Part shown: positions 1 through 64,000 of the stretch, piece by piece
Position numbering within the stretch: the first letter of the stretch is position 1
Layout of the letters: each line of letters opens with the position of its first letter
From: Cytophagales bacterium
GTDB lineage: Bacteria; Bacteroidota; Bacteroidia; Cytophagales; JAAEPT01
NCBI GenBank assembly: GCA_965267335.1
Contig: OZ253953.1
Coordinates: 1,670,486 to 1,734,485, forward strand
DNA length: 64,000 nucleotides
Reading direction: 5' to 3'
Position numbers and translations under genes: made by a program
The notes under the pieces: model-generated
Told to the model about the DNA's origin: nothing
Seen by the model: only the letters and a program-made list of their open reading frames with translations
Database searches by the model: none

Positions 1-83
1 AATTCTATGGAAAGAGGGATTAATCCAGCGATCAGATAGAAAAGCCATAATATAGTGTTGCGTAGTACCCCGGTCTGCCTCAT
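1..83 (-). CDS. N-terminal fragment of a membrane protein running off the window edge
   Basis: ATG at 83..81 (minus) opens MRQTGVLRNTILWLFYLIAGLIPLSIE, which is hydrophobic. It lies 77 nt downstream of the flippase gene on the same strand. Too short to assign a family. Confidence 0.3.
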   Translation of the reverse strand, partial: MRQTGVLRNTILWLFYLIAGLIPLSIE

Positions 84-160
84 GCGCGTCTGTAACAAAC
101 TTTTGACAAAGTTGTAATTTGTAGAAGATTATACAAGTCTTGAATTAACATTATCCCTGA

Positions 161-1585
161 TTAAAGCCCTTTTAGTTTCCTGAAATTAATTAAGTCCAGC
201 TGCCAGGCAGTAAGCATACTAAACAATAACGAAACTGAGGTGCCTGCGATCCAGTGAATGTTATAATACTGGAACGTAAAAAGCCCTGAAAAGTATATAG
301 TACTCACTAAAATTAATTTTCCCCATTGAGCATAGGGTAAATTCAGAGGCGTCTTTAGTTGAATGTACAGAATGTAGCCAATGCAGGCTGTCAAAGTGCT
401 AATCAGTGTTGTCCAGGCTGCCGCTGTAGCCCCATATATGGGTATAAGGTAGATATTTAATCCAACGTTGACCAGAATACTGATGACCATCATTAAGTTG
501 ATAAAGGAAGTGTAGCCATTGGATGTCAGGTATGTACTGAGTATAGCACAGAATCCATGAATTAATAGGCAGATGAACAAAATTTTAACACATTGGGTCA
601 TTAATTCAATTTGCTCCAGTGAGCTGTGAGTAAAGAGGATGAATAACTTCTCGCCATGAAATATACCGAAACCTGAAATGAGTATCAGGGGCAAGGAAGT
701 GATACTGACTCCTACTTTGATAAGAGTGTTTTTATCCTCCAGACTGGTTTTGTGAAACGAAAGCTTCGCAAAAAACATGGGTAAAACAATCCAGAGATAC
801 ATCATCGTCAAATCCAGCCAACGATACGATGCTGCGTATATACCCGTCACCTCTTCTCCGTTGGGATGTATCCTTTCCAACATAACCTGATCAACCCGCT
901 CGTGTACAGAATAAAAGATGGTGATTAAGGCGAAAGGAAAGCTCTTCTTAAGTATTGGGATCGTTTTTCGAAAACTGAGTACAGGGCGGCTAAATAATTT
1001 TTTTCTTGCCAGTATCCGTTGAAGTACGATTATCGCCAATACTACCGAAACAAGTCGTGCATAAATGAAGCTGTCAACAGTTATTGTGGTAAGTAGCAAT
1101 GCGGTGAGAATGATTGCCAGAAAGAATTTGTCAAAGTTAGAGGCAAAGGCATCGATTTTAAACAATTGGTAGCCCTGAAATATTGATCTGTAGTACTGAA
1201 GTAATTGAATTAATGCTGTTGTGAAACTAATAATAGCAAGGTAAATTAATACGTAACCCCTGTATCCCAAAGCGAATCCAATGAGCACTAGAATTAGCGG
1301 GTAAATGAACAGGGTAAAAAATTTGAATCCATGAACATAGCGGTTGGTTGTCTTAGCATCATCAGGATTCCCGGCCAGAAACTTAGTAATGTATTGGTTG
1401 ACGCCTAAATCAATGAAAGCCGTAAAGAGAAATGAAAGCGAGAATAGCGCTGTATAAATACCCCAGTTTTCATGCCCTACGTGGTCCTGAACCTTGCTTT
1501 CAATGATAAAACTCAGTGGTTTTACCAGTATATTCAGGATAAGAATTAATCCAATATTTTTTGCAAACTGCGCTATTGCCGTGAT
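161..1585 (-). CDS. Wzx/MOP-superfamily polysaccharide flippase (polysaccharide biosynthesis protein)
   Basis: Polytopic membrane protein. The ORF track starts at GTG 1288, but the frame stays open to 1585 (stop TAA at 1588..1586). The extra 99 codons read ITAIAQFAKNIGLILILNILVKPLSFIIESKVQDHVGHENWGIYTALFSLSFLF, a typical flippase N-terminus. The total of 474 aa fits the family. The true start codon is unresolved (see finding). Confidence 0.8.
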   Translation of the reverse strand: MTAIAQFAKNIGLILILNILVKPLSFIIESKVQDHVGHENWGIYTALFSLSFLFTAFIDLGVNQYITKFLAGNPDDAKTTNRYVHGFKFFTLFIYPLILVLIGFALGYRGYVLIYLAIISFTTALIQLLQYYRSIFQGYQLFKIDAFASNFDKFFLAIILTALLLTTITVDSFIYARLVSVVLAIIVLQRILARKKLFSRPVLSFRKTIPILKKSFPFALITIFYSVHERVDQVMLERIHPNGEEVTGIYAASYRWLDLTMMYLWIVLPMFFAKLSFHKTSLEDKNTLIKVGVSITSLPLILISGFGIFHGEKLFILFTHSSLEQIELMTQCVKILFICLLIHGFCAILSTYLTSNGYTSFINLMMVISILVNVGLNIYLIPIYGATAAAWTTLISTLTACIGYILYIQLKTPLNLPYAQWGKLILVSTIYFSGLFTFQYYNIHWIAGTSVSLLFSMLTAWQLDLINFRKLKGL

Positions 1586-1694
1586 TTATACTTATGAAAC
1601 TAATAAAGGCTCAATAAAAAAACGTAATTCAATTTTTTGATTATAAGCTTTAGGCCGAATTTAGTTATTTTCAACACTGTAAACGACCACTGAA

Positions 1695-2828
1695 TTGAAA
1701 ATAGCAGTAAACACCAGGTTTTTATTGAAGGATAAGTTAGAAGGTATCGGCTGGTTTACCTATGAGACCATCAAGCGAATAGTTCTTAAACATCCGGAAC
1801 ATGAGTTCGTTTTTTTGTTTGATAGGCCTTATGATGAGAGTTTTATTTTTGCTGATAATGTACGGGGTCGTAGTGTTTATCCACCAGCAAGGCATCCTGT
1901 ACTCTGGTATTGGTGGTTTGAGAAAAGTATACCCAAAGTACTGAAGAAGGAAAAGCCAGACCTTTTCATTTCTACCGATGGATATATGTCACTAAAGGCC
2001 AAAGTGCCCACACTTTTGGTTATCCATGATTTGGCATTTGAGCATTACCCCAATGATGTAAGTAAAAGGGTGAGGAACTACTACAGAAAGTTCACCCCAC
2101 AATATGCTCGTAAAGCAACAAGAATAGCTACCGTATCCGAGTACTCCAAAAAAGATATTATCGAGCAATATGATATCGAACCCGATAATATAGATGTGGT
2201 TTATAATGGTGTAAATAGTTTGTATGGCCCATCTGATGAAAAAACTATCGCTCAAACCCGGGATAAATACACTGAAGGAGCGGAATATTTTGTATACGTG
2301 GGATCTATTCATCCAAGAAAAAATATCAGTAGCCTATTCAAGGCCTTTGATCAGTTTAAAGAGCAAAATCAATGTGATACCAAATTGGTGATAGCTGGAG
2401 CCAAAGGCTGGTCGACTAAAAGAATTTTTGAGGTTTACGATCAGATGACCTTCAAAAGGGATGTTGTTTTCACGGATCGGGTAAGCAGTAATGAATTGAA
2501 TAAGATTTTGGGTGGATCCATTGGATTGACTTACGTTCCTTATTTTGAGGGATTTGGCATACCAATTATTGAAGCACAGACTTGCAGGTGTCCGGTAATA
2601 ACATCCAAAGTTACTTCAATGCCTGAGGTGGCGGGGAAAGGAGCTTTACTTGTAGATCCGTTTTCTGTAACATCCATAAAGGAGGGGATGCTGGAATTAA
2701 AGAATGATCCTGAGCGAAGAAAACAGCTTATTGAATTGGGTTCTGATAATGTCCAGAGATTTAGCTGGGACAAGTCTGCGGATGCGCTGTGGGAAAGTGC
2801 GCTTAGGACGTTGGGAGGTAGCCAATGA
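1695..2828 (+). CDS. Glycosyltransferase family 4 (GT-B, Glycos_transf_1 type)
   Basis: 377 aa with a TTG start. N-terminus MKIAVNTRFLLKDKLEGIGWFTYE; C-terminal half has EGFGIPIIEAQTCRCPVITS, the E-x7-E region typical of retaining GT4 enzymes. Confidence 0.85.
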   Translation: MKIAVNTRFLLKDKLEGIGWFTYETIKRIVLKHPEHEFVFLFDRPYDESFIFADNVRGRSVYPPARHPVLWYWWFEKSIPKVLKKEKPDLFISTDGYMSLKAKVPTLLVIHDLAFEHYPNDVSKRVRNYYRKFTPQYARKATRIATVSEYSKKDIIEQYDIEPDNIDVVYNGVNSLYGPSDEKTIAQTRDKYTEGAEYFVYVGSIHPRKNISSLFKAFDQFKEQNQCDTKLVIAGAKGWSTKRIFEVYDQMTFKRDVVFTDRVSSNELNKILGGSIGLTYVPYFEGFGIPIIEAQTCRCPVITSKVTSMPEVAGKGALLVDPFSVTSIKEGMLELKNDPERRKQLIELGSDNVQRFSWDKSADALWESALRTLGGSQ

Positions 2829-3445
2829 AACTCTATAAATTTGGCTGGCCCTTCAGGTTGTTGTATCCTCAGTTTATATGGAAGAAGAAATCATCATCGA
2901 AGGTGATCTACCTGACATTTGATGATGGACCAATACCAGAGGTTACAGAGTATGTCCTTAGTCTGTTAGAACAGTACAACGCCAAGGCAACCTTTTTTTG
3001 TGTCGGTGAGAATATAGAAAAACACCCTGAGGTCTATCAGGCACTCTTAGATGCGGGCCATCGAACGGGAAACCATACCTATAATCACCTCAAGGGGTTC
3101 GAAACCAAAGATGAAGATTATATAGCAAACATTCATAAGTGCCGGGATGTTATAACTGAGCAGGAGGGTAAAAAGTTGTTTCGTCCGCCCTATGGTAAAA
3201 TAAGAAGGAGGCAGGCAAGAAAACTTAAAAAGGACTATGAAATAATCATGTGGGATGTATTAACTAATGATTTTATGAATTCCGTAAGCAAGGAAGAGTG
3301 TCTGTCCAAAAGTATACGCTATACTTCTCCAGGCAGTATAGTGTTATTTCATGATTCGGTTAAAACATTCGATAAAATACAGTTTGTTCTCCCTCGATAC
3401 ATCGAATATTTCTTGAATAAAGGCTATAAATTTGAGCTGATCTGA
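2825..3445 (+). CDS. Polysaccharide deacetylase, carbohydrate esterase family 4 (NodB homology domain)
   Basis: Motifs LTFDDGP, TFFCVGENIEKHPE and GHRTGNHTYNH are the CE4 metal-binding and catalytic motifs. 4-nt overlap (ATGA) with the upstream GT4 gene. Confidence 0.9.
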   Translation: MKLYKFGWPFRLLYPQFIWKKKSSSKVIYLTFDDGPIPEVTEYVLSLLEQYNAKATFFCVGENIEKHPEVYQALLDAGHRTGNHTYNHLKGFETKDEDYIANIHKCRDVITEQEGKKLFRPPYGKIRRRQARKLKKDYEIIMWDVLTNDFMNSVSKEECLSKSIRYTSPGSIVLFHDSVKTFDKIQFVLPRYIEYFLNKGYKFELI

Positions 3446-3501
3446 ACCTGACCGAAACGATACTGATTTACCTTGCAGCACCGTCTATCCTATTCACTTT
3501 T

Positions 3502-4548
3502 TTGATGCTATTGGTTTGGGTTTTGAAAATTGAAAATGAACCCCAAGAGCTTAAAAAATGGCCTTTAATATCTATTTGGGTGGCAGCAAGAAATGAGGAG
3601 GATAATCTGGAAAGGTGTGTAAAGGCATTGTTAGCACTTGACTATCCTAAAGATAGTGTTCAGATTTTATTGGGAAATGACTCTTCTGAAGATGGTACCT
3701 GGGAACTGATGTCAAGGCTAAAAGAGGAGCACCCAGAGATCATAATTGTTGATATTAAAGACCAGCTCGGAACGGCTAGGGGTAAAGCCAATGTACTCGC
3801 ACATCTCGAAAAGGAATCAACGGGGGATTATTTTTTGATCACAGATGCAGACATCGCTGTTCCACCCAGTTGGGCCAAGGAAATGGTAGGGGAGATTAAG
3901 AGGAAAGATAATACGGGGGTTGTAACGGGTACAACAATTATAAAGAAGGGTGGACCGTGGAATGAACTACAATCTTTGGATTGGGTATTCGCAATCGGTT
4001 TGATCAAGACACTTTCAGATTTGAAAATTCCGGTTTCTGCAATGGGTAATAATATGATCGTGAGTCGTCAGGCCTATGAGGAAACCGGTGGTTATGAAGT
4101 TATTCCCTTTAACATTACTGAGGATTATGAGTTGTATAAGCAGATAATCAAACGTAAGTATCGCTTTAGTCATTTGTATAATCCGAAAGTGTTGGCTTCC
4201 TCCGAGCCAGTAAAGGGTGTCAGTGCTTTGTTGCATCAACGTAAGAGATGGATGAGAGGAGCGACCCAACTAAAATTTGCATTAGTTTTCATACTCCTGA
4301 TGAATGGTGTTTTTTATCCGGCTATGGTAACCTTATCGGTTTTTAATCCGACTCTGGGTTTGAGCTTGCTGGCAGTTAAATTCTTCGTGCAGTCAATTTT
4401 TATGCTCTACCTGATGGATCGCCTGAAAGTATTGAGGTTGGTAATTTATTTACCGTTGTATGAATTATACTCTATTCTATTGACTACAAGCCTTCTGGTG
4501 TTTTATATTTTGCCTGTGAAAGTTCGCTGGAAAGGTCGACAATATTAA
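3502..4548 (+). CDS. Processive-type glycosyltransferase family 2 (membrane-embedded, QxxRW class)
   Basis: ISIWVAARNEEDNL (GT-A fold start), ITDADI (DxD), TEDYEL (TED) and QRKRWMRG (QxxRW), followed by C-terminal TM helices. The frame is open from 3436 and encodes a hydrophobic helix with no canonical start, so the N-terminus is uncertain (TTG 3502 or ATG 3505). Confidence 0.85.
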   Translation: MMLLVWVLKIENEPQELKKWPLISIWVAARNEEDNLERCVKALLALDYPKDSVQILLGNDSSEDGTWELMSRLKEEHPEIIIVDIKDQLGTARGKANVLAHLEKESTGDYFLITDADIAVPPSWAKEMVGEIKRKDNTGVVTGTTIIKKGGPWNELQSLDWVFAIGLIKTLSDLKIPVSAMGNNMIVSRQAYEETGGYEVIPFNITEDYELYKQIIKRKYRFSHLYNPKVLASSEPVKGVSALLHQRKRWMRGATQLKFALVFILLMNGVFYPAMVTLSVFNPTLGLSLLAVKFFVQSIFMLYLMDRLKVLRLVIYLPLYELYSILLTTSLLVFYILPVKVRWKGRQY

Positions 4549-4557
4549 TGGATGGAT

Positions 4558-5172
4558 TTAGTTGTCTTTCTGCTTGTGAACCTGATAGCTGATATTAAAT
4601 TCTCCATTTGCTGTTCTCATTAGGTGTATGTAAGCTTTTTCTTCATCCTTGTCATCTCTTAAGACGTATTTCATATCGAAATAACCACTTTCAATTTCAT
4701 ATTCTCCATCTATCTTAGGCTCCCCAAATTTTGAATTGAATGAATTAACCAAGTATTCTGTGGTTTCAGAGATTGCTGAAGTGTCAGCTAGAGAAAAACG
4801 GAAATTAATTTTGTGTTTGGAGTAGTATGAAAGAAAACACGTGATTTTTAGTTCAACCTCTTCTGATTCGGATGTGTAGATGTACTGGCTCTCCTCCTTG
4901 AATTCTAACCCGTATAAGTCATTGTATAATTTGAGGCTGTTACTACTATCCAGACCGGTTCCCAGTAAGGCATCATTGGTGACCTCAACTTTTTGGAGAA
5001 CTTCCTCAAGACTCAATGAACCCATAGGCTCTTCCTTGGTTTGAGTTTCCGGTGAATCACATGATGGTGGGTCAGGATTACCTATATCTGTAGAATCCGT
5101 TTGATTATTCGTGTTGTCATCAGAACATGATGAGATAGCCAGTATGAAGAGGCAATAATAGATGATTTTCAT
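4558..5172 (-). CDS. Hypothetical lipoprotein
   Basis: Signal peptide plus lipobox (MKIIYYCLFILAISSC), then an acidic low-complexity linker. No recognisable family. Confidence 0.6.
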   Translation of the reverse strand: MKIIYYCLFILAISSCSDDNTNNQTDSTDIGNPDPPSCDSPETQTKEEPMGSLSLEEVLQKVEVTNDALLGTGLDSSNSLKLYNDLYGLEFKEESQYIYTSESEEVELKITCFLSYYSKHKINFRFSLADTSAISETTEYLVNSFNSKFGEPKIDGEYEIESGYFDMKYVLRDDKDEEKAYIHLMRTANGEFNISYQVHKQKDN

Positions 5173-5326
5173 AACTAAGGACCTAATTGAATTACTTAAT
5201 ATGTCTATATGTACGAAGGGTTAGTTAAAATGTTATCAGCATTCAGACTTAAATAAAGTGCAAAAAAGTCTGGAAATGGTTATATTTAAGTTCTTGTCTA
5301 CCTTACTAGAAGATTTAAATTTTAAT

Positions 5327-7588
5327 ATGAAGAAAGTTCTGATTACGCTGTTGTGTATGACAGGCTCGCTTTACGCTATACGAGCCCAAAGTGTTTCACC
5401 TTATATATTGATTGATCAATTTGGTTATCGTCCGGATGCCATTAAAGTTGCAGTCATAAAGAATCCGGTGACCGGGTATGACGATACCGGTTCTTTCAAC
5501 CCAGGCCCCACTTATCATGTAATGAATGCAGCAGCAGATACTTCGGTATACTCAGGAAGTCCGTCCGTATGGAACGGAGGAGCCACTGATGCTTCGTCAG
5601 GTGACCAGGCATGGTGGTTTGATTTTAGTGAGGTGCAGGAGCCGGGAAGTTACTACCTGTGGGACGAACAAAATGATGTGATTACGTATGATTTTGATAT
5701 TGACGAGGATATTTACGCTGATGTATTGAAGCATGCGGTACGCACATTTTATTATCAACGAGCTAACCATGCGAAGGAAACTCCGTATGCTGAGGCCGGA
5801 TGGACCGATGCAATAGATCACGTAGGATCACTACAGGATAGCGAGTGTAGGGTTTATGATGATCCTACTAATGCAGGAACAGAAAAAGACCTTACTGGTG
5901 GTTGGTATGATGCTGGCGACCTTAATAAATACACACCTTGGACGGCCAACTATGTCTTCAAAATGTTGTTGAGTTATCAGGAGAACCCAAATGGCTTTGG
6001 TGATGATTATAATATTCCTGAATCCGGTAATGGTATACCTGATATTTTAGATGAAGCAAAGTGGGGAATGGATCATTTATTGAGAATGGTTCAGAATGAC
6101 GGCAGTGTATTGAGTATTGTTTCTTTGGACGGAGCGAGTCCTCCATCGGCAGCTACCGGCCAAAGTCTGTATGGCGACCCAAATACTCACTCGGCCAATA
6201 CAACAGCTGCAGCCCTGGCCAAAGGAGCAAAAGTATATGGCGATATCGGTATGACCTCTTATGCTACGACATTGCAGACTCAGGCAGAATTAGTTTGGGA
6301 CTGGAGCGATGCTAACCCCAATGTCGAGTGGAGGAATAATGATGCTGCTTATGGCTCCCAAGGTATCGGAGCAGGGCAGCAGGAAACTAATAATTATGGA
6401 AGATTAGTGACAAAAATCAGGGCGGCTATTGCTTTATATGATCTTACAGGGGACAGTGAATACAAGACTTACGTGGAAAATAATTATGATCAGGTCAATA
6501 TGTTGCAATGGAATTATGCTTTTCCATACCAATCTGAGAATCAGGATATGTTACTTTACTATGCAAACCTTCCAGGAGTATCATCCGCAGTAGCGAGTGA
6601 TATTATTTCTGCCTATGAGGGGTCCATGGAGGGGTCAGGCTTGAATTTCCCATCGTATTTTGGTCAGGATGATCCGTATAGGGCTTATTTGGATAGTTAT
6701 ACCTGGGGTAGTAACAATACTAAGTCGAGAAAGGGAGGGATGTTTTATAATTATGTAACGCATAACCTGAATGCGACAAGGCAGGATACAGCGGCAAGGG
6801 CTGCTGAAGAGTATATCCACTATATACACGGTGTAAATCCTTTGGGGATGGTTTATCTCTCAAATATGTACAACTATGGAGCTGAAAACTGTGTGAATGA
6901 ATTTTATCATACATGGTATAGTGATGGCAGTGCAGATTGGGACAGGGTAGGTACCTCTACCTATGGTCCGGCACCAGGATTTTTGGTTGGTGGACCCAAC
7001 CCAAGTTATGATTATGACGGTTGCTGTCCTAGTGGATGTGGGAGTACTGCAAATAACGACAAGTGTACTTCAGAGTGGATACCAACCGGACAACCAGATC
7101 AAAAATCGTATAAAGACTTCAATACCAGTTGGCCACTGAATTCCTGGGAGATTACTGAAAATAGTTGTGGATATCAGATTTCATATATTCAATTGTTGTC
7201 CAAGTTTGTTCATCTGGACACCGATTGTAATGGTGTAGTTGGTGGAAGCGCATTTATTGATTCATGTGGAGAGTGTGCAGGAGGAAATACCGGTATTACT
7301 CCAAATACTACTGGGTCAGGGTGCGTGACCGGGCTGGAGGAATCCGAAGAGCTGGGAATCTTGGTGTATCCCAATCCTTCAACAAGTCGAATTTATATAG
7401 AGAATAAGTACAATGTTTCGGTAAACGTAAAGATTACAGATACTAAAGGTGTTTCCTTTTATCAAGGTTTAGTCACGGATAGAACACAAATTTCAATTGA
7501 CACATGGCCACAAGGTATTTATTACGTAGTAGCCACAGGTCAGAAGCCTACTGTTGTCAGAAAGGTACTCAAAATAAATGCTCCATAG
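5327..7588 (+). CDS. Glycoside hydrolase family 9 endoglucanase with N-terminal Ig-like domain and T9SS C-terminal sorting domain
   Basis: GH9 signature DLTGGWYDAGDLNKYT, plus later YTWGSNN and HGVNPLG blocks. The likely true start is ATG 5327 (MKKVLITLLCMTGSLYAIRAQ signal peptide) rather than ORF-track 5258. C-terminus LVYPNPSTSRIYIEN...VRKVLKIN is a Por secretion tail. Confidence 0.9.
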   Translation: MKKVLITLLCMTGSLYAIRAQSVSPYILIDQFGYRPDAIKVAVIKNPVTGYDDTGSFNPGPTYHVMNAAADTSVYSGSPSVWNGGATDASSGDQAWWFDFSEVQEPGSYYLWDEQNDVITYDFDIDEDIYADVLKHAVRTFYYQRANHAKETPYAEAGWTDAIDHVGSLQDSECRVYDDPTNAGTEKDLTGGWYDAGDLNKYTPWTANYVFKMLLSYQENPNGFGDDYNIPESGNGIPDILDEAKWGMDHLLRMVQNDGSVLSIVSLDGASPPSAATGQSLYGDPNTHSANTTAAALAKGAKVYGDIGMTSYATTLQTQAELVWDWSDANPNVEWRNNDAAYGSQGIGAGQQETNNYGRLVTKIRAAIALYDLTGDSEYKTYVENNYDQVNMLQWNYAFPYQSENQDMLLYYANLPGVSSAVASDIISAYEGSMEGSGLNFPSYFGQDDPYRAYLDSYTWGSNNTKSRKGGMFYNYVTHNLNATRQDTAARAAEEYIHYIHGVNPLGMVYLSNMYNYGAENCVNEFYHTWYSDGSADWDRVGTSTYGPAPGFLVGGPNPSYDYDGCCPSGCGSTANNDKCTSEWIPTGQPDQKSYKDFNTSWPLNSWEITENSCGYQISYIQLLSKFVHLDTDCNGVVGGSAFIDSCGECAGGNTGITPNTTGSGCVTGLEESEELGILVYPNPSTSRIYIENKYNVSVNVKITDTKGVSFYQGLVTDRTQISIDTWPQGIYYVVATGQKPTVVRKVLKINAP

Positions 7589-7645
7589 CATTGTAATTTC
7601 AGCCTGTAATGCTGTTAATTTAGCATGAGCAAAATTTAACGGGCT

Positions 7646-8611
7646 ATGCTTTATCGATTTTTAATTGGGGTTTGTTTTTGTGTATCTATATGTTTTTTCT
7701 ATATGGGGCTTACCTCAGATTCCCAGGACTATTTGAAGAAACATGAGCAGTTCTATATAGCGATCGACAACCTTGATCCGCCACTGAACAAATCTAATTT
7801 CAGCGATGAGGCCTACTTAAATTATCAATCTGATCTTGATTCTCTAAATTCTAATGCGCAGCTAAATAACCTCCGTTGGTTATACGGTCAAAGGATTTCT
7901 AATTATGAGAAGAATCTGTCATCACTTAACTCCACATTACAAAGCATTATCATACTTGGGGTACTGGGGTTATTGACATTGTTTTATCGTCCGGAAGGGA
8001 TACCGGTTCCATTTATTTCGCTTCAGATTCCACAGAATATGATCTACATATTTGTGATAGTCGGAGGAGTGTATCTATGGTCTCATTTGGGATTACTGAT
8101 GAATGCAGCAATAGACTCCAGACTCACCCTACATGTTATGACGGAGTATCTTGAAAACTTTTCTGACTACCATACAAATTATTTATACAGCAATACCCAC
8201 GTTTTGGTAGATTCTGGTTTTCTTGACAATTGGTGCAGCTTTTTCTATGATATTTTTCATAGAAACCCAGTTAAAAGTGATACAGCAACCTATTGGTTGG
8301 GGATAGTAGGTTTGTATGGTGTATATGGTATTTTGTTTGGTGTTTTTTATGCGGTAGTATTCGCTGTGGCCATTGACTTTTTGAAGCGCAAGAAGACGGG
8401 TAAAGGATTGAAATATGTCCTTTTGGTTTTTACGGTACTGCTCTTGATTTTGGATAATGTAGCATGGGCTTACAAGTTCAGCCATACTATGACCTTTGGG
8501 GGTTGGTACTGGTGCGTTGCAGGGTTGGGGCTCATAATATGGAAGTGGAAAGGTCAGGTCTTAGCCGACCAGCTATCAAATTCTGGCCAAAGAGACCTTG
8601 AAGGGAAGTAA
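7646..8611 (+). CDS. Hypothetical polytopic membrane protein
   Basis: 321 aa with an N-terminal TM helix, a Ser/Asn-rich segment, then about 5 TM helices. No family recognised. Confidence 0.55.
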   Translation: MLYRFLIGVCFCVSICFFYMGLTSDSQDYLKKHEQFYIAIDNLDPPLNKSNFSDEAYLNYQSDLDSLNSNAQLNNLRWLYGQRISNYEKNLSSLNSTLQSIIILGVLGLLTLFYRPEGIPVPFISLQIPQNMIYIFVIVGGVYLWSHLGLLMNAAIDSRLTLHVMTEYLENFSDYHTNYLYSNTHVLVDSGFLDNWCSFFYDIFHRNPVKSDTATYWLGIVGLYGVYGILFGVFYAVVFAVAIDFLKRKKTGKGLKYVLLVFTVLLLILDNVAWAYKFSHTMTFGGWYWCVAGLGLIIWKWKGQVLADQLSNSGQRDLEGK

Positions 8612-8686
8612 TAATCGAGACGGAAATACTTGATTATTCGTGAAAACCTTACTAAAGTTATAGTTTGGTTACCAAACAAAGATACT

Positions 8687-9271
8687 ATGAGTAAGAAAGC
8701 AATTGATAAGCTTGAGAATGGTTTTGAGTTCCTGATCTTCTGGAGCAGATGGTTGCAGGCACCAATTTATGGTGGGCTTATAGTAGCATCTGTGATTTTT
8801 TCTTATCGATTCTGTGCGGAATTGGTCAACTTCGTAGTCAAGAGCAATGCCGCAGATTACGACTATCTTAAGTTAATTATGGGAGTGCTAACTCTTGTAG
8901 ATTTGGTAATGGTAATTAATGTATTGATCATGGTGATCATTGGTGGATATGCGACTTTCGTGAGTAAATTGAATATAGGTAAACACGAAGATCGACCGGC
9001 TTGGTTGAGGAGTATGGATCCGGGTACACTGAAGGTGAAGCTTTCTGCGTCATTGGTAGGAGTTTCGGGGATTCACTTACTTAAGGCCTTTATAGATGTT
9101 AACCATGTTCCAATCGCTCATGTAAAAGTTCAGGCCGGCTTACACCTTGTGTTCCTTATTTCTGCCATTGGACTAGCTTTTTCTGAGAAGCTACTGCATC
9201 AGGCTCACCAAATCGAGCATGATCATGCGGCTAAGGATAAAGCAAACGCTGAAACCCCGGTTAAGGACTAA
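8687..9271 (+). CDS. UPF0114 / YqhA-family membrane protein
   Basis: LENGFEFLIFWSRWLQAPIYGGLIVASVIFSYRF resembles the YqhA N-terminal motif (SRWLLAPVYFGL). The likely start is ATG 8687 (MSKKAIDKLE) rather than 8630. Confidence 0.7.
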   Translation: MSKKAIDKLENGFEFLIFWSRWLQAPIYGGLIVASVIFSYRFCAELVNFVVKSNAADYDYLKLIMGVLTLVDLVMVINVLIMVIIGGYATFVSKLNIGKHEDRPAWLRSMDPGTLKVKLSASLVGVSGIHLLKAFIDVNHVPIAHVKVQAGLHLVFLISAIGLAFSEKLLHQAHQIEHDHAAKDKANAETPVKD

Positions 9272-9408
9272 TCTGGAAAATATTTTGCTGGTATAAAGAA
9301 CTATTCTGCTCAGTAGGGTAGTCTACTAATTGTTTTACAATTCTTAGTTGTGTATATTTAACATATCTAAAATTTCAACTTCTTGCTATATCTCTGGCTT
9401 GTTTGAAA

Positions 9409-10476
9409 ATGGACATTAAAGAAAGTTCTGATAATCGCTTCAATCACTCTCATAGACGCTACAATCCATTGACAGGTCAGTGGGTTTTGGTCTCTCCACA
9501 CCGAATGCAACGACCATGGCAGGGGCAGGAAGAAGAAAAACAGGTATCGAATACACAGGCATATGATCCCAATTGTTATTTATGTCCGGGAAATCAAAGA
9601 TCGGGTGGAATTCAAAACCCAAACTATCAGTCGACCTATGTTTTTGATAATGACTTTGCTGCCTTGAATCAGGATATTGCCTCATGGCAGTCCAATGAAG
9701 ATGATTTATTCGTCTCACAAGCAGAAAGTGGTATATGCAGAGTGATATGCTTTTCGCCTGACCACAGCCTTACGCTACCTTTGATGTCCAATACTGAAGT
9801 CAAGCGTGTTGTTGAAACCTGGATCACCCAGTTTGAGGAACTGAGTACAAAAGAACAGATTAGTTACGTCCAAATTTTTGAAAATAAAGGTGCTGTTATG
9901 GGATGTAGCAACCCACATCCGCATGGGCAGATATGGGCACAATCAAGCATTCCAGTTGAAATACAGATTAAAACCAAGAATCAGAAAAGTTATTTTGACA
10001 AGCATGGTCATTCACTAGTGGAAGCTTACATTGAAAAAGAACTCAAAAAGAGGGAGAGAGTAATACTTGAAAATGAACTCTTTGTCTCAATAGTACCCTA
10101 TTGGGCCATATGGCCATACGAGACTATGATTGCCCCTAAGCGAACGATGGCTCATATTAGCATGATGACGGAAGAAGAAAGAGGTGCGTTTGCTGACATT
10201 ATCAGGAAGCAAACAATAAAATATGACAATCTGTTCGAAACATCTTTTCCGTACTCAGCAGGAATCCACCAGGCACCTTGTGATGGCGGGGACTACTCAT
10301 CGTGGCACTGGCATATGAGTTTTTATCCCCCTTTATTACGATCAGCCAGTGTAAAGAAATTCATGGTCGGTTATGAAATGTTTGCTACACCTCAGCGTGA
10401 TATTACAGCCGAGCGTAGCGCAAACTTATTGAAGAAACTTTCTGAAATTCACTATTCTTATGGAAAAACCAGTTGA
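9409..10476 (+). CDS. galT: Galactose-1-phosphate uridylyltransferase
   Basis: HRRYNPLTGQWVLVSPHRMQRPWQG, a CxxC zinc site (CYLCPGN) and the active-site HPHGQIW. ATG 9409 is preferred over TTG 9403. Confidence 0.95.
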   Translation: MDIKESSDNRFNHSHRRYNPLTGQWVLVSPHRMQRPWQGQEEEKQVSNTQAYDPNCYLCPGNQRSGGIQNPNYQSTYVFDNDFAALNQDIASWQSNEDDLFVSQAESGICRVICFSPDHSLTLPLMSNTEVKRVVETWITQFEELSTKEQISYVQIFENKGAVMGCSNPHPHGQIWAQSSIPVEIQIKTKNQKSYFDKHGHSLVEAYIEKELKKRERVILENELFVSIVPYWAIWPYETMIAPKRTMAHISMMTEEERGAFADIIRKQTIKYDNLFETSFPYSAGIHQAPCDGGDYSSWHWHMSFYPPLLRSASVKKFMVGYEMFATPQRDITAERSANLLKKLSEIHYSYGKTS

Positions 10477-11662
10477 AACCCAATCATTCGTATCTGAAGA
10501 ACTGTCAGCAATAATTGCAGAGAATAGAAAACTGTTTTCGGGACATTTTGATCATGAACCGACCGTTGTTGGCGTGGCACCTGGAAGAATCAATATTATA
10601 GGTGAGCATACCGATTATTCCGAAGGATTAAGTATGCCCGTTGCCATTAATCGTTGGGTGATTTTTTGTGTTTCCAAAAGAGCGGATAACAGGGTCTGTG
10701 TGGTTAGTGAGAATTTCAAGAGTAGGATGGAATTTGAGTTAGGTAGTGAAATTTCGACCACAGCCAGTTGGGAAAAGTTTATAAAAGGTTGTGTTGAACT
10801 ATTTGTAGCAAGGAGAGAATTAGATTTTGGCTTCAATGCCGTTATCTCTGGCAATATACCAATCGGTGCGGGAGTGTCGAGTTCAGCGGCTATTGAACTG
10901 GCTATCATTAACGCTCTTAATGAATTGTACGGGGCTGAGATGACTGATCAGGAAATTGCTATCATGGGTCAACAGGTAGAGCATCAGTACTTACAGGTAA
11001 AGTGTGGTCTGCTTGATCAATTTGCCTCGCAGTTTACTAAATACGGACAGGTGATGATTCTCGATTTTCGCACCCTAACCAGAATGTACACAACCATTAA
11101 GATGGAAGGCTACAGTTGGGTATTGGTCAATTCAATGGTCAAGAGGGAATTGGCCGGCAGTGAATACTCGAAGCGCGTAGACGAAATGGAACGAGCACGA
11201 CAAGTACTGAAGGCAAATGGTATTTCTCACTTAAGGGAAGCCAAACTTTCCGATTTGAATTTGATAGATGATGAGAAAGTTAAGATGCGATTGAGGCATT
11301 TCATTACAGCTAATCAAAGGGTTGCTGAGATGCGGGTAGCTTTTGAAGAATTGAATTATAAACGGGTCGGAGAGTTGTTAAATGAGTCTCATCGGTCACT
11401 TAGTGAGGACTATGAAGTGAGCTGTCACGAACTGGATGTACTTGCCACTGACGCTCGAAAAATTAAGGGCTGTTATGGATCTAGAATGATGGGAGGTGGG
11501 TTTGGTGGTTGTACACTTAATCTGGTCGACAATTCTTGTTTGGAAGAATTTTCCTATCAGATTAAAAGACAATATAAAATTAGGTTCAATATGGAACCGG
11601 ATATCAATTCCTTTACTATGGTTGACGGAGCCCAGGTCTTTAGATCAGCGAATGTCGTATAG
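10460..11662 (+). CDS. galK: Galactokinase
   Basis: Galactokinase signature APGRINIIGEHTDY and GHMP kinase motifs PIGAGVSSSAA and MMGGGFGGC. 17-nt overlap with galT. Confidence 0.95.
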   Translation: MEKPVETQSFVSEELSAIIAENRKLFSGHFDHEPTVVGVAPGRINIIGEHTDYSEGLSMPVAINRWVIFCVSKRADNRVCVVSENFKSRMEFELGSEISTTASWEKFIKGCVELFVARRELDFGFNAVISGNIPIGAGVSSSAAIELAIINALNELYGAEMTDQEIAIMGQQVEHQYLQVKCGLLDQFASQFTKYGQVMILDFRTLTRMYTTIKMEGYSWVLVNSMVKRELAGSEYSKRVDEMERARQVLKANGISHLREAKLSDLNLIDDEKVKMRLRHFITANQRVAEMRVAFEELNYKRVGELLNESHRSLSEDYEVSCHELDVLATDARKIKGCYGSRMMGGGFGGCTLNLVDNSCLEEFSYQIKRQYKIRFNMEPDINSFTMVDGAQVFRSANVV

Positions 11663-13090
11663 TGAGTAGTTGGGTGTAGAATAAAGTTGCTTCCAAGCCT
11701 TCTTTGGGGCAAATTTCCGTTCGTCTTTCAGTATGATGGCATATTGACATCCTTTCGTCTTTATTTCTTCAAGAAACTCATCAGATTCCAGGTCTTTGTT
11801 TGATGATAGCCATCCCTTTCTATGAGTGAAGTAGAATTGAGTAGGACACTTAGGTGTGTTCATCACAATGATGGCATCCTCTGGAATAACTTCATCGAGC
11901 TCCGCTTCTAATGTTTCAGGCCACCTATACTTATCCCGAACAGAGAGATCTCTCATTTGGGTCAGGAAACCCTCCAGAGCAAACACACAGAGAACAGCTA
12001 TTGCGATTTTTTTTGGCACGTGAGTAATTGTCCAGGCACCAATTATGCACATCACAGGTACAAAAGGTAAGATGTAGTAGTTGTGATGATGAAAGGCAAA
12101 TCCGCTTTTAAGCATAATAGGTATAAATCCCAAGCATAGTAATGTTGAAGTCCATATTAGCAATTGGTTACGTTTTTGGAATATATAGAAGATGCCAGCT
12201 AAGTAAATAATGAAGCCACTAAAACCCATAGCACTTTTATAAAATCTCATCAGCGTAAGGTCCCAATGGTTAACCAATTCGTGGAATCCTTCCCTAAGTC
12301 CCATGCCCATATAGAAATGCCAGAACCCGTAAGTTTCAACTAAATGTGGAACCCATATAAAATACCACCAAACTGATGGAATAACTGCAACTAGCGATAG
12401 TCCATAAAATAGTAATTTCCTATTGACCGGTACCTTGTCAGAAAACAGGGGGATCAGCAGAACAATTAATAAAAAGCCAGATGGTAATTTTGAAAGAATT
12501 CCAGTAGTTATCAGAATGAAATACAAGAGAAGGTTTTTCCAGTGTTTGTTTTTTATCAGGTATTGGAGCCCATAGAATAACCCAATAATCACCAAAGAAA
12601 GGGAGAATGTATCGGGCATAATCTTTCTAGAAAACATGAACCACTCTGAAAAGATCAAAAGGAAAGAGGAGTACCAGGCAAGCTCTTCCGAGAAGTGAGT
12701 CTGTAATAGTCGAAAAAAATACCAGATTCCGATTGAAGAGACTATCAGATTAATCAGTCGGCCGTACCAGTGGTCAAAACCAACTGCTTCCGAAACCAGA
12801 TAAATCGAGTAATTGAGGATAGGAAATTCCATTCCCGTGATTCCGGTTTTATCACCACCGGCAAAATCCAATCTAGGATATAAAATGTTGTTATCAACCT
12901 CTAAAAAGTTGCGGGCCACCATATTTACTGTTGTCTGCCGCCAGTTGTGCTGTACTTCCAAAGGAGGGTTCCAAATTCCATAAATCCGAATGATGAAGGA
13001 AAGTAGTATCCAGAACCTGATGTCTTTTAGAGTATTCTTGGTGATACCGGGTAATTTGTTCACAATGTTACGCGAGAGGTTTGTGTCCAC
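11645..13090 (-). CDS. ArnT/PMT-like membrane glycosyltransferase (GT39/GT83-type)
   Basis: 481 aa, about 11 TM helices, and a first periplasmic loop with WNPPLEV...DFAGGDKTGITGMEFPILNY typical of lipid-linked-sugar-dependent GT-C enzymes. GTG start. Confidence 0.7.
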   Translation of the reverse strand: MDTNLSRNIVNKLPGITKNTLKDIRFWILLSFIIRIYGIWNPPLEVQHNWRQTTVNMVARNFLEVDNNILYPRLDFAGGDKTGITGMEFPILNYSIYLVSEAVGFDHWYGRLINLIVSSIGIWYFFRLLQTHFSEELAWYSSFLLIFSEWFMFSRKIMPDTFSLSLVIIGLFYGLQYLIKNKHWKNLLLYFILITTGILSKLPSGFLLIVLLIPLFSDKVPVNRKLLFYGLSLVAVIPSVWWYFIWVPHLVETYGFWHFYMGMGLREGFHELVNHWDLTLMRFYKSAMGFSGFIIYLAGIFYIFQKRNQLLIWTSTLLCLGFIPIMLKSGFAFHHHNYYILPFVPVMCIIGAWTITHVPKKIAIAVLCVFALEGFLTQMRDLSVRDKYRWPETLEAELDEVIPEDAIIVMNTPKCPTQFYFTHRKGWLSSNKDLESDEFLEEIKTKGCQYAIILKDERKFAPKKAWKQLYSTPNYSLYDIR

Positions 13091-13177
13091 AAAGATAGAC
13101 CAGTAAATCGAGAATGACCGAAGGATATTGGGAAAACTCTGTTCTCAATACTCTGCTGTAGGAATAGCTTAGCCCAT

Positions 13178-16100
13178 TTAGCGAATAACCTTTATCGTTT
13201 GAAGTTCATTACCATGTTGTACGTGAACAAGATATACTCCTGGGCTTAGATAGTCATAACTAAAGAGTGTTGTAGGATTAGAGGTGGATTGTGATTCAAT
13301 AATTTTGCCATCAACACTGTATACCTTGATCCATGTTTTGTCATTACCAGCACTAGTGATAAGGAGTGAGCTTTGAGTTTTGTGAACAACTTGTAGTAAG
13401 CTCTCGTGGCCAGGTGTCAATACCACAATCTTGGAAGTATTATTCTTTCCGTCAAAATCAACCTGAACAATTCGATAGAAAACTAACTGATCTCTTTCAT
13501 ATTGGTGGTCGTTGAATTGATAACTGATAGCTTCAGCAGAGTTTCCATTTCCCGCTACGCTGCCTATGTCAAAGAACATATTGCCATCATAGGATTTTTG
13601 AATTATAAAATGGCTGTTGTTTTCCTCGGAAGTGGTGACCCATTCTATCGAGGAATATTCCAAATGGGATGTTGCTGCAATGTTGCCGTAGGTCACCGGA
13701 AGAGGATCACTACAAACCCACATTTCAGAAGTACTGCCCGAAGGAGTCGTTTGCGTAGCAGTGAGTGCATTTTGCTGTGCAGCGGAGTAACCCATATTGT
13801 GTGTTACGGACCAGTTGCCGCCACCGTCCACAACAGCGGTTCCTCTGTAGGCTTCACCCTCGCAATTGCAATCACCGCCACCGTCTCCGGTGAAGTTATA
13901 GTATACATGTACTGTGTTACCGGCAGTTCCGGTGCCACTGATGGTGTTGGCATCAGTTGTAGTAACGACCGGAGCCACTACGCTTTCATTTTCTGAACCG
14001 GATTCAAGGTCTATGGCCTCTCCGCCATTGCAATAGATCTTGTTACCAATAATTGTTTCAAAATTTATTGTGCCACCATAATTGGACACTCTCACTCCAT
14101 GCAGGCCATTTTGTGAAATATGATTTCTTTCATTTGCACCAAGCCCACCTATATTACAATCATTGACTGTTTGGCCTCCATAGGTCATCAGCCATATTCC
14201 ATTCAGGGCGTTACCAAATCCAGCAGTTTGGTTCATGTTGATATCGAGACCGATGATATTGTTCTGTATATCAGTGTTGGTTGAAACCTGAGATCTGATA
14301 CCGTCTTCATTCAGACTACAACATACCAGGTTGCCTTCACCTGAATTTGTTGTTCCTATGGTATTATTAGAACTTCCATCAAGGAAGAATATACCTATTC
14401 CCCCGTTTCCAACAGCTATTGTGCCTGAGGTGTCTGAGCCTACATAGTTTCCTATGAAGGTAGTATTGGTGCTTGCTCCATCAGCGAAAAAACCATGGTG
14501 TCCTGCTGCGGTACCATTTCCTGAGATATAGTTGCGATCGGAGCTGGTGGAACCACCAACTGTATTATTTGATGAACCGGCTCCGAATCTGAGTCCAATG
14601 GTGCCATTCCCAAGATCACTTGAACCGTTCCTTGCAAGTCCGATGTAATTGCCAGTAAAAGTGTTATTATCAATGTCTAGCATATTAAAACCTACCTGAG
14701 TGTTACCATTCACGAAATTATCTGACCAGGTATTCGTGCTACAGTCATTTTGTGCTTGTATACCATGAGTTCCGTTGGCAATTGCGGTATTGCCAGTGCT
14801 GTCACAGCCAATGTAGTTATTGGTAAAATCACTATTGTCTACGTTATCTAAAAAAATTCCGAAGTTATTATTCCCTGAAAAAACATTTTTCTCCAGGGCA
14901 TTGCTACCACCTACAGTAACACCTGTAGAAGTTGTTATTGATAAGCCTGAGTCATTATTTGCTAAGGCAGCCAGACCAGTAGCCGTGACTCCTACAAAGT
15001 TTCCCATAATAGTATGACCGTTACAATTGGTTATAGAGATACCATTTTCGCCCGCTGCATCTCCGTTATCCGAGATAATATTTCGTTCGTTCAATGTTGA
15101 GCCACCAATCTCACAATTATCAGATGCAGAAATATAAATACCATGCGCGTTATTTGCTATTCCAGTGGATCCATCAAAGTTTACACCTATGTAATTACCC
15201 CTTATAATCGTACGATGACTAGCGTTGTCAATATTGATGCCGCTGAAGGTATTCCCTGAAATTAAGTTACCCTCATCAGCCCCTGTGCCACCAATTTGCG
15301 TATCAACACTGTTTTCAATGTTAATTCCATGTATGGCATTAGTCAGAGCAGCAGTCCCGGCTGAATTAGTGCCTATATAATTAGCCCGGATGATACAATT
15401 ATCCGAAGTGTTGGTTACTGTAATACCTATCCCAAGTCCTCCTGCGCCATTTCCAGAAATTACATTTCGGTCATTGGACGTGCTTCCTCCAATTGTAGTA
15501 TTGTCAGCATTATCTAAATTAATGCCATGGCCATCATTCCCCAGGTCAGTAGAGCCGTCTGCTCCTGGTCCTATGTAGTTGTTGATGATTTCTGTACCGG
15601 TACTGCTGCTGACTAATATTCCATGATTCCCATTTCCACTAATTACGTTGCCATTTGATGTGACGCCAATTTGGTTGTCATTGGATGCATCAACTCTGAT
15701 TCCTCTCTGTCCGTTGCCCAGGTCTGTATTTCCCCCTGTACCGGTTCCTATATAATTATTTTGGATAATACAGTCTGTGCTGCCACCATCAATAAAAATA
15801 CCCTCATCTGCGCATCCGGAAATAATGTTTCGGTCTACAGGACTTGAGCTGCCAATTTTGATGTTGCTGCTGGCGTTTGTGATGTAAATTCCATTGTCAT
15901 TTATTATTGCTCCTGGAACTGCCCCTGTCAGGTCGAGACCAATCCAACAGCCCCTGATGGTTATATTCGTTACACCATTTATTTCAATTCCGTCCTGTGT
16001 ACATCCCCATATGACAATGCCTCTAACAAATGATCCGGTGGCTCCGGCATTATTTATTAGAAATCCATGAGTAAAACCATCGATTCCAATCACGGGGGAA

Positions 16101-16384
16101 TTAGAGGCATAACTAGTGGCCGTATACCCATCGATGGTTACACCTTCTGTTGGACTGGGTAAGTCTGACGCAAGAGTAATTGTGTGTGTGCCAGCTCCAA
16201 GCCCGGAGAAATCTATTATGTCATTGCCTCCGGAGTTTGCTGTCGCATTGGCATCAATTATTGCCTGACGTAAAGAACCCGCCCCAGCGTCATTGGTGTT
16301 GGTGACATTAAATGTAGTAATGGCTTTAGTTTCGCTCGTAAACAATAAAGCTAGCACTGCGGTAAGTAAAAATGTCCTGTTCAT
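13178..16384 (-). CDS. Secreted right-handed parallel beta-helix repeat protein (CSLREA / choice-of-anchor-Q type N-terminus) with T9SS C-terminal sorting domain
   Basis: Signal peptide, then FNVTNTNDAGAGSLRQAIIDANA. About 10 super-repeats of 60-66 aa follow (NNYIG..G...LGN...GI......N.IGG....RN.ISGN...GI). The C-terminal ~80 aa ends ...GVYLVHVQHGNELQTIKVIR (Por tail). Confidence 0.85.
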   Translation of the reverse strand: MNRTFLLTAVLALLFTSETKAITTFNVTNTNDAGAGSLRQAIIDANATANSGGNDIIDFSGLGAGTHTITLASDLPSPTEGVTIDGYTATSYASNSPVIGIDGFTHGFLINNAGATGSFVRGIVIWGCTQDGIEINGVTNITIRGCWIGLDLTGAVPGAIINDNGIYITNASSNIKIGSSSPVDRNIISGCADEGIFIDGGSTDCIIQNNYIGTGTGGNTDLGNGQRGIRVDASNDNQIGVTSNGNVISGNGNHGILVSSSTGTEIINNYIGPGADGSTDLGNDGHGINLDNADNTTIGGSTSNDRNVISGNGAGGLGIGITVTNTSDNCIIRANYIGTNSAGTAALTNAIHGINIENSVDTQIGGTGADEGNLISGNTFSGINIDNASHRTIIRGNYIGVNFDGSTGIANNAHGIYISASDNCEIGGSTLNERNIISDNGDAAGENGISITNCNGHTIMGNFVGVTATGLAALANNDSGLSITTSTGVTVGGSNALEKNVFSGNNNFGIFLDNVDNSDFTNNYIGCDSTGNTAIANGTHGIQAQNDCSTNTWSDNFVNGNTQVGFNMLDIDNNTFTGNYIGLARNGSSDLGNGTIGLRFGAGSSNNTVGGSTSSDRNYISGNGTAAGHHGFFADGASTNTTFIGNYVGSDTSGTIAVGNGGIGIFFLDGSSNNTIGTTNSGEGNLVCCSLNEDGIRSQVSTNTDIQNNIIGLDINMNQTAGFGNALNGIWLMTYGGQTVNDCNIGGLGANERNHISQNGLHGVRVSNYGGTINFETIIGNKIYCNGGEAIDLESGSENESVVAPVVTTTDANTISGTGTAGNTVHVYYNFTGDGGGDCNCEGEAYRGTAVVDGGGNWSVTHNMGYSAAQQNALTATQTTPSGSTSEMWVCSDPLPVTYGNIAATSHLEYSSIEWVTTSEENNSHFIIQKSYDGNMFFDIGSVAGNGNSAEAISYQFNDHQYERDQLVFYRIVQVDFDGKNNTSKIVVLTPGHESLLQVVHKTQSSLLITSAGNDKTWIKVYSVDGKIIESQSTSNPTTLFSYDYLSPGVYLVHVQHGNELQTIKVIR

Positions 16385-16620
16385 AAGCTAAGTAACTGGT
16401 GATTGTGTGCTAAGGTCCTGTAATGTAATATTGGTGTGATTTTTTGCGTAGTTGTGTTAGAATATTTTCGATAAAGCCGTGAGATTCATCGGTGAAAAAC
16501 AGGGGTATTAATTGGATGAAATGGCTGAAAAAATAACCTATAGAACGGTGAGAGTAATGTTTGGTGGAATTGCTTTACACTTTAAGCGCACCTCCCGTTT
16601 TTGTATTTGAGTCGCAAGAA

Positions 16621-16644
16621 ATAAAAAAGGGCACTAAGCCCTTT
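16621..16644 (-). terminator. Rho-independent terminator after ppnP
   Basis: Perfect 7-bp stem aaagggc (16626-16632) / gcccttt (16638-16644) with a 5-nt loop. On the minus strand it is followed by a T-run (GCCCTTTTTTAT) and sits 3 nt after the ppnP stop. Confidence 0.7.
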
Positions 16645-16647
16645 AGC

Positions 16648-16929
16648 TTAAATATATTGGCATAAGTAAGCTGTATTTCCCACAGACTTTACTTTAAAGC
16701 TGGAATCACCCGGTACATTAAATTTTTCTCCGCTTTTGAACGAGACCCATTCTGATGCACCTGGAAGTAAGGCTTGCAACTCACCATCAACTACATTCAT
16801 AATTTCTGGTTTTCCTGTACTGAACTCGTATTCGCCTTCTTTCATCACTCCCAATGTGCTATCATTACCATCATTGTTATAACCTAGTGACTTGACGTTA
16901 CCTTCGAAGTATTCGTTAAAATTGATCAT
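16648..16929 (-). CDS. ppnP: Pyrimidine/purine nucleoside phosphorylase PpnP (UPF0345/YaiE, cupin)
   Basis: MINFNEYFEGNVKSLGY...GVMKEGEYEFSTGKPEIMNVVDGEL..LLPG...W..F..GE.FNVPG.S.F.....TAYLCQY is collinear with E. coli PpnP as I recall it. ATG 16929 gives 93 aa, close to the ~94 aa I recall for the E. coli protein. The ORF-track TTG 16953 is probably too long. Confidence 0.9.
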   Translation of the reverse strand: MINFNEYFEGNVKSLGYNNDGNDSTLGVMKEGEYEFSTGKPEIMNVVDGELQALLPGASEWVSFKSGEKFNVPGDSSFKVKSVGNTAYLCQYI

Positions 16930-17051
16930 ATCTATTAGTTTTTGAGTTGGCAAAGATAGGAGCTAGGATTTAGTTCTATAAATGCATAGCATATTTTTTC
17001 ATCTCACCCGTCAGCATTGTTAAATAGTATGTTCAACTAAACGTCATTAAT

Positions 17052-17303
17052 ATGAACCGTGAATTTTTTAGAACTTTTGTAGGAGGAGCCTTGATCGGGG
17101 CAATATTGTTCTTCGCTCCTTTTATGGTACTTAATGTACTTGTCTTTTTTCTGATTTTCAGAATAATTTTCTTCCTGTTTAAGGGACGTGGTCATAAGAA
17201 ACATTTATGGGCATATGCCGATAGGATAAGAAACATGAGTGATGATGAGTATCAGAATTATAAAGCCAACTACCGGAGTTGCGGTGGATGGCGTGGTAAA
17301 TGA
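17052..17303 (+). CDS. Small hypothetical membrane protein
   Basis: 83 aa with two hydrophobic helices and a basic C-terminus. ATGA overlap with the next small ORF suggests translational coupling. Confidence 0.4.
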   Translation: MNREFFRTFVGGALIGAILFFAPFMVLNVLVFFLIFRIIFFLFKGRGHKKHLWAYADRIRNMSDDEYQNYKANYRSCGGWRGK

Positions 17304-17491
17304 ATTTCAATTTAAACCAAAGCAGTATGAAGCGTTCAAATAGAATATGGATAGGTATATTAGGAGGAGTAATGTCAATTGGCATTTTAACCGCAACCGT
17401 AGGTCCACGATATTGGAAACACCGGGTATCTCATTTTAAGAATTGCACTAGTCATAAGTGTGATCAGACCGGAAAAGGTGTGACCAAATAG
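17300..17491 (+). CDS. Small hypothetical membrane protein
   Basis: 63 aa with one TM helix (IWIGILGGVMSIGILTATV). Coupled to the upstream ORF and followed by a hairpin. Confidence 0.35.
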   Translation: MNFNLNQSSMKRSNRIWIGILGGVMSIGILTATVGPRYWKHRVSHFKNCTSHKCDQTGKGVTK

Positions 17492-17496
17492 GAGTG

Positions 17497-17527
17497 AGCC
17501 CCGACTGATTGATGTTGGGGCTTTTCT
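17497..17527 (+). terminator. Candidate intrinsic terminator between convergent genes
   Basis: Stem agcccc (17497-17502) / ggggct (17517-17522) with a 14-nt loop, followed by tttt. Confidence 0.5.
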
Positions 17528-17536
17528 CTAATTGAG

Positions 17537-18535
17537 TTAAGGCTGTTGTAATCCTCTTATTATCTCGGAGTCAGTTAGTTTTAATTCAGGAGAAAAGGGA
17601 TCGTTTTTAATTAGTTTAGGTCCATCCAGGTCTACCCAGTCAGCTAGTGGTGCCAATTGCCATGCGGCCTGGCAGGCAAGAGAGGATTCCGACATACAAC
17701 CAAGAACCGTTTTTAAACCCTTTTCTCTGGCGTTTCTTAAAGATTGCACGGCCTCGGTGATTCCCCCACTTTTCATGAGTTTGACATTAATACCGTGGAA
17801 AGAAGTGCCGATTGTGTCGAGGTCCACAATTGTTTGATAGGATTCATCGGCCAAAATTGGAATAGGACTTCTGTCCTTGAGCCATCTATGAGATTCGAGG
17901 TCATGTTTGTCAAATGGTTGTTCGAGATAAGCTGCTCCCATTGCTTTTAATTTGATACACCATTCAAGAGCATATTCTTTGTTTGAAAATCCCTGATTGG
18001 CATCTACAACAAATGGCTTGTCAGAAAATTGTGAATAGTTTGTGATCATCTTATGTATTGATTCCTCTGTTACCTTTAGTTTGAAGTAAGTTTCTTCTGA
18101 CGCCAGTTCTATTTTCGCTTTCATTTCAGCAGAAGTTGAGATTCCTAAGGTGAAGGAGCTTTCTTTTAACGATGGGTCGATCCCGTACATTTGTTGGATG
18201 GAGGTGTTTTGGATTTTACATAAGAGGTTATGAAGTGCTATGTCAAGTGCAGCAATAGCAAATCGGTGGTCGGGGTATTTTTCTTTGAAATCTATATTTA
18301 TGGCAATAACTTCTTCAATATCAGAAATAGAATTTGGTAGTGTAATCTGGCTGATGAATTGTTTCAGGGTTTCCAGAGTTTCGCGATAGTAAGGGATAAA
18401 TATGCATTCACCGATTCCTCTGAATTTTCCCTGTGAGACAAGCAAATACGCGTTATCAGTAAATGATCGAGTAGTATGTGCAATTTTAAAGGGGTGCTCA
18501 AAAAATAAACGATATGGTAAAATTTTAACCTCCAC
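17537..18535 (-). CDS. Enolase-superfamily dipeptide epimerase (L-Ala-D/L-Glu epimerase-like, MR/MLE family)
   Basis: 332 aa. KLKV...VDANQGF...YLEQPF...LADES...INVKLMKSGGI...LGCMSES matches the metal ligand and catalytic Lys pattern of muconate-lactonizing-enzyme subgroup epimerases. Confidence 0.85.
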   Translation of the reverse strand: MEVKILPYRLFFEHPFKIAHTTRSFTDNAYLLVSQGKFRGIGECIFIPYYRETLETLKQFISQITLPNSISDIEEVIAINIDFKEKYPDHRFAIAALDIALHNLLCKIQNTSIQQMYGIDPSLKESSFTLGISTSAEMKAKIELASEETYFKLKVTEESIHKMITNYSQFSDKPFVVDANQGFSNKEYALEWCIKLKAMGAAYLEQPFDKHDLESHRWLKDRSPIPILADESYQTIVDLDTIGTSFHGINVKLMKSGGITEAVQSLRNAREKGLKTVLGCMSESSLACQAAWQLAPLADWVDLDGPKLIKNDPFSPELKLTDSEIIRGLQQP

Positions 18536-18563
18536 GGTATATTATACGAAAAAGGGCATAAAA

Positions 18564-18590
18564 AAACCGAAGCGACTTACACTTCGGTTT
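18564..18590 (-). terminator. Rho-independent terminator ending the long minus-strand signalling/ABC operon
   Basis: Perfect 9-bp stem aaaccgaag (18564-18572) / cttcggttt (18582-18590) with a 9-nt loop. On the minus strand it is followed by TTTTTTTA and lies 24 nt after the stop of the 144-aa gene. Confidence 0.7.
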
Positions 18591-18613
18591 TAATGGGAAG
18601 ATATTAATATTTT

Positions 18614-19048
18614 TTACCTCTTGAATCCAAGCACACTCAATCCACATTGATCAGGAGTGTCCTTGAAAGAGAATGTCATATAATGTACGCCAGTTGTTTT
18701 ACACTGGTATCCCAATGGGAAATAAACATCACCTTTGTTGTTGCTGGCTAACAGTTTGTGATTGGGGTCATAAAGTTTAATAACGATATTACTTTGTTCT
18801 CCGTTGTTATTGGCAATATTAAGCATGTAAATGGTGCCCTTGCTAAATACAAAGCTATATTCTATTTCACCATTCGCGTTTGCTTTGCCACCGTCCAATA
18901 GGTATGATTTTATAAATGTGAATCCATCAGCCAGGCCTGAAATGCATTTGTCTTTATGATCCATTGCATTGCACTGCGCATTCGACTTATTTACACTTAA
19001 CAGGCTAAACGCTGTTACTAATGTTAGGATTGTGATAATTCTTCCCAT
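18614..19048 (-). CDS. Small secreted hypothetical protein (4 Cys, beta-rich)
   Basis: Signal peptide MGRIITILTLVTAFSLLSVNKSNAQ. No family recognised. It is the last gene of the operon. Confidence 0.5.
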   Translation of the reverse strand: MGRIITILTLVTAFSLLSVNKSNAQCNAMDHKDKCISGLADGFTFIKSYLLDGGKANANGEIEYSFVFSKGTIYMLNIANNNGEQSNIVIKLYDPNHKLLASNNKGDVYFPLGYQCKTTGVHYMTFSFKDTPDQCGLSVLGFKR

Positions 19049-19063
19049 AACCAGGTAATTTAA

Positions 19064-19984
19064 TTATTCTATTATATTCTTTCTAATGTCCTTAACTGTT
19101 GCAGAAATGTTCTGAAAGTCTTCCTCACTATAACTGATAACTGTCTCACTATTGTCAACAACCATCATGATTCCATCCTGCTCAACAATTTCCGGCTCAC
19201 CTTCAATGACTTCGATCTTAACTGCATCATACGCTTCATTCAGTTTTTTCAGATCAGCAATAAAAGGAGCAATTTTATTGTCTTCTTTGTAGTAGTCAAG
19301 CAATTGCAATAACTGTTCCAACCCCGCTTTTTGCTCCCCAATCTTATCCTTGAGTTCAGCGTTTGGTTTATCATTATACACATTGCATGCCAAACTTAAT
19401 CCTTCAATCCATCCACCGGTTAAAAGGAGCACGCTCAACTGCTCCCGATTTTGGTTTTGCAAATGTAAATTTATTTTTTCAAAGTTCGAAGTAGTTATAA
19501 CTAACAGTGAGTCAAGGTTATTACTATTCTTTATTAGGTTGGTCAAGACTTCAGATGCAAAGAACTGATCAATACTAAGGTCCTTTGCAAGAGACCGCAC
19601 ATTAGACAGGTAAGCAAGCCCATCCTGGTTTTGATTATAAATGTTGGTATACGCGAGATCAGAACCGTAGATTCCTAAATTAAGGGCTTTGTCGTAGGTA
19701 TCCGTATAATTCAGTACGTTTTCGGAAGGGTTAAGATAACTGACATCATACTCACTCCCGATGCTCTTTATCAAGAATGACATTTCCAGAGGTGATGGGA
19801 TTGAGTTGAAAATTTGTGTGATTTCGGCTTTCTCCTCTTCAGTAAATTCTGTCTTTTGTGTTTCACTGATGGTCTTCAAAGAATCCTTGGTGGCTTCAAG
19901 GTCTTCTATGCTTGGTTTTTTTTCGCTTTCACCACAGCTCAACAATAAGCTGCAAGTCAGGGATGCCAGGATTAGTTTTTTCAT
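19064..19984 (-). CDS. Hypothetical lipoprotein (helical)
   Basis: Lipobox MKKLILASLTCSLLLSCG. Predicted largely alpha-helical from composition. Lies 44 nt downstream of the ABC exporter gene. Confidence 0.6.
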   Translation of the reverse strand: MKKLILASLTCSLLLSCGESEKKPSIEDLEATKDSLKTISETQKTEFTEEEKAEITQIFNSIPSPLEMSFLIKSIGSEYDVSYLNPSENVLNYTDTYDKALNLGIYGSDLAYTNIYNQNQDGLAYLSNVRSLAKDLSIDQFFASEVLTNLIKNSNNLDSLLVITTSNFEKINLHLQNQNREQLSVLLLTGGWIEGLSLACNVYNDKPNAELKDKIGEQKAGLEQLLQLLDYYKEDNKIAPFIADLKKLNEAYDAVKIEVIEGEPEIVEQDGIMMVVDNSETVISYSEEDFQNISATVKDIRKNIIE

Positions 19985-20028
19985 CGTACGAATAATAATT
20001 TATTAAAAATTATTTAGAATAGTAATGC

Positions 20029-23000
20029 TTAATGGTGTTCTTTTTTACCTCTGAACTTAATTTTGCCCGCTAACTCAAGAGATTTCCTGAAAATATCAAA
20101 GTACAGTGTAAAGTACAACAATAAGCTCATAAACCATATTACGGAAATATTGAAGTAAAAGGTGCTAAAATACTGTCCAAAAAGATGTTTTTGAGGGGCA
20201 TAGAAATGTGCGCGATAGTCCAGTGCTCCTGAAGGAGAGGGGGTTACGAATATCGGGTCGAGTCTCTGAATAATTCTGCCATCATGTTCCTCAATTCTTT
20301 TACTTGGTTTTAATAATGTTTGTCTGACAATTTCATCCAAACTATTATTGAAGAATTCTGATTTTTTCTTTCTGATGTCATAGCCATTCAGTTCGAGGGT
20401 TTCCATTCTGGTATTTATTTCCTGATCAAAATGATTAAATACATCATTATAAAAGGCTGACCGCTGATTTAAATATTCCTTGAGATCGGAGGCTAAATTT
20501 TGGTCGAATCCATCAACCGATACAGTATCACTAATCGGAGCAGTTTTGTTCTTGCTTCTTTCATTAAGGTAAAGGGTTTCATTTTTTATAAGTTTGAAAT
20601 TTTCCTCGAATACGGGTTTGATAGAATCAGGAAGCTCCGAGTAACTTTTTACACTATAATCCCTTAATAAGTTTTCACACTCCTTTATTTTTTTCTGGAC
20701 CCGAGGAATGTGATATCCTTTAAAGAAGTTGGCCTGGCTTTTATTGCTTTCCAGCTCATAGAAGTATGCGAAATACTCATTCTGTGTGTACATTTCAACA
20801 GAAATAGCCTCATATGCCCATCGTGAAGCCATCAAATCAGCTACAATTGGTGTGCTCTCTTTATTTGCTATATGCTCGTTGAGCTTATCAAAGCTAAATA
20901 ATGCTCCGCTTAATATCATTTGGGGAATCAAGAGCAGAGGAATGACTATGTAAACGGTAACTGCAGAGTTCAATGAAGCGGATATATTGAGGCCGAGGAT
21001 ATTAGCGAAACACGAAACACTAAATAAGGTCAGCCAGAAGCTGAATGTCATACCGTGGATTTCCAGTATCCAATTTCCTACTAAGACATAGGAAATGGTT
21101 TGTATAGCCGATAAAGTGAACAGCAGTCCAAATTTTGAAAACAAATAGCTGTTTTTGCTCAGGTTAAGAAATTTCTCTCTCTTAAGAATTTTCCGGTCTT
21201 TGATGATTTCTTCTGCGCTAACTGTCAGTCCCATAAACAAAGAAACCACGATGCTCATAAGTATATAAGCCGGAATATTTTCATTGTTCATGTATGTATA
21301 CTCGGTACCCTCATTGGTATTCTTGTATCTGATAATGAAGGCCAACAAGAGAGCGAGAAATGGGGCTTCAAGTAGGTTAATAACCAGGTATTGACTATTA
21401 CTTACCTTGGATTTGAGGTCTCTTAATGTATAAATCCACCACTGGATTATGGGGTTTGGTATTTTTAAATTTTTCGGAGGCGCTTCCTTTTCGTCAGGAA
21501 GGTGCTCAATATTAAAACTTTTATTGTAATGTTCAGCCCACTCAGGGGGAGTTACTTTTCGTTTTATGGTTTCCTGGCCATATTCATTTACTACCCGTTC
21601 TTCAATAATGTCAAACATCTGTTCAGGGTTGACATTCCCGCATTCGCTACACTGCCCTTTATCACTGTTGATTTGATTGGAAGCCTTCTTGAAGTATACG
21701 ATAGATTCGATAGGGTTGCCGTAGTAGATTGGATATCCTCCGGTGTCCATTATGAACATTTTATCGAACTTCTTGTAAATTTCTGAAGAGGGCTGGTGTA
21801 TGACAACAAAAATAAGTTTGCCCTTGAGTGATAACTCCTTAAGAAGGTCTATAACATTTTCGGAATCTCTTGATGACAAGCCGCTTGTAGGCTCATCCAC
21901 AAACATTACGGCAGGCTCTCTTATCAATTCTAAAGCAATATTAAGCCTTTTACGTTGTCCTCCACTAATTTTTTTGTTCAGTACGTTACCGACCTTGAGG
22001 TGTTTAATATGCTCAAGTCCCAGGCTGCTTAAGACGTTCCGGACCAATTGAATTAGTTCTTTTTCCGGTGTTCCCCGAAAACACATCTTTGCATTGTAAT
22101 ATAGATTTTCAAAGACAGTAAGATCTTCAATAAGAATATCATCCTGTGAAATGTAGCCTATTACCCCCTGGACCTTGTCTTTTTCCTCGTGGATATCGAT
22201 TCCATTGATAAGAACTTGTCCTTTTGAAGGCTTTTCAAGCCCTGCCAATGCATTTAAAAGAGTAGTTTTACCCGCCCCTGAGGCTCCCATAATCCCAATC
22301 AGCTTGCCTTGTTTTTCGGTAATATTAATATCACGTAGTCCAATGGCTCCATTAGGGAATTTAAATTCCAGGTTTTTAACATTAAAAGTGATGTTTGTCT
22401 GGACCAGGTCATGGTTGAACTGAGCAACAATATCACTATAGTAGAGTGGCACTCCTATCGGGGGCTTAACCGTACTTCCATTGGAAAAGAGTTGTACCCA
22501 TTGATTGCCTAAAGGGTGGTTATTTAGTAAAATTTCATCGGATCCTTTGTACTTGATGAAGTAAAGTTCAACACTTTTGACCTTCAGTATGAAGATGTGC
22601 CCATCCAGATTCTCTGATTGGATAAACAAGGACCTTTTATTGCCTGGATCCTTATGGGAAGAAATTAATATATCTTCAGAGTCCAAATCCTTGGTTTCTT
22701 CGCTGAGCACAAAGTTTTCCATGATCTGATACTCATTTTCTTCTATGTTAAATACAGTTGAAACTGTATTTATGATTTGCCTTCGCTGGGGGGTGAAGTT
22801 TTTATCCGAATTGACCAGCTCCAATAGTTCAATTAATACGATTACTTTTTGTTTTTGAGTAAGCGTTTTATTGATCTTTTTGCAGATAGAGAGCGTTCTT
22901 ACCGAGTCCTTTACTGAAGTAAGCTTGTTTCTGCTAGGGCGGTCTTTTCTTTCAGGACGGTCTGCTCTTCTTGGGCGATCAGGTCTTTCGGGCCTTTCTT

Positions 23001-23181
23001 TCTTTTTAGAGTCTTGAAGGAATTCTTCGTAAAGTTTAATGTACTCCTTTACAGATTGAGCATTGAGCCTTTGTTTGAAAAAGCTCGTAACATAATTTTT
23101 TTCTACCGCGGTAACGCCTTCATCTTGCTTTGTAATAATAGCAAAAAGTTGCGTCAGCGCCTTTAGAATTTCTTCACTCAT
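20029..23181 (-). CDS. ABCG-type (ABC2) exporter, fused ATPase plus permease, with ~260-aa N-terminal regulatory extension
   Basis: Walker A GASGAGKTTLLNALAG, signature ISGGQRKRLNIALEL, Walker B MFVDEPTSGLS, then about 6 TM helices and a long C-terminal extracytoplasmic/helical region. The N-terminus has a helical domain, a (D/E)RPxR repeat and a beta-rich FHA-like segment (degenerate). Confidence 0.9.
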   Translation of the reverse strand: MSEEILKALTQLFAIITKQDEGVTAVEKNYVTSFFKQRLNAQSVKEYIKLYEEFLQDSKKKERPERPDRPRRADRPERKDRPSRNKLTSVKDSVRTLSICKKINKTLTQKQKVIVLIELLELVNSDKNFTPQRRQIINTVSTVFNIEENEYQIMENFVLSEETKDLDSEDILISSHKDPGNKRSLFIQSENLDGHIFILKVKSVELYFIKYKGSDEILLNNHPLGNQWVQLFSNGSTVKPPIGVPLYYSDIVAQFNHDLVQTNITFNVKNLEFKFPNGAIGLRDINITEKQGKLIGIMGASGAGKTTLLNALAGLEKPSKGQVLINGIDIHEEKDKVQGVIGYISQDDILIEDLTVFENLYYNAKMCFRGTPEKELIQLVRNVLSSLGLEHIKHLKVGNVLNKKISGGQRKRLNIALELIREPAVMFVDEPTSGLSSRDSENVIDLLKELSLKGKLIFVVIHQPSSEIYKKFDKMFIMDTGGYPIYYGNPIESIVYFKKASNQINSDKGQCSECGNVNPEQMFDIIEERVVNEYGQETIKRKVTPPEWAEHYNKSFNIEHLPDEKEAPPKNLKIPNPIIQWWIYTLRDLKSKVSNSQYLVINLLEAPFLALLLAFIIRYKNTNEGTEYTYMNNENIPAYILMSIVVSLFMGLTVSAEEIIKDRKILKREKFLNLSKNSYLFSKFGLLFTLSAIQTISYVLVGNWILEIHGMTFSFWLTLFSVSCFANILGLNISASLNSAVTVYIVIPLLLIPQMILSGALFSFDKLNEHIANKESTPIVADLMASRWAYEAISVEMYTQNEYFAYFYELESNKSQANFFKGYHIPRVQKKIKECENLLRDYSVKSYSELPDSIKPVFEENFKLIKNETLYLNERSKNKTAPISDTVSVDGFDQNLASDLKEYLNQRSAFYNDVFNHFDQEINTRMETLELNGYDIRKKKSEFFNNSLDEIVRQTLLKPSKRIEEHDGRIIQRLDPIFVTPSPSGALDYRAHFYAPQKHLFGQYFSTFYFNISVIWFMSLLLYFTLYFDIFRKSLELAGKIKFRGKKEHH

Positions 23182-23217
23182 ACCCTTAGATTATACTACT
23201 ATGAGTACGAGTATTGT

Positions 23218-23580
23218 CTAGTAGGGTTTCAGCTCAAAGGGAACATCTATAAGTTCTCCGAACTCCTCACCAGCTTCTTCCATATCTTCGTCATCCTCCT
23301 GGAAATACCAGGTTATGGAAGAGTTGTCAATATCTTCGATAGTTGACATCATATCAAGTAGCATCTTCGATGAGGCGGTGTTAAAGTATTCTAGCTTTAC
23401 CACAAAGTTGGTTGATGGATTTGAGTCCTTAGAATACTCTGTTAACCAATCGATTATAGGTTCGTAAAATTCAGCGGCATCTTCAGGAAGAGATCTACCT
23501 GAAATTTCAAAAATGCCATTATCTTTATCCAGAATTACTCTTGGGGTATCTTCTGCTCCTTCTAAATTAATAACATTCAT
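23218..23580 (-). CDS. SiaC-like regulatory phosphoprotein (DUF1987 family)
   Basis: 120 aa. TPRVILDKDNGIFEISGRSLPEDAAEFYEPIIDWL...LEYFNTASSKMLLDMM matches my recollection of the DUF1987/SiaC pattern (G.S.PEN....Y..V..W......L.Y.NTSS.K). Thr68 sits in the FNTASS motif. Confidence 0.8.
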   Translation of the reverse strand: MNVINLEGAEDTPRVILDKDNGIFEISGRSLPEDAAEFYEPIIDWLTEYSKDSNPSTNFVVKLEYFNTASSKMLLDMMSTIEDIDNSSITWYFQEDDEDMEEAGEEFGELIDVPFELKPY

Positions 23581-23584
23581 ATGC

Positions 23585-24133
23585 TTAAACGTTTTCAGGT
23601 TTTACTCTCAAAATTTTAGTTTTTAGTGAAAAAAAGCTGTGCTTTTCGTCAACGGAAGTGAAATTATATTCTAGTTTGTTTCCGGATTTTCTGGCCATAT
23701 CTACAAATCCCAGTCCGGCACCACCTTTCTCAGAAAGGCTACCCTTCTTAATAATGTCTTTATAAAGTTGTTTGAGTCCGTCCTTATCGAGGCTGTTGAT
23801 TTCATCTAGTTTTCCTTTCAGAAAATCAACGTTTTCAGCCAGCATATAATTTCCGGTGCTGATCGCATAATAATCTTGTTCCCTGCCAATTAGAAAGATC
23901 GCTGCATTTTCATGAGTTTTTGTTTCATCTCCGTGCTTTACGATGTTTTGTAGACATTCGACCATTACGTTGAATACTTTTCTTTTAATGCTGGACTCCT
24001 CTCCAATAGAATCCAAATTTCTTTCGGCCATAGAAAGCACTGATTTAGTGATTTCTTGCGTGAACTCACCATCATAGGCCAGGATCAGGTTGGAATCCTT
24101 CATGGTGGTGTGTAGCAGGTAAATACGATCCAT
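23585..24133 (-). CDS. SiaB-like GHKL-fold Ser/Thr protein kinase (anti-sigma-factor-kinase-like)
   Basis: 182 aa. LILAYDGEFTQEIT...VMVECLQNIVKHG (N-box-like) and EKGGAGLGFVDMARKS (G-box) are typical of the small HATPase kinases paired with DUF1987 proteins. Confidence 0.75.
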   Translation of the reverse strand: MDRIYLLHTTMKDSNLILAYDGEFTQEITKSVLSMAERNLDSIGEESSIKRKVFNVMVECLQNIVKHGDETKTHENAAIFLIGREQDYYAISTGNYMLAENVDFLKGKLDEINSLDKDGLKQLYKDIIKKGSLSEKGGAGLGFVDMARKSGNKLEYNFTSVDEKHSFFSLKTKILRVKPENV

Positions 24134-24177
24134 ATGTAGTGTGATTACGTAAAATTCAGGGTAAAAAGTTAAAAATT

Positions 24178-27100
24178 TTAAAACTTAATGCCAATTAAAA
24201 GAACATCATCTGTTTGTTTATAATCAGCTTTCCATTCCTGGAAGCGGTCATCGACCATTTTTTGCATCTCTTCAAATTTATTGTAATTGTAAGTTGTGAC
24301 CATTTCCTTAATTCTTTTCGGCCCGAATTTTCTGTTTTCCGGTCCGCCAAATTGATCTGGGTATCCGTCAGAGAAGAAGTAGATAGCATCTCCTTCCTGG
24401 ATATCAATTCGGTGATTGGTAAATTCTGTTTTGTTGCTATAGGAGCTACCTCCTCCGATTGGGAATCTATTGCCCTTGAATTCATGGAGTTCACCATTTC
24501 TGACAAGATATAATGGACGGTGTGCTCCGGCATACTCAACTGTTTTATTTTTAAGGTTAATTCTACAGAAGCCCATATCCATTCCATCTTTAAGCTTGGA
24601 ATCTTCCTCATCTTGCCGCAGTGTTTTAGTGACTAGTTGATCCAGTGTGTCCAGCACTTTGCCCGGCTCGTGAATTCCGCGATCAACGACATCCTGCAAT
24701 AGGAAGTAAGCAATAATTGAGATCAAGGCTCCGGGAACACCATGACCCGTACAGTCAACTGCACTGATTAATATCTCATCACCAACTTTTTGGTACCAGG
24801 GGAAATCACCGCTTACAATATCCCGAGGGAGGAAGTAGATAAATGAATTTGGTAAATCTCTTTTGATAATTGAAGAATTAGGAAGGATGGCATCCTGAAT
24901 TCTTTCTGCATAATTTATGCTATCGTTGATTTTTTTGTTCTTCTCCCGAATTTCGTTTTCAATGGCTTTTTGTTCTGTAATATCATGTGAGACAACAAGC
25001 ACTGATTCGATTTCTTGTTCTTCGTCATATTCTGGAATGGCATTGACATACATTATTCGATTGTCTTCATCTGTCGGGAAGTCCATTTCGTCAGAGACTT
25101 TTGACTTCGTATCAAAAACTTTCGAAATAATATTTTTCCAGGCGGTAATGATTTGCTCATTGAGTTCAACATCATCCAAATTTTTATTTTGGAAATAGTT
25201 GGTATCAAGTCCGGTTAAAGCCTTGATCGTAGGGTTGATATAGAAGAAGTTTCCGTTTTGATTAATTCTCGTAATCAGGTCGAGAGAGTTCTCTGATAGG
25301 GCTTGCATTTGCCCTCTCTTCCTTTCTTCTTCTTCAGCTCTTCGTCTTTCAGTAATATCCTGTGAGTTAAGTACGATACCCTGGATGGCCGGGTCCTCGA
25401 GCATATTACGGCCGGTAGCTTCCAGCCAAATGTTGTCTCCCGACTTTTTATTGTAGGTGAACTGTAGTGTTACCTGTTCGGCTGGGTTGTTGAGTAAGGA
25501 CTTGAACATTTTTTTGATTCCCTTTTGTCCTTTTTCGTCCACAAATTTTAGATCAGAAATTCCGATGAGGTCATCTTGTTTATAGCCTAAGATATTCTCT
25601 ACTGAAGGACTGATGTAGCGAATGGTACCATCTTTTTCATAAATCGTGATCACCTCAGAGGCGTTTTCGAGGAGTACCTGCATTCTTTTTTGAGCGCGGT
25701 TAACTTCCTCAATTTGGTGTTCAAGTTGTTGGTTGGTTCTTTTGAGCTCCTCCTGTGTAGCCTCCATCTCAACTGCATTTTGGCGGAGTTCCTCTTGCTG
25801 AACTTGGAGTTCACTACTCATTCTTTGTGATTCTTCCAGCAGTTTCCTCGTACGCTCATTGACTTTCAAGTTAAATATCGTACGAGCGATAATCTCACTT
25901 ACTTCTTCAACAAACTGTACTTCGCCACTTGTAAATTTTTGAAGTCCGGAGAATTCTACCACTCCATAAACGGTTTCATTCGTAATAAGTGGCACAATGA
26001 GTAAACAAGATGGCTTCTGTTCTCCCAGGATGCCAGAGGTGATCTTTACATAATCATCAGGAACTTCGGTTCTTAAAATAATATCCTTTTCAATAGCAGC
26101 TTGGCCGATCAGACCTTCGGCAAATTTAAACTCAGCTTTTAAGTATTTTTTTCGTTTGTAGGCGTAGCTAGCCTTCATTTCAATGAATATGTTGTCAGGA
26201 TTTTCATCATTGACGCTATAAAATGCTCCCTGAACACCACTAATCCTGTTACAGATATAAGCTACAATTTCATCACCCAGAGATTCGAGGTTATCATTAT
26301 TACGTAAAATTTCACCGATCTCAGCCACTCCAGTAACAATCCAGTTTCTTAAGTTGTCCTGGGTGTCCGCTTTTTGAAGACTTTCACGCATTTCGACAAG
26401 TGCCTGACCGAGTGTATCTTTTTCGCTAATGGGTTCAAAGTCAGCTTCAAATTCTCCTTTTCCTATCTTATTAGCGAATTGAGCAGTTTTTCTTAGTGAA
26501 TCAACGAGGTTATTCACTGTTTCGGTCATTTGACCAATTTCATCTTTGGAGGTGACCTTAATTCTTTTTGGCAGCGCCCCTTTACTGACCAATTCAAGGA
26601 CTTTTTTAAGCCTCAGGAATGGAGATGTGAATAGCTTGGAAAACAAGGTGGCTATTATGAGTGTCAGTACAAATAGGATAATGGAAATAACGATAGTGAA
26701 GATGTCAAGGCTTCTGTGGGCACCATCAATTTCTTTTTGATTGATCTTAGCTATTGCTACTATTCCATAATTATCAAGGCTTTTCCAGTGGGCGTATACC
26801 TCATTGCCATTGTAGTCTGTATAGATACCATTGCCGTCCGGTTGTTTATCCAGATTGGAGGCAGGGTGATCGGGATGCTGAGATGTGAAAAATGGGGTTA
26901 ATCTCTTTTTTGCTAATCTAGGTTCGTTTAGAGTACAGATTCTTTTGTCGGAGGTAGAGATCCCGGTGTCCTGCAACTGTTCGAAACTTGATACATAAGT
27001 ATAAAGTAGCTCACTGGTTTCGCCAATCGAGACGCTGTCGGAATAGTTGTTTAGTAGTTCATTAAAATCGGTTCTTACAACGATTCGACCTTTTATCCTG

Positions 27101-27687
27101 TCTGATTTAGTCAGAATAGGCATCGAAGAGAATAGGTAATAGGTGCTATCATTAATTTTGATGACCGGGCTGGTATAGAACCTTTTCTTATCGTCAAGTA
27201 TAGTCTCCTTGTTATCAATAAAAAATCTGGCCAGATTTTCCTTATTCTTTTGGAAGAGAATTTCTTCTTCGTCATTAAGGATGAATACGTTAGATGCATC
27301 TGTAATTTCTGCATAAACCGGTAACATTCCTGACAGCCCAATATCAACGTATTGTCCCTCTAGAACAATCCCCTGTTCCAGTGCAGCATCAAATTCTTCT
27401 GGTGTTGGTTCAACATAAATTTTACCTCCCGTTTCCAGATAATTTATCAATTCAGGATCAGTGCGGATCTTTTTTAGCTCGACACCAATTTTTTTGAAAT
27501 GGGCGTTAAAAAATTTCTCGGCATATTCAATTGCAGTTTCAAGCTCCCTGTCATATGCTTTTTGTATTGTGGAGTTATTTCTTTTGTTTGAGATGATTAC
27601 CTCTCCGACAATGGCCACAATAATCAGCAATACTGCAAATAGCATGATTTTAGTGCCGATTTTCATATGTCGAAGAAATTTAATCAT
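24178..27687 (-). CDS. Membrane receptor-phosphatase: TM, Cache-like periplasmic domain, TM, HAMP, GAF, coiled coil, PAS, PAS, PP2C/SpoIIE phosphatase (SiaA-like)
   Basis: 1169 aa. Periplasmic YTDYNGNEVYAHWKSLDNYGIVAIAKINQKEI is Cache-like. HAMP is PFLRLKKVLELVSKGALP...DEIGQMTETVNNL. The GAF block is shared with two neighbours. The two PAS blocks are EVITIYEKDGTIRYISPSVENILGY and DLITRINQNGNFFYINPT. The C-terminal SGDFPWYQ...AVDCTGHGVPGALIS...DDVLLIGIKF is PP2C/SpoIIE. An alternative start is ATG 27666 (MKIGTKIM). Confidence 0.85.
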   Translation of the reverse strand: MIKFLRHMKIGTKIMLFAVLLIIVAIVGEVIISNKRNNSTIQKAYDRELETAIEYAEKFFNAHFKKIGVELKKIRTDPELINYLETGGKIYVEPTPEEFDAALEQGIVLEGQYVDIGLSGMLPVYAEITDASNVFILNDEEEILFQKNKENLARFFIDNKETILDDKKRFYTSPVIKINDSTYYLFSSMPILTKSDRIKGRIVVRTDFNELLNNYSDSVSIGETSELLYTYVSSFEQLQDTGISTSDKRICTLNEPRLAKKRLTPFFTSQHPDHPASNLDKQPDGNGIYTDYNGNEVYAHWKSLDNYGIVAIAKINQKEIDGAHRSLDIFTIVISIILFVLTLIIATLFSKLFTSPFLRLKKVLELVSKGALPKRIKVTSKDEIGQMTETVNNLVDSLRKTAQFANKIGKGEFEADFEPISEKDTLGQALVEMRESLQKADTQDNLRNWIVTGVAEIGEILRNNDNLESLGDEIVAYICNRISGVQGAFYSVNDENPDNIFIEMKASYAYKRKKYLKAEFKFAEGLIGQAAIEKDIILRTEVPDDYVKITSGILGEQKPSCLLIVPLITNETVYGVVEFSGLQKFTSGEVQFVEEVSEIIARTIFNLKVNERTRKLLEESQRMSSELQVQQEELRQNAVEMEATQEELKRTNQQLEHQIEEVNRAQKRMQVLLENASEVITIYEKDGTIRYISPSVENILGYKQDDLIGISDLKFVDEKGQKGIKKMFKSLLNNPAEQVTLQFTYNKKSGDNIWLEATGRNMLEDPAIQGIVLNSQDITERRRAEEEERKRGQMQALSENSLDLITRINQNGNFFYINPTIKALTGLDTNYFQNKNLDDVELNEQIITAWKNIISKVFDTKSKVSDEMDFPTDEDNRIMYVNAIPEYDEEQEIESVLVVSHDITEQKAIENEIREKNKKINDSINYAERIQDAILPNSSIIKRDLPNSFIYFLPRDIVSGDFPWYQKVGDEILISAVDCTGHGVPGALISIIAYFLLQDVVDRGIHEPGKVLDTLDQLVTKTLRQDEEDSKLKDGMDMGFCRINLKNKTVEYAGAHRPLYLVRNGELHEFKGNRFPIGGGSSYSNKTEFTNHRIDIQEGDAIYFFSDGYPDQFGGPENRKFGPKRIKEMVTTYNYNKFEEMQKMVDDRFQEWKADYKQTDDVLLIGIKF

Positions 27688-28474
27688 GCTGACCTCCTTT
27701 CTCTTTGTCTGCCTTACGAACTTTATCTAACTCTGCTGAGATGATCTTATTGAGTTCTTCAAGCGCAGCTACTATTGTGGGGTTAATTTCATTAAACGTA
27801 GCGAGTTCAAGGACTGCGATCACTTTTTTGTTGTGCACCAAGGGGAAAGCCAGCAAAAATTTAGGTTTTCCCTCACCAAGGCCTGAGATCACCGTATGTT
27901 GTTCGGTTGGTATTTCATTCAACAGTATTGCTTTTTTTGATTTGGCAGCTTGTCCCACAACTCCTTCTCCCAGTTCAAAACCAGTGTTTTTATCTTCTGT
28001 GATATGAAAGGCATAACCAGCTCTGAAAACATATATTTTGTTTTCTTCGGAGTATAAAGCGCCCTTTACGAGGTTTATTTTTTTTGAAAGTAAGCTAAGT
28101 AAGGCTTCTCCTGCACTAGTTACAGTGGTTTTATTAGCGAATGATTTTTTTATCTCAGTTTCGGTCAATGAAAATTTATCAGTTATTTCTGTTTCCTCTG
28201 TACGTTCAGCTTCATCAGCGTCTTGTCCAACGGTTTCATTGGTCTTCTTCTTTTTGCTAGTTTGAGTAGTTACTGATCTTAGTGAGAGTTGAACAATTGT
28301 CATTGTAGTTCCTATCGCTACGGTGCCTCCAATCCAAATTAGCGCCTTAATGATTGAATCCTGAGAGCCCGGAAATTTGTCATAGACATCGAGAAGATAT
28401 AGGGTAGCAGGAACTATTGTCACTAAAAAAGTGCAAAACAAAATTGTCAATAATAACCTGTTACTAATTTTCAT
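27680..28474 (-). CDS. Membrane-anchored GAF-domain protein
   Basis: 264 aa with two N-terminal TM helices, a Lys/Glu/Thr-rich linker, then GAF (GALYSEE...GEGVVGQAAKSKKAILLNEIP...LLAFPLVHNKKVIAVLELATF). It has start/stop overlaps with both neighbours. Confidence 0.75.
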   Translation of the reverse strand: MKISNRLLLTILFCTFLVTIVPATLYLLDVYDKFPGSQDSIIKALIWIGGTVAIGTTMTIVQLSLRSVTTQTSKKKKTNETVGQDADEAERTEETEITDKFSLTETEIKKSFANKTTVTSAGEALLSLLSKKINLVKGALYSEENKIYVFRAGYAFHITEDKNTGFELGEGVVGQAAKSKKAILLNEIPTEQHTVISGLGEGKPKFLLAFPLVHNKKVIAVLELATFNEINPTIVAALEELNKIISAELDKVRKADKEKGGQHD

Positions 28475-29064
28475 TTAGTGCTGGGCTTCTTTTTATCAAG
28501 TTTTTTTAAAAAATCTATAATTTGGTCTACGGTTAATACGTGATCGACATCACAGAGATTCATGGCTGCTTTTGGCATTGTATCAATAACACAAGTTTTT
28601 GGGTCTTGTACAATGGCAAGTCCGCCCCTTTCCTTAAGTTTTTCCATTCCTACGGCACCATCTTTATTGGCCCCGGAAAGCAATATACCGATTAATTTAT
28701 TTTTATATACATATGAGGCAGAGTCAAAGGCAACATCAATAGAAGGTCTGGAGTTATTAATCATCTCTTCGGTAGATAATGAAATGGTATTACCTAGTTC
28801 AATACACATATGATAGTTGGCGGGGGCCAAATATATGGTGCGCTTTCTTATCACTTGCTTGTCATATGGTTCAACGATTTGGAGCTTAGTTTTGATGGAA
28901 AGTGCTTCAAGAAAACCATGCCGAATGTGCTTGAGCCTATGCATTGCCATTATTATAGGCAGTTCATAATCTTCAGGTAGTTTGTTCAGTATACGTGTAA
29001 TTACTGGAAAGCTCCCCGCTGAACCTCCGATGACAATTGCTTTATATTCTCCGTCAATTTTCAA
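28471..29064 (-). CDS. CheB-type protein-glutamate methylesterase, catalytic domain only (no receiver domain)
   Basis: 197 aa. IVIGGSAGSFPVITRILNKLPEDYELPIIMAMHR, then later SRPSIDVAFDS and GILLSGANKDGAVGM, follow the CheB methylesterase Ser/His/Asp layout. The protein starts directly at the catalytic domain. Confidence 0.85.
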   Translation of the reverse strand: MKIDGEYKAIVIGGSAGSFPVITRILNKLPEDYELPIIMAMHRLKHIRHGFLEALSIKTKLQIVEPYDKQVIRKRTIYLAPANYHMCIELGNTISLSTEEMINNSRPSIDVAFDSASYVYKNKLIGILLSGANKDGAVGMEKLKERGGLAIVQDPKTCVIDTMPKAAMNLCDVDHVLTVDQIIDFLKKLDKKKPSTK

Positions 29065-29071
29065 AGTATAG

Positions 29072-29896
29072 CTAGTCTCTTAGTTTTTTATACACTTTTT
29101 CTTCTCCATTGACGAGTAGAAACTTGTTAGATATTTCGCACCAAATGAGTGACTCTTTAGACCCAATACATAAATAGGAGTACTTGAACATACTCTCATG
29201 CAATGTCTTGAGGACTTGGTTTTGAAGCGACTGATTAAAGTAGATCATCACATTCCTGCAAAGGATGAGATCAAATTTGGAAAAGGGTTCTCCGTTAACA
29301 AGGTTGTGTTCACGGAAAGTAACATTCTCTATAAGCGTTGGATCAAAAATGGCATAATCTCCATCAATATTGTAATAATTACTTAACTCAGCAATACCAT
29401 TAAACCGGATATAATTCTTATTGTTTATATCCATATTTTTCATTTTGTACCTACCAGATTTAGCGGAGTTAATGATGTTTTGGTCTATATCTGTGGCAGT
29501 AATAATCGCTTTGTCAAGAATTTCCAGTTCTTTTAGTAGAATGGCCATGGAAAAGACCTCTTCACCGGATGAGCACCCTGCATGCCATATTCTGATTTTA
29601 TCGTGATTTTGAAGCAGGTTCGGGAATATATTATCTCGTAGAGCTTTCCAGAATGATGGGTCTCTGAACATTTCTGTAACGTTGACAGTCACTTCTGAAA
29701 GGAATAGTTTGAAATAATCTTTTTCGATTCCCAACTTATGAATTAAGCTGTCAACAGATTCGATTCTATGTAAATCCAGAATCCGTACAATTCTTCTTTT
29801 GAACGAAGAAAGGGCATACTCAGAGAAGTCATGGTTGAAATTGTCTCTCAGATAAGCAGTTAGTTTCCTCAGTTCAGATATCTCAATTTCTTTCAT
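29072..29896 (-). CDS. CheR-type protein-glutamate O-methyltransferase
   Basis: 274 aa. N-terminal helical CheR_N region, TEMFRDPSFWKAL, and the SAM site IRIWHAGCSSGEEVFSMAILL with DLILCRNVMIYF. Confidence 0.9.
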   Translation of the reverse strand: MKEIEISELRKLTAYLRDNFNHDFSEYALSSFKRRIVRILDLHRIESVDSLIHKLGIEKDYFKLFLSEVTVNVTEMFRDPSFWKALRDNIFPNLLQNHDKIRIWHAGCSSGEEVFSMAILLKELEILDKAIITATDIDQNIINSAKSGRYKMKNMDINNKNYIRFNGIAELSNYYNIDGDYAIFDPTLIENVTFREHNLVNGEPFSKFDLILCRNVMIYFNQSLQNQVLKTLHESMFKYSYLCIGSKESLIWCEISNKFLLVNGEEKVYKKLRD

Positions 29897-29916
29897 TCGT
29901 GTATTCTATGTGTTGG

Positions 29917-31797
29917 TCAGTTTTTGTCTGAACTCAACTTATTGATTTTCATGTCTTTTATCTTGATGGTATTTTCAAGTTCCTCAATGGTTCGTTGTTG
30001 TTCCTGAAGTTTTTTCTCTAATTGAGTAGTACTTGATTTTGGTAGTTTTTTAAGCTGTGTTTTGTAATCATTAATCCGCGCTTCAAGTTTAGACAACTTG
30101 GTCTCATATTGAAGTTTGGTTGCTCGAAGTTCACGTTCCTGGTTTTCGTGTGTTACTTGCATTTCTTCAATGTTTTGGCGCATACTTTCCTCCTGACTAA
30201 TTAACTTTTCGGTGAGCTCTTGCGAATTTTTTAGCAAGCTTTGGGTTTTTCTGCTCATTTCCACAGTGGCAAGGGAAGCTGCAATGGATGAACTCAACTT
30301 CTCGACAAAGGAAATCTGATAGCCTTTAAATTCTCTGAAGCTTGCCAGCTCAATTACACCATGAATTTCATCGTTGTCTATTAACGGAACAATAAGTAAA
30401 GAGGTTGGGCCGGCATCACCTAATCCAGATTTGATTACCATATGACTTTCAGGGAGGTCTTTTACATAAATAGTCTCTTTTTCTTGCCACACCTGTCCGG
30501 TCAAACCTTCTCCATACTCAAGTCTCTTACTAATGAATTTTTGCCTGTCGAATGCAAAACTGGCGGCTAATTCCAAATGAATATCTTCCTCGTCATTACT
30601 GTTTATTATAAATAGCCCACCTTGATTGGCATCCAGGTACTTGACGAGCTCCGAAATAAGGATATTGGTTAGTTTGTCTAAATTGTCGGAATTGCGTTGA
30701 ATGAGTTCCGCAAAGTGCGCAAGTCCTTCAATTTCCCAGTTTCTTTCTTTCTCAATGCGATCCACTTCTATCATTTTATCGCGCATCTCAACAAGTGCTT
30801 TAGCCAATTCATTATTTTGCCCGCTCTCAGATTTGTCGATCTGCAGATCTGTTTCCAGGTTGTCGTTTGTGACATTTTTCACGAATTGGGTTGCACTATT
30901 TATATAACTGTTAAACTGATCCAGGCAGTAACCGATGTTGTGGTAATGCTCAAATGAAGTTTGGTAATTCAAGATGCTTTGCTCTCCCTGGAGGAGCTCT
31001 TTAGAATGATTCGAAAGGATAGAAATGGGTTGGATGAAGGTTTTTCTTATGAATGCGACTCCCAGTATTACAAGGAGTACGGCTAAAACTATATCCAGCG
31101 CTACAAGTATATAAATGATCACCAGTCTGTCACTGATCTTGTCCAGTGTGTTTTCATAAATTTCATCAATAGTGGTAACTACGAATTCCGACTCTAATTC
31201 ATTGTAATTAATAAGTTCTGCGAAGAGGGGATTTAAAATCTTTTTGGTCCGTTGCGTGGCATAGAGCCGGATGACTTGTCCGGTTTCCGGGTCGATGCCT
31301 GCAGAGTCGGTCTGCTGCGTTTCATAATAAATGCTGTCTGTATAGGGCTCTTCTTCGAAAAAAAGTCGAGAGTTGTTTTTGATGTTCAACCAATGTTCGG
31401 CCAAATAATAATAGAGGTCTTCTTCGTTGGCCTCATTTAGCAGTGCATTGACTTCCTGGTCTTTTGTTTTAGTGTTTAGTTGCTCTACAATTGATTGTAA
31501 GTCATGTCTATGTAAACTGAAAATATCTTCAAAGTGAATCCTGAGAGTTTTTAGCTTTTTTCTTATTGAAGTGCGAAATTCTACCTTGGATACCGGAGGT
31601 TTTTTTGTCTCTTGATTAAATTCATGGAGGACCTGTTTTGTTTCAAGTAGCTTGTAAGACAGTGTGTTGAGGCCGTTTTTCTGCCATAAAGCGAGTGCCA
31701 GAATCAGGTTAAAGAGTACAAATAGAGTACAGAATGCGAAGAAAAACAGGTTGACCCTTCCCTTCAATGACCTCCAATTTGTCTTCTTATCCATCAA
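29917..31797 (-). CDS. Chemoreceptor-like membrane sensor: TM, ~185-aa extracytoplasmic domain, TM, degenerate HAMP, GAF, long coiled coil; no enzymatic output domain
   Basis: 626 aa. The cytoplasmic module RNWEIEGLAHFAELIQRN...ANQGGLFII...GEGLTGQVWQEKETIYVKDLP...LLIVPLIDNDEIHGVIELASF...SQEESMRQNIEEMQVTHENQ is paralogous to those in 24178..27687 and 31943..33583. Confidence 0.8.
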   Translation of the reverse strand: MMDKKTNWRSLKGRVNLFFFAFCTLFVLFNLILALALWQKNGLNTLSYKLLETKQVLHEFNQETKKPPVSKVEFRTSIRKKLKTLRIHFEDIFSLHRHDLQSIVEQLNTKTKDQEVNALLNEANEEDLYYYLAEHWLNIKNNSRLFFEEEPYTDSIYYETQQTDSAGIDPETGQVIRLYATQRTKKILNPLFAELINYNELESEFVVTTIDEIYENTLDKISDRLVIIYILVALDIVLAVLLVILGVAFIRKTFIQPISILSNHSKELLQGEQSILNYQTSFEHYHNIGYCLDQFNSYINSATQFVKNVTNDNLETDLQIDKSESGQNNELAKALVEMRDKMIEVDRIEKERNWEIEGLAHFAELIQRNSDNLDKLTNILISELVKYLDANQGGLFIINSNDEEDIHLELAASFAFDRQKFISKRLEYGEGLTGQVWQEKETIYVKDLPESHMVIKSGLGDAGPTSLLIVPLIDNDEIHGVIELASFREFKGYQISFVEKLSSSIAASLATVEMSRKTQSLLKNSQELTEKLISQEESMRQNIEEMQVTHENQERELRATKLQYETKLSKLEARINDYKTQLKKLPKSSTTQLEKKLQEQQRTIEELENTIKIKDMKINKLSSDKN

Positions 31798-31942
31798 TGA
31801 AAGATATACTTAAATGGAAAAAAATCCAACAGTAGGACACCAATTGCTAATATTGGTCACTATGGTTCTATATAACCCGACTTAGCTCCTCTATTGGGAT
31901 ATATTTCCTATATTTCAGTAAGAAAACTATTGAGGAGTATTT

Positions 31943-33583
31943 ATGCGGTTTAATCTGACTATTGGAAGGCGCCTGGCTTATGGATTTGGTTTTATCATAG
32001 TGTCTATTGTTGCCTACAGTATCTTTACCTATTTCAGACTCAACGAGAACAGAAACCTGAATCAAAAGAATTCTGAGGTTTACATTCCTTCTATCATTCA
32101 GCTTAAGGACCTACAGAAACACGTGACCAGTATGAATACTGTGATGACTTCTTGGCTGGATCATAACCTGCGACAATATGAAGCCGATAATATATATTCC
32201 GACCTTGAAGAGTTGCACCGAATTTGTAATGAGCGATTACGTCCCAGACTTGATGTACTAACCAAAGAATGGGATGAAGTAAGCGATAGCTTGTACAAGC
32301 AAGTATCTTCTACTATTGATTCTATGGTTATATGGCAAAAGAAAGTAATGTTAAAGTATGCCTCAAGACCTGATGATGATATGGAAATGAAAGCCGAATT
32401 AAACCTCATCAGGAATGACTACGAAAGCAGCGTTGGAGCTACCGGTGAACGTATGGCAAGGGTTGAAAGCATAAATGAAGAAGGTGGTATCGGGACAATA
32501 ATTGGTAATTTGACCCAGACATCACGAAAATTAAGTAATAACCTAAATGATTCGGCAGTACTTCTACAGATGCTGGTTGGTATTTTGGGAGGCGTACTGT
32601 TGGTGGTTGGTTTTTTGATCGCCCTTTTTACTTATCGTTCTATTGTGCGCCCGATCAATGATTTAAAAAGCATTCTACTTTCCATGGGTAAAGGGGTTCT
32701 TCCAGAGAATGAAATCCAGGAAAGAAATGATGAGATTGGGGAAATGTCAGCGGCTCTTAACAGCCTCATCAGAGGATTGAAAGACACCTCAAATTTTTCT
32801 AAAAAAATAGGGGAGGGTGAGTTTAATTCGGAATATAAGCCATTAAGTAAGGACGATATTTTAGGTAATTCGCTTCTGGTAATGCGGGATAACCTTTCAA
32901 AAGTAGCTGAAGAGGATAAGAAAAGAAGTTGGAGTACCGAGGGCTTGGCTAGGTTTGGTGAAATTTTAAGAAGAAATAATGATGACCTTAAGAGTCTGAC
33001 AGAAGATTTAATCTTTGAATTAGTTAAGTACCTAAATGCCAATCAGGGAGCAGTTTTTGTATTAAATGAGGATGAAGACGGGCGATTTATGACAATTGCT
33101 TCGTGTTATGCCTGGGACAGACACAAATATCTTGAACAGAGGGTAGAATTGGGAGATGGTTTGGTAGGACAGGCCTGGCAGGAAAAAAGCACCTTCTACA
33201 TTACGGATGTCCCCCAAGATTATATAAATATAACTTCAGGTCTGGGGAAGGCCACTCCTACATCTATTCTCATAGTGCCTTTGATTATGAATGAAGAGAT
33301 TTATGGGATAATTGAGCTGGCTTCTTTTCATGAAATCGAACCTCATCAAATTGAGTTTGTTGAAAAACTTGCAGAAAATACCGCTGCCACGATTAGCACA
33401 GTAAAAGTGAATGAACAGACCAAACTGCTATTGGAACAAACTCAGGAAGCCTCAGAACAATTGAGAGCACAGGAGGAAGAGCTAAGGCAGAATCAAGAGG
33501 AAATGATGGCTACACAAGAGGAGATGCAGCGAAATCTTGATGAGGCCCATGAGGAAATTGCCAGGTTGAAGAAAAAGAAATAG
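31943..33583 (+). CDS. Chemoreceptor-like membrane sensor: TM, four-helix-bundle-type sensor, TM, HAMP, GAF, short coiled coil; no enzymatic output domain
   Basis: 546 aa. The N-terminus MRFNLTIGRRLAYGFGFIIVSIVAYSIF and following helical domain resemble 4HB-type MCP sensors. HAMP is RPINDLKSILLSMGKGVLP...DEIGEMSAALNSL. GAF follows, then AQEEELRQNQEEMMATQEEMQRNL. Confidence 0.8.
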   Translation: MRFNLTIGRRLAYGFGFIIVSIVAYSIFTYFRLNENRNLNQKNSEVYIPSIIQLKDLQKHVTSMNTVMTSWLDHNLRQYEADNIYSDLEELHRICNERLRPRLDVLTKEWDEVSDSLYKQVSSTIDSMVIWQKKVMLKYASRPDDDMEMKAELNLIRNDYESSVGATGERMARVESINEEGGIGTIIGNLTQTSRKLSNNLNDSAVLLQMLVGILGGVLLVVGFLIALFTYRSIVRPINDLKSILLSMGKGVLPENEIQERNDEIGEMSAALNSLIRGLKDTSNFSKKIGEGEFNSEYKPLSKDDILGNSLLVMRDNLSKVAEEDKKRSWSTEGLARFGEILRRNNDDLKSLTEDLIFELVKYLNANQGAVFVLNEDEDGRFMTIASCYAWDRHKYLEQRVELGDGLVGQAWQEKSTFYITDVPQDYINITSGLGKATPTSILIVPLIMNEEIYGIIELASFHEIEPHQIEFVEKLAENTAATISTVKVNEQTKLLLEQTQEASEQLRAQEEELRQNQEEMMATQEEMQRNLDEAHEEIARLKKKK

Positions 33584-33606
33584 CCTCAATCTCACGATAG
33601 AGGCTA
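33581..33606. terminator. Hairpin between convergent genes (weak terminator candidate)
   Basis: 7-bp stem tagcctc (33581-33587) / gaggcta (33600-33606) with a 12-nt loop. It includes the TAG stop. The T-tract is poor. Confidence 0.35.
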
Positions 33607-33641
33607 ATCCAAACTTTTGTCAATTGATGTTTTGTATAGTT

Positions 33642-34601
33642 TTAAAACGAGAGAGGTGCATCAAAGGTGAAAATCGGATGATCGATCGCCATTAGGACCT
33701 GCTCAGTCCCTACAGGGTCTTCATCACTTAAGAGCACAACTCCAATAGTCTCTAATTGTGTAGGGTTATGGTTTCCTGTTCCTACAAATTGGTCGTACCG
33801 TACGGTCAATAAATTCCATCCAGGTTCTGACGGTCTTAAAGTATGTGTGTAGGTTGCTCCCGAGGATTCAACCATTTGAAATTCCAGCCAGGTCTCCGGG
33901 TAAGTCGGGTCATAATAGACAAAAATATTGAAATAGACGCGAGCTGGGTCTGCATACAACGGGTATAAATCTGTTCCAGGGTCGGTATATTTTGCCGGCA
34001 GAAAAGTAATGTCAGCGTAGGGCGATGTAGTTGTTTGTGGTGCAGACAAAGTATAAAGATATGGTGTCCCATCTGGGTAGGGATAGTCCGTATTGCTATT
34101 AACTGTTGGTGGGTAGTCACTTTCCCAACCCGGAAGCCCCCAGGTAACTATATTGGCAATAGTAAAATCAGATACTAGTACACCTCCCGCATCTATATCT
34201 CGTTCCCCTGAAACGGTTACATTGACGGTTTCGGTTGTACCCGTATGATCGGGGAATGAAAGTGTAGCCGTAATCGATTCAGTTGTAAAAAGGGGGAGTA
34301 CATTACCTGTTGTGCCATCCCATGTAAAGGAAATTTCACGTCCTACGCCAGTTACTGTTCTTGTCGCTCCACTGGTACCACCGGTCAATGTTAGTACCCA
34401 TTCTTTATCGTTTTCCAACTCTGCGTTGAATGTTACCTGTTCTCCATTACTAAAGTCTACGGTGCCTGAGCTTACCGATAGTGATTGAGTAATGACGAGA
34501 TCACCATTCTTGACGGAGTCATAGTCGGGGCCTACGATTTCGTCTTTTTCACAAGAGGTGAAAATTAAAATACTACTTAATATTATGAATAAGCTTCTCA
34601 T
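33642..34601 (-). CDS. Surface lipoprotein, probable glycan-binding accessory protein (SusE/F-like role, family unknown)
   Basis: Lipobox MRSLFIILSSILIFTSCEKDE. Beta-rich and Thr/Gly-rich Ig-like N-terminal half. It is the last gene of the GH16 cluster. Confidence 0.5.
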   Translation of the reverse strand: MRSLFIILSSILIFTSCEKDEIVGPDYDSVKNGDLVITQSLSVSSGTVDFSNGEQVTFNAELENDKEWVLTLTGGTSGATRTVTGVGREISFTWDGTTGNVLPLFTTESITATLSFPDHTGTTETVNVTVSGERDIDAGGVLVSDFTIANIVTWGLPGWESDYPPTVNSNTDYPYPDGTPYLYTLSAPQTTTSPYADITFLPAKYTDPGTDLYPLYADPARVYFNIFVYYDPTYPETWLEFQMVESSGATYTHTLRPSEPGWNLLTVRYDQFVGTGNHNPTQLETIGVVLLSDEDPVGTEQVLMAIDHPIFTFDAPLSF

Positions 34602-34619
34602 GTTTCAATTTTGTTGTTC

Positions 34620-36350
34620 CTAGATATTCATGTTGAAGAAGATCAGGAATTGGTTAAATGAATAATCATTGGCCGAAACCAGGTTGTCCGCATAGCTGAA
34701 CAAGTTGTGCTGCACGTTGAGATAAGTGCTCTTGTTGAAATTGTATTTTAATCCGTAGCCCAACATGGTCTCACTGGCATCAATATTAAATGTTGAAGGC
34801 GATGCTGTAATTTCGTTGTACTGATCTCTGGTGGAAATCAACCCAAATCCACTTGACACTACCATTTTACTACCTAATAACAAATCAAGCTTGCTAGCTA
34901 GTTCAAAATCAATACCCAAATCTAAGATAGCTGTTGCAAAATCGGAGCTTGCCGATCCATCGTCACGGCTTGCCGCATCATATTGTCCGCCTAAAGTAAG
35001 TTCTAGTTTTCTGTCAAAGGAAAGGATTTTGTTAACGGCAAGGTTCACTCCTCCCTTTATCTGTAAATAGGATTCCGCTACAGTAGAATTACTGGGAATC
35101 GCTTCACTCATGATTGCAGCTTCAAGGAAGGCATCAACTTTTTCCAGTGAGTCGGTGTAAGTTGAGTTCAGATAAACACCGGCTCTATTTGGAGTGGCAA
35201 CACCGTAGGGTGTGACAACACCATATCTGGGATTGTACGTCATTAGCTGTTCGGTAATAGATCGGTTATATATAGAAGCCTGCCTTGTGATATCGAAAAT
35301 ATTAATGGACCTCACGGCAAATGGATTGTTGGCAACGCTGGTAAAGACTTCTGGTGTTGATACAGTAGGATCAAAATTGATTCTTTTTGTCTGAGCAGCC
35401 GAGCTATAGAACCTTGGGTCAGTATATCGATATCCGACTTTCGCCTGAAATCCGCAATTTTTGAAATTTGTTCCTGCCGCTGCATCGAAGAATATTCCGC
35501 TGTTGTCGGTGGGGGCGGAAGCATCATTTTGGTAAACCAGTTGTGACATACCTGCTTCAGCATCAAGAATAAATTCCAGTTTATCAGACAAATCTCTATT
35601 GTAATCCAGTTCAAAAGAAGTGACCGGATTAGACATGCCAACGGAGTCATTAATTGTTGCCGGAACATCAAAAAGATTGATATAGTTGGCTGTAAGTGTG
35701 AAGTTTTTGCTTTGCTCTATAGCGATTCGTCCACCTGACTGGAACCTGGCCGGTATACCTGCTCCGCCTGCGGGTCGGTTTCGGAGGAATAATCCATCGA
35801 ATTTGATTGTTTCAATAAACATATCATCGAATTGCAAGCCAAAATCGACATGAGCCCCTTGTTGCCACCAGCGATTTCCCCGGTTCAGGTTGTCGTACTC
35901 AGCATAATCTCTCCTGATATCCTGAAATATTGTTGCTTCATTGACTTTGGTATCGCCATCACTATTATAGAATGTATAGGGGGACATTTGCACATAAATA
36001 TCTCCTACTTCATATCCTATGATTTTAGCGATGTTACCCTTTACAAAAAGCTGTCGAAGTTCAGCCGTGGCACTGGACCCAAAGAAACCACCTAGTTCCG
36101 TACGGAAACGAAACAGGGCCTGTATTTGGGTGTTATTGTCAGGGTGTAAATTTACTCCAAGGTCTATTAATGTATGTCCCTGACTAAATTTATCCGTGTT
36201 CACTGTGTCATCTTGCCCAAGGTTGTTGTTTTCCTGCCACGCACGTGCGTATCCACCGAATTGTACTTTGTCCTGTGCTGCCGTTTCTTCCGGAGTTCCG
36301 AAAATTGTTGCTGCTACAGTGGTTAGAATAATGAAATTTCTTCTCATCAT
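34620..36350 (-). CDS. Outer-membrane beta-barrel protein (porin-like, family unrecognised)
   Basis: 576 aa with a signal peptide ending ...ETAAQDK. It shows an alternating amphipathic beta-strand pattern and frequent aromatic-x-aromatic strand ends. Confidence 0.6.
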   Translation of the reverse strand: MMRRNFIILTTVAATIFGTPEETAAQDKVQFGGYARAWQENNNLGQDDTVNTDKFSQGHTLIDLGVNLHPDNNTQIQALFRFRTELGGFFGSSATAELRQLFVKGNIAKIIGYEVGDIYVQMSPYTFYNSDGDTKVNEATIFQDIRRDYAEYDNLNRGNRWWQQGAHVDFGLQFDDMFIETIKFDGLFLRNRPAGGAGIPARFQSGGRIAIEQSKNFTLTANYINLFDVPATINDSVGMSNPVTSFELDYNRDLSDKLEFILDAEAGMSQLVYQNDASAPTDNSGIFFDAAAGTNFKNCGFQAKVGYRYTDPRFYSSAAQTKRINFDPTVSTPEVFTSVANNPFAVRSINIFDITRQASIYNRSITEQLMTYNPRYGVVTPYGVATPNRAGVYLNSTYTDSLEKVDAFLEAAIMSEAIPSNSTVAESYLQIKGGVNLAVNKILSFDRKLELTLGGQYDAASRDDGSASSDFATAILDLGIDFELASKLDLLLGSKMVVSSGFGLISTRDQYNEITASPSTFNIDASETMLGYGLKYNFNKSTYLNVQHNLFSYADNLVSANDYSFNQFLIFFNMNI

Positions 36351-36377
36351 TTATGCTTTATTAAGTCTGATATCTTT

Positions 36378-38336
36378 TTAGAAAAATACTTTAAATTCAA
36401 TTGTTGCCTCACTGCCTTTCATGACCTCAAGGTCTTGGCTGGAATCTTCGTATGAGAAGAATTTCTGCCGGAAGAATACCGAGGACTGATTACTGATTTT
36501 TGCATCGAAACCAATTCCAAAAGAGGTGCCCCATTGATCTCTTGGATCACCTGTGGATCCTAGCTCTGTTTCATGATTCCCCTTAATCGACTCCATTCCA
36601 TAATAAAAGTCGAGGTAGAAATTGTTGGATAGCCCCAGATAGACTTCAAATTCAGAAGTCCATGATCTCAGGTATGCATCTGAGTTCATCATAACAAATG
36701 GTGCAAATGCATTTTGAACGGAGCTTAATGAGATAAGATTGAAGAAGTAGAAGTCTTTGTCAAGTATCCTTTCACGATACTTGAGCTGTAGGTCAAATGC
36801 GTTGAAATGCCTTTTGACCGGTGTGCCAGTAACTGTAACCAGTTCATATACGCCACGATAGAACTGATTAAATCGGCCATTTGGTCCTAAACCTCCAGGT
36901 GCCGGGAAGAAGTTTGGAAGCCTTGAGTACGTTAGGCTGTTAACTCTGTGTGCGTAAGAAAGGAGCGTATCTTCCGGGTTGGCATCTCTTAACTCACTTG
37001 ACATTTCTGTGCCCAGAATTACTTTCACTTTACCTAACTTGAACTCGGTATTGAGGTTCAATGACCTTCTATTATTGGCAATATCTCCAACGCTGATCAT
37101 CCCTCCTGCAAAAGGCTGAAATATATTTCCCCCAATACCGGAGTATCCGGCATTCACTTCTCTAATAGTATTGTTGCTAAAGGAAGCTGTACTGTTAACG
37201 AAGTTTTCATTTAATTGATAAAATCGCATCGATAGAGACCCGTACTTAATTAATGATTTTTTTAGAGTCACCTCAGCAAGAACTCCTTCACCCCAACCAC
37301 GTTCAATATTAGGGCTTTCATATCCTCCGATTCCAGCTTCACCATTAAGGTTGATTTTGTCTTTTAGGTTAATATCAAACTCCGCAGTATACATGTTTAC
37401 CTGAGCCCGTGGTTCATCCAATTCTGCTGAGTTAATGCTGTCTGAAGTCGTCATAGAATGATAGGTGACAAGACTAATTCTGTCATCATCCACAGTTTTG
37501 TTTAACTTGAATGCTACATTTCGCGTTGGCATTACTTCAGCTACTCTGTCAAATCCACTAGTAGTTTGGGTTTTGCCGTAAAAGATATCGGCAGTTGTTC
37601 CTAATGGAAGTCCATTAGCTTGAATCATAAAACCCTTCATTCCGGTTGTCCCGAAACGAGCATCTATGTTGTAGGTGCCGTTATAATAATATCCTGCATA
37701 TCGATCTTTTAGGTTGCCGACACCATCCCATGGTTGCCTTTCGAATACACTAAAACGTTGGTATCTGGTATTTGATGACAACGTGAATTTTGTAAGACTT
37801 CTCCATTCAATTCCACCGGCTACCAGGTAGAAATTACCATATTTTGTGTTGGCACTACCTCTTAACACGAGGGCTTGAAAAACATTAAATCCGTCAGGGA
37901 ATGGTTCGCCCGGAGAAGGCCAAACCGTAAAAGGATTAGCCAGAATCATTTCACTTCCCAAACTATACGTTGGTCCGTTTAACCCAATGTACATGAGCAT
38001 AAAGGGATCATAGTATCCTTCTCCCAACCGCATCTCTTTATTTGCACCTAACGTGCCGTATGGTGTCGACATGGCTCTGCTGAATGCAAACCCTCTAAAA
38101 TAACCACCTACAATCAGGTCTTCATTTAACCGGTTAAGAAATCCCTTTTCAGTAATGGGTTCGATCTCCTTAGTTTCTTTCTTGTCCTTAAGCTCAGGTA
38201 TGTTACCCTTGAGTAGATTTGTTTTCTTAACGATCGGATCAAGTTCGAGGGAGTCTGATGCATAGGTGTGTGCTGTCATCATGAATAACGTAGCACATAC
38301 TACCCCTGCATTCAATATTTTAGAAAATGCTTTCAT
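36378..38336 (-). CDS. Outer-membrane beta-barrel protein (family unrecognised)
   Basis: 652 aa with signal peptide MKAFSKILNAGVVCATLFMMTAHTYA. It has beta-strand periodicity and ends ...ATIEFKVFF, with the terminal Phe typical of BAM substrates. Confidence 0.65.
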   Translation of the reverse strand: MKAFSKILNAGVVCATLFMMTAHTYASDSLELDPIVKKTNLLKGNIPELKDKKETKEIEPITEKGFLNRLNEDLIVGGYFRGFAFSRAMSTPYGTLGANKEMRLGEGYYDPFMLMYIGLNGPTYSLGSEMILANPFTVWPSPGEPFPDGFNVFQALVLRGSANTKYGNFYLVAGGIEWRSLTKFTLSSNTRYQRFSVFERQPWDGVGNLKDRYAGYYYNGTYNIDARFGTTGMKGFMIQANGLPLGTTADIFYGKTQTTSGFDRVAEVMPTRNVAFKLNKTVDDDRISLVTYHSMTTSDSINSAELDEPRAQVNMYTAEFDINLKDKINLNGEAGIGGYESPNIERGWGEGVLAEVTLKKSLIKYGSLSMRFYQLNENFVNSTASFSNNTIREVNAGYSGIGGNIFQPFAGGMISVGDIANNRRSLNLNTEFKLGKVKVILGTEMSSELRDANPEDTLLSYAHRVNSLTYSRLPNFFPAPGGLGPNGRFNQFYRGVYELVTVTGTPVKRHFNAFDLQLKYRERILDKDFYFFNLISLSSVQNAFAPFVMMNSDAYLRSWTSEFEVYLGLSNNFYLDFYYGMESIKGNHETELGSTGDPRDQWGTSFGIGFDAKISNQSSVFFRQKFFSYEDSSQDLEVMKGSEATIEFKVFF

Positions 38337-38366
38337 TTAAATCTGATTCTGTATTCCTCTATTGGT

Positions 38367-39272
38367 TTATTTTTGGTATACTCTTACGTAGTCGACAAAC
38401 ATATATTTTGGAAACTTGGTGTTTTCATCCGGTGGACCAGGCCAGTTGCCTCCTACAGCTACGTTGAGAAGCATGTGAAATTTTTGATCGAACGGCCATG
38501 GCTTAGGAGAGAGGTCCTCCGGTGTCTTCGTTGAAAATAGCTTATCATCTATGTACCAGCGAATTTCATCTTCTTCCCATTCTACACTGAACACGTGAAA
38601 CTCGTCTTCGAAAGTCCCTGATTCTAGTGTATAGGATTCTCCAGTATGCTTGTTATTAGGCCAGGGGTCTCCATAGTGAAGTGTACCGTGTGTGGTACTG
38701 GGTTTTTGACCTATGATCTCCATTATATCAATTTCACCACTCTTGGGCCAGCCTCCATAGACGTAGTCGGTTGGTAGCATCCAGATCGCGGGCCACATTC
38801 CTTGTTGAATTGGTAGTTTTGCTCTCACATCAAAACGGCCGTATTTCCAATCAGCCTTATTTTTAGTGTTGAGCCGGGCGGAAGTATAAAACTTGCCTTT
38901 ATAATTTTGTTCCTTCGCCTTAATCACTAGAAATCCATCTTTAATAAAGGAGTTGTTCCGGCTGTTGACATAGTACTGCAGCTCATTGTTTCCTCCACCG
39001 CTGCCATTAACTTCATGAGTCCATTTTGTTGAGTCGATTTCAGAGCCATTAAATTCATCTTGCCATACCAGTTTCCAGTCATCATCGCGTTCCGGCTTTT
39101 GTTTGTAACCGTTATCTACAATCTTCAATGTGAGGTTCTCTTCATCAATTGTTTCTCCTACAGGAACAAATAGATCATCCTTAACGATGAATGAAATGTT
39201 AGAACAGGCTGTAAGTATTAAGCTTGCGACTAAACCGTTAACAATCAGTTTAATATGATTTGATCTTTTCAT
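38367..39272 (-). CDS. Glycoside hydrolase family 16 beta-glucanase (laminarinase-type), lipoprotein
   Basis: Lipobox LILTAC; WQDEFNG...IDSTKWTHE; catalytic GEIDIMEIIG (ExDxxE); C-terminal FMFVDYVRVYQ. Confidence 0.9.
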   Translation of the reverse strand: MKRSNHIKLIVNGLVASLILTACSNISFIVKDDLFVPVGETIDEENLTLKIVDNGYKQKPERDDDWKLVWQDEFNGSEIDSTKWTHEVNGSGGGNNELQYYVNSRNNSFIKDGFLVIKAKEQNYKGKFYTSARLNTKNKADWKYGRFDVRAKLPIQQGMWPAIWMLPTDYVYGGWPKSGEIDIMEIIGQKPSTTHGTLHYGDPWPNNKHTGESYTLESGTFEDEFHVFSVEWEEDEIRWYIDDKLFSTKTPEDLSPKPWPFDQKFHMLLNVAVGGNWPGPPDENTKFPKYMFVDYVRVYQK

Positions 39273-39290
39273 TGTTAATTTTTTGTTCGA

Positions 39291-40421
39291 TTATTTTCTG
39301 ATAAATCGTACTCTGGATTTTTTGTGATCAGCTATGGAACCACCTTTCTCTAAGTGTATTTCGTCCAGATACAGTGTTCCAGTTTGAAGCATGATTCTGA
39401 ATAATGTATTGACTCGTTTCCTGGAGGCCTGTGTAATAGGAATAGTATACTTCTTCCATTCTTTGGTGACGTAGAGATACGAGTCGTTGACACCTTCTTC
39501 AAATCCTCCACCTTGCGCAAATCCTACGCTCGTAATAATATACTCATCATCATCTGTGCGAGCATAGAATACTAGTTTGGTGTAATCGCTTAGATCAGGA
39601 AGTTTAGTCTCATCGTCAAGGGTGACGTTCCATGCACCAGCGTACTGCACATCTAGTCCGCGCCACAGATCAATTCCCTCTTTGATTGTGAATTTGATGC
39701 ATTTTGGTCCTTCAAAGGCGTTTTCTCTCCATGCGTCTTGCATATCAATACTCGCTCCGTCTGCATCTCCCATATAGCCGGAAGGTATTCCATTTTCCCA
39801 CTTATCTGTATAAATATGATAGTGCTCAGGGTTGGGAGGAGTAGACCTTCTCTTGAATACAAGGTCATTTTCGTTTGTCGTAAGTGAAGTCGTGTAATAG
39901 ACATCGTCCACATATATGGTTCCTTTTCCTGTAAAAACCAAAAGAAAAAGGCCGTTGATACTTTTAAGGTCAAGTCCTCCAAGTTCAAATACAACTCTTT
40001 TCCATTCTGATGTTAATGGAATCCCTTTTTCTGAAATATTTGTTTCGCTTCCTTCTCCGATACCTGCCTTTTCTAATGTAAATGTAGTGTCAGTTCTAAC
40101 TTGGAAGGTCAAATATTTGTAAGGAGATAGATCGATGAACTTAGATTTGTCTTCGGTAGCATCTCTCCAGGTGCCAGAAGCTTGAAAGTATATCCCATTC
40201 CAGGCTTCTTCACCACTGAGAACAAACTTCATGCATTTTGAGCCGGTTGCTGGTTTGACGGTACAATCATAACTGTCAGATAATCCACTTCCGCCCCAGG
40301 CCCCCATCTTTCCTGATGGCTGGCTGTTCTTTACTTCGTCATCATAGACTACAAATTTGTCTTGTGCAAGTAGGTTGGTAGTTGTTGCAATTATCAATAG
40401 ACCAGCTAATAGGTTGTTCAT
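39291..40421 (-). CDS. Secreted protein with two tandem CBM-like beta-sandwich domains
   Basis: 376 aa with a signal peptide. Two ~170-aa halves share the same pattern (Y.D......PSG.MG......D...........KC.KF........W.G...Q..G.W......K..DLS.Y..L.F..RTD). It is the first gene of the GH16 cluster. Confidence 0.55.
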   Translation of the reverse strand: MNNLLAGLLIIATTTNLLAQDKFVVYDDEVKNSQPSGKMGAWGGSGLSDSYDCTVKPATGSKCMKFVLSGEEAWNGIYFQASGTWRDATEDKSKFIDLSPYKYLTFQVRTDTTFTLEKAGIGEGSETNISEKGIPLTSEWKRVVFELGGLDLKSINGLFLLVFTGKGTIYVDDVYYTTSLTTNENDLVFKRRSTPPNPEHYHIYTDKWENGIPSGYMGDADGASIDMQDAWRENAFEGPKCIKFTIKEGIDLWRGLDVQYAGAWNVTLDDETKLPDLSDYTKLVFYARTDDDEYIITSVGFAQGGGFEEGVNDSYLYVTKEWKKYTIPITQASRKRVNTLFRIMLQTGTLYLDEIHLEKGGSIADHKKSRVRFIRK

Positions 40422-40621
40422 TTGGTGATTGAGTTAATTGTAGTATTTGTTGTTGTTCTGTGCAATCAGATTATATCAATTCCCAGTGAAAACATAATTA
40501 TTTATCCTCTTCGTAAGGATATTGTGTGAGAGAACCGGAAATATCAGGAATTAATTTTTCACTTAAAACACAAGATACTTTACGCTTAATGCGCTCAAAG
40601 AGTTGTTTTATTATTCGATTA

Positions 40622-40662
40622 ATTCGCAAAATATGAATGTGTCACTATTGTGTTTTGCGAAT
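40622..40662. promoter_or_regulatory. Perfect 10-bp inverted repeat (candidate operator) in the divergent intergenic region
   Basis: attcgcaaaa (40622-40631) and ttttgcgaat (40653-40662) are exact reverse complements separated by 21 nt. They lie ~200 nt upstream of the GH16-cluster start and ~110 nt upstream of the OmpA-family gene. Confidence 0.45.
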
Positions 40663-40771
40663 AATAATTTTGACTATAAGCTTAAAGAATTATCATATAA
40701 TCGTTAGGTAATTCACTGATAAAACCTCCTTTTTTACTATATTACTGGCCTACCAATGCAAAATTGTACCT

Positions 40772-42868
40772 ATGAGAAGGCTTCCAAAACTGAGTTTTAC
40801 CCTCATATTATTCCTTACACTTGGAGTTACAGTTGTTAATGCTCAATCCAAAAAACAACTCAAAAAAAATAAAAAGCAGGCCGAAAAGCTGGTAAAAGAA
40901 GCTGATGCGGAATTTGATCATCAGATGTATCCTCAGGCTCTTGAACTATATCTGGAGGCCAATAAACTATATAGTGAGGATGCTCATACCAATTTACACA
41001 TCGGACTCTGTTACGAGAAATACAAGGACAAGGGACGAGCGGTGGAATACATCCGAAAGGCATATGAACTGAACCCCGAAGTTCATGAGGATATCCTGTA
41101 TTATCTTGCGGAAGGGTATCATTATCACGAGGATTTTGATGATGCTATAGAACATTATAAGAAATATATAGCAACACTAAATTCTAAAAAGGATGCTTAT
41201 AAAATCAAGTTGGCGGATCGTGGTATTTATGAGTGCAATAATGCAAAGGAGTTTGTTGCCAATCCTGTAGATGTAAAAATTAAACGTCTGGGAAGCGCAA
41301 TTAATAGTAAGTGGAATGATTATTCTCCGGTGATCAGTGCTGATGAAGAAATTATGGTTTTCACCTCCAGAAGAGAAGGTACTACCGGTGGTGGTCAGGA
41401 TCATACCGGTATCTGGTATGAGGATGTTTACATTAGCAAGAAAGTGAATGGCCAATTTCAACCGGCCCAAAATTTGAGTACAGTGAATACCGATGTGCAC
41501 GAGGCTAGTGTAAGTCTATCCCCTGATGGTAAAAAACTCATCTTGTATAAAGGAGATGTGGGTGGAGGAGACCTTTTTCTCTGTAAACAGAAGGAGGATG
41601 GTGAATGGGTAAAACCAAAGCCTTTTCCTAAATCAATCAGTGCCAAAAAATCATACGAGCCTTCCGGTACAATTTCTAATGATGGTAACACACTGTACTT
41701 TGTGAGTAATAGAGACGGTGGTTTTGGAGGATTGGATATCTATAAGGCAACAAAAAACAAAAAAGGGAAGTGGGATGACCCGGTCAATCTTGGCCCAACT
41801 ATTAACACGGAAGAGGACGAGGACGCACCATTTCTGGATTTGGATGGAAAGACACTTTACTTTAGTTCAGAGTCCCACAAAGGGATGGGAGAGTACGATA
41901 TTTTCAAGTCGGTGTACGATGAAGCTTCTGATACCTGGTCGGAGCCGGAAAACCTGGGCTATCCAATCAATTCAGTAGAGAGCGATATTTATTTCGTTCT
42001 TTCCGGAGATGGAAGGCATGCTTACTTTAGCTCTGTAAAGGAAGGCGGAATGGGTGGAGAGGATATTTACATTTTTGAAATGCCCAAGTCTGAAGATTAT
42101 GCTGACAGGATAGCAATGGTTGAAGAAATAACCGGCCATCATGTGGAAGAGGAACCGGAACCAGAACCAGAGCCTGAGCCAATACCCGAGCCTGAGCCAG
42201 AACCGGAACCAGACCCAATTGTAGTAGAACTGATGGAAGTACAATTGATAGTAAAAATCTTTGATGCTACAACTAATGAGCCACTCGAAGCGACTATTCA
42301 ACTTGTCGATGCTGAGACGAAAGAGGAGTTTGTGAATACGACAGCTTTGGATGGAATCTTTGAAGCCGAGTTCAAGGAAGACAAACCCGTTGTCTATTCT
42401 ATTTATGCCCAACGAGAGGGATATGGTTATAAATCGATCAATGTTACAATACCAGCAATGTCTGATGTGCCACAGCGAATTGAAAAGTTGATTTATTTGA
42501 AGCCAATCGAACAGGAGATTGAAGTAATCCATGTCCTTAGAAATATTTACTTCGACTTCGACAAGTTTACTCTCAAGCCAGAGTCATATAATGAGTTGGA
42601 AAAACTGGAAAAGATGCTAAAAGACAATCCGAACCTAAAGGTAGAACTTGCAGGTCATACGGATTTTATTGGTCCGGATGGCTATAATGACGTACTGTCC
42701 AGAAAAAGGGCAAAGGCTGTTGTTAACTATCTTCAGTCAAAAGGAATTAGTCCTTCCAGGATGACTTACAAAGGTTATGGTGAAACTAAACCCATGGCCA
42801 GTAATGATGATGAATCAGAAGGTAGAGAGTTGAATCGTAGAACTGAATTCATATTACTCGAGGATTGA
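40772..42868 (+). CDS. OmpA-family protein with TPR, TolB-like beta-propeller repeats, Glu-Pro linker, carboxypeptidase-regulatory-like domain and C-terminal OmpA domain
   Basis: 698 aa with a signal peptide. TPR-like YPQALELYLEANKLY; repeated SP.IS.D....F.S.R.GG.G..DI (WD40-like beta-propeller); C-terminal NIYFDFDKFTLKPES...LAGHTDFIGPDGYNDVLSRKRAKAV...NRRTEFILL. Confidence 0.9.
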   Translation: MRRLPKLSFTLILFLTLGVTVVNAQSKKQLKKNKKQAEKLVKEADAEFDHQMYPQALELYLEANKLYSEDAHTNLHIGLCYEKYKDKGRAVEYIRKAYELNPEVHEDILYYLAEGYHYHEDFDDAIEHYKKYIATLNSKKDAYKIKLADRGIYECNNAKEFVANPVDVKIKRLGSAINSKWNDYSPVISADEEIMVFTSRREGTTGGGQDHTGIWYEDVYISKKVNGQFQPAQNLSTVNTDVHEASVSLSPDGKKLILYKGDVGGGDLFLCKQKEDGEWVKPKPFPKSISAKKSYEPSGTISNDGNTLYFVSNRDGGFGGLDIYKATKNKKGKWDDPVNLGPTINTEEDEDAPFLDLDGKTLYFSSESHKGMGEYDIFKSVYDEASDTWSEPENLGYPINSVESDIYFVLSGDGRHAYFSSVKEGGMGGEDIYIFEMPKSEDYADRIAMVEEITGHHVEEEPEPEPEPEPIPEPEPEPEPDPIVVELMEVQLIVKIFDATTNEPLEATIQLVDAETKEEFVNTTALDGIFEAEFKEDKPVVYSIYAQREGYGYKSINVTIPAMSDVPQRIEKLIYLKPIEQEIEVIHVLRNIYFDFDKFTLKPESYNELEKLEKMLKDNPNLKVELAGHTDFIGPDGYNDVLSRKRAKAVVNYLQSKGISPSRMTYKGYGETKPMASNDDESEGRELNRRTEFILLED
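42146..42217 (+). repeat. In-frame (GAR-CCN)n repeat encoding EEEPEPEPEPEPIPEPEPEPEPDP
   Basis: Read directly from the sequence: 24 codons of alternating Glu/Pro inside the OmpA-family CDS. Interpreted as an interdomain linker. Confidence 0.9.
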
Positions 42869-43489
42869 TTTCAATAGATCGAGGTCAATTTCATGGCCTC
42901 CTTCGTATTCTATAAAATTGATGTGAGGAACTGTTTTTTTCAGTTCCTCTATTTTTTCCAAGTGTTCTGTTGTCAGCAGAGGATCCTTATTGCCGTAGCA
43001 AGCGGTAATATTCTGGTGATCGAAGAATTCACTTGAAGGATCAAAATCATTATTTCCTGACGGAGGGAGAATTCCACTCCACAAAATTAGCTTTTCAAAA
43101 TGATGATTTTCAGCGTGAGCCCAACGGCAAATAGTCGGGACGCCCTGTGAAAACCCAAATCCAACCCAGCTTGCTGATGGGTGTTGCGCATTTAAATGTT
43201 GATACAAGTTTTCGAGGAACCGAACATGATTTTCAATATCGGTAATTCTATCTTCCCTGGTCATCCAGGAAGCACCCACTCTCCCTGTAAAGCCTTCCAG
43301 GTAAAATTTAGAAAGCCCTTCAGGTGCAATAACCAGTGTATTGGATTCTTTCAGCCATTCAAACTTTTTGATAAAGTACTGCGCTAATTGACCATATCCA
43401 TGACAGGCCATAATGATTCTTTTGGGTTCATCACTACCCAATGAATAGTACCTCGCCTTATACTCAGTTTTCAAATGGTTTTCATTCAT
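42854..43489 (-). CDS. Alpha/beta-hydrolase (carboxylesterase/phospholipase-type)
   Basis: IIMACHGYGQLAQYF and the nucleophile elbow GFSQG. ATG 43489 (MNENHLKTEYKARYYSLG) is preferred, because the ORF-track start 43597 would overlap the divergent dehydrogenase gene. 15-nt convergent overlap with the OmpA-family gene. Confidence 0.75.
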   Translation of the reverse strand: MNENHLKTEYKARYYSLGSDEPKRIIMACHGYGQLAQYFIKKFEWLKESNTLVIAPEGLSKFYLEGFTGRVGASWMTREDRITDIENHVRFLENLYQHLNAQHPSASWVGFGFSQGVPTICRWAHAENHHFEKLILWSGILPPSGNNDFDPSSEFFDHQNITACYGNKDPLLTTEHLEKIEELKKTVPHINFIEYEGGHEIDLDLLKSILE

Positions 43490-43521
43490 TCCGAAAATTA
43501 CCAAATCCTTTTGAAGGACAA

Positions 43522-44877
43522 ATGAATTCCTATAATTTGGTGGTAATGGGTGCAAAAAGAATTTTCTTAATAGGGGCAGGTAGGTCTTCAACTTCATTAA
43601 TCGATTACTTACTAGGTAATGCAGAAGAGCATGATTGGTCGCTGGTAGTGGGTGATACTTCCTTTGAGCTTGCCAAGTCGAAAGTAAAGGATAATAATCG
43701 GGGTGATTCTATTCAGTTTGATGTGTTTAATACAGATCAGTTGAATAATCAGGTTGAAAAGGCGGATCTGGTTATCAGTATGTTGCCGGCAAACTTGCAC
43801 CACTACGTAGCCAAAGTGTGCCTTAATTTTGCAAAACCAATGCTTACAGCTTCATATATCTCTAATGAAATCAGCGCGATGGATCAGGAGGCCAGGGACA
43901 AAGAAGTTTTTATTTTAATGGAGTGTGGACTTGATCCTGGTATCGATCACATGAGTGCCAAATTAGAAATAGACAGAATAAGTAAGGAAGGAGGGAAGTT
44001 ACTCTCCTTTAAATCCTTCACTGGTGGGTTGGTTGCGCCAGAGTCTGATGATAATCCCTGGAACTATAAGTTTACCTGGAATCCCCGTAATGTGGTCTTA
44101 GCAGGTCAAGGAGTGGTCAAGTTCATCAGAAACGGGAAATACAAATATATCCCGTACAACAGCCTATTTACCAGACTGGAAAAGGTCATGGTGACAGGGT
44201 ATGGTGAGTTTGAAGGGTATGCGAACCGCGATTCATTGAGATATCGAGAAATCTATGACATTAAAGACATACCAACACTCTTTCGTGGGACTTTAAGAAG
44301 GCCAGGGTTTTCCAAGGCATGGAATGTTTTCGTTCGACTGGGTTTGACCGATGATACTTATACCATGGAGGATACTGATCAAATGACCTATAGGGATTAT
44401 ATCAACTCTTTCCTTGTATATAGTCCAACGGATAATGTCGAAACGAAACTTGCTAATTATCTAGGGGTAGAGGTGGATTCCGAGGTCATGAAAAAAATTG
44501 AATGGTTAGGGCTGTTTGGGGATACTCGGGTTGGAATAAAGAATGCTACTCCAGCACAGGTCTTGCAAAAGTGTCTGGAAGAGAAATGGCAATTAAAACC
44601 TGATGACCGAGACATGATTGTCATGCAGCATCAGTTTGAATATGAGCAGAAAGGCGGTTTAAAGGGCAAGACAACTTCTCTGGTTGTAAAGGGTGACAAT
44701 GCGACCAGTACATCAATGGCTCGTACAGTAGGATTGCCACTTGGTATTGCGGCTAAATTGATTCTGACCAATAAGATAAAACTCACAGGAGTACATACAC
44801 CAACTAAAGAGGAGATTTATGTGCCTATTTTAAGAGAACTTGAAGAGCAATTTGATATAGCATTTTTTGAAGGCTAA
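43522..44877 (+). CDS. Saccharopine dehydrogenase/reductase family protein
   Basis: Rossmann start RIFLIGAGRSS, plus ECGLDPGIDHM and the later FTWNPRNVVLAG block typical of saccharopine reductase. The start is ATG 43522 or 43546; the ORF-track 43441 is unlikely. Confidence 0.85.
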   Translation: MNSYNLVVMGAKRIFLIGAGRSSTSLIDYLLGNAEEHDWSLVVGDTSFELAKSKVKDNNRGDSIQFDVFNTDQLNNQVEKADLVISMLPANLHHYVAKVCLNFAKPMLTASYISNEISAMDQEARDKEVFILMECGLDPGIDHMSAKLEIDRISKEGGKLLSFKSFTGGLVAPESDDNPWNYKFTWNPRNVVLAGQGVVKFIRNGKYKYIPYNSLFTRLEKVMVTGYGEFEGYANRDSLRYREIYDIKDIPTLFRGTLRRPGFSKAWNVFVRLGLTDDTYTMEDTDQMTYRDYINSFLVYSPTDNVETKLANYLGVEVDSEVMKKIEWLGLFGDTRVGIKNATPAQVLQKCLEEKWQLKPDDRDMIVMQHQFEYEQKGGLKGKTTSLVVKGDNATSTSMARTVGLPLGIAAKLILTNKIKLTGVHTPTKEEIYVPILRELEEQFDIAFFEG

Positions 44878-45165
44878 TTGTGGATAAGTATTTAATCGAT
44901 TGATTATCTGTTGAATAGAATTTTGTTAAATTGATAGATAATTATTGCGTACTATGAGCGTTAAAATAGTTAAACGAATAAACTGTTTAGTCTATGAAAC
45001 AATCAGCTAAAAATTTCAGACTTTTTATTCTTGGAGAACGTTCGTTAAACAATTCTGATTTGGTCAATGTAGATTACTCTGAATGTGAAGTTTACTACAT
45101 GCCTTCTAGTTTCAGTATTTTTGATGTATTGAAATTTTCTCCGGATATCATTTTTGATCAAGGTA

Positions 45166-45188
45166 CCGACAAAGTATTTGATTGTCGG
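45166..45188 (-). terminator. Hairpin just downstream of rnhA (terminator candidate without clear U-tract)
   Basis: 7-bp stem ccgacaa (45166-45172) / ttgtcgg (45182-45188) with a 9-nt loop, 8 nt after the rnhA stop. Confidence 0.35.
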
Positions 45189-45196
45189 AACATCGC

Positions 45197-45643
45197 TTAG
45201 TTTCCGGTGTAACCATGATCAATTTGTAAGTCTGCTCCTTCAGCACTGCGAACTGCCAATTCATCGCACCGTTCGTTTTCCGGGATACCTGCGTGCCCTT
45301 TTACCCACTGAAATGTTACCTTGTGTTTTTTGTAGAGCGGAATAAATCGTTTCCACAAGTCAACATTTTTCTTTCCTTTGAAGTTCTTTTTTTCCCAACC
45401 CCATAACCAACCTTTTTCAACTGAATCAACTACATATTTCGAGTCTGAATAGATTTTAACGGGCATTGGCTTCGTAAGAGCTTCAAGGCCTTTGATTACA
45501 GCCAGTAATTCCATCCGATTGTTGGTAGTATTGGAGAAGCCTTCACTTAATTCTTTCCTGTGCTGTTTGTAAATAAGTACTACACCGTAGCCTCCCGGTC
45601 CGGGATTGCCTTTTGCTGCGCCATCCGTGTACATTACTACCAT
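45197..45643 (-). CDS. rnhA: Ribonuclease HI
   Basis: YTDGAAKGNPGPGGYGVVL...TNNRMELLAV...IYSDSKYV...WVKGHAGIPENERCDELA carries the DEDD catalytic pattern of RNase H1. Confidence 0.95.
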   Translation of the reverse strand: MVVMYTDGAAKGNPGPGGYGVVLIYKQHRKELSEGFSNTTNNRMELLAVIKGLEALTKPMPVKIYSDSKYVVDSVEKGWLWGWEKKNFKGKKNVDLWKRFIPLYKKHKVTFQWVKGHAGIPENERCDELAVRSAEGADLQIDHGYTGN

Positions 45644-45645
45644 AA

Positions 45646-46704
45646 TCAGTTAATTTCTTTCTTGAAAAATTTTTCTAAAGTTTGAATCTCTGCGTTGTTT
45701 ATTGCTGGGAAATTGGCAATCCTAAAAGACTGGTTGAGCCATTTGCCATATCCTCTTCCTAATAATATATTCTGCGCCCTGGCTTTGTTTTTAATATTGT
45801 TCAAGATATCAAGTTGTGCCTGAATAGCAACTACTGTGGGCGACCGGTGTCGTTGATGATTCACAAGAAGATTGATATCCTGAAAGGTTTCCAGAAAAGA
45901 GTACCATCGGCTTGCTCTATTCTCAACTACCTCGCTGATCTCCGAAATATGTGGAATGCTGGGCATAAGCCTTTTCATGAGATAGATGTTGAGTGTGTTG
46001 GGGGTATGAGTGGTCTGATACTTTTCTGCGTTTTTATGAAGGTTGGTGAAGCTATTGTAGTGTTTGGACTCATTAATGGACAGACCTCGCTCTTGTGCTC
46101 TTGGTGAGCAAATCATAATACCCATGCCAGCTGGTAATCCAAAACATTTTTGGACTGATGCATACCAAATGTCTGCTAGTTCAAAGTCGACTTGTGCACC
46201 CGCCATTGATGAGGTGACATCTACGGCTATCAAAGAATCGGGATAAGAACTGTGGATGTGTTTGATTTGTGACATACTGAGTATGGTGCCGTTAGAAGTT
46301 TCACAGTGGGTCAAGCAAATGACTTCCGGAGATTCCGCGGCTTTTGTGGACAGTGGAATATCCTCATTCAAGTCAAACTCAATTTTCTGAGACGCGGGGT
46401 GCAGCAGTTTTGTATAGTCATACCACCTTTCGCCAAAGGCACCGTTATAGAAGTGAAGACTGGTTTTGGTGATAAATGATTGGGCTATTATTTCCCAACA
46501 CTCAGTAGCACTGGATATAAAGTAAATTTGGTAGTTTTCGGGTATATCAAGTCGGTTTCTCAATCCCAGAACAGCGTCCTTTACAATTTGTACAAACTCA
46601 CCACTTCTATGGTTTAGCGAGAAAACACCTTCATCAATGGCATCCTGCATAAAGTCATATACCTGAGAGTATAACTTTGATGGACCGGGGTAAAATGATA
46701 TCAA
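45646..46704 (-). CDS. serC: Phosphoserine aminotransferase-like class V PLP aminotransferase
   Basis: FYPGPSKL...LNHRSGEFVQIV...IPENYQIYFISSATECWE and the PLP-lysine block ASVQKCFGLPAG parallel E. coli SerC (F.SGPA, SHR..EF, QKN.GPAG). TTG start. It could be a divergent paralogue rather than the true SerC. Confidence 0.65.
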   Translation of the reverse strand: MISFYPGPSKLYSQVYDFMQDAIDEGVFSLNHRSGEFVQIVKDAVLGLRNRLDIPENYQIYFISSATECWEIIAQSFITKTSLHFYNGAFGERWYDYTKLLHPASQKIEFDLNEDIPLSTKAAESPEVICLTHCETSNGTILSMSQIKHIHSSYPDSLIAVDVTSSMAGAQVDFELADIWYASVQKCFGLPAGMGIMICSPRAQERGLSINESKHYNSFTNLHKNAEKYQTTHTPNTLNIYLMKRLMPSIPHISEISEVVENRASRWYSFLETFQDINLLVNHQRHRSPTVVAIQAQLDILNNIKNKARAQNILLGRGYGKWLNQSFRIANFPAINNAEIQTLEKFFKKEIN

Positions 46705-46705
46705 T

Positions 46706-47131
46706 TTATTCCGCTATTGATTCAAAGTGTGAAAGAGCAAGATCGTAACTTTTCAGTCCGAAGCCTGCAATACTGCCGATGCAATTTTTGCCTATTAAAC
46801 TAACGTGCCGGAATTCTTCACGTTGAGCCAGGTTGGAAATGTGAACTTCAATTACAGGGGTGTTAATGCCAGCAATCGCATCAGCCAACGCTACAGAAGT
46901 ATGCGTGTATCCACCTGCATTTATTACGATGCCATCGTATGAAAAGCCAACTTCATGAAGTTTATCTATTAATTCTCCTTCCACGTTTGATTGAAAATAC
47001 TCTACATCCAGGTTTTCAAACCTGGATTTCAATTCCTGGAAGTAGTCTTCAAAGGACTGATCCCCGTAAATACTTTTTTCTCTTACTCCGAGCAGGTTGA
47101 GATTTGGGCCGTTGATGATGAGTATTTTCAT
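46706..47131 (-). CDS. aroQ: Type II 3-dehydroquinate dehydratase
   Basis: MKILIINGPNLNLLGVREKSIYG...INAGGYTHTSVA..DA......P.IEVHISN. Confidence 0.95.
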   Translation of the reverse strand: MKILIINGPNLNLLGVREKSIYGDQSFEDYFQELKSRFENLDVEYFQSNVEGELIDKLHEVGFSYDGIVINAGGYTHTSVALADAIAGINTPVIEVHISNLAQREEFRHVSLIGKNCIGSIAGFGLKSYDLALSHFESIAE

Positions 47132-47151
47132 AATTTAAGTATTTTAACTCC

Positions 47152-48051
47152 GTGAACTGGGACATCTATATTAAGCAATTCAAGGACTACTTAAGACTTG
47201 AGCGATCGCTATCGCCAAACTCCGTAGATGCCTACCTACAGGATGTTGTAAAGCTAAGACAGTTCCTTGATTTCTCCAATTCAAATAAATCACCACTGGA
47301 AGTAAATCTGGATGATCTTGAATTACTCATGGGATATTTACACGAACTTCAAATGTCTCCATATTCTCAGGCTCGAACGGTTTCAGGTATCAAGGCTTTT
47401 TACAGGTTTCTTCTCACGGAAGAATATATCAATGACGACCCAAGCCAATTACTTGAAGCTCCCAAGTTGGGAAGAAAACTCCCGGATACGCTGTCTGTTG
47501 AAGAAATAGATGAACTATTTGCGGCCGTAGACTTGAGTACTCCTGAGGGGGCACGCAACCGGGCAATGCTGGAAACCTTGTACTCATCGGGACTGCGCGT
47601 AACAGAACTGGTAGAATTAAGAATAAGCAATGTATTTCGGGAGAATGGCTTTTTGAAAATTCTGGGAAAAGGAAATAAAGAGCGGTTAGTACCTATTGGC
47701 TCGGAGGCACTGAAGTTTATGTCGATTTATGTAGACGAGATTAGGGTGCATATTGATGTTAAGGAAGGAAATGAGAATTTTGTTTTCCTGAATCGAAGAG
47801 GAGCAAAGTTGACTCGAGTAATGATTTTTACAATTATTAAAAACCTAGCCAAACAGATTGGGTTAAATAAGAATATAAGCCCTCATACCTTTAGACATTC
47901 TTTTGCGACCCATTTGATTGAGGGAGGAGCTGATTTGAGGGCTGTTCAGGATATGCTGGGACACGAGTCAATAACAACTACTGAAATATACACACACCTG
48001 GACCGTGATTATCTCAAGAAGGTGGTTACGCAATTTCACCCCAGAAGCTAA
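47152..48051 (+). CDS. xerD: Tyrosine site-specific recombinase XerD
   Basis: N-terminal core-binding domain (YLRLERSLSPNSVDAYLQDV) and the catalytic RHRY set (ETLYSSGLRVTEL, HTFRHSFATHL, LGHESITTTEIYTHL). GTG start. I recall the aroQ-xerD adjacency being common in Bacteroidota. Confidence 0.9.
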   Translation: MNWDIYIKQFKDYLRLERSLSPNSVDAYLQDVVKLRQFLDFSNSNKSPLEVNLDDLELLMGYLHELQMSPYSQARTVSGIKAFYRFLLTEEYINDDPSQLLEAPKLGRKLPDTLSVEEIDELFAAVDLSTPEGARNRAMLETLYSSGLRVTELVELRISNVFRENGFLKILGKGNKERLVPIGSEALKFMSIYVDEIRVHIDVKEGNENFVFLNRRGAKLTRVMIFTIIKNLAKQIGLNKNISPHTFRHSFATHLIEGGADLRAVQDMLGHESITTTEIYTHLDRDYLKKVVTQFHPRS

Positions 48052-48171
48052 GTCATAATAGCTGGTTTTTTTAACTAAAACATTGTAAATTATAGTAGCC
48101 GTACTCTTACTAAGGCTTGGTTTAGTTTACTAGGAATGTAAAAATCCCCTTTTTGCATAAACATTTGAGCG

Positions 48172-48459
48172 ATGAAAATTTCAACCATTTACAAGAGTTT
48201 GGTGCTTTTGCTGTATTTATCAATCTGTAAAACATCAACAGCACAAACATATGAGGAGGGTAAGTATTATGATAAGCGTTACAATGTCTCCAGCCAATGC
48301 ACAGGCTGTGAATGTAAAAGAGCTTACTGGTATCGGGGCGTAGGTGAGAAGACCGTATGCGTTTTAGCCGGAAATAAATGGGTCGAAAGAAAGGTTAATG
48401 GAACCTATTACTGGTTTAAGTGGGATATTTACAGTCGATGCAATTCTCATAAAGAGTGA
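48172..48459 (+). CDS. Small secreted Cys/Tyr/Trp-rich hypothetical protein
   Basis: 95 aa with signal peptide ...KTSTAQ and 5 Cys in the mature part. No family recognised. Confidence 0.45.
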   Translation: MKISTIYKSLVLLLYLSICKTSTAQTYEEGKYYDKRYNVSSQCTGCECKRAYWYRGVGEKTVCVLAGNKWVERKVNGTYYWFKWDIYSRCNSHKE

Positions 48460-48504
48460 ATGGAAACCTTATATTTCCCGAATGCTAGTACCTAATAAAA
48501 CAAT

Positions 48505-49959
48505 TCAATAATAAATCACCCGTATACTATCATTAGGAAATTTTGCCTTCAACCACCCGTTTATTTTCTCCTCATCTTCTTTCCTGTCCTGGGACTGGTT
48601 GTCATCCAGGTTCCATCGAATAATAAACATATCGATCTCTGTAGAGCCATTTTTAAAATCGGTTACATGAGTCCTCGAACATGAAAACTCACTGATTCCG
48701 GGAAACAGGGCAGCTATTTCTTTTTGAATTCCTTTGACCGGTAACGAATCACTGGCAATCAGGGTTAATTGGGCATTGGCTTCTGTCAAGGAGTTTATTT
48801 TTTCCTCCTGATTGCTGATAATGGCATCCTGCTTTTCCATAAGCTTTTTATATTCTTCGGCAGTATTAGCCTGAGCACGTAGTGCAACAATTTCGTTATC
48901 TTCTCTGCGCTCATCTTGCATGATGATTAATTTGGTTCCCTCGAGTCCATATTCTACTAGTTTATCAAAGCGCTGTTGCTTTTCACGAGCTGTCAACGGT
49001 TCACCAAAGCGAAGAATAACGGTTATTTGTGGTAAAGTGTCGTTGTATTCAATTAATGGAGCGTCAAAAACGGTGTTTCGATCCTGAAAAGTGAATTCAT
49101 TTTGTACAAATTCCTGCGCTCGTATTCTAAAGTGGTCCTGTTTTACGACCTTATAAAATAACCATCCGCTGGGTAGTACAAGCACGAGTGTCAGAATCCA
49201 CATAGTCACCTTCAAGTACTTGTCATACTTAGCTTTTGCAAAGTGCATGACAGGAAATCTCAGATAACGAACTACAATGAGTGTTACCGCTGCGATCAGA
49301 ACTGAGTTGAGTAGAAAAAGATAAAATGCTCCTGCAAAGAAATCCCATCGTTGTGTTGCCAATCCATAACCAGCTGTACACAATGGAGGCATTAGTGCTG
49401 TCGCAATGGCTACTCCAGGGAGAACATTACTCTTTTCCCCACGACTATTGGCGATAATTCCTGCCAGTCCACCAAATACTGCCACCACAACATCAAGGAA
49501 GTGAGGGCTGGTGCGCCTAACCAATTCTTCACTGGGTTCTTTAATGGGGCTGATAAGGAAGTACAAATAACTTGTGGCCAAGGAGATGGCAACTGCAATT
49601 CCAAGATTCTTTAGGCTCGACCAAATCAGTCTCATATCATTGGTGCCCATGCCTAATCCGGTTCCCAGAATAGGTCCCATGAGTGGTGAGACTAGCATAG
49701 CTCCAATAACAACCGGTATGGAATTTACATTAAGTCCAACAGAGGCGATGACTATTGAACAGCCAAGAATCCAGGCGTTTGTACCGCTAAAGTTAGAATC
49801 TTTACGGATGCAGGTTTCAGTGGTCTCGTAATCTGTGCTTGACCTCAGGTCAAAAAGAGTTCTAAAAAACCTGATAAGACTTTGAAAAAACTCTGCCCCC
49901 TCTTTACTGACAGCCTGTTTTGATCCTTCCAGCTCTTCTTCTGGATCCTTTTCTTTCAT
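48505..49959 (-). CDS. DUF389-family integral membrane protein
   Basis: GTNAWILGCSIVIASVGLNVNSIPVVIGAMLVSPLMGPILG and ALMPPLCTAGYGLA are DUF389 (TIGR00341-like) hallmarks. It has a C-terminal soluble extension with a coiled coil. Confidence 0.8.
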   Translation of the reverse strand: MKEKDPEEELEGSKQAVSKEGAEFFQSLIRFFRTLFDLRSSTDYETTETCIRKDSNFSGTNAWILGCSIVIASVGLNVNSIPVVIGAMLVSPLMGPILGTGLGMGTNDMRLIWSSLKNLGIAVAISLATSYLYFLISPIKEPSEELVRRTSPHFLDVVVAVFGGLAGIIANSRGEKSNVLPGVAIATALMPPLCTAGYGLATQRWDFFAGAFYLFLLNSVLIAAVTLIVVRYLRFPVMHFAKAKYDKYLKVTMWILTLVLVLPSGWLFYKVVKQDHFRIRAQEFVQNEFTFQDRNTVFDAPLIEYNDTLPQITVILRFGEPLTAREKQQRFDKLVEYGLEGTKLIIMQDERREDNEIVALRAQANTAEEYKKLMEKQDAIISNQEEKINSLTEANAQLTLIASDSLPVKGIQKEIAALFPGISEFSCSRTHVTDFKNGSTEIDMFIIRWNLDDNQSQDRKEDEEKINGWLKAKFPNDSIRVIYY

Positions 49960-50006
49960 GTCGTGAAATTATGAACAGGACTAAATTAATAAAAACAACG
50001 GATCAC

Positions 50007-50588
50007 TTAGTATTTCTTTGGTGTGCCTTTCAAATAAAGTTTATAATGCTCACAATCCATGTATCCATCCGGGTCGCTGAACTCACAACTTTGGTAACTA
50101 TCACCACCTAAACCACCCTTTCGGATAATGACACCTTTTCCATCACATATAGGGCAAATAAACTTTTCCCCACCTTCACAAGGATCGGGTTTTTCCGGTT
50201 GTTTGTAGATAAGTTTTGTGGTGTCACCGGTTTCCGGATTGGTAACTATTTCGGTTTGTTTTGGCTGTAATAAATTCAAATAATGAATAGCTCTTTTGTA
50301 ATGCTCGCCTTGTTCGCCTCTCAGGTCGATGTACTTTTCCAGAAATGCTATACTTTTCTTGTTGTGATTGCTGAAATAAAGATTTTCACCAAAGAAAAAA
50401 CAAAAGTCATCCGGGAGGACTCCGCTCGAGTTGATGGCCTCTAAATACTTTAGGTTAGCCGCATCATACAAAGAATCCTGAGTAAGGGTCTTGGCTTCTT
50501 CTAGAAGCGTCAAAGTCCTGGGATTGACCTGGGCATTGGTCATACGAACACCGAAAACGAGAATTACTATAGGCATCAACTTATTCAC
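50007..50588 (-). CDS. Hypothetical secreted protein with C-terminal CxxCxGxG zinc-finger-like motif
   Basis: Signal peptide and a helical (TPR-like) N-terminal half. FICPICDGKGVII resembles a DnaJ-type CxxCxGxG zinc finger. Confidence 0.5.
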   Translation of the reverse strand: MNKLMPIVILVFGVRMTNAQVNPRTLTLLEEAKTLTQDSLYDAANLKYLEAINSSGVLPDDFCFFFGENLYFSNHNKKSIAFLEKYIDLRGEQGEHYKRAIHYLNLLQPKQTEIVTNPETGDTTKLIYKQPEKPDPCEGGEKFICPICDGKGVIIRKGGLGGDSYQSCEFSDPDGYMDCEHYKLYLKGTPKKY

Positions 50589-50696
50589 GGGAACAATTTA
50601 CATTTTTTCTGTGTAAGGAAGTTATCAACACTACTTTAAGAGGGTGTGAAAACTTACTAAATTTGAAAGGTTATACCTCTATATAATTCCTCTGCT

Positions 50697-53600
50697 ATGT
50701 ATTTGATATTTGATACCGAAACGACAGGTTTACCGCAAAATTATAATGCGCCTCATACGGACCTGGAGAACTGGCCCCGATTGGTGCAAATTGCCTGGCA
50801 ACTTCACGATAGTAAAGGAAATCTAATTAATGCTGGGAATAGAATTGTAAAGCCCGATGGTTTTACGATTCCTTTCAACTCTGAGAAAATTCATGGTATC
50901 AGCACAGACAGGGCTCTCAAAGAGGGACATGACCTGAAAGATGTTCTGCAAGAATTCGCGGAAGATATAGAAAAGGCTGAACTCATTATTGGGCACAATA
51001 TTGAATTCGATCTCAATATTATGGGAGCCGAATTCATCCGTGGCGAGGTTGAAAGCAAAATGTTTGATACTAAGTCTTTCTGTACCAAATTAGAAACAAC
51101 AGATTTTGTAGCTATCCCCGGAGGACGAGGAGGTAAGTTTAAATGGCCCACGCTTACGGAGTTACATAATAAGTTGTTTGGTGTCGGCTTTGATGATGCG
51201 CATGATGCAGCATATGATGTGGATGCAACCTCTCGGTGTTTCTTTGGGCTGCTTACTCAAAAAGTAGTTGAGCCACTTGGTGGTGTCGCACCAGAAGAAA
51301 TTGAGTACGAGGCTCCAAAACTAGCGGAAGCTAATTTTGCCAAAAAAGAAGAGGCTACTCTCGACATCGATACTGATGTAAAAGTTGACATAGATTCGCC
51401 CTTTGTTCACCTGCATGTCCATACACAGTTTTCTGTTTTACAAGCAACCTCTGAGATTAAAGAGTTGGTGAACAAAGCGAAGGAATTAGGTATGCCGGCT
51501 GTAGCCATGACTGACCATGGTAATATGTTTGGTGCGTTCCAATTCGTTCGAGCAGCACTGGCGGCCGATATAAAGCCAATAGTAGGTTGTGAATTTTATG
51601 TGGCGGAGGAAAGGAAGACGCTACAGTTTACTAAAGACAACCCGGACAAAAGATTTAATCAGGTTCTAATTGCCAAGAATAAATCTGGTTATGATAACCT
51701 CTCTAAGTTAAGTTCTTTGGGCTATATCGAAGGACTTTATGGTATCTATCCGAGGGTAGATAAAGAATTAATTAAAGAGTATAGTAAAGATGTTATCGCG
51801 CTTACCGGAGGTCTGTTTGGTGAGGTCCCTTCTTTGATTCTAAATGTAGGTGAGCACCAGGCAGAAGAAGCATTCCAATGGTGGCATCAAGTATTTGGTG
51901 ATGACTTTTATGTTGAACTTACCAGACATGGCTTGGAAGAGGAGCAGCGCGTAAATGAAGTACTTATTGGTTTTGCGAAAAAGTATGGAGTCAAAGTGAT
52001 TGCTGCCAATGACGTCTACTATGTAGATAAGAAAGATGCTGAGGCTCATGATGTTTTACTCTGTGTCAAAGATGGTGAAGTAAAAAGTACTCCAAAAGGT
52101 AGGGGGAGGGGCTTCCGCTTTGGGATGGCTAATGAAGAGTATTACCTCAAATCTCAGGAGGAAATGAAACAACTTTTTGCCGATGTCCCAGAGGCAATAG
52201 AAAACATTAATGAGGTCCTTGGGAAGATTGAAACTTACAAACTTGAACGGGAGGTCCTACTGCCAAAGTTTGATATACCGGAAGAATTTGTTGACCCTGA
52301 AGATGATAAGGATGGAGGGAAAAGAGGTGAAAATGCCTATTTGAGACATTTGACCTATGAAGGGGCAAAAGCGAGGTACAGCGAAATTACGGATGAGATT
52401 CGTGAGCGCCTCGACTTCGAATTAGCTACGATCGAGAATACAGGTTATCCCGGATACTTCTTGATCGTACAAGACTTTACTTCAAAGGCACGTGAGATGG
52501 GGGTGTCCGTAGGACCGGGCAGGGGATCAGCTGCTGGATCAGCAGTTGCTTACTGCATTGGGATCACCAATGTGGATCCGATTGCTTATGATTTACTATT
52601 TGAGAGATTCCTCAACCCTGATCGTATATCCCTTCCTGATATTGATATTGACTTTGATGACGAAGGACGAGGGAAAGTGATTGAGTATGTAGTGAATAAA
52701 TATGGATTCAATCAAGTCGCTCAAATTATTACCTATGGCACAATGGCAGCAAAGTCTTCAATTCGTGATTGTGCAAGGGTATTAGAACTGCCACTACCTG
52801 AAGCCAATGCACTTGCGAAGTTAGTGCCGGAGCGGCCTGGAATATCTCTGGCTAAGGCTTTCGATGAGGTGAAAGAATTGGAGGAAATCAAAAAAGGCCA
52901 GGACCTCCACGCCATCACATTGCAACAAGCAACAGTACTTGAGGGGTCAGTAAGAAATACCGGTACTCATGCATGTGGGGTTATTATTTCTCCGGATGAT
53001 CTTACCAAGTTTATTCCGGTAGCAACATCGAAGGATGCTGATTTGTTGATCACACAGTTTGATAACTCTGTCGTTGAAGATGCTGGTATGCTAAAAATGG
53101 ATTTTCTGGGACTTAAGACCCTATCCATTATCAATACAGCCAGAAAAATCATTAAGAAAAGGCACAACGTGGACATCGACCCGGATCAAATACCATTGGA
53201 CGATGAAAAGACTTATGCCCTTTATCAAAGAGGGGAGACCAACGGAACATTCCAGTTTGAGTCTCCGGGAATGCAAAAGCACCTCAAGGCATTGAAACCT
53301 GACCGGTTTGAGGACCTAATAGCAATGAATGCTTTATATCGTCCCGGACCTATGGAGTACATCCCGAATTTCATTGACCGTAAGCATGGTCGAGAGGAGA
53401 TCGTCTATGACATCGATGCGATGGAGGAGTACCTGAAGGAAACCTACGGTATCACGGTGTATCAAGAGCAGGTCATGTTGTTGTCACAAAGTCTTGCCGG
53501 GTTTACCAAAGGTGAAGCGGATATGCTTCGTAAGGGGATGGGTAAGAAGAAGAAAGATATCATCGATGCCCTTAAGCCTAAGTTTCTTGACGGTTGTGAA

Positions 53601-54902
53601 GAAAGAGGGCACGACAGAAAGGTGGCGGAGAAAGTATGGTCCGATTGGGAGGCATTTGCAGCTTATGCATTTAACAAGTCACATAGTACCTGCTATTCTG
53701 TGGTAGCCTATCACACTGCCTATCTCAAAGCCAATTATCCGGCCGAATACATGGCTGCTGTATTGACACACAATATGAACAATATAGAGAAAGTGACCTT
53801 CTTCATGGAGGAGTGTCGCAATCTTAATATTACAGTGCTTGGTCCTGATGTAAATGAATCAGGTACACACTTTGAGGTAAATGATGATGGTGAAATTCGT
53901 TTCGGCCTTGGTGCCATCAAGGGTTCTGGTGAAGCGGCTGTTGAAGCAATCATTGAAGAGAGAGAGAAGAATGGCCCCTATCCGGATGTTTGGGAATTTG
54001 GCAAAAGAGTAAACCTGAAAGCAGTGAACAAAAAGACAATGGAGTGTCTTGCCATGTCAGGTGCTTTCGACTGCTTTGACCAATACCACAGAAAGCAGTA
54101 TTTGTACGCTCCAGAAGGCGACCAAACGCTGATAGAGAAAGTTGTAAAGTACGCAAATAGACTAACGGCTGAAGAAGAAAGTAGTCAGGCTTCATTGTTT
54201 GGTGGGGATTCAGCTGTAAGTGTCCCTGTACCAAACGTCCCTAATCAGGAGCCTTTTACTGAGATTGAGAAGTTGAATATAGAGAGAGATGTTGTGGGGC
54301 TTTATATTTCCGGGCATCCCCTTGACCAATTCAAATTGGAGATAGAAAATTTCTGCACCTGTACTTTAGACAAGGTAGATACCTATCGAAATCAGCAGAT
54401 AAGCGTAGCGGGTATTATTACCAAATTTCTTGAGCGCACAACAAAAACCGGAAAACCATTTGGACTTTTTAGTATCGAGGATTTTAGTGGCGGACAGGAT
54501 TTGGCTATGTTCGGAGAGGAGTATTTGAAGTTTCGTCATCTTTTGACTCCGGGAGGGTTTATTTATTTGAAAGGGAAGGTCGAGGAACGCTATAATCAAC
54601 CCGGTCTTTGGGAATTAAGACCGAATCATATTGAGCTGCTTAGTGAAATACGGGATAAGCTTTGTAAGGGCATCAGTCTGAATGTCGATTTACATAGTCT
54701 GAACGAAACGGTGATCCAACAACTGGAGGAACTCTTCAATGCCAATCAGGGTGATGGTACTGTAAAAGTTAAGCTCTATGACTCAGTTGAAAATATGCAA
54801 GTGGAGACCATATCCAGAAAGATTCGATTGAATCCATCAAATGAACTTTTTGATGAGTTGAGTGCTATCGATGGTGTGAGTTTTAAAGTTTTATCACGAT
54901 AA
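50697..54902 (+). CDS. dnaE: DNA polymerase III alpha subunit (DnaE) with fused N-terminal DEDDh 3'-5' exonuclease (epsilon-like) domain
   Basis: 1401 aa. Exo motifs are LIFDTETTGLP, GHNIEFDLNIM and HDAAYDVDAT. Then come PHP (FVHLHVHTQFS, MTDHGNMFG), the polymerase core (GPGRGSAAGS, LPDIDIDF, LKMDFLGL, FQFES, YRPGP) and a C-terminal OB fold. Confidence 0.95.
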   Translation: MYLIFDTETTGLPQNYNAPHTDLENWPRLVQIAWQLHDSKGNLINAGNRIVKPDGFTIPFNSEKIHGISTDRALKEGHDLKDVLQEFAEDIEKAELIIGHNIEFDLNIMGAEFIRGEVESKMFDTKSFCTKLETTDFVAIPGGRGGKFKWPTLTELHNKLFGVGFDDAHDAAYDVDATSRCFFGLLTQKVVEPLGGVAPEEIEYEAPKLAEANFAKKEEATLDIDTDVKVDIDSPFVHLHVHTQFSVLQATSEIKELVNKAKELGMPAVAMTDHGNMFGAFQFVRAALAADIKPIVGCEFYVAEERKTLQFTKDNPDKRFNQVLIAKNKSGYDNLSKLSSLGYIEGLYGIYPRVDKELIKEYSKDVIALTGGLFGEVPSLILNVGEHQAEEAFQWWHQVFGDDFYVELTRHGLEEEQRVNEVLIGFAKKYGVKVIAANDVYYVDKKDAEAHDVLLCVKDGEVKSTPKGRGRGFRFGMANEEYYLKSQEEMKQLFADVPEAIENINEVLGKIETYKLEREVLLPKFDIPEEFVDPEDDKDGGKRGENAYLRHLTYEGAKARYSEITDEIRERLDFELATIENTGYPGYFLIVQDFTSKAREMGVSVGPGRGSAAGSAVAYCIGITNVDPIAYDLLFERFLNPDRISLPDIDIDFDDEGRGKVIEYVVNKYGFNQVAQIITYGTMAAKSSIRDCARVLELPLPEANALAKLVPERPGISLAKAFDEVKELEEIKKGQDLHAITLQQATVLEGSVRNTGTHACGVIISPDDLTKFIPVATSKDADLLITQFDNSVVEDAGMLKMDFLGLKTLSIINTARKIIKKRHNVDIDPDQIPLDDEKTYALYQRGETNGTFQFESPGMQKHLKALKPDRFEDLIAMNALYRPGPMEYIPNFIDRKHGREEIVYDIDAMEEYLKETYGITVYQEQVMLLSQSLAGFTKGEADMLRKGMGKKKKDIIDALKPKFLDGCEERGHDRKVAEKVWSDWEAFAAYAFNKSHSTCYSVVAYHTAYLKANYPAEYMAAVLTHNMNNIEKVTFFMEECRNLNITVLGPDVNESGTHFEVNDDGEIRFGLGAIKGSGEAAVEAIIEEREKNGPYPDVWEFGKRVNLKAVNKKTMECLAMSGAFDCFDQYHRKQYLYAPEGDQTLIEKVVKYANRLTAEEESSQASLFGGDSAVSVPVPNVPNQEPFTEIEKLNIERDVVGLYISGHPLDQFKLEIENFCTCTLDKVDTYRNQQISVAGIITKFLERTTKTGKPFGLFSIEDFSGGQDLAMFGEEYLKFRHLLTPGGFIYLKGKVEERYNQPGLWELRPNHIELLSEIRDKLCKGISLNVDLHSLNETVIQQLEELFNANQGDGTVKVKLYDSVENMQVETISRKIRLNPSNELFDELSAIDGVSFKVLSR

Positions 54903-54904
54903 CC

Positions 54905-55249
54905 ATGTTTGTCAATAAGCCTGGGGCATTAGTCGGTCTGCTTGTGCTAGCCGCTGTAATTGGCTTTCGGATGTATATGAGATACAACCGCAAACCATAT
55001 AACGATACCTATTACGATGACAAGAGGGAAAAGCTCCTGGCCGCGGCCTATGTCATTAAAATTGATACGCTTGATTATGGGAGAGAACTAACCGTTCAAT
55101 ATATAATTGAGAGCGATACCTTTACAGAATCCAGAGTGTTTAAACAGGATACCTTCAGGATAGGAAGTGCATTTTTGGTCTCAAAAAGAGGAAATAATAC
55201 AACGGTTAGGTGGGGTGTTCCGGTAAAGGTCGAGACAGTGGAGGATTAG
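54905..55249 (+). CDS. Small hypothetical membrane-anchored protein
   Basis: 114 aa with one N-terminal TM helix. It starts 3 nt after the dnaE stop. Confidence 0.45.
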   Translation: MFVNKPGALVGLLVLAAVIGFRMYMRYNRKPYNDTYYDDKREKLLAAAYVIKIDTLDYGRELTVQYIIESDTFTESRVFKQDTFRIGSAFLVSKRGNNTTVRWGVPVKVETVED

Positions 55250-55558
55250 AATTTCATCATCAAGAATGTCCATTCTCAGGGGGCTCCTTTTTTGGTGGGA
55301 CTATAGTCACATTGTTGAGCATATTTCCAATTCTGATTAGTTTGATCAGTTTCTCAAAACGCTCTTCGTAGATGTTGGGTTTGCCTTTGAGTGTGATACT
55401 CATACTGAAATATACTTAATTCAATTAAAAGTAGTTCGGTAGAATTCTAAAGTTTAAACCATTAAATTTTAAATTCAAAAGGAGGTATATACCAATGAAT
55501 GAAACGGAAATCGGAATTAATATTTAGACTTTATCATATAAAATTTAATCTTTAATGC

Positions 55559-55999
55559 ATGAATGAATCCCAACCAGTCAGTGGAATAAAGAAACTAGTT
55601 TTTGTCATTATTGCAGGAATTCTGGCAGTTCATGCCGCTACGCTATTTTGGGGGTTGATGACCCATTGGACAAAAGTCAATCTTGTTTTTCTGGATCTTA
55701 TAGTCGGCATAACGGTTGGGTTGTTTGTTCGAATGGCTGCAACAAGCCCCAAGCCAAAATATGCCATTGTAGCGGTTTTGATCTCACTGTGGGGGTCGTT
55801 TCTCGGCTATATGTTCAATACCATTATTTTCGCGGCAGATTATATGCATCATGGATATTGGTACACGTTTAAAGTAATTGGCTTTAGCCATACCTTAGAT
55901 ATAATGGTTCACCAGATTAGTATCCTGGACGTAATATTTATTGTCGCATCAGCTGTTTGTGCTGCGGTACTGGCCGTTGTTAAAAAGACATCCAAATGA
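55559..55999 (+). CDS. Hypothetical membrane protein (4 TM)
   Basis: 146 aa with four hydrophobic helices. 4-nt overlap with the downstream DUF3109 gene. Confidence 0.55.
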   Translation: MNESQPVSGIKKLVFVIIAGILAVHAATLFWGLMTHWTKVNLVFLDLIVGITVGLFVRMAATSPKPKYAIVAVLISLWGSFLGYMFNTIIFAADYMHHGYWYTFKVIGFSHTLDIMVHQISILDVIFIVASAVCAAVLAVVKKTSK

Positions 56000-56562
56000 T
56001 AGAGGTAGGCAAAGTTCTGGTAAGTGATGATGTGATCAGCAAACGTTTCGTTTGTGACCTGAGCAAGTGTAAGGGAGCTTGTTGCGTGGAAGGGGACCTT
56101 GGGGCTCCGGTAGATGAGGATGAAATTGAAAAATTAGAGGATGTATATGATGAGGTAGCACCGTATCTAACCGAAGAAGGACGTAAGGTCGTTGAGAAAG
56201 AAGGTGTGGTAGTCAATGATTGGGAAGGAGAGTTTTCTACACCGACTATCAACGGAAGGGAATGTGTATACGCGATTTATGATAATGAAGGGATTCTGAA
56301 ATGCGGAATTGAACAGGCCTATCTTGATGGAAAGATTAACTGGCGTAAACCTATAAGTTGTTACCTATATCCGATAAGAATCACTAAACTACAGAACGTT
56401 GATGCATTGAATTACGATGTTTGGAGCATATGTGCCCCTGCTTGTGATTTGGGTGAGTCACTAAAAGTAGAAGTGTACAAATTTTTGAAAGAGCCACTTA
56501 TCAAGAAGTATGGTGAAGAGTGGTATCGGGAGTTGGAATTGAAAATTGAAAGTAATGAGTAA
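55996..56562 (+). CDS. DUF3109-family Cys-rich protein
   Basis: VLVSDDVISKRFVCDLSKCKGACCVEGDLGAP is the characteristic DUF3109 N-terminus as I recall it. Confidence 0.75.
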   Translation: MIEVGKVLVSDDVISKRFVCDLSKCKGACCVEGDLGAPVDEDEIEKLEDVYDEVAPYLTEEGRKVVEKEGVVVNDWEGEFSTPTINGRECVYAIYDNEGILKCGIEQAYLDGKINWRKPISCYLYPIRITKLQNVDALNYDVWSICAPACDLGESLKVEVYKFLKEPLIKKYGEEWYRELELKIESNE

Positions 56563-56670
56563 AGTCTTATTATACCTCTTATTTAATTTGGAACACTATT
56601 TGTGGTTTCTATCATAAATTGTAAAAACACCGTCTTTTACTTAATTTGTAACATCACATCTTATACTATC

Positions 56671-57081
56671 ATGATAAAAAGACTCTTAACCCTCGTACTG
56701 TTACTTTCCAGTTTTGCCTGTTTTTCTCAGGATTTAAAGGTCACGTTGAAAGCCAACGGGAAAGAAATTGATCTGGATATCGGAATTCCATACAATACTC
56801 AATCATTGAACTTGTCCTTTGAAGGGGAAGATAGCTGTGTCTATCGTGCCGGTGAATGGACAGTTCGTTTAACTGGTGCAGGCCAAACCAGAGATGATAA
56901 GACCTTTAAAATGACGAATAGAGGCTCTATTGCTTCATTTGTTCGTCAGTCAAAACCTGGGTATGAGTTAACTGTAGATATCAAATCCGTCTACAAGAAA
57001 AGGCTTAACTCCTCAGAACCACCGGTCAAAGTTAAAATTCCTGAGTTTCTTTATAAGATAAAATTGACTGAGGCTAACTAA
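56671..57081 (+). CDS. Hypothetical secreted protein
   Basis: ATG 56671 gives the signal peptide MIKRLLTLVLLLSSFACFSQ. The ORF-track start 56602 is probably too far upstream. Confidence 0.5.
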   Translation: MIKRLLTLVLLLSSFACFSQDLKVTLKANGKEIDLDIGIPYNTQSLNLSFEGEDSCVYRAGEWTVRLTGAGQTRDDKTFKMTNRGSIASFVRQSKPGYELTVDIKSVYKKRLNSSEPPVKVKIPEFLYKIKLTEAN

Positions 57082-57094
57082 GGAAGCTCTCTTT

Positions 57095-58276
57095 TTAATT
57101 ATCTGCGATCCGTATTTTGCGGGCAATTGGAATGGATAATAGACTAAATCCGATAGCCACATATCCCACTATTTCATAGTTAATTACAGCCTGTTCGGAA
57201 GTATTTAATAGAATCAATCCTCCAATAACCGGAGAAAGAAATGAAGCAAGCTGCCTAATAGCCACATTGATGCTCATAAAACTTCCCCGGTGGCGAGCAT
57301 TGGCAGCAGAAGTAGCCATCGCGGTTGCAGGAATCATACGACCACCAATGAATATGAAGAAGACAGTGGTCCAGGTCACAACCACCCAGCTCGAACCTGT
57401 TTGGAGGTTCGTTATGGCGAAAATTGGTACGCAAGACAGGATTAGAAAGACAAGGAAGATTTTAAATCGTCCGTATTTATCTGCGAGCCTACCTATCAAG
57501 GGGCTGGTAATGACAGATAATACTCCTCCTATAAGATAGATATAAGTGATGTTCTCTTTTGGGTACCCCAGATTGTATACGAAATATTGGTTGATAGTGG
57601 GGATCATGGTGAACTGTCCAAGAATTAGCAGAGCAGTCAGGCAAAGAGCATAAATTTGGTTTTTACTGGCGAACGGACTTAGGTACACTTCACGTAAACT
57701 GAGCCTATTCTCAGAAATTCGACCGATATTCGGAACGGCTGCGATAATAAGAATTAAAATTAGTCCTGAGAACGCGGCTAGCCCCAAAAAGGGAATTTGC
57801 CAAACGAATTCATTGGCAAGAAAGAAGCCCAGTGGAACACCTAGTGCAGCAGCTACGGAGAATCCCATCATCACGATACCAACACCTTTTCCTCTGCGTT
57901 CATTAGGAACGACTTTACCAACGATCGATAAAATTAACGCCCCAAGTATACCTCCAAACATACCCGCAAGTGCTCTTGAAAGCATAAACATAAAATAGCT
58001 GTCTACAAGCCCACAAAGCAGAGTGCCAACTAAAAAGCCGGAATAGGACAGAACAAGAGCTCTTTTCAAGTTAAGCGTATTGATGTATCGCGCAGCTATT
58101 AGACTGGAAAGAAAGGCTAGTAATGAGTAGGAGGCCACAACTAGGTTAAAATCCATACTGTTGATCCCCCATTCATCAATCAAAATTGGACTCATGGGCA
58201 TCAGGATCATGAAGTCTACCACATGGGTAAACTGAACAGTCGCCAATAAAAGGAGAATTAATGTCTCTTTCTTCAA
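57095..58276 (-). CDS. MFS transporter
   Basis: 393 aa with 12 predicted TM helices. The loop 2-3 motif (GKVVPNERRGKG) and its repeat in the second half (GRLADKYGR) match the MFS motif A pattern. Confidence 0.85.
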   Translation of the reverse strand: MKKETLILLLLATVQFTHVVDFMILMPMSPILIDEWGINSMDFNLVVASYSLLAFLSSLIAARYINTLNLKRALVLSYSGFLVGTLLCGLVDSYFMFMLSRALAGMFGGILGALILSIVGKVVPNERRGKGVGIVMMGFSVAAALGVPLGFFLANEFVWQIPFLGLAAFSGLILILIIAAVPNIGRISENRLSLREVYLSPFASKNQIYALCLTALLILGQFTMIPTINQYFVYNLGYPKENITYIYLIGGVLSVITSPLIGRLADKYGRFKIFLVFLILSCVPIFAITNLQTGSSWVVVTWTTVFFIFIGGRMIPATAMATSAANARHRGSFMSINVAIRQLASFLSPVIGGLILLNTSEQAVINYEIVGYVAIGFSLLSIPIARKIRIADN

Positions 58277-58281
58277 ATTCG

Positions 58282-58578
58282 TCAGTTCAAGCTAAAGCTT
58301 GGTATGTCAAAGATTGCTCTTTGGTTAAATAACAATTCACTGATCGAATACTCTATGTCTTCTAAAATTGGAAACGACTGAATAATATGTTCGGCTTCAT
58401 GAATGTCATTGGCTTCAAGAAGGACCCATAATTTACTTCTGTCAAGTGAAACAGCGTAGTTCGATATTTTTCCTTCATCCATAAGTTCATCAACTACTGA
58501 ACGCTGTTCCGGGATTTTATCCATAAATTTTTGTCCCTGATCAACTGGTAATTGGATGTCTGCCATAAATGCTTTCAT
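58282..58578 (-). CDS. Small alpha+beta protein, muconolactone-isomerase-like fold family (function unknown)
   Basis: 98 aa. IPEQRSVVDELMDEGKISNYAVSLDRSKLWVLLEA resembles the small Bacteroidota family annotated that way, from memory only. Confidence 0.4.
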   Translation of the reverse strand: MKAFMADIQLPVDQGQKFMDKIPEQRSVVDELMDEGKISNYAVSLDRSKLWVLLEANDIHEAEHIIQSFPILEDIEYSISELLFNQRAIFDIPSFSLN

Positions 58579-58675
58579 ACGCTTAAAAAATTAGTTATAG
58601 ATATAGACGTATTGTAATCATATTAGTTCAACAAAGTTTTGCACAACTAGGTTTTACTAATTGACGAATTCTTGC

Positions 58676-59296
58676 CTAGAATATTTTGGATTGAATCAAT
58701 ACATCTTTGAACTCACTCAAAATCATAGCTGTAGCGCCCCATACCACCTGTCCGTTAAGGTGAAAATAAGGAGCCTTAATTTTTAGCTGACCATCACCTA
58801 TAGGGAATGAAGTTTCCTGCACATTGGCCTCATTAATGATGTCCCTTAGGCGTATAGAAAATACTTCGGCCACTTCCCGTTCATCAGGGATGTATTGAGG
58901 TGGTTCTGATATATAGCCGACATATGGCTGTACCAGGAACTTACTGGGGGGGATGAATATCTCAGAAAGTTCAGTAATGACCTTTATCCCAGTGACTCCA
59001 ATTTCTTCTTCAGTTTCCCTTAGAGCTGTAAACTCCAGATTGGGATCGGAGAGCTCTTTTTTTCCACCAGGAAGACTAATTTGAGCGCTGTGAACACCTT
59101 TGTAGGTATTACGAAGTATAAGGGTCGTGTGAGGTTCACTACGTTCTTCCCAAAGCAAAAGCATAACGGCACTGTACCTGATGTTTTCATCAGTTGGATT
59201 AATCTTTCGACCGGCAGGAGCCATTTTTAGCTGAGCTTTGACTCCTGGTAGGCTGGATACATCTAATTGTTCGAGATGACTGATAAGCTTCTTCAC
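58676..59296 (-). CDS. NUDIX hydrolase, CoA pyrophosphatase-like
   Basis: Nudix box GGKKELSDPNLEFTALRETEEEIGV, preceded by LILRNTYKGVHSAQISLPGG (the CoA-pyrophosphatase UPF0035-type motif). GTG start. Confidence 0.85.
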   Translation of the reverse strand: MKKLISHLEQLDVSSLPGVKAQLKMAPAGRKINPTDENIRYSAVMLLLWEERSEPHTTLILRNTYKGVHSAQISLPGGKKELSDPNLEFTALRETEEEIGVTGIKVITELSEIFIPPSKFLVQPYVGYISEPPQYIPDEREVAEVFSIRLRDIINEANVQETSFPIGDGQLKIKAPYFHLNGQVVWGATAMILSEFKDVLIQSKIF

Positions 59297-59584
59297 AGGA
59301 TAAATCTAATGACAACGAAAGTTAAAACGCTGAGTTAAAGAATATTGTTTCCAAAAGACAGATTTGGCGACTTTTTACAGGCAATAACACGTTATTTAAA
59401 ATGATTCTAAATTATAAATAATTGCTTCATTTTAATTTTGTAATACTCTGTATTTCAGCGTGTTGATTATATACTATTTAGTCCTGTTTCGATTTTAGTA
59501 ACCTAGGCATAAATACTAGTTTGATTAAATCGATTCCAATATTAGATTTGTGTCCGACTTATAGAGCACGACTAAGTTTCGAAA

Positions 59585-61021
59585 ATGAGAAATTACTTTG
59601 TGATTAGACCGGAATCCGTACCCTTCTTGAGGTTCCTAGCGATATTAACACTATCCATATTTTCTATTTCCAATCCACTATATGCACAGGATGACTCATC
59701 AGGCACCAAGGTTGAAGCTAAGCTTTACCCAACAGATGCTGAGTCTATTAGTGCAGGTAGAGCGCTTTTTTCTACAAAATGTGCTTCTTGTCATAACCCG
59801 GTATTTTCAGAGCAGGACCCGACTTATCCTTCTCTTGCAGGTGTTATTGACAGGGCCGGAGGTAAAGGAACAGAAGAGGAAAGAATTGCCTGGCTTAAAA
59901 AATGGATTCCCAATGCCGGTGCAATGATCGGTTCTGATCCTTATGCAAAAGATTTATTTGCTCAATATGGTGTCGCAATGACCAACTTTACTGATCTTAC
60001 TGAAGATCAGGTTAATAGCCTAATTGCTTACATAGCTGATGGAGGTGATCCAAAGCCTGCAGCAGCCGGTGGAGGAGGAGGACAGGTTGTTGTTCAGCAA
60101 TCAGATGATAGCAGTCTTGTAATGATATTAGGTATTGTCCTTGTTGCCCTCGTGCTTATTATAGGTGTACTTGTACTGCTTACTACTCACCTTCAGAAGT
60201 CACTTAGAGACAAAGAGGGATTAACGGATGCTGATAAGGCGATCGTTACTCAGAAGCATGATGTAATGAAAGTACTTAAGCACCCTGCTTTTTATGGAAC
60301 GGTGATCGCTCTATTACTTGCAGGTGGTCTTGTTACGCTAGTTCAGAAAGGGCTTTATGGTGTGGGAGTTCAATCGGGTTATGCACCGGCTCAACCAATT
60401 CCATTTTCTCACAAAATACACGCTGGTCAGGATAGTATTGACTGTAACTATTGCCACACTGGCGTAAGAAAAAGTAAGCATGCCAACATTCCTTCTCCTA
60501 ACATATGTATGACTTGTCATACAAAAATCAAGACAGATAGTAAGTGGATTCAGGAATTGCATTCATATGTAGGCTATGATGCCAAAACAAAGACTTATGA
60601 TGTGTCTAAGCAAAGACCTATTCAGTGGACAAGGGTACATAACCTGCCAGATTTAGCATATTTCAATCACTCGCAGCACGTTAAAGTTGCAGGTTTGGAG
60701 TGTCAGCAATGTCATGGACCGGTTGAAGAAATGGATGTAATGTACCAGTATTCCACCCTTACGATGGGATGGTGCATTGATTGTCACAGAAATACTCCTC
60801 TGAATCTGGACGCTCCGGACAACGAAAACGGATATTACACTCAGGAGCTTGTTGAGGAACTTCTGGAATTCCGTAAGAAAGAAAATAGTGAGTATGCCAT
60901 GGAGAATGCCCGAAAGGCAATTGAAGAAGGAGCACCGTTCCATGAAGTGTACGAAGGACTCAAAGATCCTTTGACTGTTGAGGACATCGGTGGTATGGAA
61001 TGTAGCAAATGCCACTATTAA
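59585..61021 (+). CDS. actA: Alternative complex III subunit ActA, multihaem cytochrome c (six CxxCH sites)
   Basis: Signal peptide, then CASCH (N-terminal class-I-like c domain), a Gly-rich linker and a TM helix, then CNYCH, CMTCH, CQQCH, CIDCH and CSKCH. It sits directly upstream of actB. Confidence 0.85.
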   Translation: MRNYFVIRPESVPFLRFLAILTLSIFSISNPLYAQDDSSGTKVEAKLYPTDAESISAGRALFSTKCASCHNPVFSEQDPTYPSLAGVIDRAGGKGTEEERIAWLKKWIPNAGAMIGSDPYAKDLFAQYGVAMTNFTDLTEDQVNSLIAYIADGGDPKPAAAGGGGGQVVVQQSDDSSLVMILGIVLVALVLIIGVLVLLTTHLQKSLRDKEGLTDADKAIVTQKHDVMKVLKHPAFYGTVIALLLAGGLVTLVQKGLYGVGVQSGYAPAQPIPFSHKIHAGQDSIDCNYCHTGVRKSKHANIPSPNICMTCHTKIKTDSKWIQELHSYVGYDAKTKTYDVSKQRPIQWTRVHNLPDLAYFNHSQHVKVAGLECQQCHGPVEEMDVMYQYSTLTMGWCIDCHRNTPLNLDAPDNENGYYTQELVEELLEFRKKENSEYAMENARKAIEEGAPFHEVYEGLKDPLTVEDIGGMECSKCHY

Positions 61022-61048
61022 AAAATTGATCTTAGTTAATCTTCACTT

Positions 61049-64000
61049 ATGAAAGAAACTACTAAATATTGGAAAGGACTGGACGAACTCAATGAAACAC
61101 CTGAGTTCAAGGAAAAAGCTGAAAATGAATTTCCTGAATTCCTTCCCATAGAGGAACGAAAGAGTACAAAGTCAGGGGATGAAGACGATTCTGGTCGTAG
61201 GGACTTCCTAAAACTGATGGGATTTAGCGTGGCTGCGGTTTCGTTAGCAGCTTGTGAAACTCCGGTTAAGAAAGCGATTCCTTATGTGAATAAGCCTGAA
61301 ACCGTAGACCCTGGTGTTCCTAACTATTATGCTTCCACTTACATGAGCGGAGGTGATTATGCCAGTATTGTAGTTAAGAACAGAGAAGGTCGACCAATAA
61401 AGATTGAACCTAACAGACTCTCTTCTATCACTGGAGCGGGTCTAGGTGCTCGTGTTACAGCATCTGTACTGGATTTGTATGATGACTCTAGACTGAAAAG
61501 CTTCAAAAAAGGCAAAAACGACATTTCGATTAAGGATGCGGATGCAGAAATTAAGAAAGGGTTAAAGGATGCGAAGACCATTCGAATTATTTCTCCAACA
61601 ATAACTGGCCCTACTACACTTAGTCTGATCGAAGATTTTAAGAAGAAGTATGCCGGAGCTGATGTACAGCACATCCAGTTTGATCCTATATCTTATAAAG
61701 GTATTTCTGAAGCAAATGGAGGAAAAATTCCTTCGTACGACTTTAGTAAAGCAGACGTAATCGTTTCTACGGCTGATTTTCATGGTACATGGATATCTCC
61801 AATTGAATTCTCAGGTCAATATGGAGAAACAAGAAAATTAAGAAGAGGCAAGAACGAGAAAAAAACAATGTCTCGTCACTATCAGTTTGAGTCAACTTTG
61901 ACACTTACTGGAGCAACTGCCGATTACAGAACGCCAATTAAGGCCTCAGAAGAGCCACTTGTTATCCTTGAGCTTTACAATAAAGTAGTTGGAGGTAACT
62001 ACAGTACAAAGGGCTTGAGCGAATCAGCGAAAAAAGCAATTGCAAAGGCAGCTAAAGAACTAAAAGCAGCTAAAGGTAAGTCTCTGGTTGTTTCTGGCTC
62101 TAACGATACTAAAGTACAGCTATTCGTAGCAGCTATTAACGAAAAACTAGGAAACGTTGGCAAGACCGTTGATTTAGAAAATGCAACTCTTGTAAAAGCG
62201 AGTGGTGATGAAGCTAAACTAGGTAAGTTTGTTAAAGATGCCCTAGATAAAAAGATTGATGCGGTTATTCTCCTCAACTCTAATCTTTTCTATCAGTACT
62301 TTGGTTGTGATCCATCATGGTATAAGAAATACGGTAACTCGGAGGAGCACAAGGAAAAAATATTTGCAGACATCAAAACTAAGGTAGCAATTACCGATAG
62401 AGCTGATGAAACTGCTTCTCAAGACGGATTCTATATTGCAACCAACCAACATTGGCTTGAGAAATGGGGCGATGCCCAGCCAAAAGAAGGATACTTTAGC
62501 ATAGGCCAACCTACCATTAATCCTATTTTCAAAGGAACAAGAGCTGCAGAAGAGAGTCTGATGGCTTGGGCAGGTATCAGTGGCACATTCTATGATTACT
62601 TGAAAGCGTATTGGGAGAAAAACTTGTTCCCTTTACAATCACAAGAAATTCTGTTTGAATCCTTTTGGAATAAGACGCTAAGGTCTGGTGTTTTTGAGCC
62701 AGGTAAAAAGCTGAATGTGACTCCTGCTGTTGTTGAAAATCAAATTGCAGCAGACAGTACCAGTCAGGAGACAACACCTGCTGTTGTAGCAGAAGAAGAT
62801 GCCCTACTGGAAGCTGAGTCTTCTGACAATACGGTGAGTTTATCAGAAGCAGCACGTAAAATAAAAGAACAATACAAACCTGCTCCTAAAGGTCAATTGG
62901 AATTCGTTGCATACGAATCAACTCAAATGGGAGACGGAGCGGGTGCAAATAACCCTTGGTTACAAGAGCTACCAGATCCGATTTCTAAAGTTACCTGGGA
63001 CAACTACGTTGCCATATCTGCCTATGACGCAGAGACCAATTTTGGTAAACAACCAAGAGACCCAAAAAATCCTGCTCTTAAACAAGGTGATATCGTTAAG
63101 ATTGTCGCTCCAAACTTAATCAAGATAGAGGCTCCGGTTCTAATTCAGCCTGGTCAGGCTCCCGGAACGGTTTCTATGGCGCTTGGTTATGGACGTGATA
63201 AGGCAGGTAAACTTGCTTCCGGAATCGAAAAAAGATTTACAGGAAAAGAAGCAATTGGAATTTCAGCCTTCCCTTTTGTAAGAATTGTAGACGGTAACCT
63301 TTGTTACTATTCCAATGTGACAATTGAGAAAGCTTCTGGTTCCTATGAGTTTGCTCAAACTCAAACTCATCACACCATAATGGGGCGTGATATTATCCAG
63401 GGAGCTTATCTTTCGGATTATAAAGAAGGTAATACTGGAAAGGTTGAAAAATTACTTGAAACCTATGCCGGCAAGAAAAAGCCTGAGGACATTGACCTTT
63501 GGGCACCTCAGAACGAGGACACGCACAAACACCCAATCCATAAGTGGGGACTTTCTATAGACTTAAATTCATGTTTTGGATGTGGTTCATGCCACATTGC
63601 ATGTCAGTCGGAGAACAATATTCCTGTAGTAGGTAAAGACGAAGTCAGAAGAAGAAGAGATATGCACTGGTTGCGTATCGACCGGTATTATAGCTCTGAC
63701 ATGAGTCTGGAAAAGGGAGAGAAGGAAGGAAAAGGTAAAATCGGTGCACTCGCTGAGATGGAAAATCCTGCGGATAACCCGAAAGTGACCTTTATGCCTA
63801 TGATGTGTCAGCATTGTGCACACGCTCCATGCGAGAGTGTATGTCCAGTTGCTGCAACTTCACACTCTACCGAGGGGTTAAATCAAATGGCATACAACAG
63901 ATGTATTGGTACTAGGTATTGTGCCAACAACTGTCCTTATAAAGTAAGAAGATTCAACTGGTTCAACTATTCAGATAAACCATGGTCGGAGCGGGAGTTC
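61049..64000 (+). CDS. actB: Alternative complex III subunit ActB (Tat-exported molybdopterin-oxidoreductase-like plus 4Fe-4S ferredoxin-like fusion), 3' end beyond the window
   Basis: It is absent from the ORF track because the frame has no stop: I translated several stretches (61049-61410, 62282-63060, 63542-63700) and found none, and the frame reaches 64000 as 984 whole codons. It reads MKETTKYWKGLDELNETPEFKEKAENEFPEF...SGRRDFLKLMGFSVAAVSLAACE (twin-arginine signal) and later CFGCGSCHIACQSENNIP and CQHCAHAPCESVCPVAAT...CIGTRYCANNCPYKVRRFNW (Fe-S clusters). Confidence 0.9.
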   Translation, partial: MKETTKYWKGLDELNETPEFKEKAENEFPEFLPIEERKSTKSGDEDDSGRRDFLKLMGFSVAAVSLAACETPVKKAIPYVNKPETVDPGVPNYYASTYMSGGDYASIVVKNREGRPIKIEPNRLSSITGAGLGARVTASVLDLYDDSRLKSFKKGKNDISIKDADAEIKKGLKDAKTIRIISPTITGPTTLSLIEDFKKKYAGADVQHIQFDPISYKGISEANGGKIPSYDFSKADVIVSTADFHGTWISPIEFSGQYGETRKLRRGKNEKKTMSRHYQFESTLTLTGATADYRTPIKASEEPLVILELYNKVVGGNYSTKGLSESAKKAIAKAAKELKAAKGKSLVVSGSNDTKVQLFVAAINEKLGNVGKTVDLENATLVKASGDEAKLGKFVKDALDKKIDAVILLNSNLFYQYFGCDPSWYKKYGNSEEHKEKIFADIKTKVAITDRADETASQDGFYIATNQHWLEKWGDAQPKEGYFSIGQPTINPIFKGTRAAEESLMAWAGISGTFYDYLKAYWEKNLFPLQSQEILFESFWNKTLRSGVFEPGKKLNVTPAVVENQIAADSTSQETTPAVVAEEDALLEAESSDNTVSLSEAARKIKEQYKPAPKGQLEFVAYESTQMGDGAGANNPWLQELPDPISKVTWDNYVAISAYDAETNFGKQPRDPKNPALKQGDIVKIVAPNLIKIEAPVLIQPGQAPGTVSMALGYGRDKAGKLASGIEKRFTGKEAIGISAFPFVRIVDGNLCYYSNVTIEKASGSYEFAQTQTHHTIMGRDIIQGAYLSDYKEGNTGKVEKLLETYAGKKKPEDIDLWAPQNEDTHKHPIHKWGLSIDLNSCFGCGSCHIACQSENNIPVVGKDEVRRRRDMHWLRIDRYYSSDMSLEKGEKEGKGKIGALAEMENPADNPKVTFMPMMCQHCAHAPCESVCPVAATSHSTEGLNQMAYNRCIGTRYCANNCPYKVRRFNWFNYSDKPWSEREF

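What the first reader, a model, noticed from the sequence alone, without database searches (positions are those of the whole stretch)
24178..33583. Three receptors with different sensor domains share one HAMP-GAF-coiled-coil cytoplasmic module; only one has an enzymatic output
The proteins at 24178-27687, 29917-31797 and 31943-33583 have unrelated extracytoplasmic regions: Cache-like, an unassigned ~185 aa, and four-helix-bundle-like. All three then carry the same collinear cytoplasmic cassette. It consists of a post-HAMP linker (F.KKIG.GEF....P.S..D.LG.AL.EMR..L), R(N/S)W..EGLA.F.EILR.N.D.L..L, the GAF core (ANQG..F......GEGL.GQ.WQEK......VP......SGLG...P.S.L.VPLI.N.E..G.IELASF...) and a coiled coil. 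Two of the three end right after the coiled coil, so they have no output of their own; in this respect they resemble MCPs. The third continues into PAS-PAS-PP2C. This suggests several sensors feed into a single phosphatase through mixed oligomers of the shared module.
Basis: partly seen in the sequence, partly recalled or inferred. Interest (0 to 1): 0.7.

Follow-up and report, generated by a model that had tools for sequence, protein, structure and literature searches.

The report
Methylation-tuned phosphatase receptor operon
Three membrane sensors do share one internal signalling cassette, and they sit in a widely conserved, uncharacterised Cytophagales operon that joins chemotaxis-type methylation enzymes (CheR, CheB) to a phosphatase/kinase switch, so they probably act as methyl-accepting receptors that work without the usual chemotaxis kinase.

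Summary
The three proteins share a collinear HAMP-linker-GAF-helix module, 30-41% identical over 344-413 aa (BLAST E 1e-48 to 1e-78).

CheR, a REC-less CheB and a fourth GAF paralog (TM+GAF, 264 aa) lie between the receptors. SiaB kinase, SiaC phosphoprotein (Thr68 kept), a TerB-ABCG transporter and a lipoprotein follow the phosphatase receptor.

This order, CheR-CheB-TM/GAF-PP2C receptor-SiaB-SiaC-ABC, is fully collinear in 49 of 55 Cytophagales loci with enough flank.

The most conserved part of the shared module is the post-GAF helix. It carries Glu-Glu pairs at exact 7-residue spacing with an EE-x-x-A-T core, which is half of the MCP methylation consensus. That motif occurs in 71 of 91 receptors and in none of 2859 other ORFs.

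Best reading: a CheA/CheW-free pathway whose receptors are methylated by CheR/CheB and whose output is the SiaB/SiaC partner switch. Methylation is inferred, not shown.

The closest precedent is B. cereus RsbK/RsbM. The mixed-oligomer idea remains untested.

The parts
24178..27687 (-). PP2C receptor (1169-aa ORF; the database version P0244 starts 14 codons later, 1155 aa). Architecture: TM, dCache-like sensor, TM, HAMP, linker helix, GAF, 89-aa helix, PAS, PAS, SiaA-like PP2C.
   Evidence: Pfam. AF2 model, pLDDT 79. Foldseek top hit is SiaA PP2C 6K4E, E 5e-20, TM 0.90, 32% id. Orthologs with 47-77% identity are all unnamed 'PAS domain S-box protein'.
25738..25800 (-). Candidate methyl-accepting stretch of the PP2C receptor, aa 630-650 QQEELRQNAVEMEATQEELKR. 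Heptad pairs are E632/E633, V639/E640 and E646/E647.
   Evidence: In 118 distinct ortholog helices the pairs at helix positions 32/33 and 39/40 are E at 0.92-0.98, with A36 0.87 and T37 0.96. Conservation profile.
29917..31797 (-). R626: TM, unassigned periplasmic domain of about 185 aa, TM, degenerate HAMP, GAF, 117-aa coiled coil. No enzymatic domain. First gene of the operon. Candidate sites at aa 535-555 (nt 30133-30195); only E544/E545 is an intact pair.
   Evidence: A receptor in this position is present in 20 of 70 related loci.
31943..33583 (+). R546: four-helix-bundle sensor, HAMP, GAF, 79-aa helix. No enzymatic domain. Transcribed divergently from the operon. Candidate sites E512/E513, E519/E520 and E526/E527 (nt 33470-33532).
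   Evidence: Pfam. AF2 model, pLDDT 81.5. Homolog family. The same divergent layout is seen in L083.
29072..29896 (-). CheR protein-glutamate O-methyltransferase (274 aa) with N-terminal helical domain and SAM domain.
   Evidence: Pfam CheR 4.5e-43 and CheR_N. Best PDB match is B. subtilis CheR 5FTW, E 3e-28. Orthologs are 61-67% identical across Cytophagales.
28471..29064 (-). CheB methylesterase, catalytic domain only (197 aa), with no receiver domain.
   Evidence: Pfam CheB_methylest 6e-50. Ser/His/Asp positions align with T. maritima CheB 3SFT.
27680..28474 (-). TM+GAF protein (264 aa), a fourth paralog of the GAF part. It has no HAMP, no helix and no EE pairs. It overlaps CheB by 4 nt and the PP2C ORF by 8 nt.
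   Evidence: Present in 52 of 55 loci.
23585..24133 (-). SiaB-family protein kinase (DUF6272).
   Evidence: Pfam 2e-43. NCBIfam SiaB_fam_kinase 173 bits against a cutoff of 85. Present in 55 of 55 loci.
23218..23580 (-). SiaC-family phosphoprotein (120 aa) with Thr68 in YFNT68AS.
   Evidence: Pfam SiaC 2e-38. Alignment to P. aeruginosa SiaC 6KKO places Thr68 on the phosphosite in YLNT68SS (site from PMC7647112). Present in 55 of 55 loci.
20029..23181 (-). TerB-domain + ABC ATPase + ABC-2 permease (ABCG/White-type, 1050 aa). Candidate output of the pathway.
   Evidence: Pfam and NCBIfam. Follows SiaC in 51 of 55 loci.
19064..19984 (-). Conserved lipoprotein (306 aa; signal peptide with Cys17; no family). 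Last gene of the cluster.
   Evidence: Present in 50 of 55 loci.

Best explanation
Window 19064-31797(-) is one operon, with 31943-33583(+) transcribed divergently from it. Together they encode a chemosensory-like pathway that has no CheA, CheW or MCP signalling domain.

Step 1. A dCache receptor carries its own SiaA-type PP2C phosphatase. This phosphatase and the SiaB kinase set the phosphorylation of SiaC Thr68, forming a partner switch. (Inferred from homology.)

Step 2. The long coiled-coil helix after the GAF domain is shared by the phosphatase receptor and by the output-less receptors R626 and R546. It is the substrate of the co-encoded CheR and REC-less CheB. Methylation of its exposed Glu-Glu pairs resets receptor activity, giving adaptation. 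(Inferred from gene linkage, motif and precedent; not shown.)

Step 3. The output-less receptors act like MCPs. They add sensory inputs to the same pathway, either by physical association with the phosphatase receptor or the TM-GAF protein, or by competing for CheR/CheB. (Speculative.)

Step 4. Unphosphorylated or phosphorylated SiaC controls the conserved TerB-ABCG transporter and lipoprotein. (Speculative; rests on gene order alone.)
For: Shown:
- Shared module at E 1e-48 to 1e-78.
- Operon gaps of -8 to 44 nt.
- CheR, CheB, SiaB and SiaC assignments.
- PP2C domain closest to SiaA 6K4E.
- Cluster CheR-CheB-TM/GAF-PP2C receptor-SiaB-SiaC-ABC fully collinear in 49 of 55 loci from many Cytophagales genera.

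Supporting the methylation step:
- The post-GAF helix is the best-conserved stretch of the output-less family, almost invariant as QEEEMRQNMEELQATQEEM.
- EE pairs sit 7 residues apart at b/c positions of the heptad.
- EE..A[ST].EE occurs in 71 of 91 receptors and in 0 of 2859 other ORFs.
- CheB lacks a receiver domain, as expected where there is no CheA.
- The three loci with a short PP2C protein lacking the module have also lost CheB and the TM-GAF gene.
- A CHASE3-GAF-'EEL' helix histidine kinase in L077 has its own adjacent CheR.
- Precedent: B. cereus RsbM, a CheR homolog, methylates the CHASE3-HAMP-GAF kinase RsbK (PMC12848376).
Against: - No methylation was observed; the step rests on motif and linkage.
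- The match to the full MCP consensus ([ASTG]2-x2-[EQ]2-x2-[ASTG]2; recalled, not checked here) is only half, limited to the EE-x-x-A-T side.
- There is no E/Q alternation at the sites (Q at most 0.03), so the deamidation signature typical of MCPs is absent.
- The helix starts with an N-E-R-T motif like generic signalling helices, so some of its conservation may be mechanical.
- R626 keeps only one intact EE pair, and some close R546 relatives have degenerate helices.
- I could not check whether these genomes carry canonical MCPs, CheA or CheW elsewhere.
- L074, L076 and L077 keep CheR without a helix-bearing receptor in the cluster.
- Nothing links SiaC to the transporter except gene order.
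Confidence: 0.6

Rival explanations
1. The output-less receptors form mixed dimers or higher oligomers with the phosphatase receptor through the shared HAMP-GAF-coiled-coil module, and so pass their signals to the single PP2C. Methylation is not needed for this.
For: The module is shared, and the a/d core residues of the helix are nearly the same in both classes. An output-less receptor is co-operonic in 20 of 70 loci, and the R546 type is syntenic in L083. The conserved TM-GAF protein shows that GAF-only partners belong to the system.
Against: It was not tested. It does not explain the invariant presence of CheR/CheB. Many family members are orphans far from the cluster. The family is very large, with 7179 clusters at E<=1e-30. 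Transmembrane receptors of this build usually form homodimers (general knowledge).
Confidence: 0.3
2. The helix is only a mechanical signalling helix linking GAF to PAS or to a free end. CheR and CheB act on some other substrate, such as canonical MCPs elsewhere in the genome or another cluster protein.
For: The helix begins with an S-helix-like NERT motif and is a regular coiled coil. It matches only half of the MCP consensus and shows no E/Q signature. CheR can methylate non-receptor proteins such as PhoP (PMC8546571).
Against: CheR/CheB are translationally packed with the GAF proteins. The TM-GAF protein has no conserved EE pair. The EE motif is restricted to the receptors. The RsbK/RsbM precedent also argues against it.
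Confidence: 0.2
3. The three receptors are merely old paralogs. R546 and R626 signal to partners unrelated to the phosphatase, for example by regulating the SiaB kinase, through PAS tails in relatives, or through unknown proteins. The shared module reflects common descent only.
For: Paralogs are only 30-41% identical, so the split is ancient. Most family members carry only PAS repeats or nothing after the helix, and many are orphans.
Against: Placement next to CheR in the same operon recurs across genera. The helix is held almost invariant across the family, which suggests a common conserved partner.
Confidence: 0.25

Closest known systems
Bacillus cereus RsbK-RsbM-RsbY sigma-B module
   Same: A membrane sensor with HAMP and GAF domains is methylated by a CheR-type methyltransferase encoded next to it. 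The signal ends in a PP2C phosphatase driving a partner switch (PMC12848376). A direct look-alike, a CHASE3-GAF-helix hybrid kinase with its own CheR, sits in locus L077.
   Different: - Here the PP2C is fused to the sensor, so there is no histidine kinase or phosphorelay.
- A CheB esterase is present, so modification is reversible.
- The switch proteins are SiaB/SiaC rather than RsbW/RsbV.
- There are extra output-less receptors and a TM-GAF protein.
- The apparent output is a transporter, not a sigma factor.
Pseudomonas aeruginosa SiaABCD
   Same: A membrane HAMP-PP2C phosphatase (SiaA), the SiaB kinase and SiaC phosphorylated on Thr68 form a partner switch (PMC7647112). The PP2C fold is closest to SiaA. 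SiaB family membership is met, and SiaC Thr68 is conserved.
   Different: - No SiaD diguanylate cyclase in the cluster.
- GAF, helix and two PAS domains are inserted between HAMP and PP2C.
- CheR/CheB, TM-GAF, ABC transporter and lipoprotein are added.
- NCBIfam equivalog cutoffs for SiaA and SiaC are not reached.
Methyl-accepting chemotaxis proteins with CheR/CheB adaptation (including non-motility systems such as Wsp)
   Same: Modular periplasmic sensors (4HB, dCache, PilJ/TarH-like) plus HAMP. Many receptors have no enzymatic domain. They carry heptad-spaced Glu-Glu pairs with EE-x-x-A-S/T, and CheR and CheB are co-encoded.
   Different: - No MCPsignal domain or hairpin tip.
- A GAF domain and a two-stranded coiled coil replace the four-helix bundle.
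- No CheA, CheW or CheY in the cluster.
- CheB has no receiver domain.

Membership tests
Methyl-accepting chemotaxis protein (MCP) | MCPsignal cytoplasmic domain (PF00015) with the conserved hairpin tip that binds CheA/CheW | tested here: not met
   No PF00015 hit for any of the receptors (PP2C receptor also at E<=10). No tblastn match to a Tsr core in the window or the 80 loci.
Methyl-accepting chemotaxis protein (MCP) | Methylatable Glu/Gln pairs at 7-residue spacing within the consensus [ASTG][ASTG]xx[EQ][EQ]xx[ASTG][ASTG] | tested here: inconclusive
   EE pairs occur at exact heptad spacing with an EE-x-x-A-T core. The upstream small residues and E/Q alternation are missing. Actual methylation is not testable with these tools.
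Methyl-accepting chemotaxis protein (MCP) | Genomic association with CheR and CheB | tested here: met
   CheR and CheB are in the same operon. The link is conserved: CheB is present in 53 of 55 loci.
SiaABC(D) partner switch | SiaB-family kinase | tested here: met
   NCBIfam NF038262 173 bits against a cutoff of 85, and Pfam DUF6272 2e-43.
SiaABC(D) partner switch | SiaC phosphoprotein with the Thr68 phosphosite | tested here: met
   Pfam SiaC 131 bits against a cutoff of 24.5. Thr68 aligns with P. aeruginosa Thr68. The NCBIfam equivalog score of 80 is below its cutoff of 150.
SiaABC(D) partner switch | SiaA: TM-HAMP-PP2C phosphatase | tested here: inconclusive
   The PP2C domain is closest to SiaA 6K4E (TM 0.90, 32% id). 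NF038263 scores 210 against a cutoff of 700 and matches the PP2C part only, and the architecture is much longer.
SiaABC(D) partner switch | SiaD diguanylate cyclase as the target of SiaC | tested here: not met
   No GGDEF protein in the window operon or among the conserved cluster genes.
RsbK/RsbM-type methylated sensor | Sensor with HAMP+GAF encoded next to a CheR-type methyltransferase | tested here: met
   The feature as described for RsbK is taken from PMC12848376.
RsbK/RsbM-type methylated sensor | Hybrid histidine kinase output (HisKA-HATPase-REC) phosphorylating a REC-PP2C | tested here: not met
   No HisKA, HATPase or REC in any of the three receptors. The PP2C is fused directly to the receptor.
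RsbK/RsbM-type methylated sensor | Glutamate methylation of the sensor by the CheR homolog | not testable with these tools
   Needs mass spectrometry or an in vitro methylation assay.

The most novel reading that the evidence does not exclude
Cytophagales and related gliding Bacteroidota have a complete chemosensory pathway built without CheA, CheW or CheY. Thousands of 'orphan' sensor-HAMP-GAF-helix proteins would be its methyl-accepting receptors, CheR and REC-less CheB its adaptation enzymes, and a receptor-fused PP2C with SiaB/SiaC its transducer. With true temporal adaptation, this could be the unknown taxis pathway of gliding bacteria, or a gradient-sensing control of an export system.
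Probability: 0.15. Interest if true: 0.9.

Novelty: new variant of a known kind. Interest (0 to 1): 0.68.

Why it matters
CheR/CheB adaptation is almost always discussed as part of CheA-based chemosensory arrays. Here the same enzymes are locked, across a whole bacterial order, to a Ser/Thr phosphatase-kinase partner switch and to a large family of unannotated receptors (7179 clusters at E<=1e-30).

If the helix is methylated, three things follow:
- Sensory adaptation by glutamate methylation would be a portable module that can be attached to non-kinase outputs.
- Thousands of 'GAF domain-containing proteins' in Bacteroidota would get a function.
- It would offer a concrete entry point to how gliding Bacteroidota, which mostly lack classical chemotaxis genes (general knowledge; not checked here), process environmental gradients.

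It also predicts an unusual target, a TerB-ABCG transporter, for a SiaC-type switch protein.

Tried and rejected
- Window organism: three exact-sequence look-ups and a cluster look-up gave no record or name.
- MCPsignal, CheW or CheA in the cluster: none found.
- E/Q (deamidation) alternation at the candidate sites: absent.
- The TM-GAF protein as the methylation target: no conserved EE pairs.
- An FHA (phospho-Thr binding) domain in the N-terminal 275 aa of the ABC transporter, which would have linked it to phospho-SiaC: only TerB found, even at E<=10.
- Sigma-70 promoter and terminator scan: counts equal to shuffled controls, so uninformative. The promoter consensus is also probably wrong for Bacteroidota.
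- Foldseek of the R546 model: generic GAF folds only, with no clue to a ligand.
- Literature: ten searches found no paper on a CheR/CheB + PP2C/SiaB/SiaC cluster. Several were spoiled by 'cher' matching 'cherry' and similar words. The original RsbM/RsbK papers are not held.
- Hetero-oligomer prediction was not possible with the tools offered.
Full report
**1. The observation**

The three ORFs exist as described.
- Pfam assigns HAMP, GAF, two PAS domains and SpoIIE/PP2C to 24178-27687(-).
- It assigns GAF only to 29917-31797(-).
- It assigns HAMP and GAF, plus a sub-threshold 4HB_MCP_1 hit, to 31943-33583(+).

BLASTP gives 29.7-40.7% identity over 344-413 residues, with E-values from 2.5e-48 to 1e-78. 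This is a shared collinear module, not generic GAF similarity.

AF2 models give the following layouts.
- R546 (pLDDT 81.5): a four-helix periplasmic bundle, HAMP, a linker helix, GAF and one continuous 79-residue C-terminal helix.
- The phosphatase receptor (pLDDT 79): a long helix plus two alpha/beta modules, which is dCache-like. Orthologs carry dCache_1 hits, and Foldseek matches McpB/McpC models. This is followed by HAMP, linker helix, GAF, an 89-residue helix, two PAS domains and PP2C.

**2.

Between and after the receptors lie these genes:
- CheR (29072-29896) and a CheB catalytic domain without a receiver domain (28471-29064).
- A 264-aa protein with two TM segments and a GAF domain paralogous to the module (27680-28474).
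- A SiaB-family kinase (23585-24133) and a SiaC phosphoprotein (23218-23580).
- A TerB + ABC + ABC-2 transporter (20029-23181).
- A 306-aa lipoprotein with no family (19064-19984).

Gene spacing runs from -8 to +44 nt, which fits one operon from R626 to the lipoprotein. The key residues are in place:
- CheB keeps the Ser/His/Asp positions.
- CheR is a full CheR with its N-terminal domain.
- SiaC Thr68 aligns with the experimentally phosphorylated Thr68 of P. aeruginosa SiaC (PMC7647112).
- The PP2C domain is structurally closest to SiaA (6K4E, E 5e-20, TM 0.90, 32% identity).

**3. Conservation elsewhere**

A scan of one genome per species with a CheR alignment gave at least 588 confirmed relatives. 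The best 80 loci come from Cyclobacteriaceae, Marivirga, Fulvivirga, Microscilla, Bernardetia, Flexithrix, Flammeovirga, Algivirga, Chryseolinea, Ohtaekwangia and others.

Of the 55 loci with at least 9.8 kb downstream of CheR:

| Component | Loci (of 55) |
|---|---|
| CheB | 53 |
| TM-GAF protein | 52 |
| Long PP2C receptor | 52 |
| SiaB | 55 |
| SiaC | 55 |
| ABC transporter | 51 |
| Lipoprotein | 50 |
| All in the same order | 49 |

- An output-less HAMP-GAF-helix receptor sits directly upstream of CheR in 20 of 70 loci.
- The divergent R546-type gene is syntenic in a second genome (L083).
- Other family members are orphans, for example in Marivirga harenae.
- Three loci have a short PP2C protein without the module. 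They have also lost CheB and the TM-GAF gene.

**4. The helix**

In the output-less family the post-GAF helix is the most conserved stretch. It reads almost invariantly as ...LLEES.EMTEQMR(S/A)QEEEMRQNMEELQATQEEM... across proteins that are otherwise about 42% identical.

Position counts:
- Output-less family (91 distinct helices): Glu-Glu pairs at helix positions 25/26, 32/33 and 39/40.
- Phosphatase receptors (118 helices): pairs at 32/33 and 39/40, with E at 0.92-0.98, Ala36 at 0.87 and Thr37 at 0.96.
- The a/d core falls on positions 10, 13, 17, 20, 24, 27, 31, 34, 38, 41 and onwards, so the pairs sit on exposed b/c positions.

From my own knowledge, E. coli Tar reads EE-TAASM-EQ-LTATV at its heptad-spaced sites. 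The present EE-LQATQ-EE has the same spacing and the same Ala-Ser/Thr two residues after the pair.

The strict pattern EE..A[ST].EE occurs in 71 of 91 receptors and in none of 2859 other ORFs (594,293 aa) of the loci. In the window only the three receptors carry the helix motif.

Window sites:
- R546: E512/513, E519/520 and E526/527.
- Phosphatase receptor: E632/633, V639/E640 and E646/647.
- R626: only E544/545 is an intact pair.

Points against the methylation reading:
- Only half of the full MCP consensus is met.
- Gln almost never replaces Glu at these sites.
- The helix starts with an N-E-R-T motif like generic signalling helices.
- Some close R546 relatives have degenerate helices.

**5. 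Precedent and literature**

No paper in the searchable library describes CheR/CheB joined to a PP2C/SiaB/SiaC cluster.

The closest precedent is B. cereus. RsbK, a CHASE3-HAMP-GAF hybrid kinase, is methylated by the adjacent CheR homolog RsbM, and it controls the PP2C RsbY and the RsbV/RsbW partner switch (PMC12848376; the original papers are not held).

Locus L077 contains just such a pair. It has a CHASE3-GAF-'EEL' helix-HisKA-HATPase-3xREC protein followed 6 nt later by its own CheR. CheR has also been reported to methylate consecutive acidic residues in PhoP (PMC8546571 abstract).

**6. Family size**

A profile of the R546 family finds the following numbers of 50%-identity clusters:

| E-value threshold | Clusters |
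|---|---|
| <=1e-3 | 59,121 |
| <=1e-10 | 17,118 |
| <=1e-30 | 7,179 |

Eight long members were checked. Seven are Cache or other sensor-HAMP-GAF-(PAS)n proteins with no enzymatic domain, and one carries an HATPase domain. Receptors upstream of CheR have varied sensors, including PilJ, TarH and sCache_3_3, though most are unassigned. All named homologs are labelled only 'GAF domain-containing protein' or 'PAS domain S-box protein'.

**7. Interpretation**

Shown:
- The shared module.
- The operon.
- Its conservation across Cytophagales.
- The SiaA/SiaB/SiaC-type parts.

Inferred with moderate confidence: CheR and CheB act on the shared helix. This would make the three proteins methyl-accepting receptors in a CheA-free pathway whose transducer is the phosphatase/kinase pair acting on SiaC.

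Speculative:
- How the output-less receptors couple to the phosphatase.
- That SiaC regulates the TerB-ABCG transporter and lipoprotein.

I could not test whether these genomes lack canonical MCP, CheA and CheW genes.

**8. Verdict**

The feature is a new variant of known kinds (RsbK/RsbM-type methylated sensors, SiaABC partner switches, MCP adaptation) and is widely conserved and uncharacterised. Interest 0.68.

Noticed in passing
window 27680-28474 (-): TM+GAF-only protein, a fourth paralog of the module's GAF. It is translationally coupled to CheB and the PP2C receptor and conserved in 52 of 55 loci. Its role is unknown; it could be a GAF-GAF partner or adaptor.
   Followed up: partly
window 19064-19984 (-): 306-aa lipoprotein (lipobox Cys17) with no Pfam or NCBIfam family. 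It follows the ABC transporter in 50 of 55 related loci, so it is an eighth member of the cluster.
   Followed up: partly
window 20029-23181 (-): ABCG/White-type fused ATPase-permease with an N-terminal TerB domain, a Pro/Arg-rich repeat (ERPERPDRPRRADRPERKDRPSR) and an unassigned domain of about 100 aa before the ATPase. No FHA domain was detected.
   Followed up: partly
L077 1351-5630 (-): A CHASE3-GAF-'EELxxxNEEL' coiled coil-HisKA-HATPase-3xREC hybrid kinase is followed 6 nt later by its own CheR (42% identical to the window's). This is an RsbK/RsbM-like pair in a Flammeovirgaceae MAG, next to a reduced CheR-PP2C-SiaB-SiaC-ABC cluster.
   Followed up: partly
L075 3376-18599 (+): Two tandem copies of CheR-CheB-TM/GAF-PP2C receptor-SiaB-SiaC plus an extra receptor, on a contig labelled Bifidobacteriaceae. 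The content looks like Bacteroidota, so the contig is probably mis-binned.
   Followed up: no
L074, L076, L077 (10001-16800): Reduced variants of the cluster: CheR, then a short PP2C (276-533 aa, without HAMP-GAF-helix), SiaB, SiaC, ABC and lipoprotein, with no CheB and no TM-GAF. It is unexplained why CheR is kept there.
   Followed up: partly
window 27645-27687 (-): Start-codon ambiguity of the PP2C receptor. The longest ORF (1169 aa) overlaps the TM-GAF gene by 8 nt, while the database protein P0244 starts 14 codons later (1155 aa).
   Followed up: no
window 33642-40421 (-): A block of secreted and outer-membrane genes (319-aa lipoprotein-like protein, two large beta-barrel-like proteins, GH16 glycoside hydrolase, 376-aa unknown) lies between R546 and the TPR-PD40-OmpA gene. 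In L083 those two genes are adjacent, so this block looks like an insertion.
   Followed up: no
one search hits P0467, P0494, P0495, P0506: Family members of 1900-2400 aa show 6-9 separate matches to the module profile, suggesting giant proteins with repeated HAMP/GAF/PAS units.
   Followed up: no

Follow-up and report, generated by a model that had tools for sequence, protein, structure and literature searches.

Genomic context and composition of the operon

The window analyzed here, a stretch of 64,000 nucleotides from a Cytophagales bacterium, contains an eight-gene operon that encodes, in this order, CheR, CheB, a GAF protein, a receptor with a MAC-type helix and a PP2C domain (A_1169), a SiaB-like kinase, a SiaC-like protein, a TerB-ABC transporter and a lipoprotein (Table 1). 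This conserved arrangement from cheR to the lipoprotein gene appears not to have been described before. The genes cheR and cheB lie in one tight operon with A_1169 and C_626, and the stop codon of C_626 precedes the start of cheR by 20 nt, which suggests co-expression. D_546 adjoins the operon and is transcribed divergently from it. A preliminary description of the locus had considered A_1169, C_626 and D_546 to be paralogues with cheR and cheB encoded between them, and both statements are borne out, with 41% identity between D and C over 344 amino acids, 36% between D and A over 413 and 30% between C and A over 371. D_546 is a membrane sensor composed of a four-helix-bundle-like N-terminus, a HAMP and a GAF domain and a C-terminal MAC-type helix, and neither C_626 nor D_546 contains an output domain.

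Table 1. Features of the locus, with positions counted from the first letter of the window.
Feature	Positions	Strand	Assignment
D_546	31943..33583	+	Pfam HAMP, GAF_2, weak 4HB_MCP_1
Motif of D	33461..33544	+	aa 507-534, LRAQEEELRQNQEEMMATQEEMQRNLDE
C_626	29917..31797	-	Pfam GAF; TM-GAF-coiled-coil paralogue
Motif of C	30124..30204	-	aa 532-558, LISQEESMRQNIEEMQVTHENQERELR
CheR, stand-alone methyltransferase, 274 aa	29072..29896	-	Pfam CheR E 4.5e-43, CheR_N
CheB methylesterase, catalytic domain alone	28471..29064	-	Pfam CheB_methylest E 6.4e-50
B_264, small TM + GAF protein without the motif	27680..28474	-	Pfam GAF_2
A_1169, TM sensor-HAMP-GAF-MAC helix-PAS-PAS-PP2C (SpoIIE) phosphatase	24178..27687	-	Pfam
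Motif of A	25720..25812	-	aa 626-656, ELQVQQEELRQNAVEMEATQEELKRTNQQLE, GAF-to-PAS linker helix
DUF6272 protein, SiaB homologue	23585..24133	-	Pfam DUF6272 E 2e-43
SiaC-family (DUF1987) phosphoprotein	23218..23580	-	Pfam SiaC E 2e-38
TerB-like N-terminus + ABC ATPase + ABC-2 permease fusion, 1050 aa	20029..23181	-	Pfam
Lipoprotein-like protein, 306 aa, eighth conserved operon gene	19064..19984	-	ORF conservation; no Pfam match

A Pfam scan of 29 ORFs of the window, including most of the larger ones, yielded no MCPsignal, CheA, CheW or CheY, in agreement with the preliminary description, which saw no canonical MCP. PF00015 in particular did not match A_1169, B_264, C_626 or D_546. Pfam likewise gave no match to HisKA or HATPase in A_1169, C_626 or D_546, and A_1169 has a SpoIIE/PP2C domain instead.

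The nearest solved structure to the window CheR is that of B. subtilis CheR (5FTW, E 3e-28), and the N-terminal domain retains the basic KRRxxR helix. Homologues of 61-82% identity are found in Cytophagales and other Bacteroidota. By Pfam the window CheB is devoid of a receiver domain. Its residues S15, H42 and D135 align with T. maritima CheB (3SFT) at the expected triad positions, columns that we take to represent the Ser-His-Asp triad.

Sequence reading identifies the PP2C motifs DCTGHG, SDGYPDQ and TDDVLL in A_1169, and the protein matches SpoIIE with E 4e-21 (Pfam). The DUF6272 protein aligns with chain A of PDB entry 6KKO (E 7e-14), named 'Putative serine phosphatase' by the depositors, a chain that we take to be the SiaB kinase of P. 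aeruginosa. Chain C of the same entry is matched by the SiaC-like protein (E 8e-13), with YxNTxS aligned and a conserved N-T68 site. PP2C, SiaB-like kinase and SiaC (DUF1987) are encoded together, as in a SiaABC-type partner switch. The operon contains no GGDEF protein or SiaD; the conserved neighbors are the TerB-ABC transporter and the lipoprotein, and the TerB-ABC fusion is a candidate target of the partner switch.

A conserved glutamate-rich helix follows the GAF domains

The three peptides that the preliminary description had quoted as resembling chemoreceptor methylation sites are real, and each stands after a GAF domain (Pfam). Two of the intervals given for them, 25741-25821 and 33464-33540, are in frame although a few codons off, and the third, ~30121-30205, misses the frame by one base. 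The description had stressed a hexapeptide, but the conserved unit is larger, a block of about 20 residues, QEEEMRQNMEELQATQEEM. In D_546 all three Glu pairs are kept (E512/513, E519/520, E526/527). A_1169 keeps two of the three in the register of D (E632/633, V639/E640, E646/647) and has an additional pair, E660/661, two heptads downstream of E646/647. In C_626, aligned to D by sequence reading, a single pair is kept (E537/S538, E544/545, E551/N552). The copies in A and C are partly degenerate, and this includes the hexapeptide: among the three proteins D alone fits the strict pattern [EQ][EQ]xx[ASTG][ASTG], with EEMMAT as the exact match that had been claimed. The consensus of the A orthologues reads QQE[IV]LRQNAEEMxA[TS]QEELxR[TS]NxxLExQIEEVN. 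Candidate methylation sites are E513, E520 and E527 in D and E633, E647 and E661 in A.

The stretch belongs to a large protein family of Bacteroidota; for D_546, 2735 homologues were retrieved at E<=1e-5. In an analysis of 120 homologues with an overall identity of ~42%, the motif is the best-conserved block (top-residue frequency 0.81, versus 0.73 for the GAF domain and 0.39 for the following tail), and its conservation extends to polar surface positions. The block is near-invariant over hundreds of proteins at almost all of its positions, RQN and ATQ as well as the Glu pairs, and conservation drops abruptly just past it. In the AlphaFold model of D, calculated as a monomer only, residues 467-545 form a single continuous helix with pLDDT ~80, and an antiparallel hairpin bundle, the form in which MCPs are modified by CheR and CheB, is not seen in this monomer model. 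Positions d of the heptad are occupied by residues 507, 514, 521 and 528 (M or L), the Glu pairs fall on b/c, and A523 and T524 on f/g. As the proposal of methyl-accepting sites would have it, the pairs are exposed and not in the core, seven residues apart in successive heptads.

At known MCP sites the second residue of a pair is methylated, at heptad position c, and the site consensus is [ASTG][ASTG]xx[EQ][EQ]xx[ASTG][ASTG] (PMC6829392). D and the family consensus show the downstream half of this pattern, EExxA[ST], together with the b/c register, and have RQNM or RQNA where the upstream pair of small residues would stand; A and C deviate. The pairs are nearly always EE, with little of the E/Q alternation typical for MCP sites deamidated by CheB, and a profile of the motif run against solved structures matched no MCP; both observations count against a methylated helix. 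The E. coli string quoted for comparison in the preliminary description was found correct against residues 292-330 of Tsr.

Linkage of the helix to CheR and CheB

We compared loci that were anchored on CheR, so that their selection carries no bias for the motif. Of the 229 ORFs that lie on the CheR strand no more than 5 kb away, 47 contain the two-heptad motif, versus 0 of 185 other ORFs. This bears on the possibility of a chance resemblance, in which an ordinary Glu/Gln-rich coiled coil happens to hold EExxA[ST]. Coiled coils in general often have glutamates at b/c and small residues at f/g, and two of the three hexapeptides in the window are near matches only. Chance is nevertheless already contradicted by the near-invariance in hundreds of proteins with its abrupt loss past the block and by the exclusive enrichment beside CheR, and we consider it most improbable.

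Wherever CheR is at least 53% identical and enough downstream sequence is available, the order CheR-CheB-GAF-PP2C receptor-DUF6272-SiaC-ABC is found, and the receptor carries the motif in 11 of 12 such loci. Orthologues of A_1169 occupy the same operon position in all CheR-anchored loci with enough flank, a GAF protein of 270-290 aa stands at the position of B_264 in L081-L084 and L165, and the TerB-ABC gene keeps its place in the CheR-anchored operons with 48-60% identity. Directly past it, a lipoprotein-like ORF of 40-46% identity is present in all 11 operon loci that reach beyond the ABC gene.

A second clade of CheR, 39-46% identical to that of the window, is encoded directly downstream of CHASE3-HAMP-GAF-helix-HisKA-HATPase-REC hybrid kinases with LQASEEELKVQQEELQQTNEELEE in 19 of 21 loci; in L151 the helix is placed before HisKA, not after GAF. 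An hhalign comparison of the linkers from both operon types gave a gap-free, in-register alignment (probability 87%, E 4e-6, 43% identity over 40 columns). The motif is tightly linked to CheR in two operon types of different output. In addition, a fused CheB-CheR-PAS kinase, a relationship that the preliminary description had drawn correctly, carries NEELQSSNEELETSKEEL and has no GAF domain. The helix is the sole element common to these three architectures tied to CheB/CheR, GAF-helix-PAS-PP2C, CHASE3-HAMP-GAF-helix-HisKA and CheB-CheR-helix-PAS-HK without GAF, and they were not seen to share any further conserved acidic element.

Among 80 genome-derived loci, however, 73 of 78 intact motif copies have no CheR or CheB within 10 kb, so that methylation there would need trans-acting enzymes, and copies remote from CheR/CheB are even more uniform than operon-linked ones. 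This favors a reading in which the block is a conserved signaling, oligomerization or partner-binding helix of HAMP-GAF proteins that is unmethylated, with CheR and CheB acting elsewhere (on another part of A_1169, on B_264 or on an unlinked target) or merely docking on the helix. The invariance of RQN and ATQ beyond the Glu pairs would fit a protein-protein interface, D-type proteins end soon after the helix, which could thus be an output surface, and the profile search brought up no link in sequence between the block and the methylation helices of MCPs. Among the closest relatives of the window the motif drifts both with CheB absent (L001, L166) and, in L165 (REMEQT, QSQL), despite the presence of CheR and CheB. 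The confinement of the common element to the helix in all three architectures, the enrichment beside CheR, the agreement of register and flanking small residues with the MCP site rule and the lack of any other shared acidic element nevertheless argue against an unmethylated helix, which we regard as unlikely, albeit a serious contender.

The distribution of the paralogues raises the question of which receptors the enzymes would serve. Only the A-type receptor is invariably part of the operon. C/D-like motif proteins are encoded just upstream of cheR in eight other loci (L092, L095, L099, L102, L103, L105, L108 and L113), and such genes occupy this position in roughly a third of the loci with enough upstream sequence. 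The helix may then be a real CheR/CheB substrate while the operon enzymes act on A_1169 alone, C_626 and D_546 being in decay or functionally separate, with a likeness that is inherited and not used. The retention of one Glu pair of three in C_626 and the often degenerate motifs in the closest D orthologues, such as KEDEMEKEQLEMQDKF, are in line with this. On the other hand, the motif of D_546 is the best of the three in the window, the operons L001 and L166, although reduced, encode C-like proteins in which it is intact, and the short gap between C_626 and cheR speaks for co-expression, so that we judge a restriction to A_1169 to be improbable. The preliminary description had regarded the segments of all three paralogues as plausible methyl-accepting sites. 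Their layout is what CheR/CheB substrates should have, with b/c pairs and f/g small residues on an exposed helix and tight CheR-CheB linkage, but it is the PP2C receptor A_1169 that is the conserved partner.

A proposed model for CheR/CheB-dependent tuning of a partner switch

Our preferred explanation, to which we assign a probability of about 0.6, is that the Glu-rich stretch is a MAC-type signaling helix that is modified by CheR and CheB and tunes the PP2C-SiaB-SiaC output. The last GAF helix would run on into a long helix of heptad repeats, which in the dimer probably forms a parallel coiled coil and would expose Glu-Glu pairs at b/c of successive heptads. The stand-alone CheR would convert these glutamates into methyl esters, which the CheB without receiver domain would hydrolyze, and methylation would tune the passage of sensor, HAMP and GAF signals to an output that is presumably the PP2C domain of A_1169 and not a kinase. 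Between them, this phosphatase and the SiaB-like kinase are predicted to determine whether the SiaC-like protein is phosphorylated at T68, and this protein would then control a partner, for which the TerB-ABC transporter of the operon is the most plausible candidate. C_626 and D_546 may act as co-receptors or additional methyl-accepting inputs. The analysis establishes the anatomy of the proteins, the conservation of helix and operon, the heptad register, the linkage to CheR/CheB and the homology to SiaB and SiaC; from these we infer the methylation as such, its effect on PP2C, the SiaC target and the roles of B_264, C_626 and D_546.

A more far-reaching version, which we put forward tentatively and at less than even odds, is that stand-alone CheR and receiver-less CheB form a methylation module, independent of CheA/CheW, that adjusts the gain of a Ser/Thr partner switch. 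The switch would gate an ABC transporter in non-flagellated Cytophagales, and output-less MAC receptors (C_626, D_546 and many 'orphans' of Bacteroidota) would serve as co-receptors methylated in trans. Chemotaxis-style adaptation would then reach an output that involves neither a kinase nor motility.

For MAC proteins, an action of CheR and CheB outside chemoreceptor arrays has long been predicted, purely by computation. The operon provides a compact test case: it is conserved widely, occurs in cultured Cytophagales (Persicobacter, Catalinimonas, Cesiribacter) and has defined candidate sites and a readable output, the phosphorylation of SiaC Thr68. If methylation takes place, the processes modulated by reversible Glu methylation would include, besides histidine kinases, a PP2C partner switch and perhaps a transporter, and the retention of CheR and CheB in Bacteroidota without flagellar chemotaxis would be explained. 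If it does not, a near-invariant helix in hundreds of HAMP-GAF proteins is still in need of a function.

Comparison with MAC proteins, chemoreceptors and SiaABCD

As described in MiST3, MAC proteins are a published bioinformatic class (Wuichet & Zhulin 2010; PMC6943060) with CheB and CheR fused in MAC1 and adjacent in MAC2 (PMC6943060; bioRxiv 10.1101/2022.05.07.491037). They are said to combine receptor and kinase functions, and according to the 2022 preprint they are characterized in no respect, with no methylation experiment reported for any of them (bioRxiv 10.1101/2022.05.07.491037). The MAC1 and MAC2 profile HMMs of MiST3 are absent from Pfam (PMC6943060). Judged by sequence, the window helices match the class in their heptad-spaced Glu pairs and adjacent CheB/CheR, with a non-kinase output. 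The preliminary description had named neither the class nor the PP2C/SiaB/SiaC/ABC output.

As in MAC2, heptad-spaced Glu pairs lie on a coiled coil between HAMP/GAF sensor modules and the output, cheR and cheB are stand-alone and adjacent, CheA, CheW and an MCP signaling domain are absent, and the linkers of CHASE3-HAMP-GAF kinases align in register in the surrogate hhalign comparison (probability 87%). The window differs in that its receptor has a PP2C domain feeding a SiaB/SiaC-type switch and an ABC transporter in place of a kinase, and in that two paralogues, C_626 and D_546, are free of any output domain. MAC1 shares a similar EE-heptad helix, EELQSSNEELETSKEELQSLNEEL, before PAS domains, and in the Catalinimonas locus L081 a MAC1-type gene precedes the homologous operon by ~2 kb. 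In MAC1, however, the enzymes are part of one polypeptide without HAMP or GAF, and its CheR domain is just 30% identical to the window CheR.

With E. coli Tsr and Tar the window proteins have in common EE/EQ pairs seven residues apart at b/c, followed by A-S/T (family consensus EEMRQNMEELQATQEEM), and CheR and CheB as the modifying enzymes. They differ from them in lacking an MCPsignal domain, a hairpin four-helix bundle, a CheA/CheW partner and a C-terminal pentapeptide, in a CheB without receiver, and in showing no homology detectable by the motif profile among solved structures.

The closest parallel on the output side is SiaABCD of Pseudomonas aeruginosa (PMC8457831; bioRxiv 10.1101/674879), likewise composed of a sensor-linked PP2C (SiaA), a SiaB-type kinase and a DUF1987 protein, SiaC, with a conserved Thr. 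In the window operon the diguanylate cyclase SiaD is missing, with the TerB-ABC transporter and the lipoprotein as neighbors, and the phosphatase has a GAF domain, a MAC helix and two PAS domains and is encoded together with CheR and CheB.

CheR and CheB in a compact gene row near three related sensors

The genes for CheR and CheB lie on the minus strand in a compact row running from 31797 to 19064 with intergenic gaps of -8 to 44 nt. Three proteins of this region, A_1169, C_626 and D_546 (here A, C and D), carry a Glu-rich helix after their GAF domain and are true paralogues across the HAMP-GAF-helix module, with 30-41% identity. Pfam scans of 29 ORFs in the window found no MCPsignal domain, CheA, CheW or CheY, in agreement with the preliminary description, which had seen no canonical chemoreceptor (MCP).

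That description had also quoted three peptides as plausible methyl-accepting sites beside an orphan CheR/CheB pair. All three are present, in A, C and D, and the E. coli string used for comparison is correct for Tsr 292-330; the coordinates pointed to the right stretches but were a few codons off, the second range being out of frame. Three Glu pairs are kept in D, two in A (plus E660/661 further on; V639 stands where A orthologues have Glu) and the central one only in C. In A, C and D orthologues, the candidate methylated glutamates would lie in peptides covering QNAEEMxATQEELK and QEEEMRQNMEELQATQEEM. At the motif, the strict MCP pattern [EQ][EQ]xx[ASTG][ASTG] is matched by D alone, other matches in A and C being unrelated, so that this hexapeptide is too narrow as a descriptor and was dropped.

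Features of the window
Feature	Residues	Nucleotides	Strand	Remarks
C_626: TM-GAF-coiled coil			-	first in row
CheR			-	after C_626
CheB: catalytic domain only			-	after CheR
B_264: TM-GAF			-	after CheB
A_1169: TM-HAMP-GAF-linker-PAS-PAS-SpoIIE/PP2C			-	after B_264
DUF6272 protein			-	after A_1169
SiaC-family protein			-	after DUF6272 protein
TerB-ABC-ABC2 fusion			-	after SiaC-family protein
Lipoprotein-like ORF, 306 aa		19064-19984	-	no Pfam match; last in row
D_546: HAMP-GAF-coiled coil			+	divergent from row, 145 nt off
A motif	626-656	25720-25812		
C motif	532-558	30124-30204		
D motif	507-534	33461-33544		
GH9 cellulase		5258-7588	+	
Beta-helix protein, 1068 aa		13178-16384	-	
Region beyond D		33642-43597		~7 kb of minus-strand genes between D and TPR-PD40-OmpA gene
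GH16 glycosidase		38367-39272		between D and TPR-PD40-OmpA gene
TPR-PD40-OmpA gene		40772-42868		
DNA polymerase III alpha subunit, 1401 aa		50697-54902	+	N-terminal RNase_T-type exonuclease fused before PHP domain
Multihaem c-type cytochrome, 478 aa		59585-61021	+	cytochrome c7/c3-like and class I cytochrome c domains

Elsewhere in the window, the interval between D and the TPR-PD40-OmpA gene holds, besides the glycosidase, 652- and 376-aa ORFs without a Pfam match and ORFs of 319 and 576 aa, a content that suggests the insertion of a glycan-utilisation block. A C-terminal sorting domain for type IX secretion is present in the cellulase, and the beta-helix protein matches such a domain just under the Pfam cutoff; both proteins would fit a gliding member of the Bacteroidota that degrades polysaccharides.

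Conservation and heptad register of the Glu-rich helix

A search with D yielded 2735 homologues, among the matches listed mostly from Cytophagales (Marivirga, Fulvivirga, Roseivirga, Cesiribacter). In about 90 of the best 120 of these, whose overall identity is only ~42%, the stretch following the GAF domain reads sQEEEMRQNMEELQATQEEM, nearly unvaried. Column statistics on the same 120 sequences place the best-conserved segment of the family at residues 507-529 (top-residue frequency 0.81, as compared to 0.73 for the GAF domain and 0.39 for the tail after the motif). Conservation spans nearly all positions of this block, beyond the glutamates, and this speaks for the main alternative, a signalling or interface helix without methylation, a reading that we nevertheless hold to be less likely than methylation. 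The Glu pairs in the best 120 homologues are almost always EE, so that E/Q alternation, considered as a signature of deamidation, is uninformative and was dropped; its absence is a second point for an unmethylated helix.

In the AlphaFold model of D (mean pLDDT 80.8) the block is located inside a single continuous helix, residues 467-545, that extends from the GAF domain. As judged from hydrophobicity by heptad phase, the d positions (507/514/521/528) are M or L and the a positions are partly polar (E511; 518, M in the family consensus and Q in D; Q525). The Glu pairs 512/513, 519/520 and 526/527 occupy b/c, and A523 and T524 fall on f/g. Chemoreceptor sites are reported to have the same register; their consensus is [ASTG][ASTG]xx[EQ][EQ]xx[ASTG][ASTG], and the modified residue is the second of the pair, at position c (PMC6829392). 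The preliminary description had named Glu pairs at the core a/d positions as an observation that would count against methylation; as the pairs are at b/c, the methyl-acceptor hypothesis survives this check. A profile of the 42-residue block gave no significant match to any PDB sequence (best E 0.31) and hit no MCP, and homology to MCP methylation helices is thus not demonstrable.

Linkage of the helix to CheR

Species-representative genomes were scanned for D-like proteins, yielding 80 loci with 10-kb flanks. CheR was nearby in just L001, L047 and L050, and for 73 of the 78 intact copies of the motif neither enzyme was encoded within 10 kb, a result that, taken alone, argues against a dedicated enzyme-substrate pair. 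The orphan copies vary even less than those linked to the operon, which again favours a signalling or interface helix.

Six loci from MAGs of Bacteroidales or other Bacteroidota (L029, L030, L036, L059, L061, L062) contain 2-3 tandem HAMP-GAF paralogues each, most with a near-invariant QEEEMRQNMEE[LM]xATQEEM, and no CheR/CheB within 10 kb. Many members of the HAMP-GAF family have a C-terminal PAS domain alone or no output domain.

As a refutation, the scarcity of CheR around D-like proteins was overturned by the reverse test, a metagenome scan of 80 loci anchored on CheR, an anchor unbiased for the motif, which revealed near-complete linkage. The CheR of the window is a 274-aa stand-alone type with 61-82% identity across Bacteroidota among the matches listed, and the same gene order (CheR-CheB-GAF protein-PP2C receptor-DUF6272-SiaC-ABC) is found in Catalinimonas, Persicobacter and Cesiribacter. 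The whole operon was present in every CheR-anchored locus with a CheR of at least 53% identity and enough downstream DNA. The receptor linker from GAF to PAS reads QQE[IV]LRQNAEEMxA[TS]QEELxR[TS]N..LE.QIEEVN in these loci; the receptor passed a two-heptad EE pattern in 11 of 12 operon loci, and in eight CheR-anchored loci a C- or D-like motif protein directly precedes cheR, as in the window. The lipoprotein-like ORF directly follows the TerB-ABC gene, with 40-46% identity, in the 11 operon loci whose sequence continues beyond that gene and is therefore probably an eighth operon member. Over all CheR-anchored loci, 229 ORFs lie within 5 kb of CheR on its strand, and 47 of them have the EE pattern, as compared to none of 185 other ORFs. 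This enrichment and the conservation of the block exclude a chance resemblance.

Two closely related loci, L001 (1-11704) and L166 (1-11707), contain reduced operons that keep CheR, the GAF protein, the PP2C receptor and the ABC transporter, without CheB, the DUF6272 kinase and SiaC. Their A-like and D-like motifs are degenerate and the C-like motif is intact. In L165, however, the A motif is degenerate in spite of the presence of CheR and CheB, and as the C motif is intact throughout, this natural experiment is not decisive. The drift of the motif in the nearest relatives of the window, with or without CheB, is a further argument for a helix that is not methylated. Methylation of the helix is supported in part, by the b/c register and the linkage to CheR, with the orphan copies standing against it, and we estimate the probability that the helix is a real CheR/CheB substrate, as predicted, at about 0.6.

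Further reduced loci are L112 (3423-6509) and L114 (704-3380), where short or diverged DUF6272 and SiaC genes come directly after a CheR of 48-49% identity, the intervening CheB, GAF protein and PP2C receptor being absent; in L112 the ABC transporter comes next after SiaC. A saccharopine dehydrogenase gene lies within one or two genes after the D-like gene in L165, L166 and L167; in the Persicobacter and Cesiribacter loci (L082-L084) it is found just ahead of cheR.

CheR, CheB and the output module

According to Pfam, CheR has both CheR domains, and its N-terminal domain keeps the invariant basic F-K-R-R-x-x-R helix, a region that we take to be the part recognising the acidic receptor helix in Salmonella CheR. 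In CheB, S15, H42 and D135 align with candidate triad positions of T. maritima CheB, presumably its Ser-His-Asp triad. CheB is devoid of a receiver domain, so that any feedback cannot run via CheA phosphorylation. The DUF6272 protein matches PDB 6KKO chain A (E 7e-14), which its depositors named 'Putative serine phosphatase' and which we assume to be P. aeruginosa SiaB, and the DUF1987 protein is a SiaC homologue whose N-T68 site aligns with that of 6KKO chain C (E 8e-13). Together with the PP2C motifs DCTGHG, SDGYPDQ and TDDVLL read in the A sequence, these homologies identify the downstream module, at the sequence level, as a SiaA/B/C-type partner switch (PMC8457831; bioRxiv 10.1101/674879).

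From the observed anatomy and associations we infer the biochemical steps of the most likely mechanism as follows. Signals would enter A via its membrane sensor, HAMP and GAF modules and reach the PP2C domain by way of the helix and both PAS domains. This domain, jointly with the SiaB-like kinase, would determine how far the SiaC-like protein is phosphorylated. The latter would then act on a partner, most obviously the ABC transporter of the same operon. CheR would add and CheB remove methyl esters on the b/c glutamates, and the altered charge and packing of the helix would shift the set point. C and D, and perhaps numerous orphans of the family too, may serve as further methyl-accepting inputs or co-receptors.

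Relation to known systems

CheR homologues of 39-46% identity define a second operon type, an independent case of the linkage. In 19 of the 21 loci that reach far enough upstream, cheR-cheB directly follows a gene for a 1150-1340-aa protein with LQASEEELKVQQEELQQTNEELEE, and by Pfam these proteins are CHASE3-HAMP-GAF-helix-HisKA-HATPase-REC hybrid kinases; in a variant, L151, the helix precedes HisKA and follows three PAS domains instead of GAF. Between the two operon types the linkers can be aligned gaplessly and with matching register; hhalign gives a probability of 87% and E 3.9e-6, at 43% identity over 40 columns, a score that coiled-coil composition may inflate. A fused CheB-CheR-helix-PAS-PAS-HisKA_2 kinase without GAF, with NEELKASNEEV..NEELQSSNEELETSKEELQSLNEEL, is found near the Catalinimonas operon. 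Of the architectures tied to CheB/CheR there are thus three (PP2C receptors, hybrid kinases, fused kinase), and the EE-heptad helix is the sole element common to them. In L081 (4480-8260, Catalinimonas) this MAC1-like fused kinase and a single-domain response regulator are ~2 kb upstream of the CheR-CheB-PP2C operon, so that both kinds of CheB/CheR system coexist side by side.

According to MiST3 (PMC6943060), a methyl-accepting coiled-coil (MAC) class goes back to Wuichet & Zhulin (2010), and profiles have been made for MAC1 and MAC2. MAC proteins are described as combining receptor and kinase functions, with CheB/CheR incorporated in MAC1 and associated in MAC2 (bioRxiv 10.1101/2022.05.07.491037). 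The idea of the preliminary description is therefore a rediscovery of this class. The hybrid kinases look MAC2-like and the fused kinase MAC1-like. The sensors A, C and D are not MCPs, as they lack the MCPsignal domain and the hairpin and show no detectable homology to MCPs in sequence. Literature searches returned no relevant paper for CheR with DUF1987 or with GAF/methylation/Bacteroidetes, none naming DUF6272 among the papers listed for it, and none for a fused CheB-CheR histidine kinase with PAS.

In contrast to SiaABCD of P. aeruginosa, the operon of the window has no diguanylate cyclase, and the conserved genes adjoining the switch encode the TerB-ABC transporter and the lipoprotein. The operon differs from the MAC proteins, known here from the descriptions of MiST3 and the 2022 preprint, in its phosphatase output, its output-less paralogues and its coupling to a SiaB/SiaC switch and a transporter. 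The operon is a conserved and apparently undescribed variant of a class already proposed but experimentally untouched.
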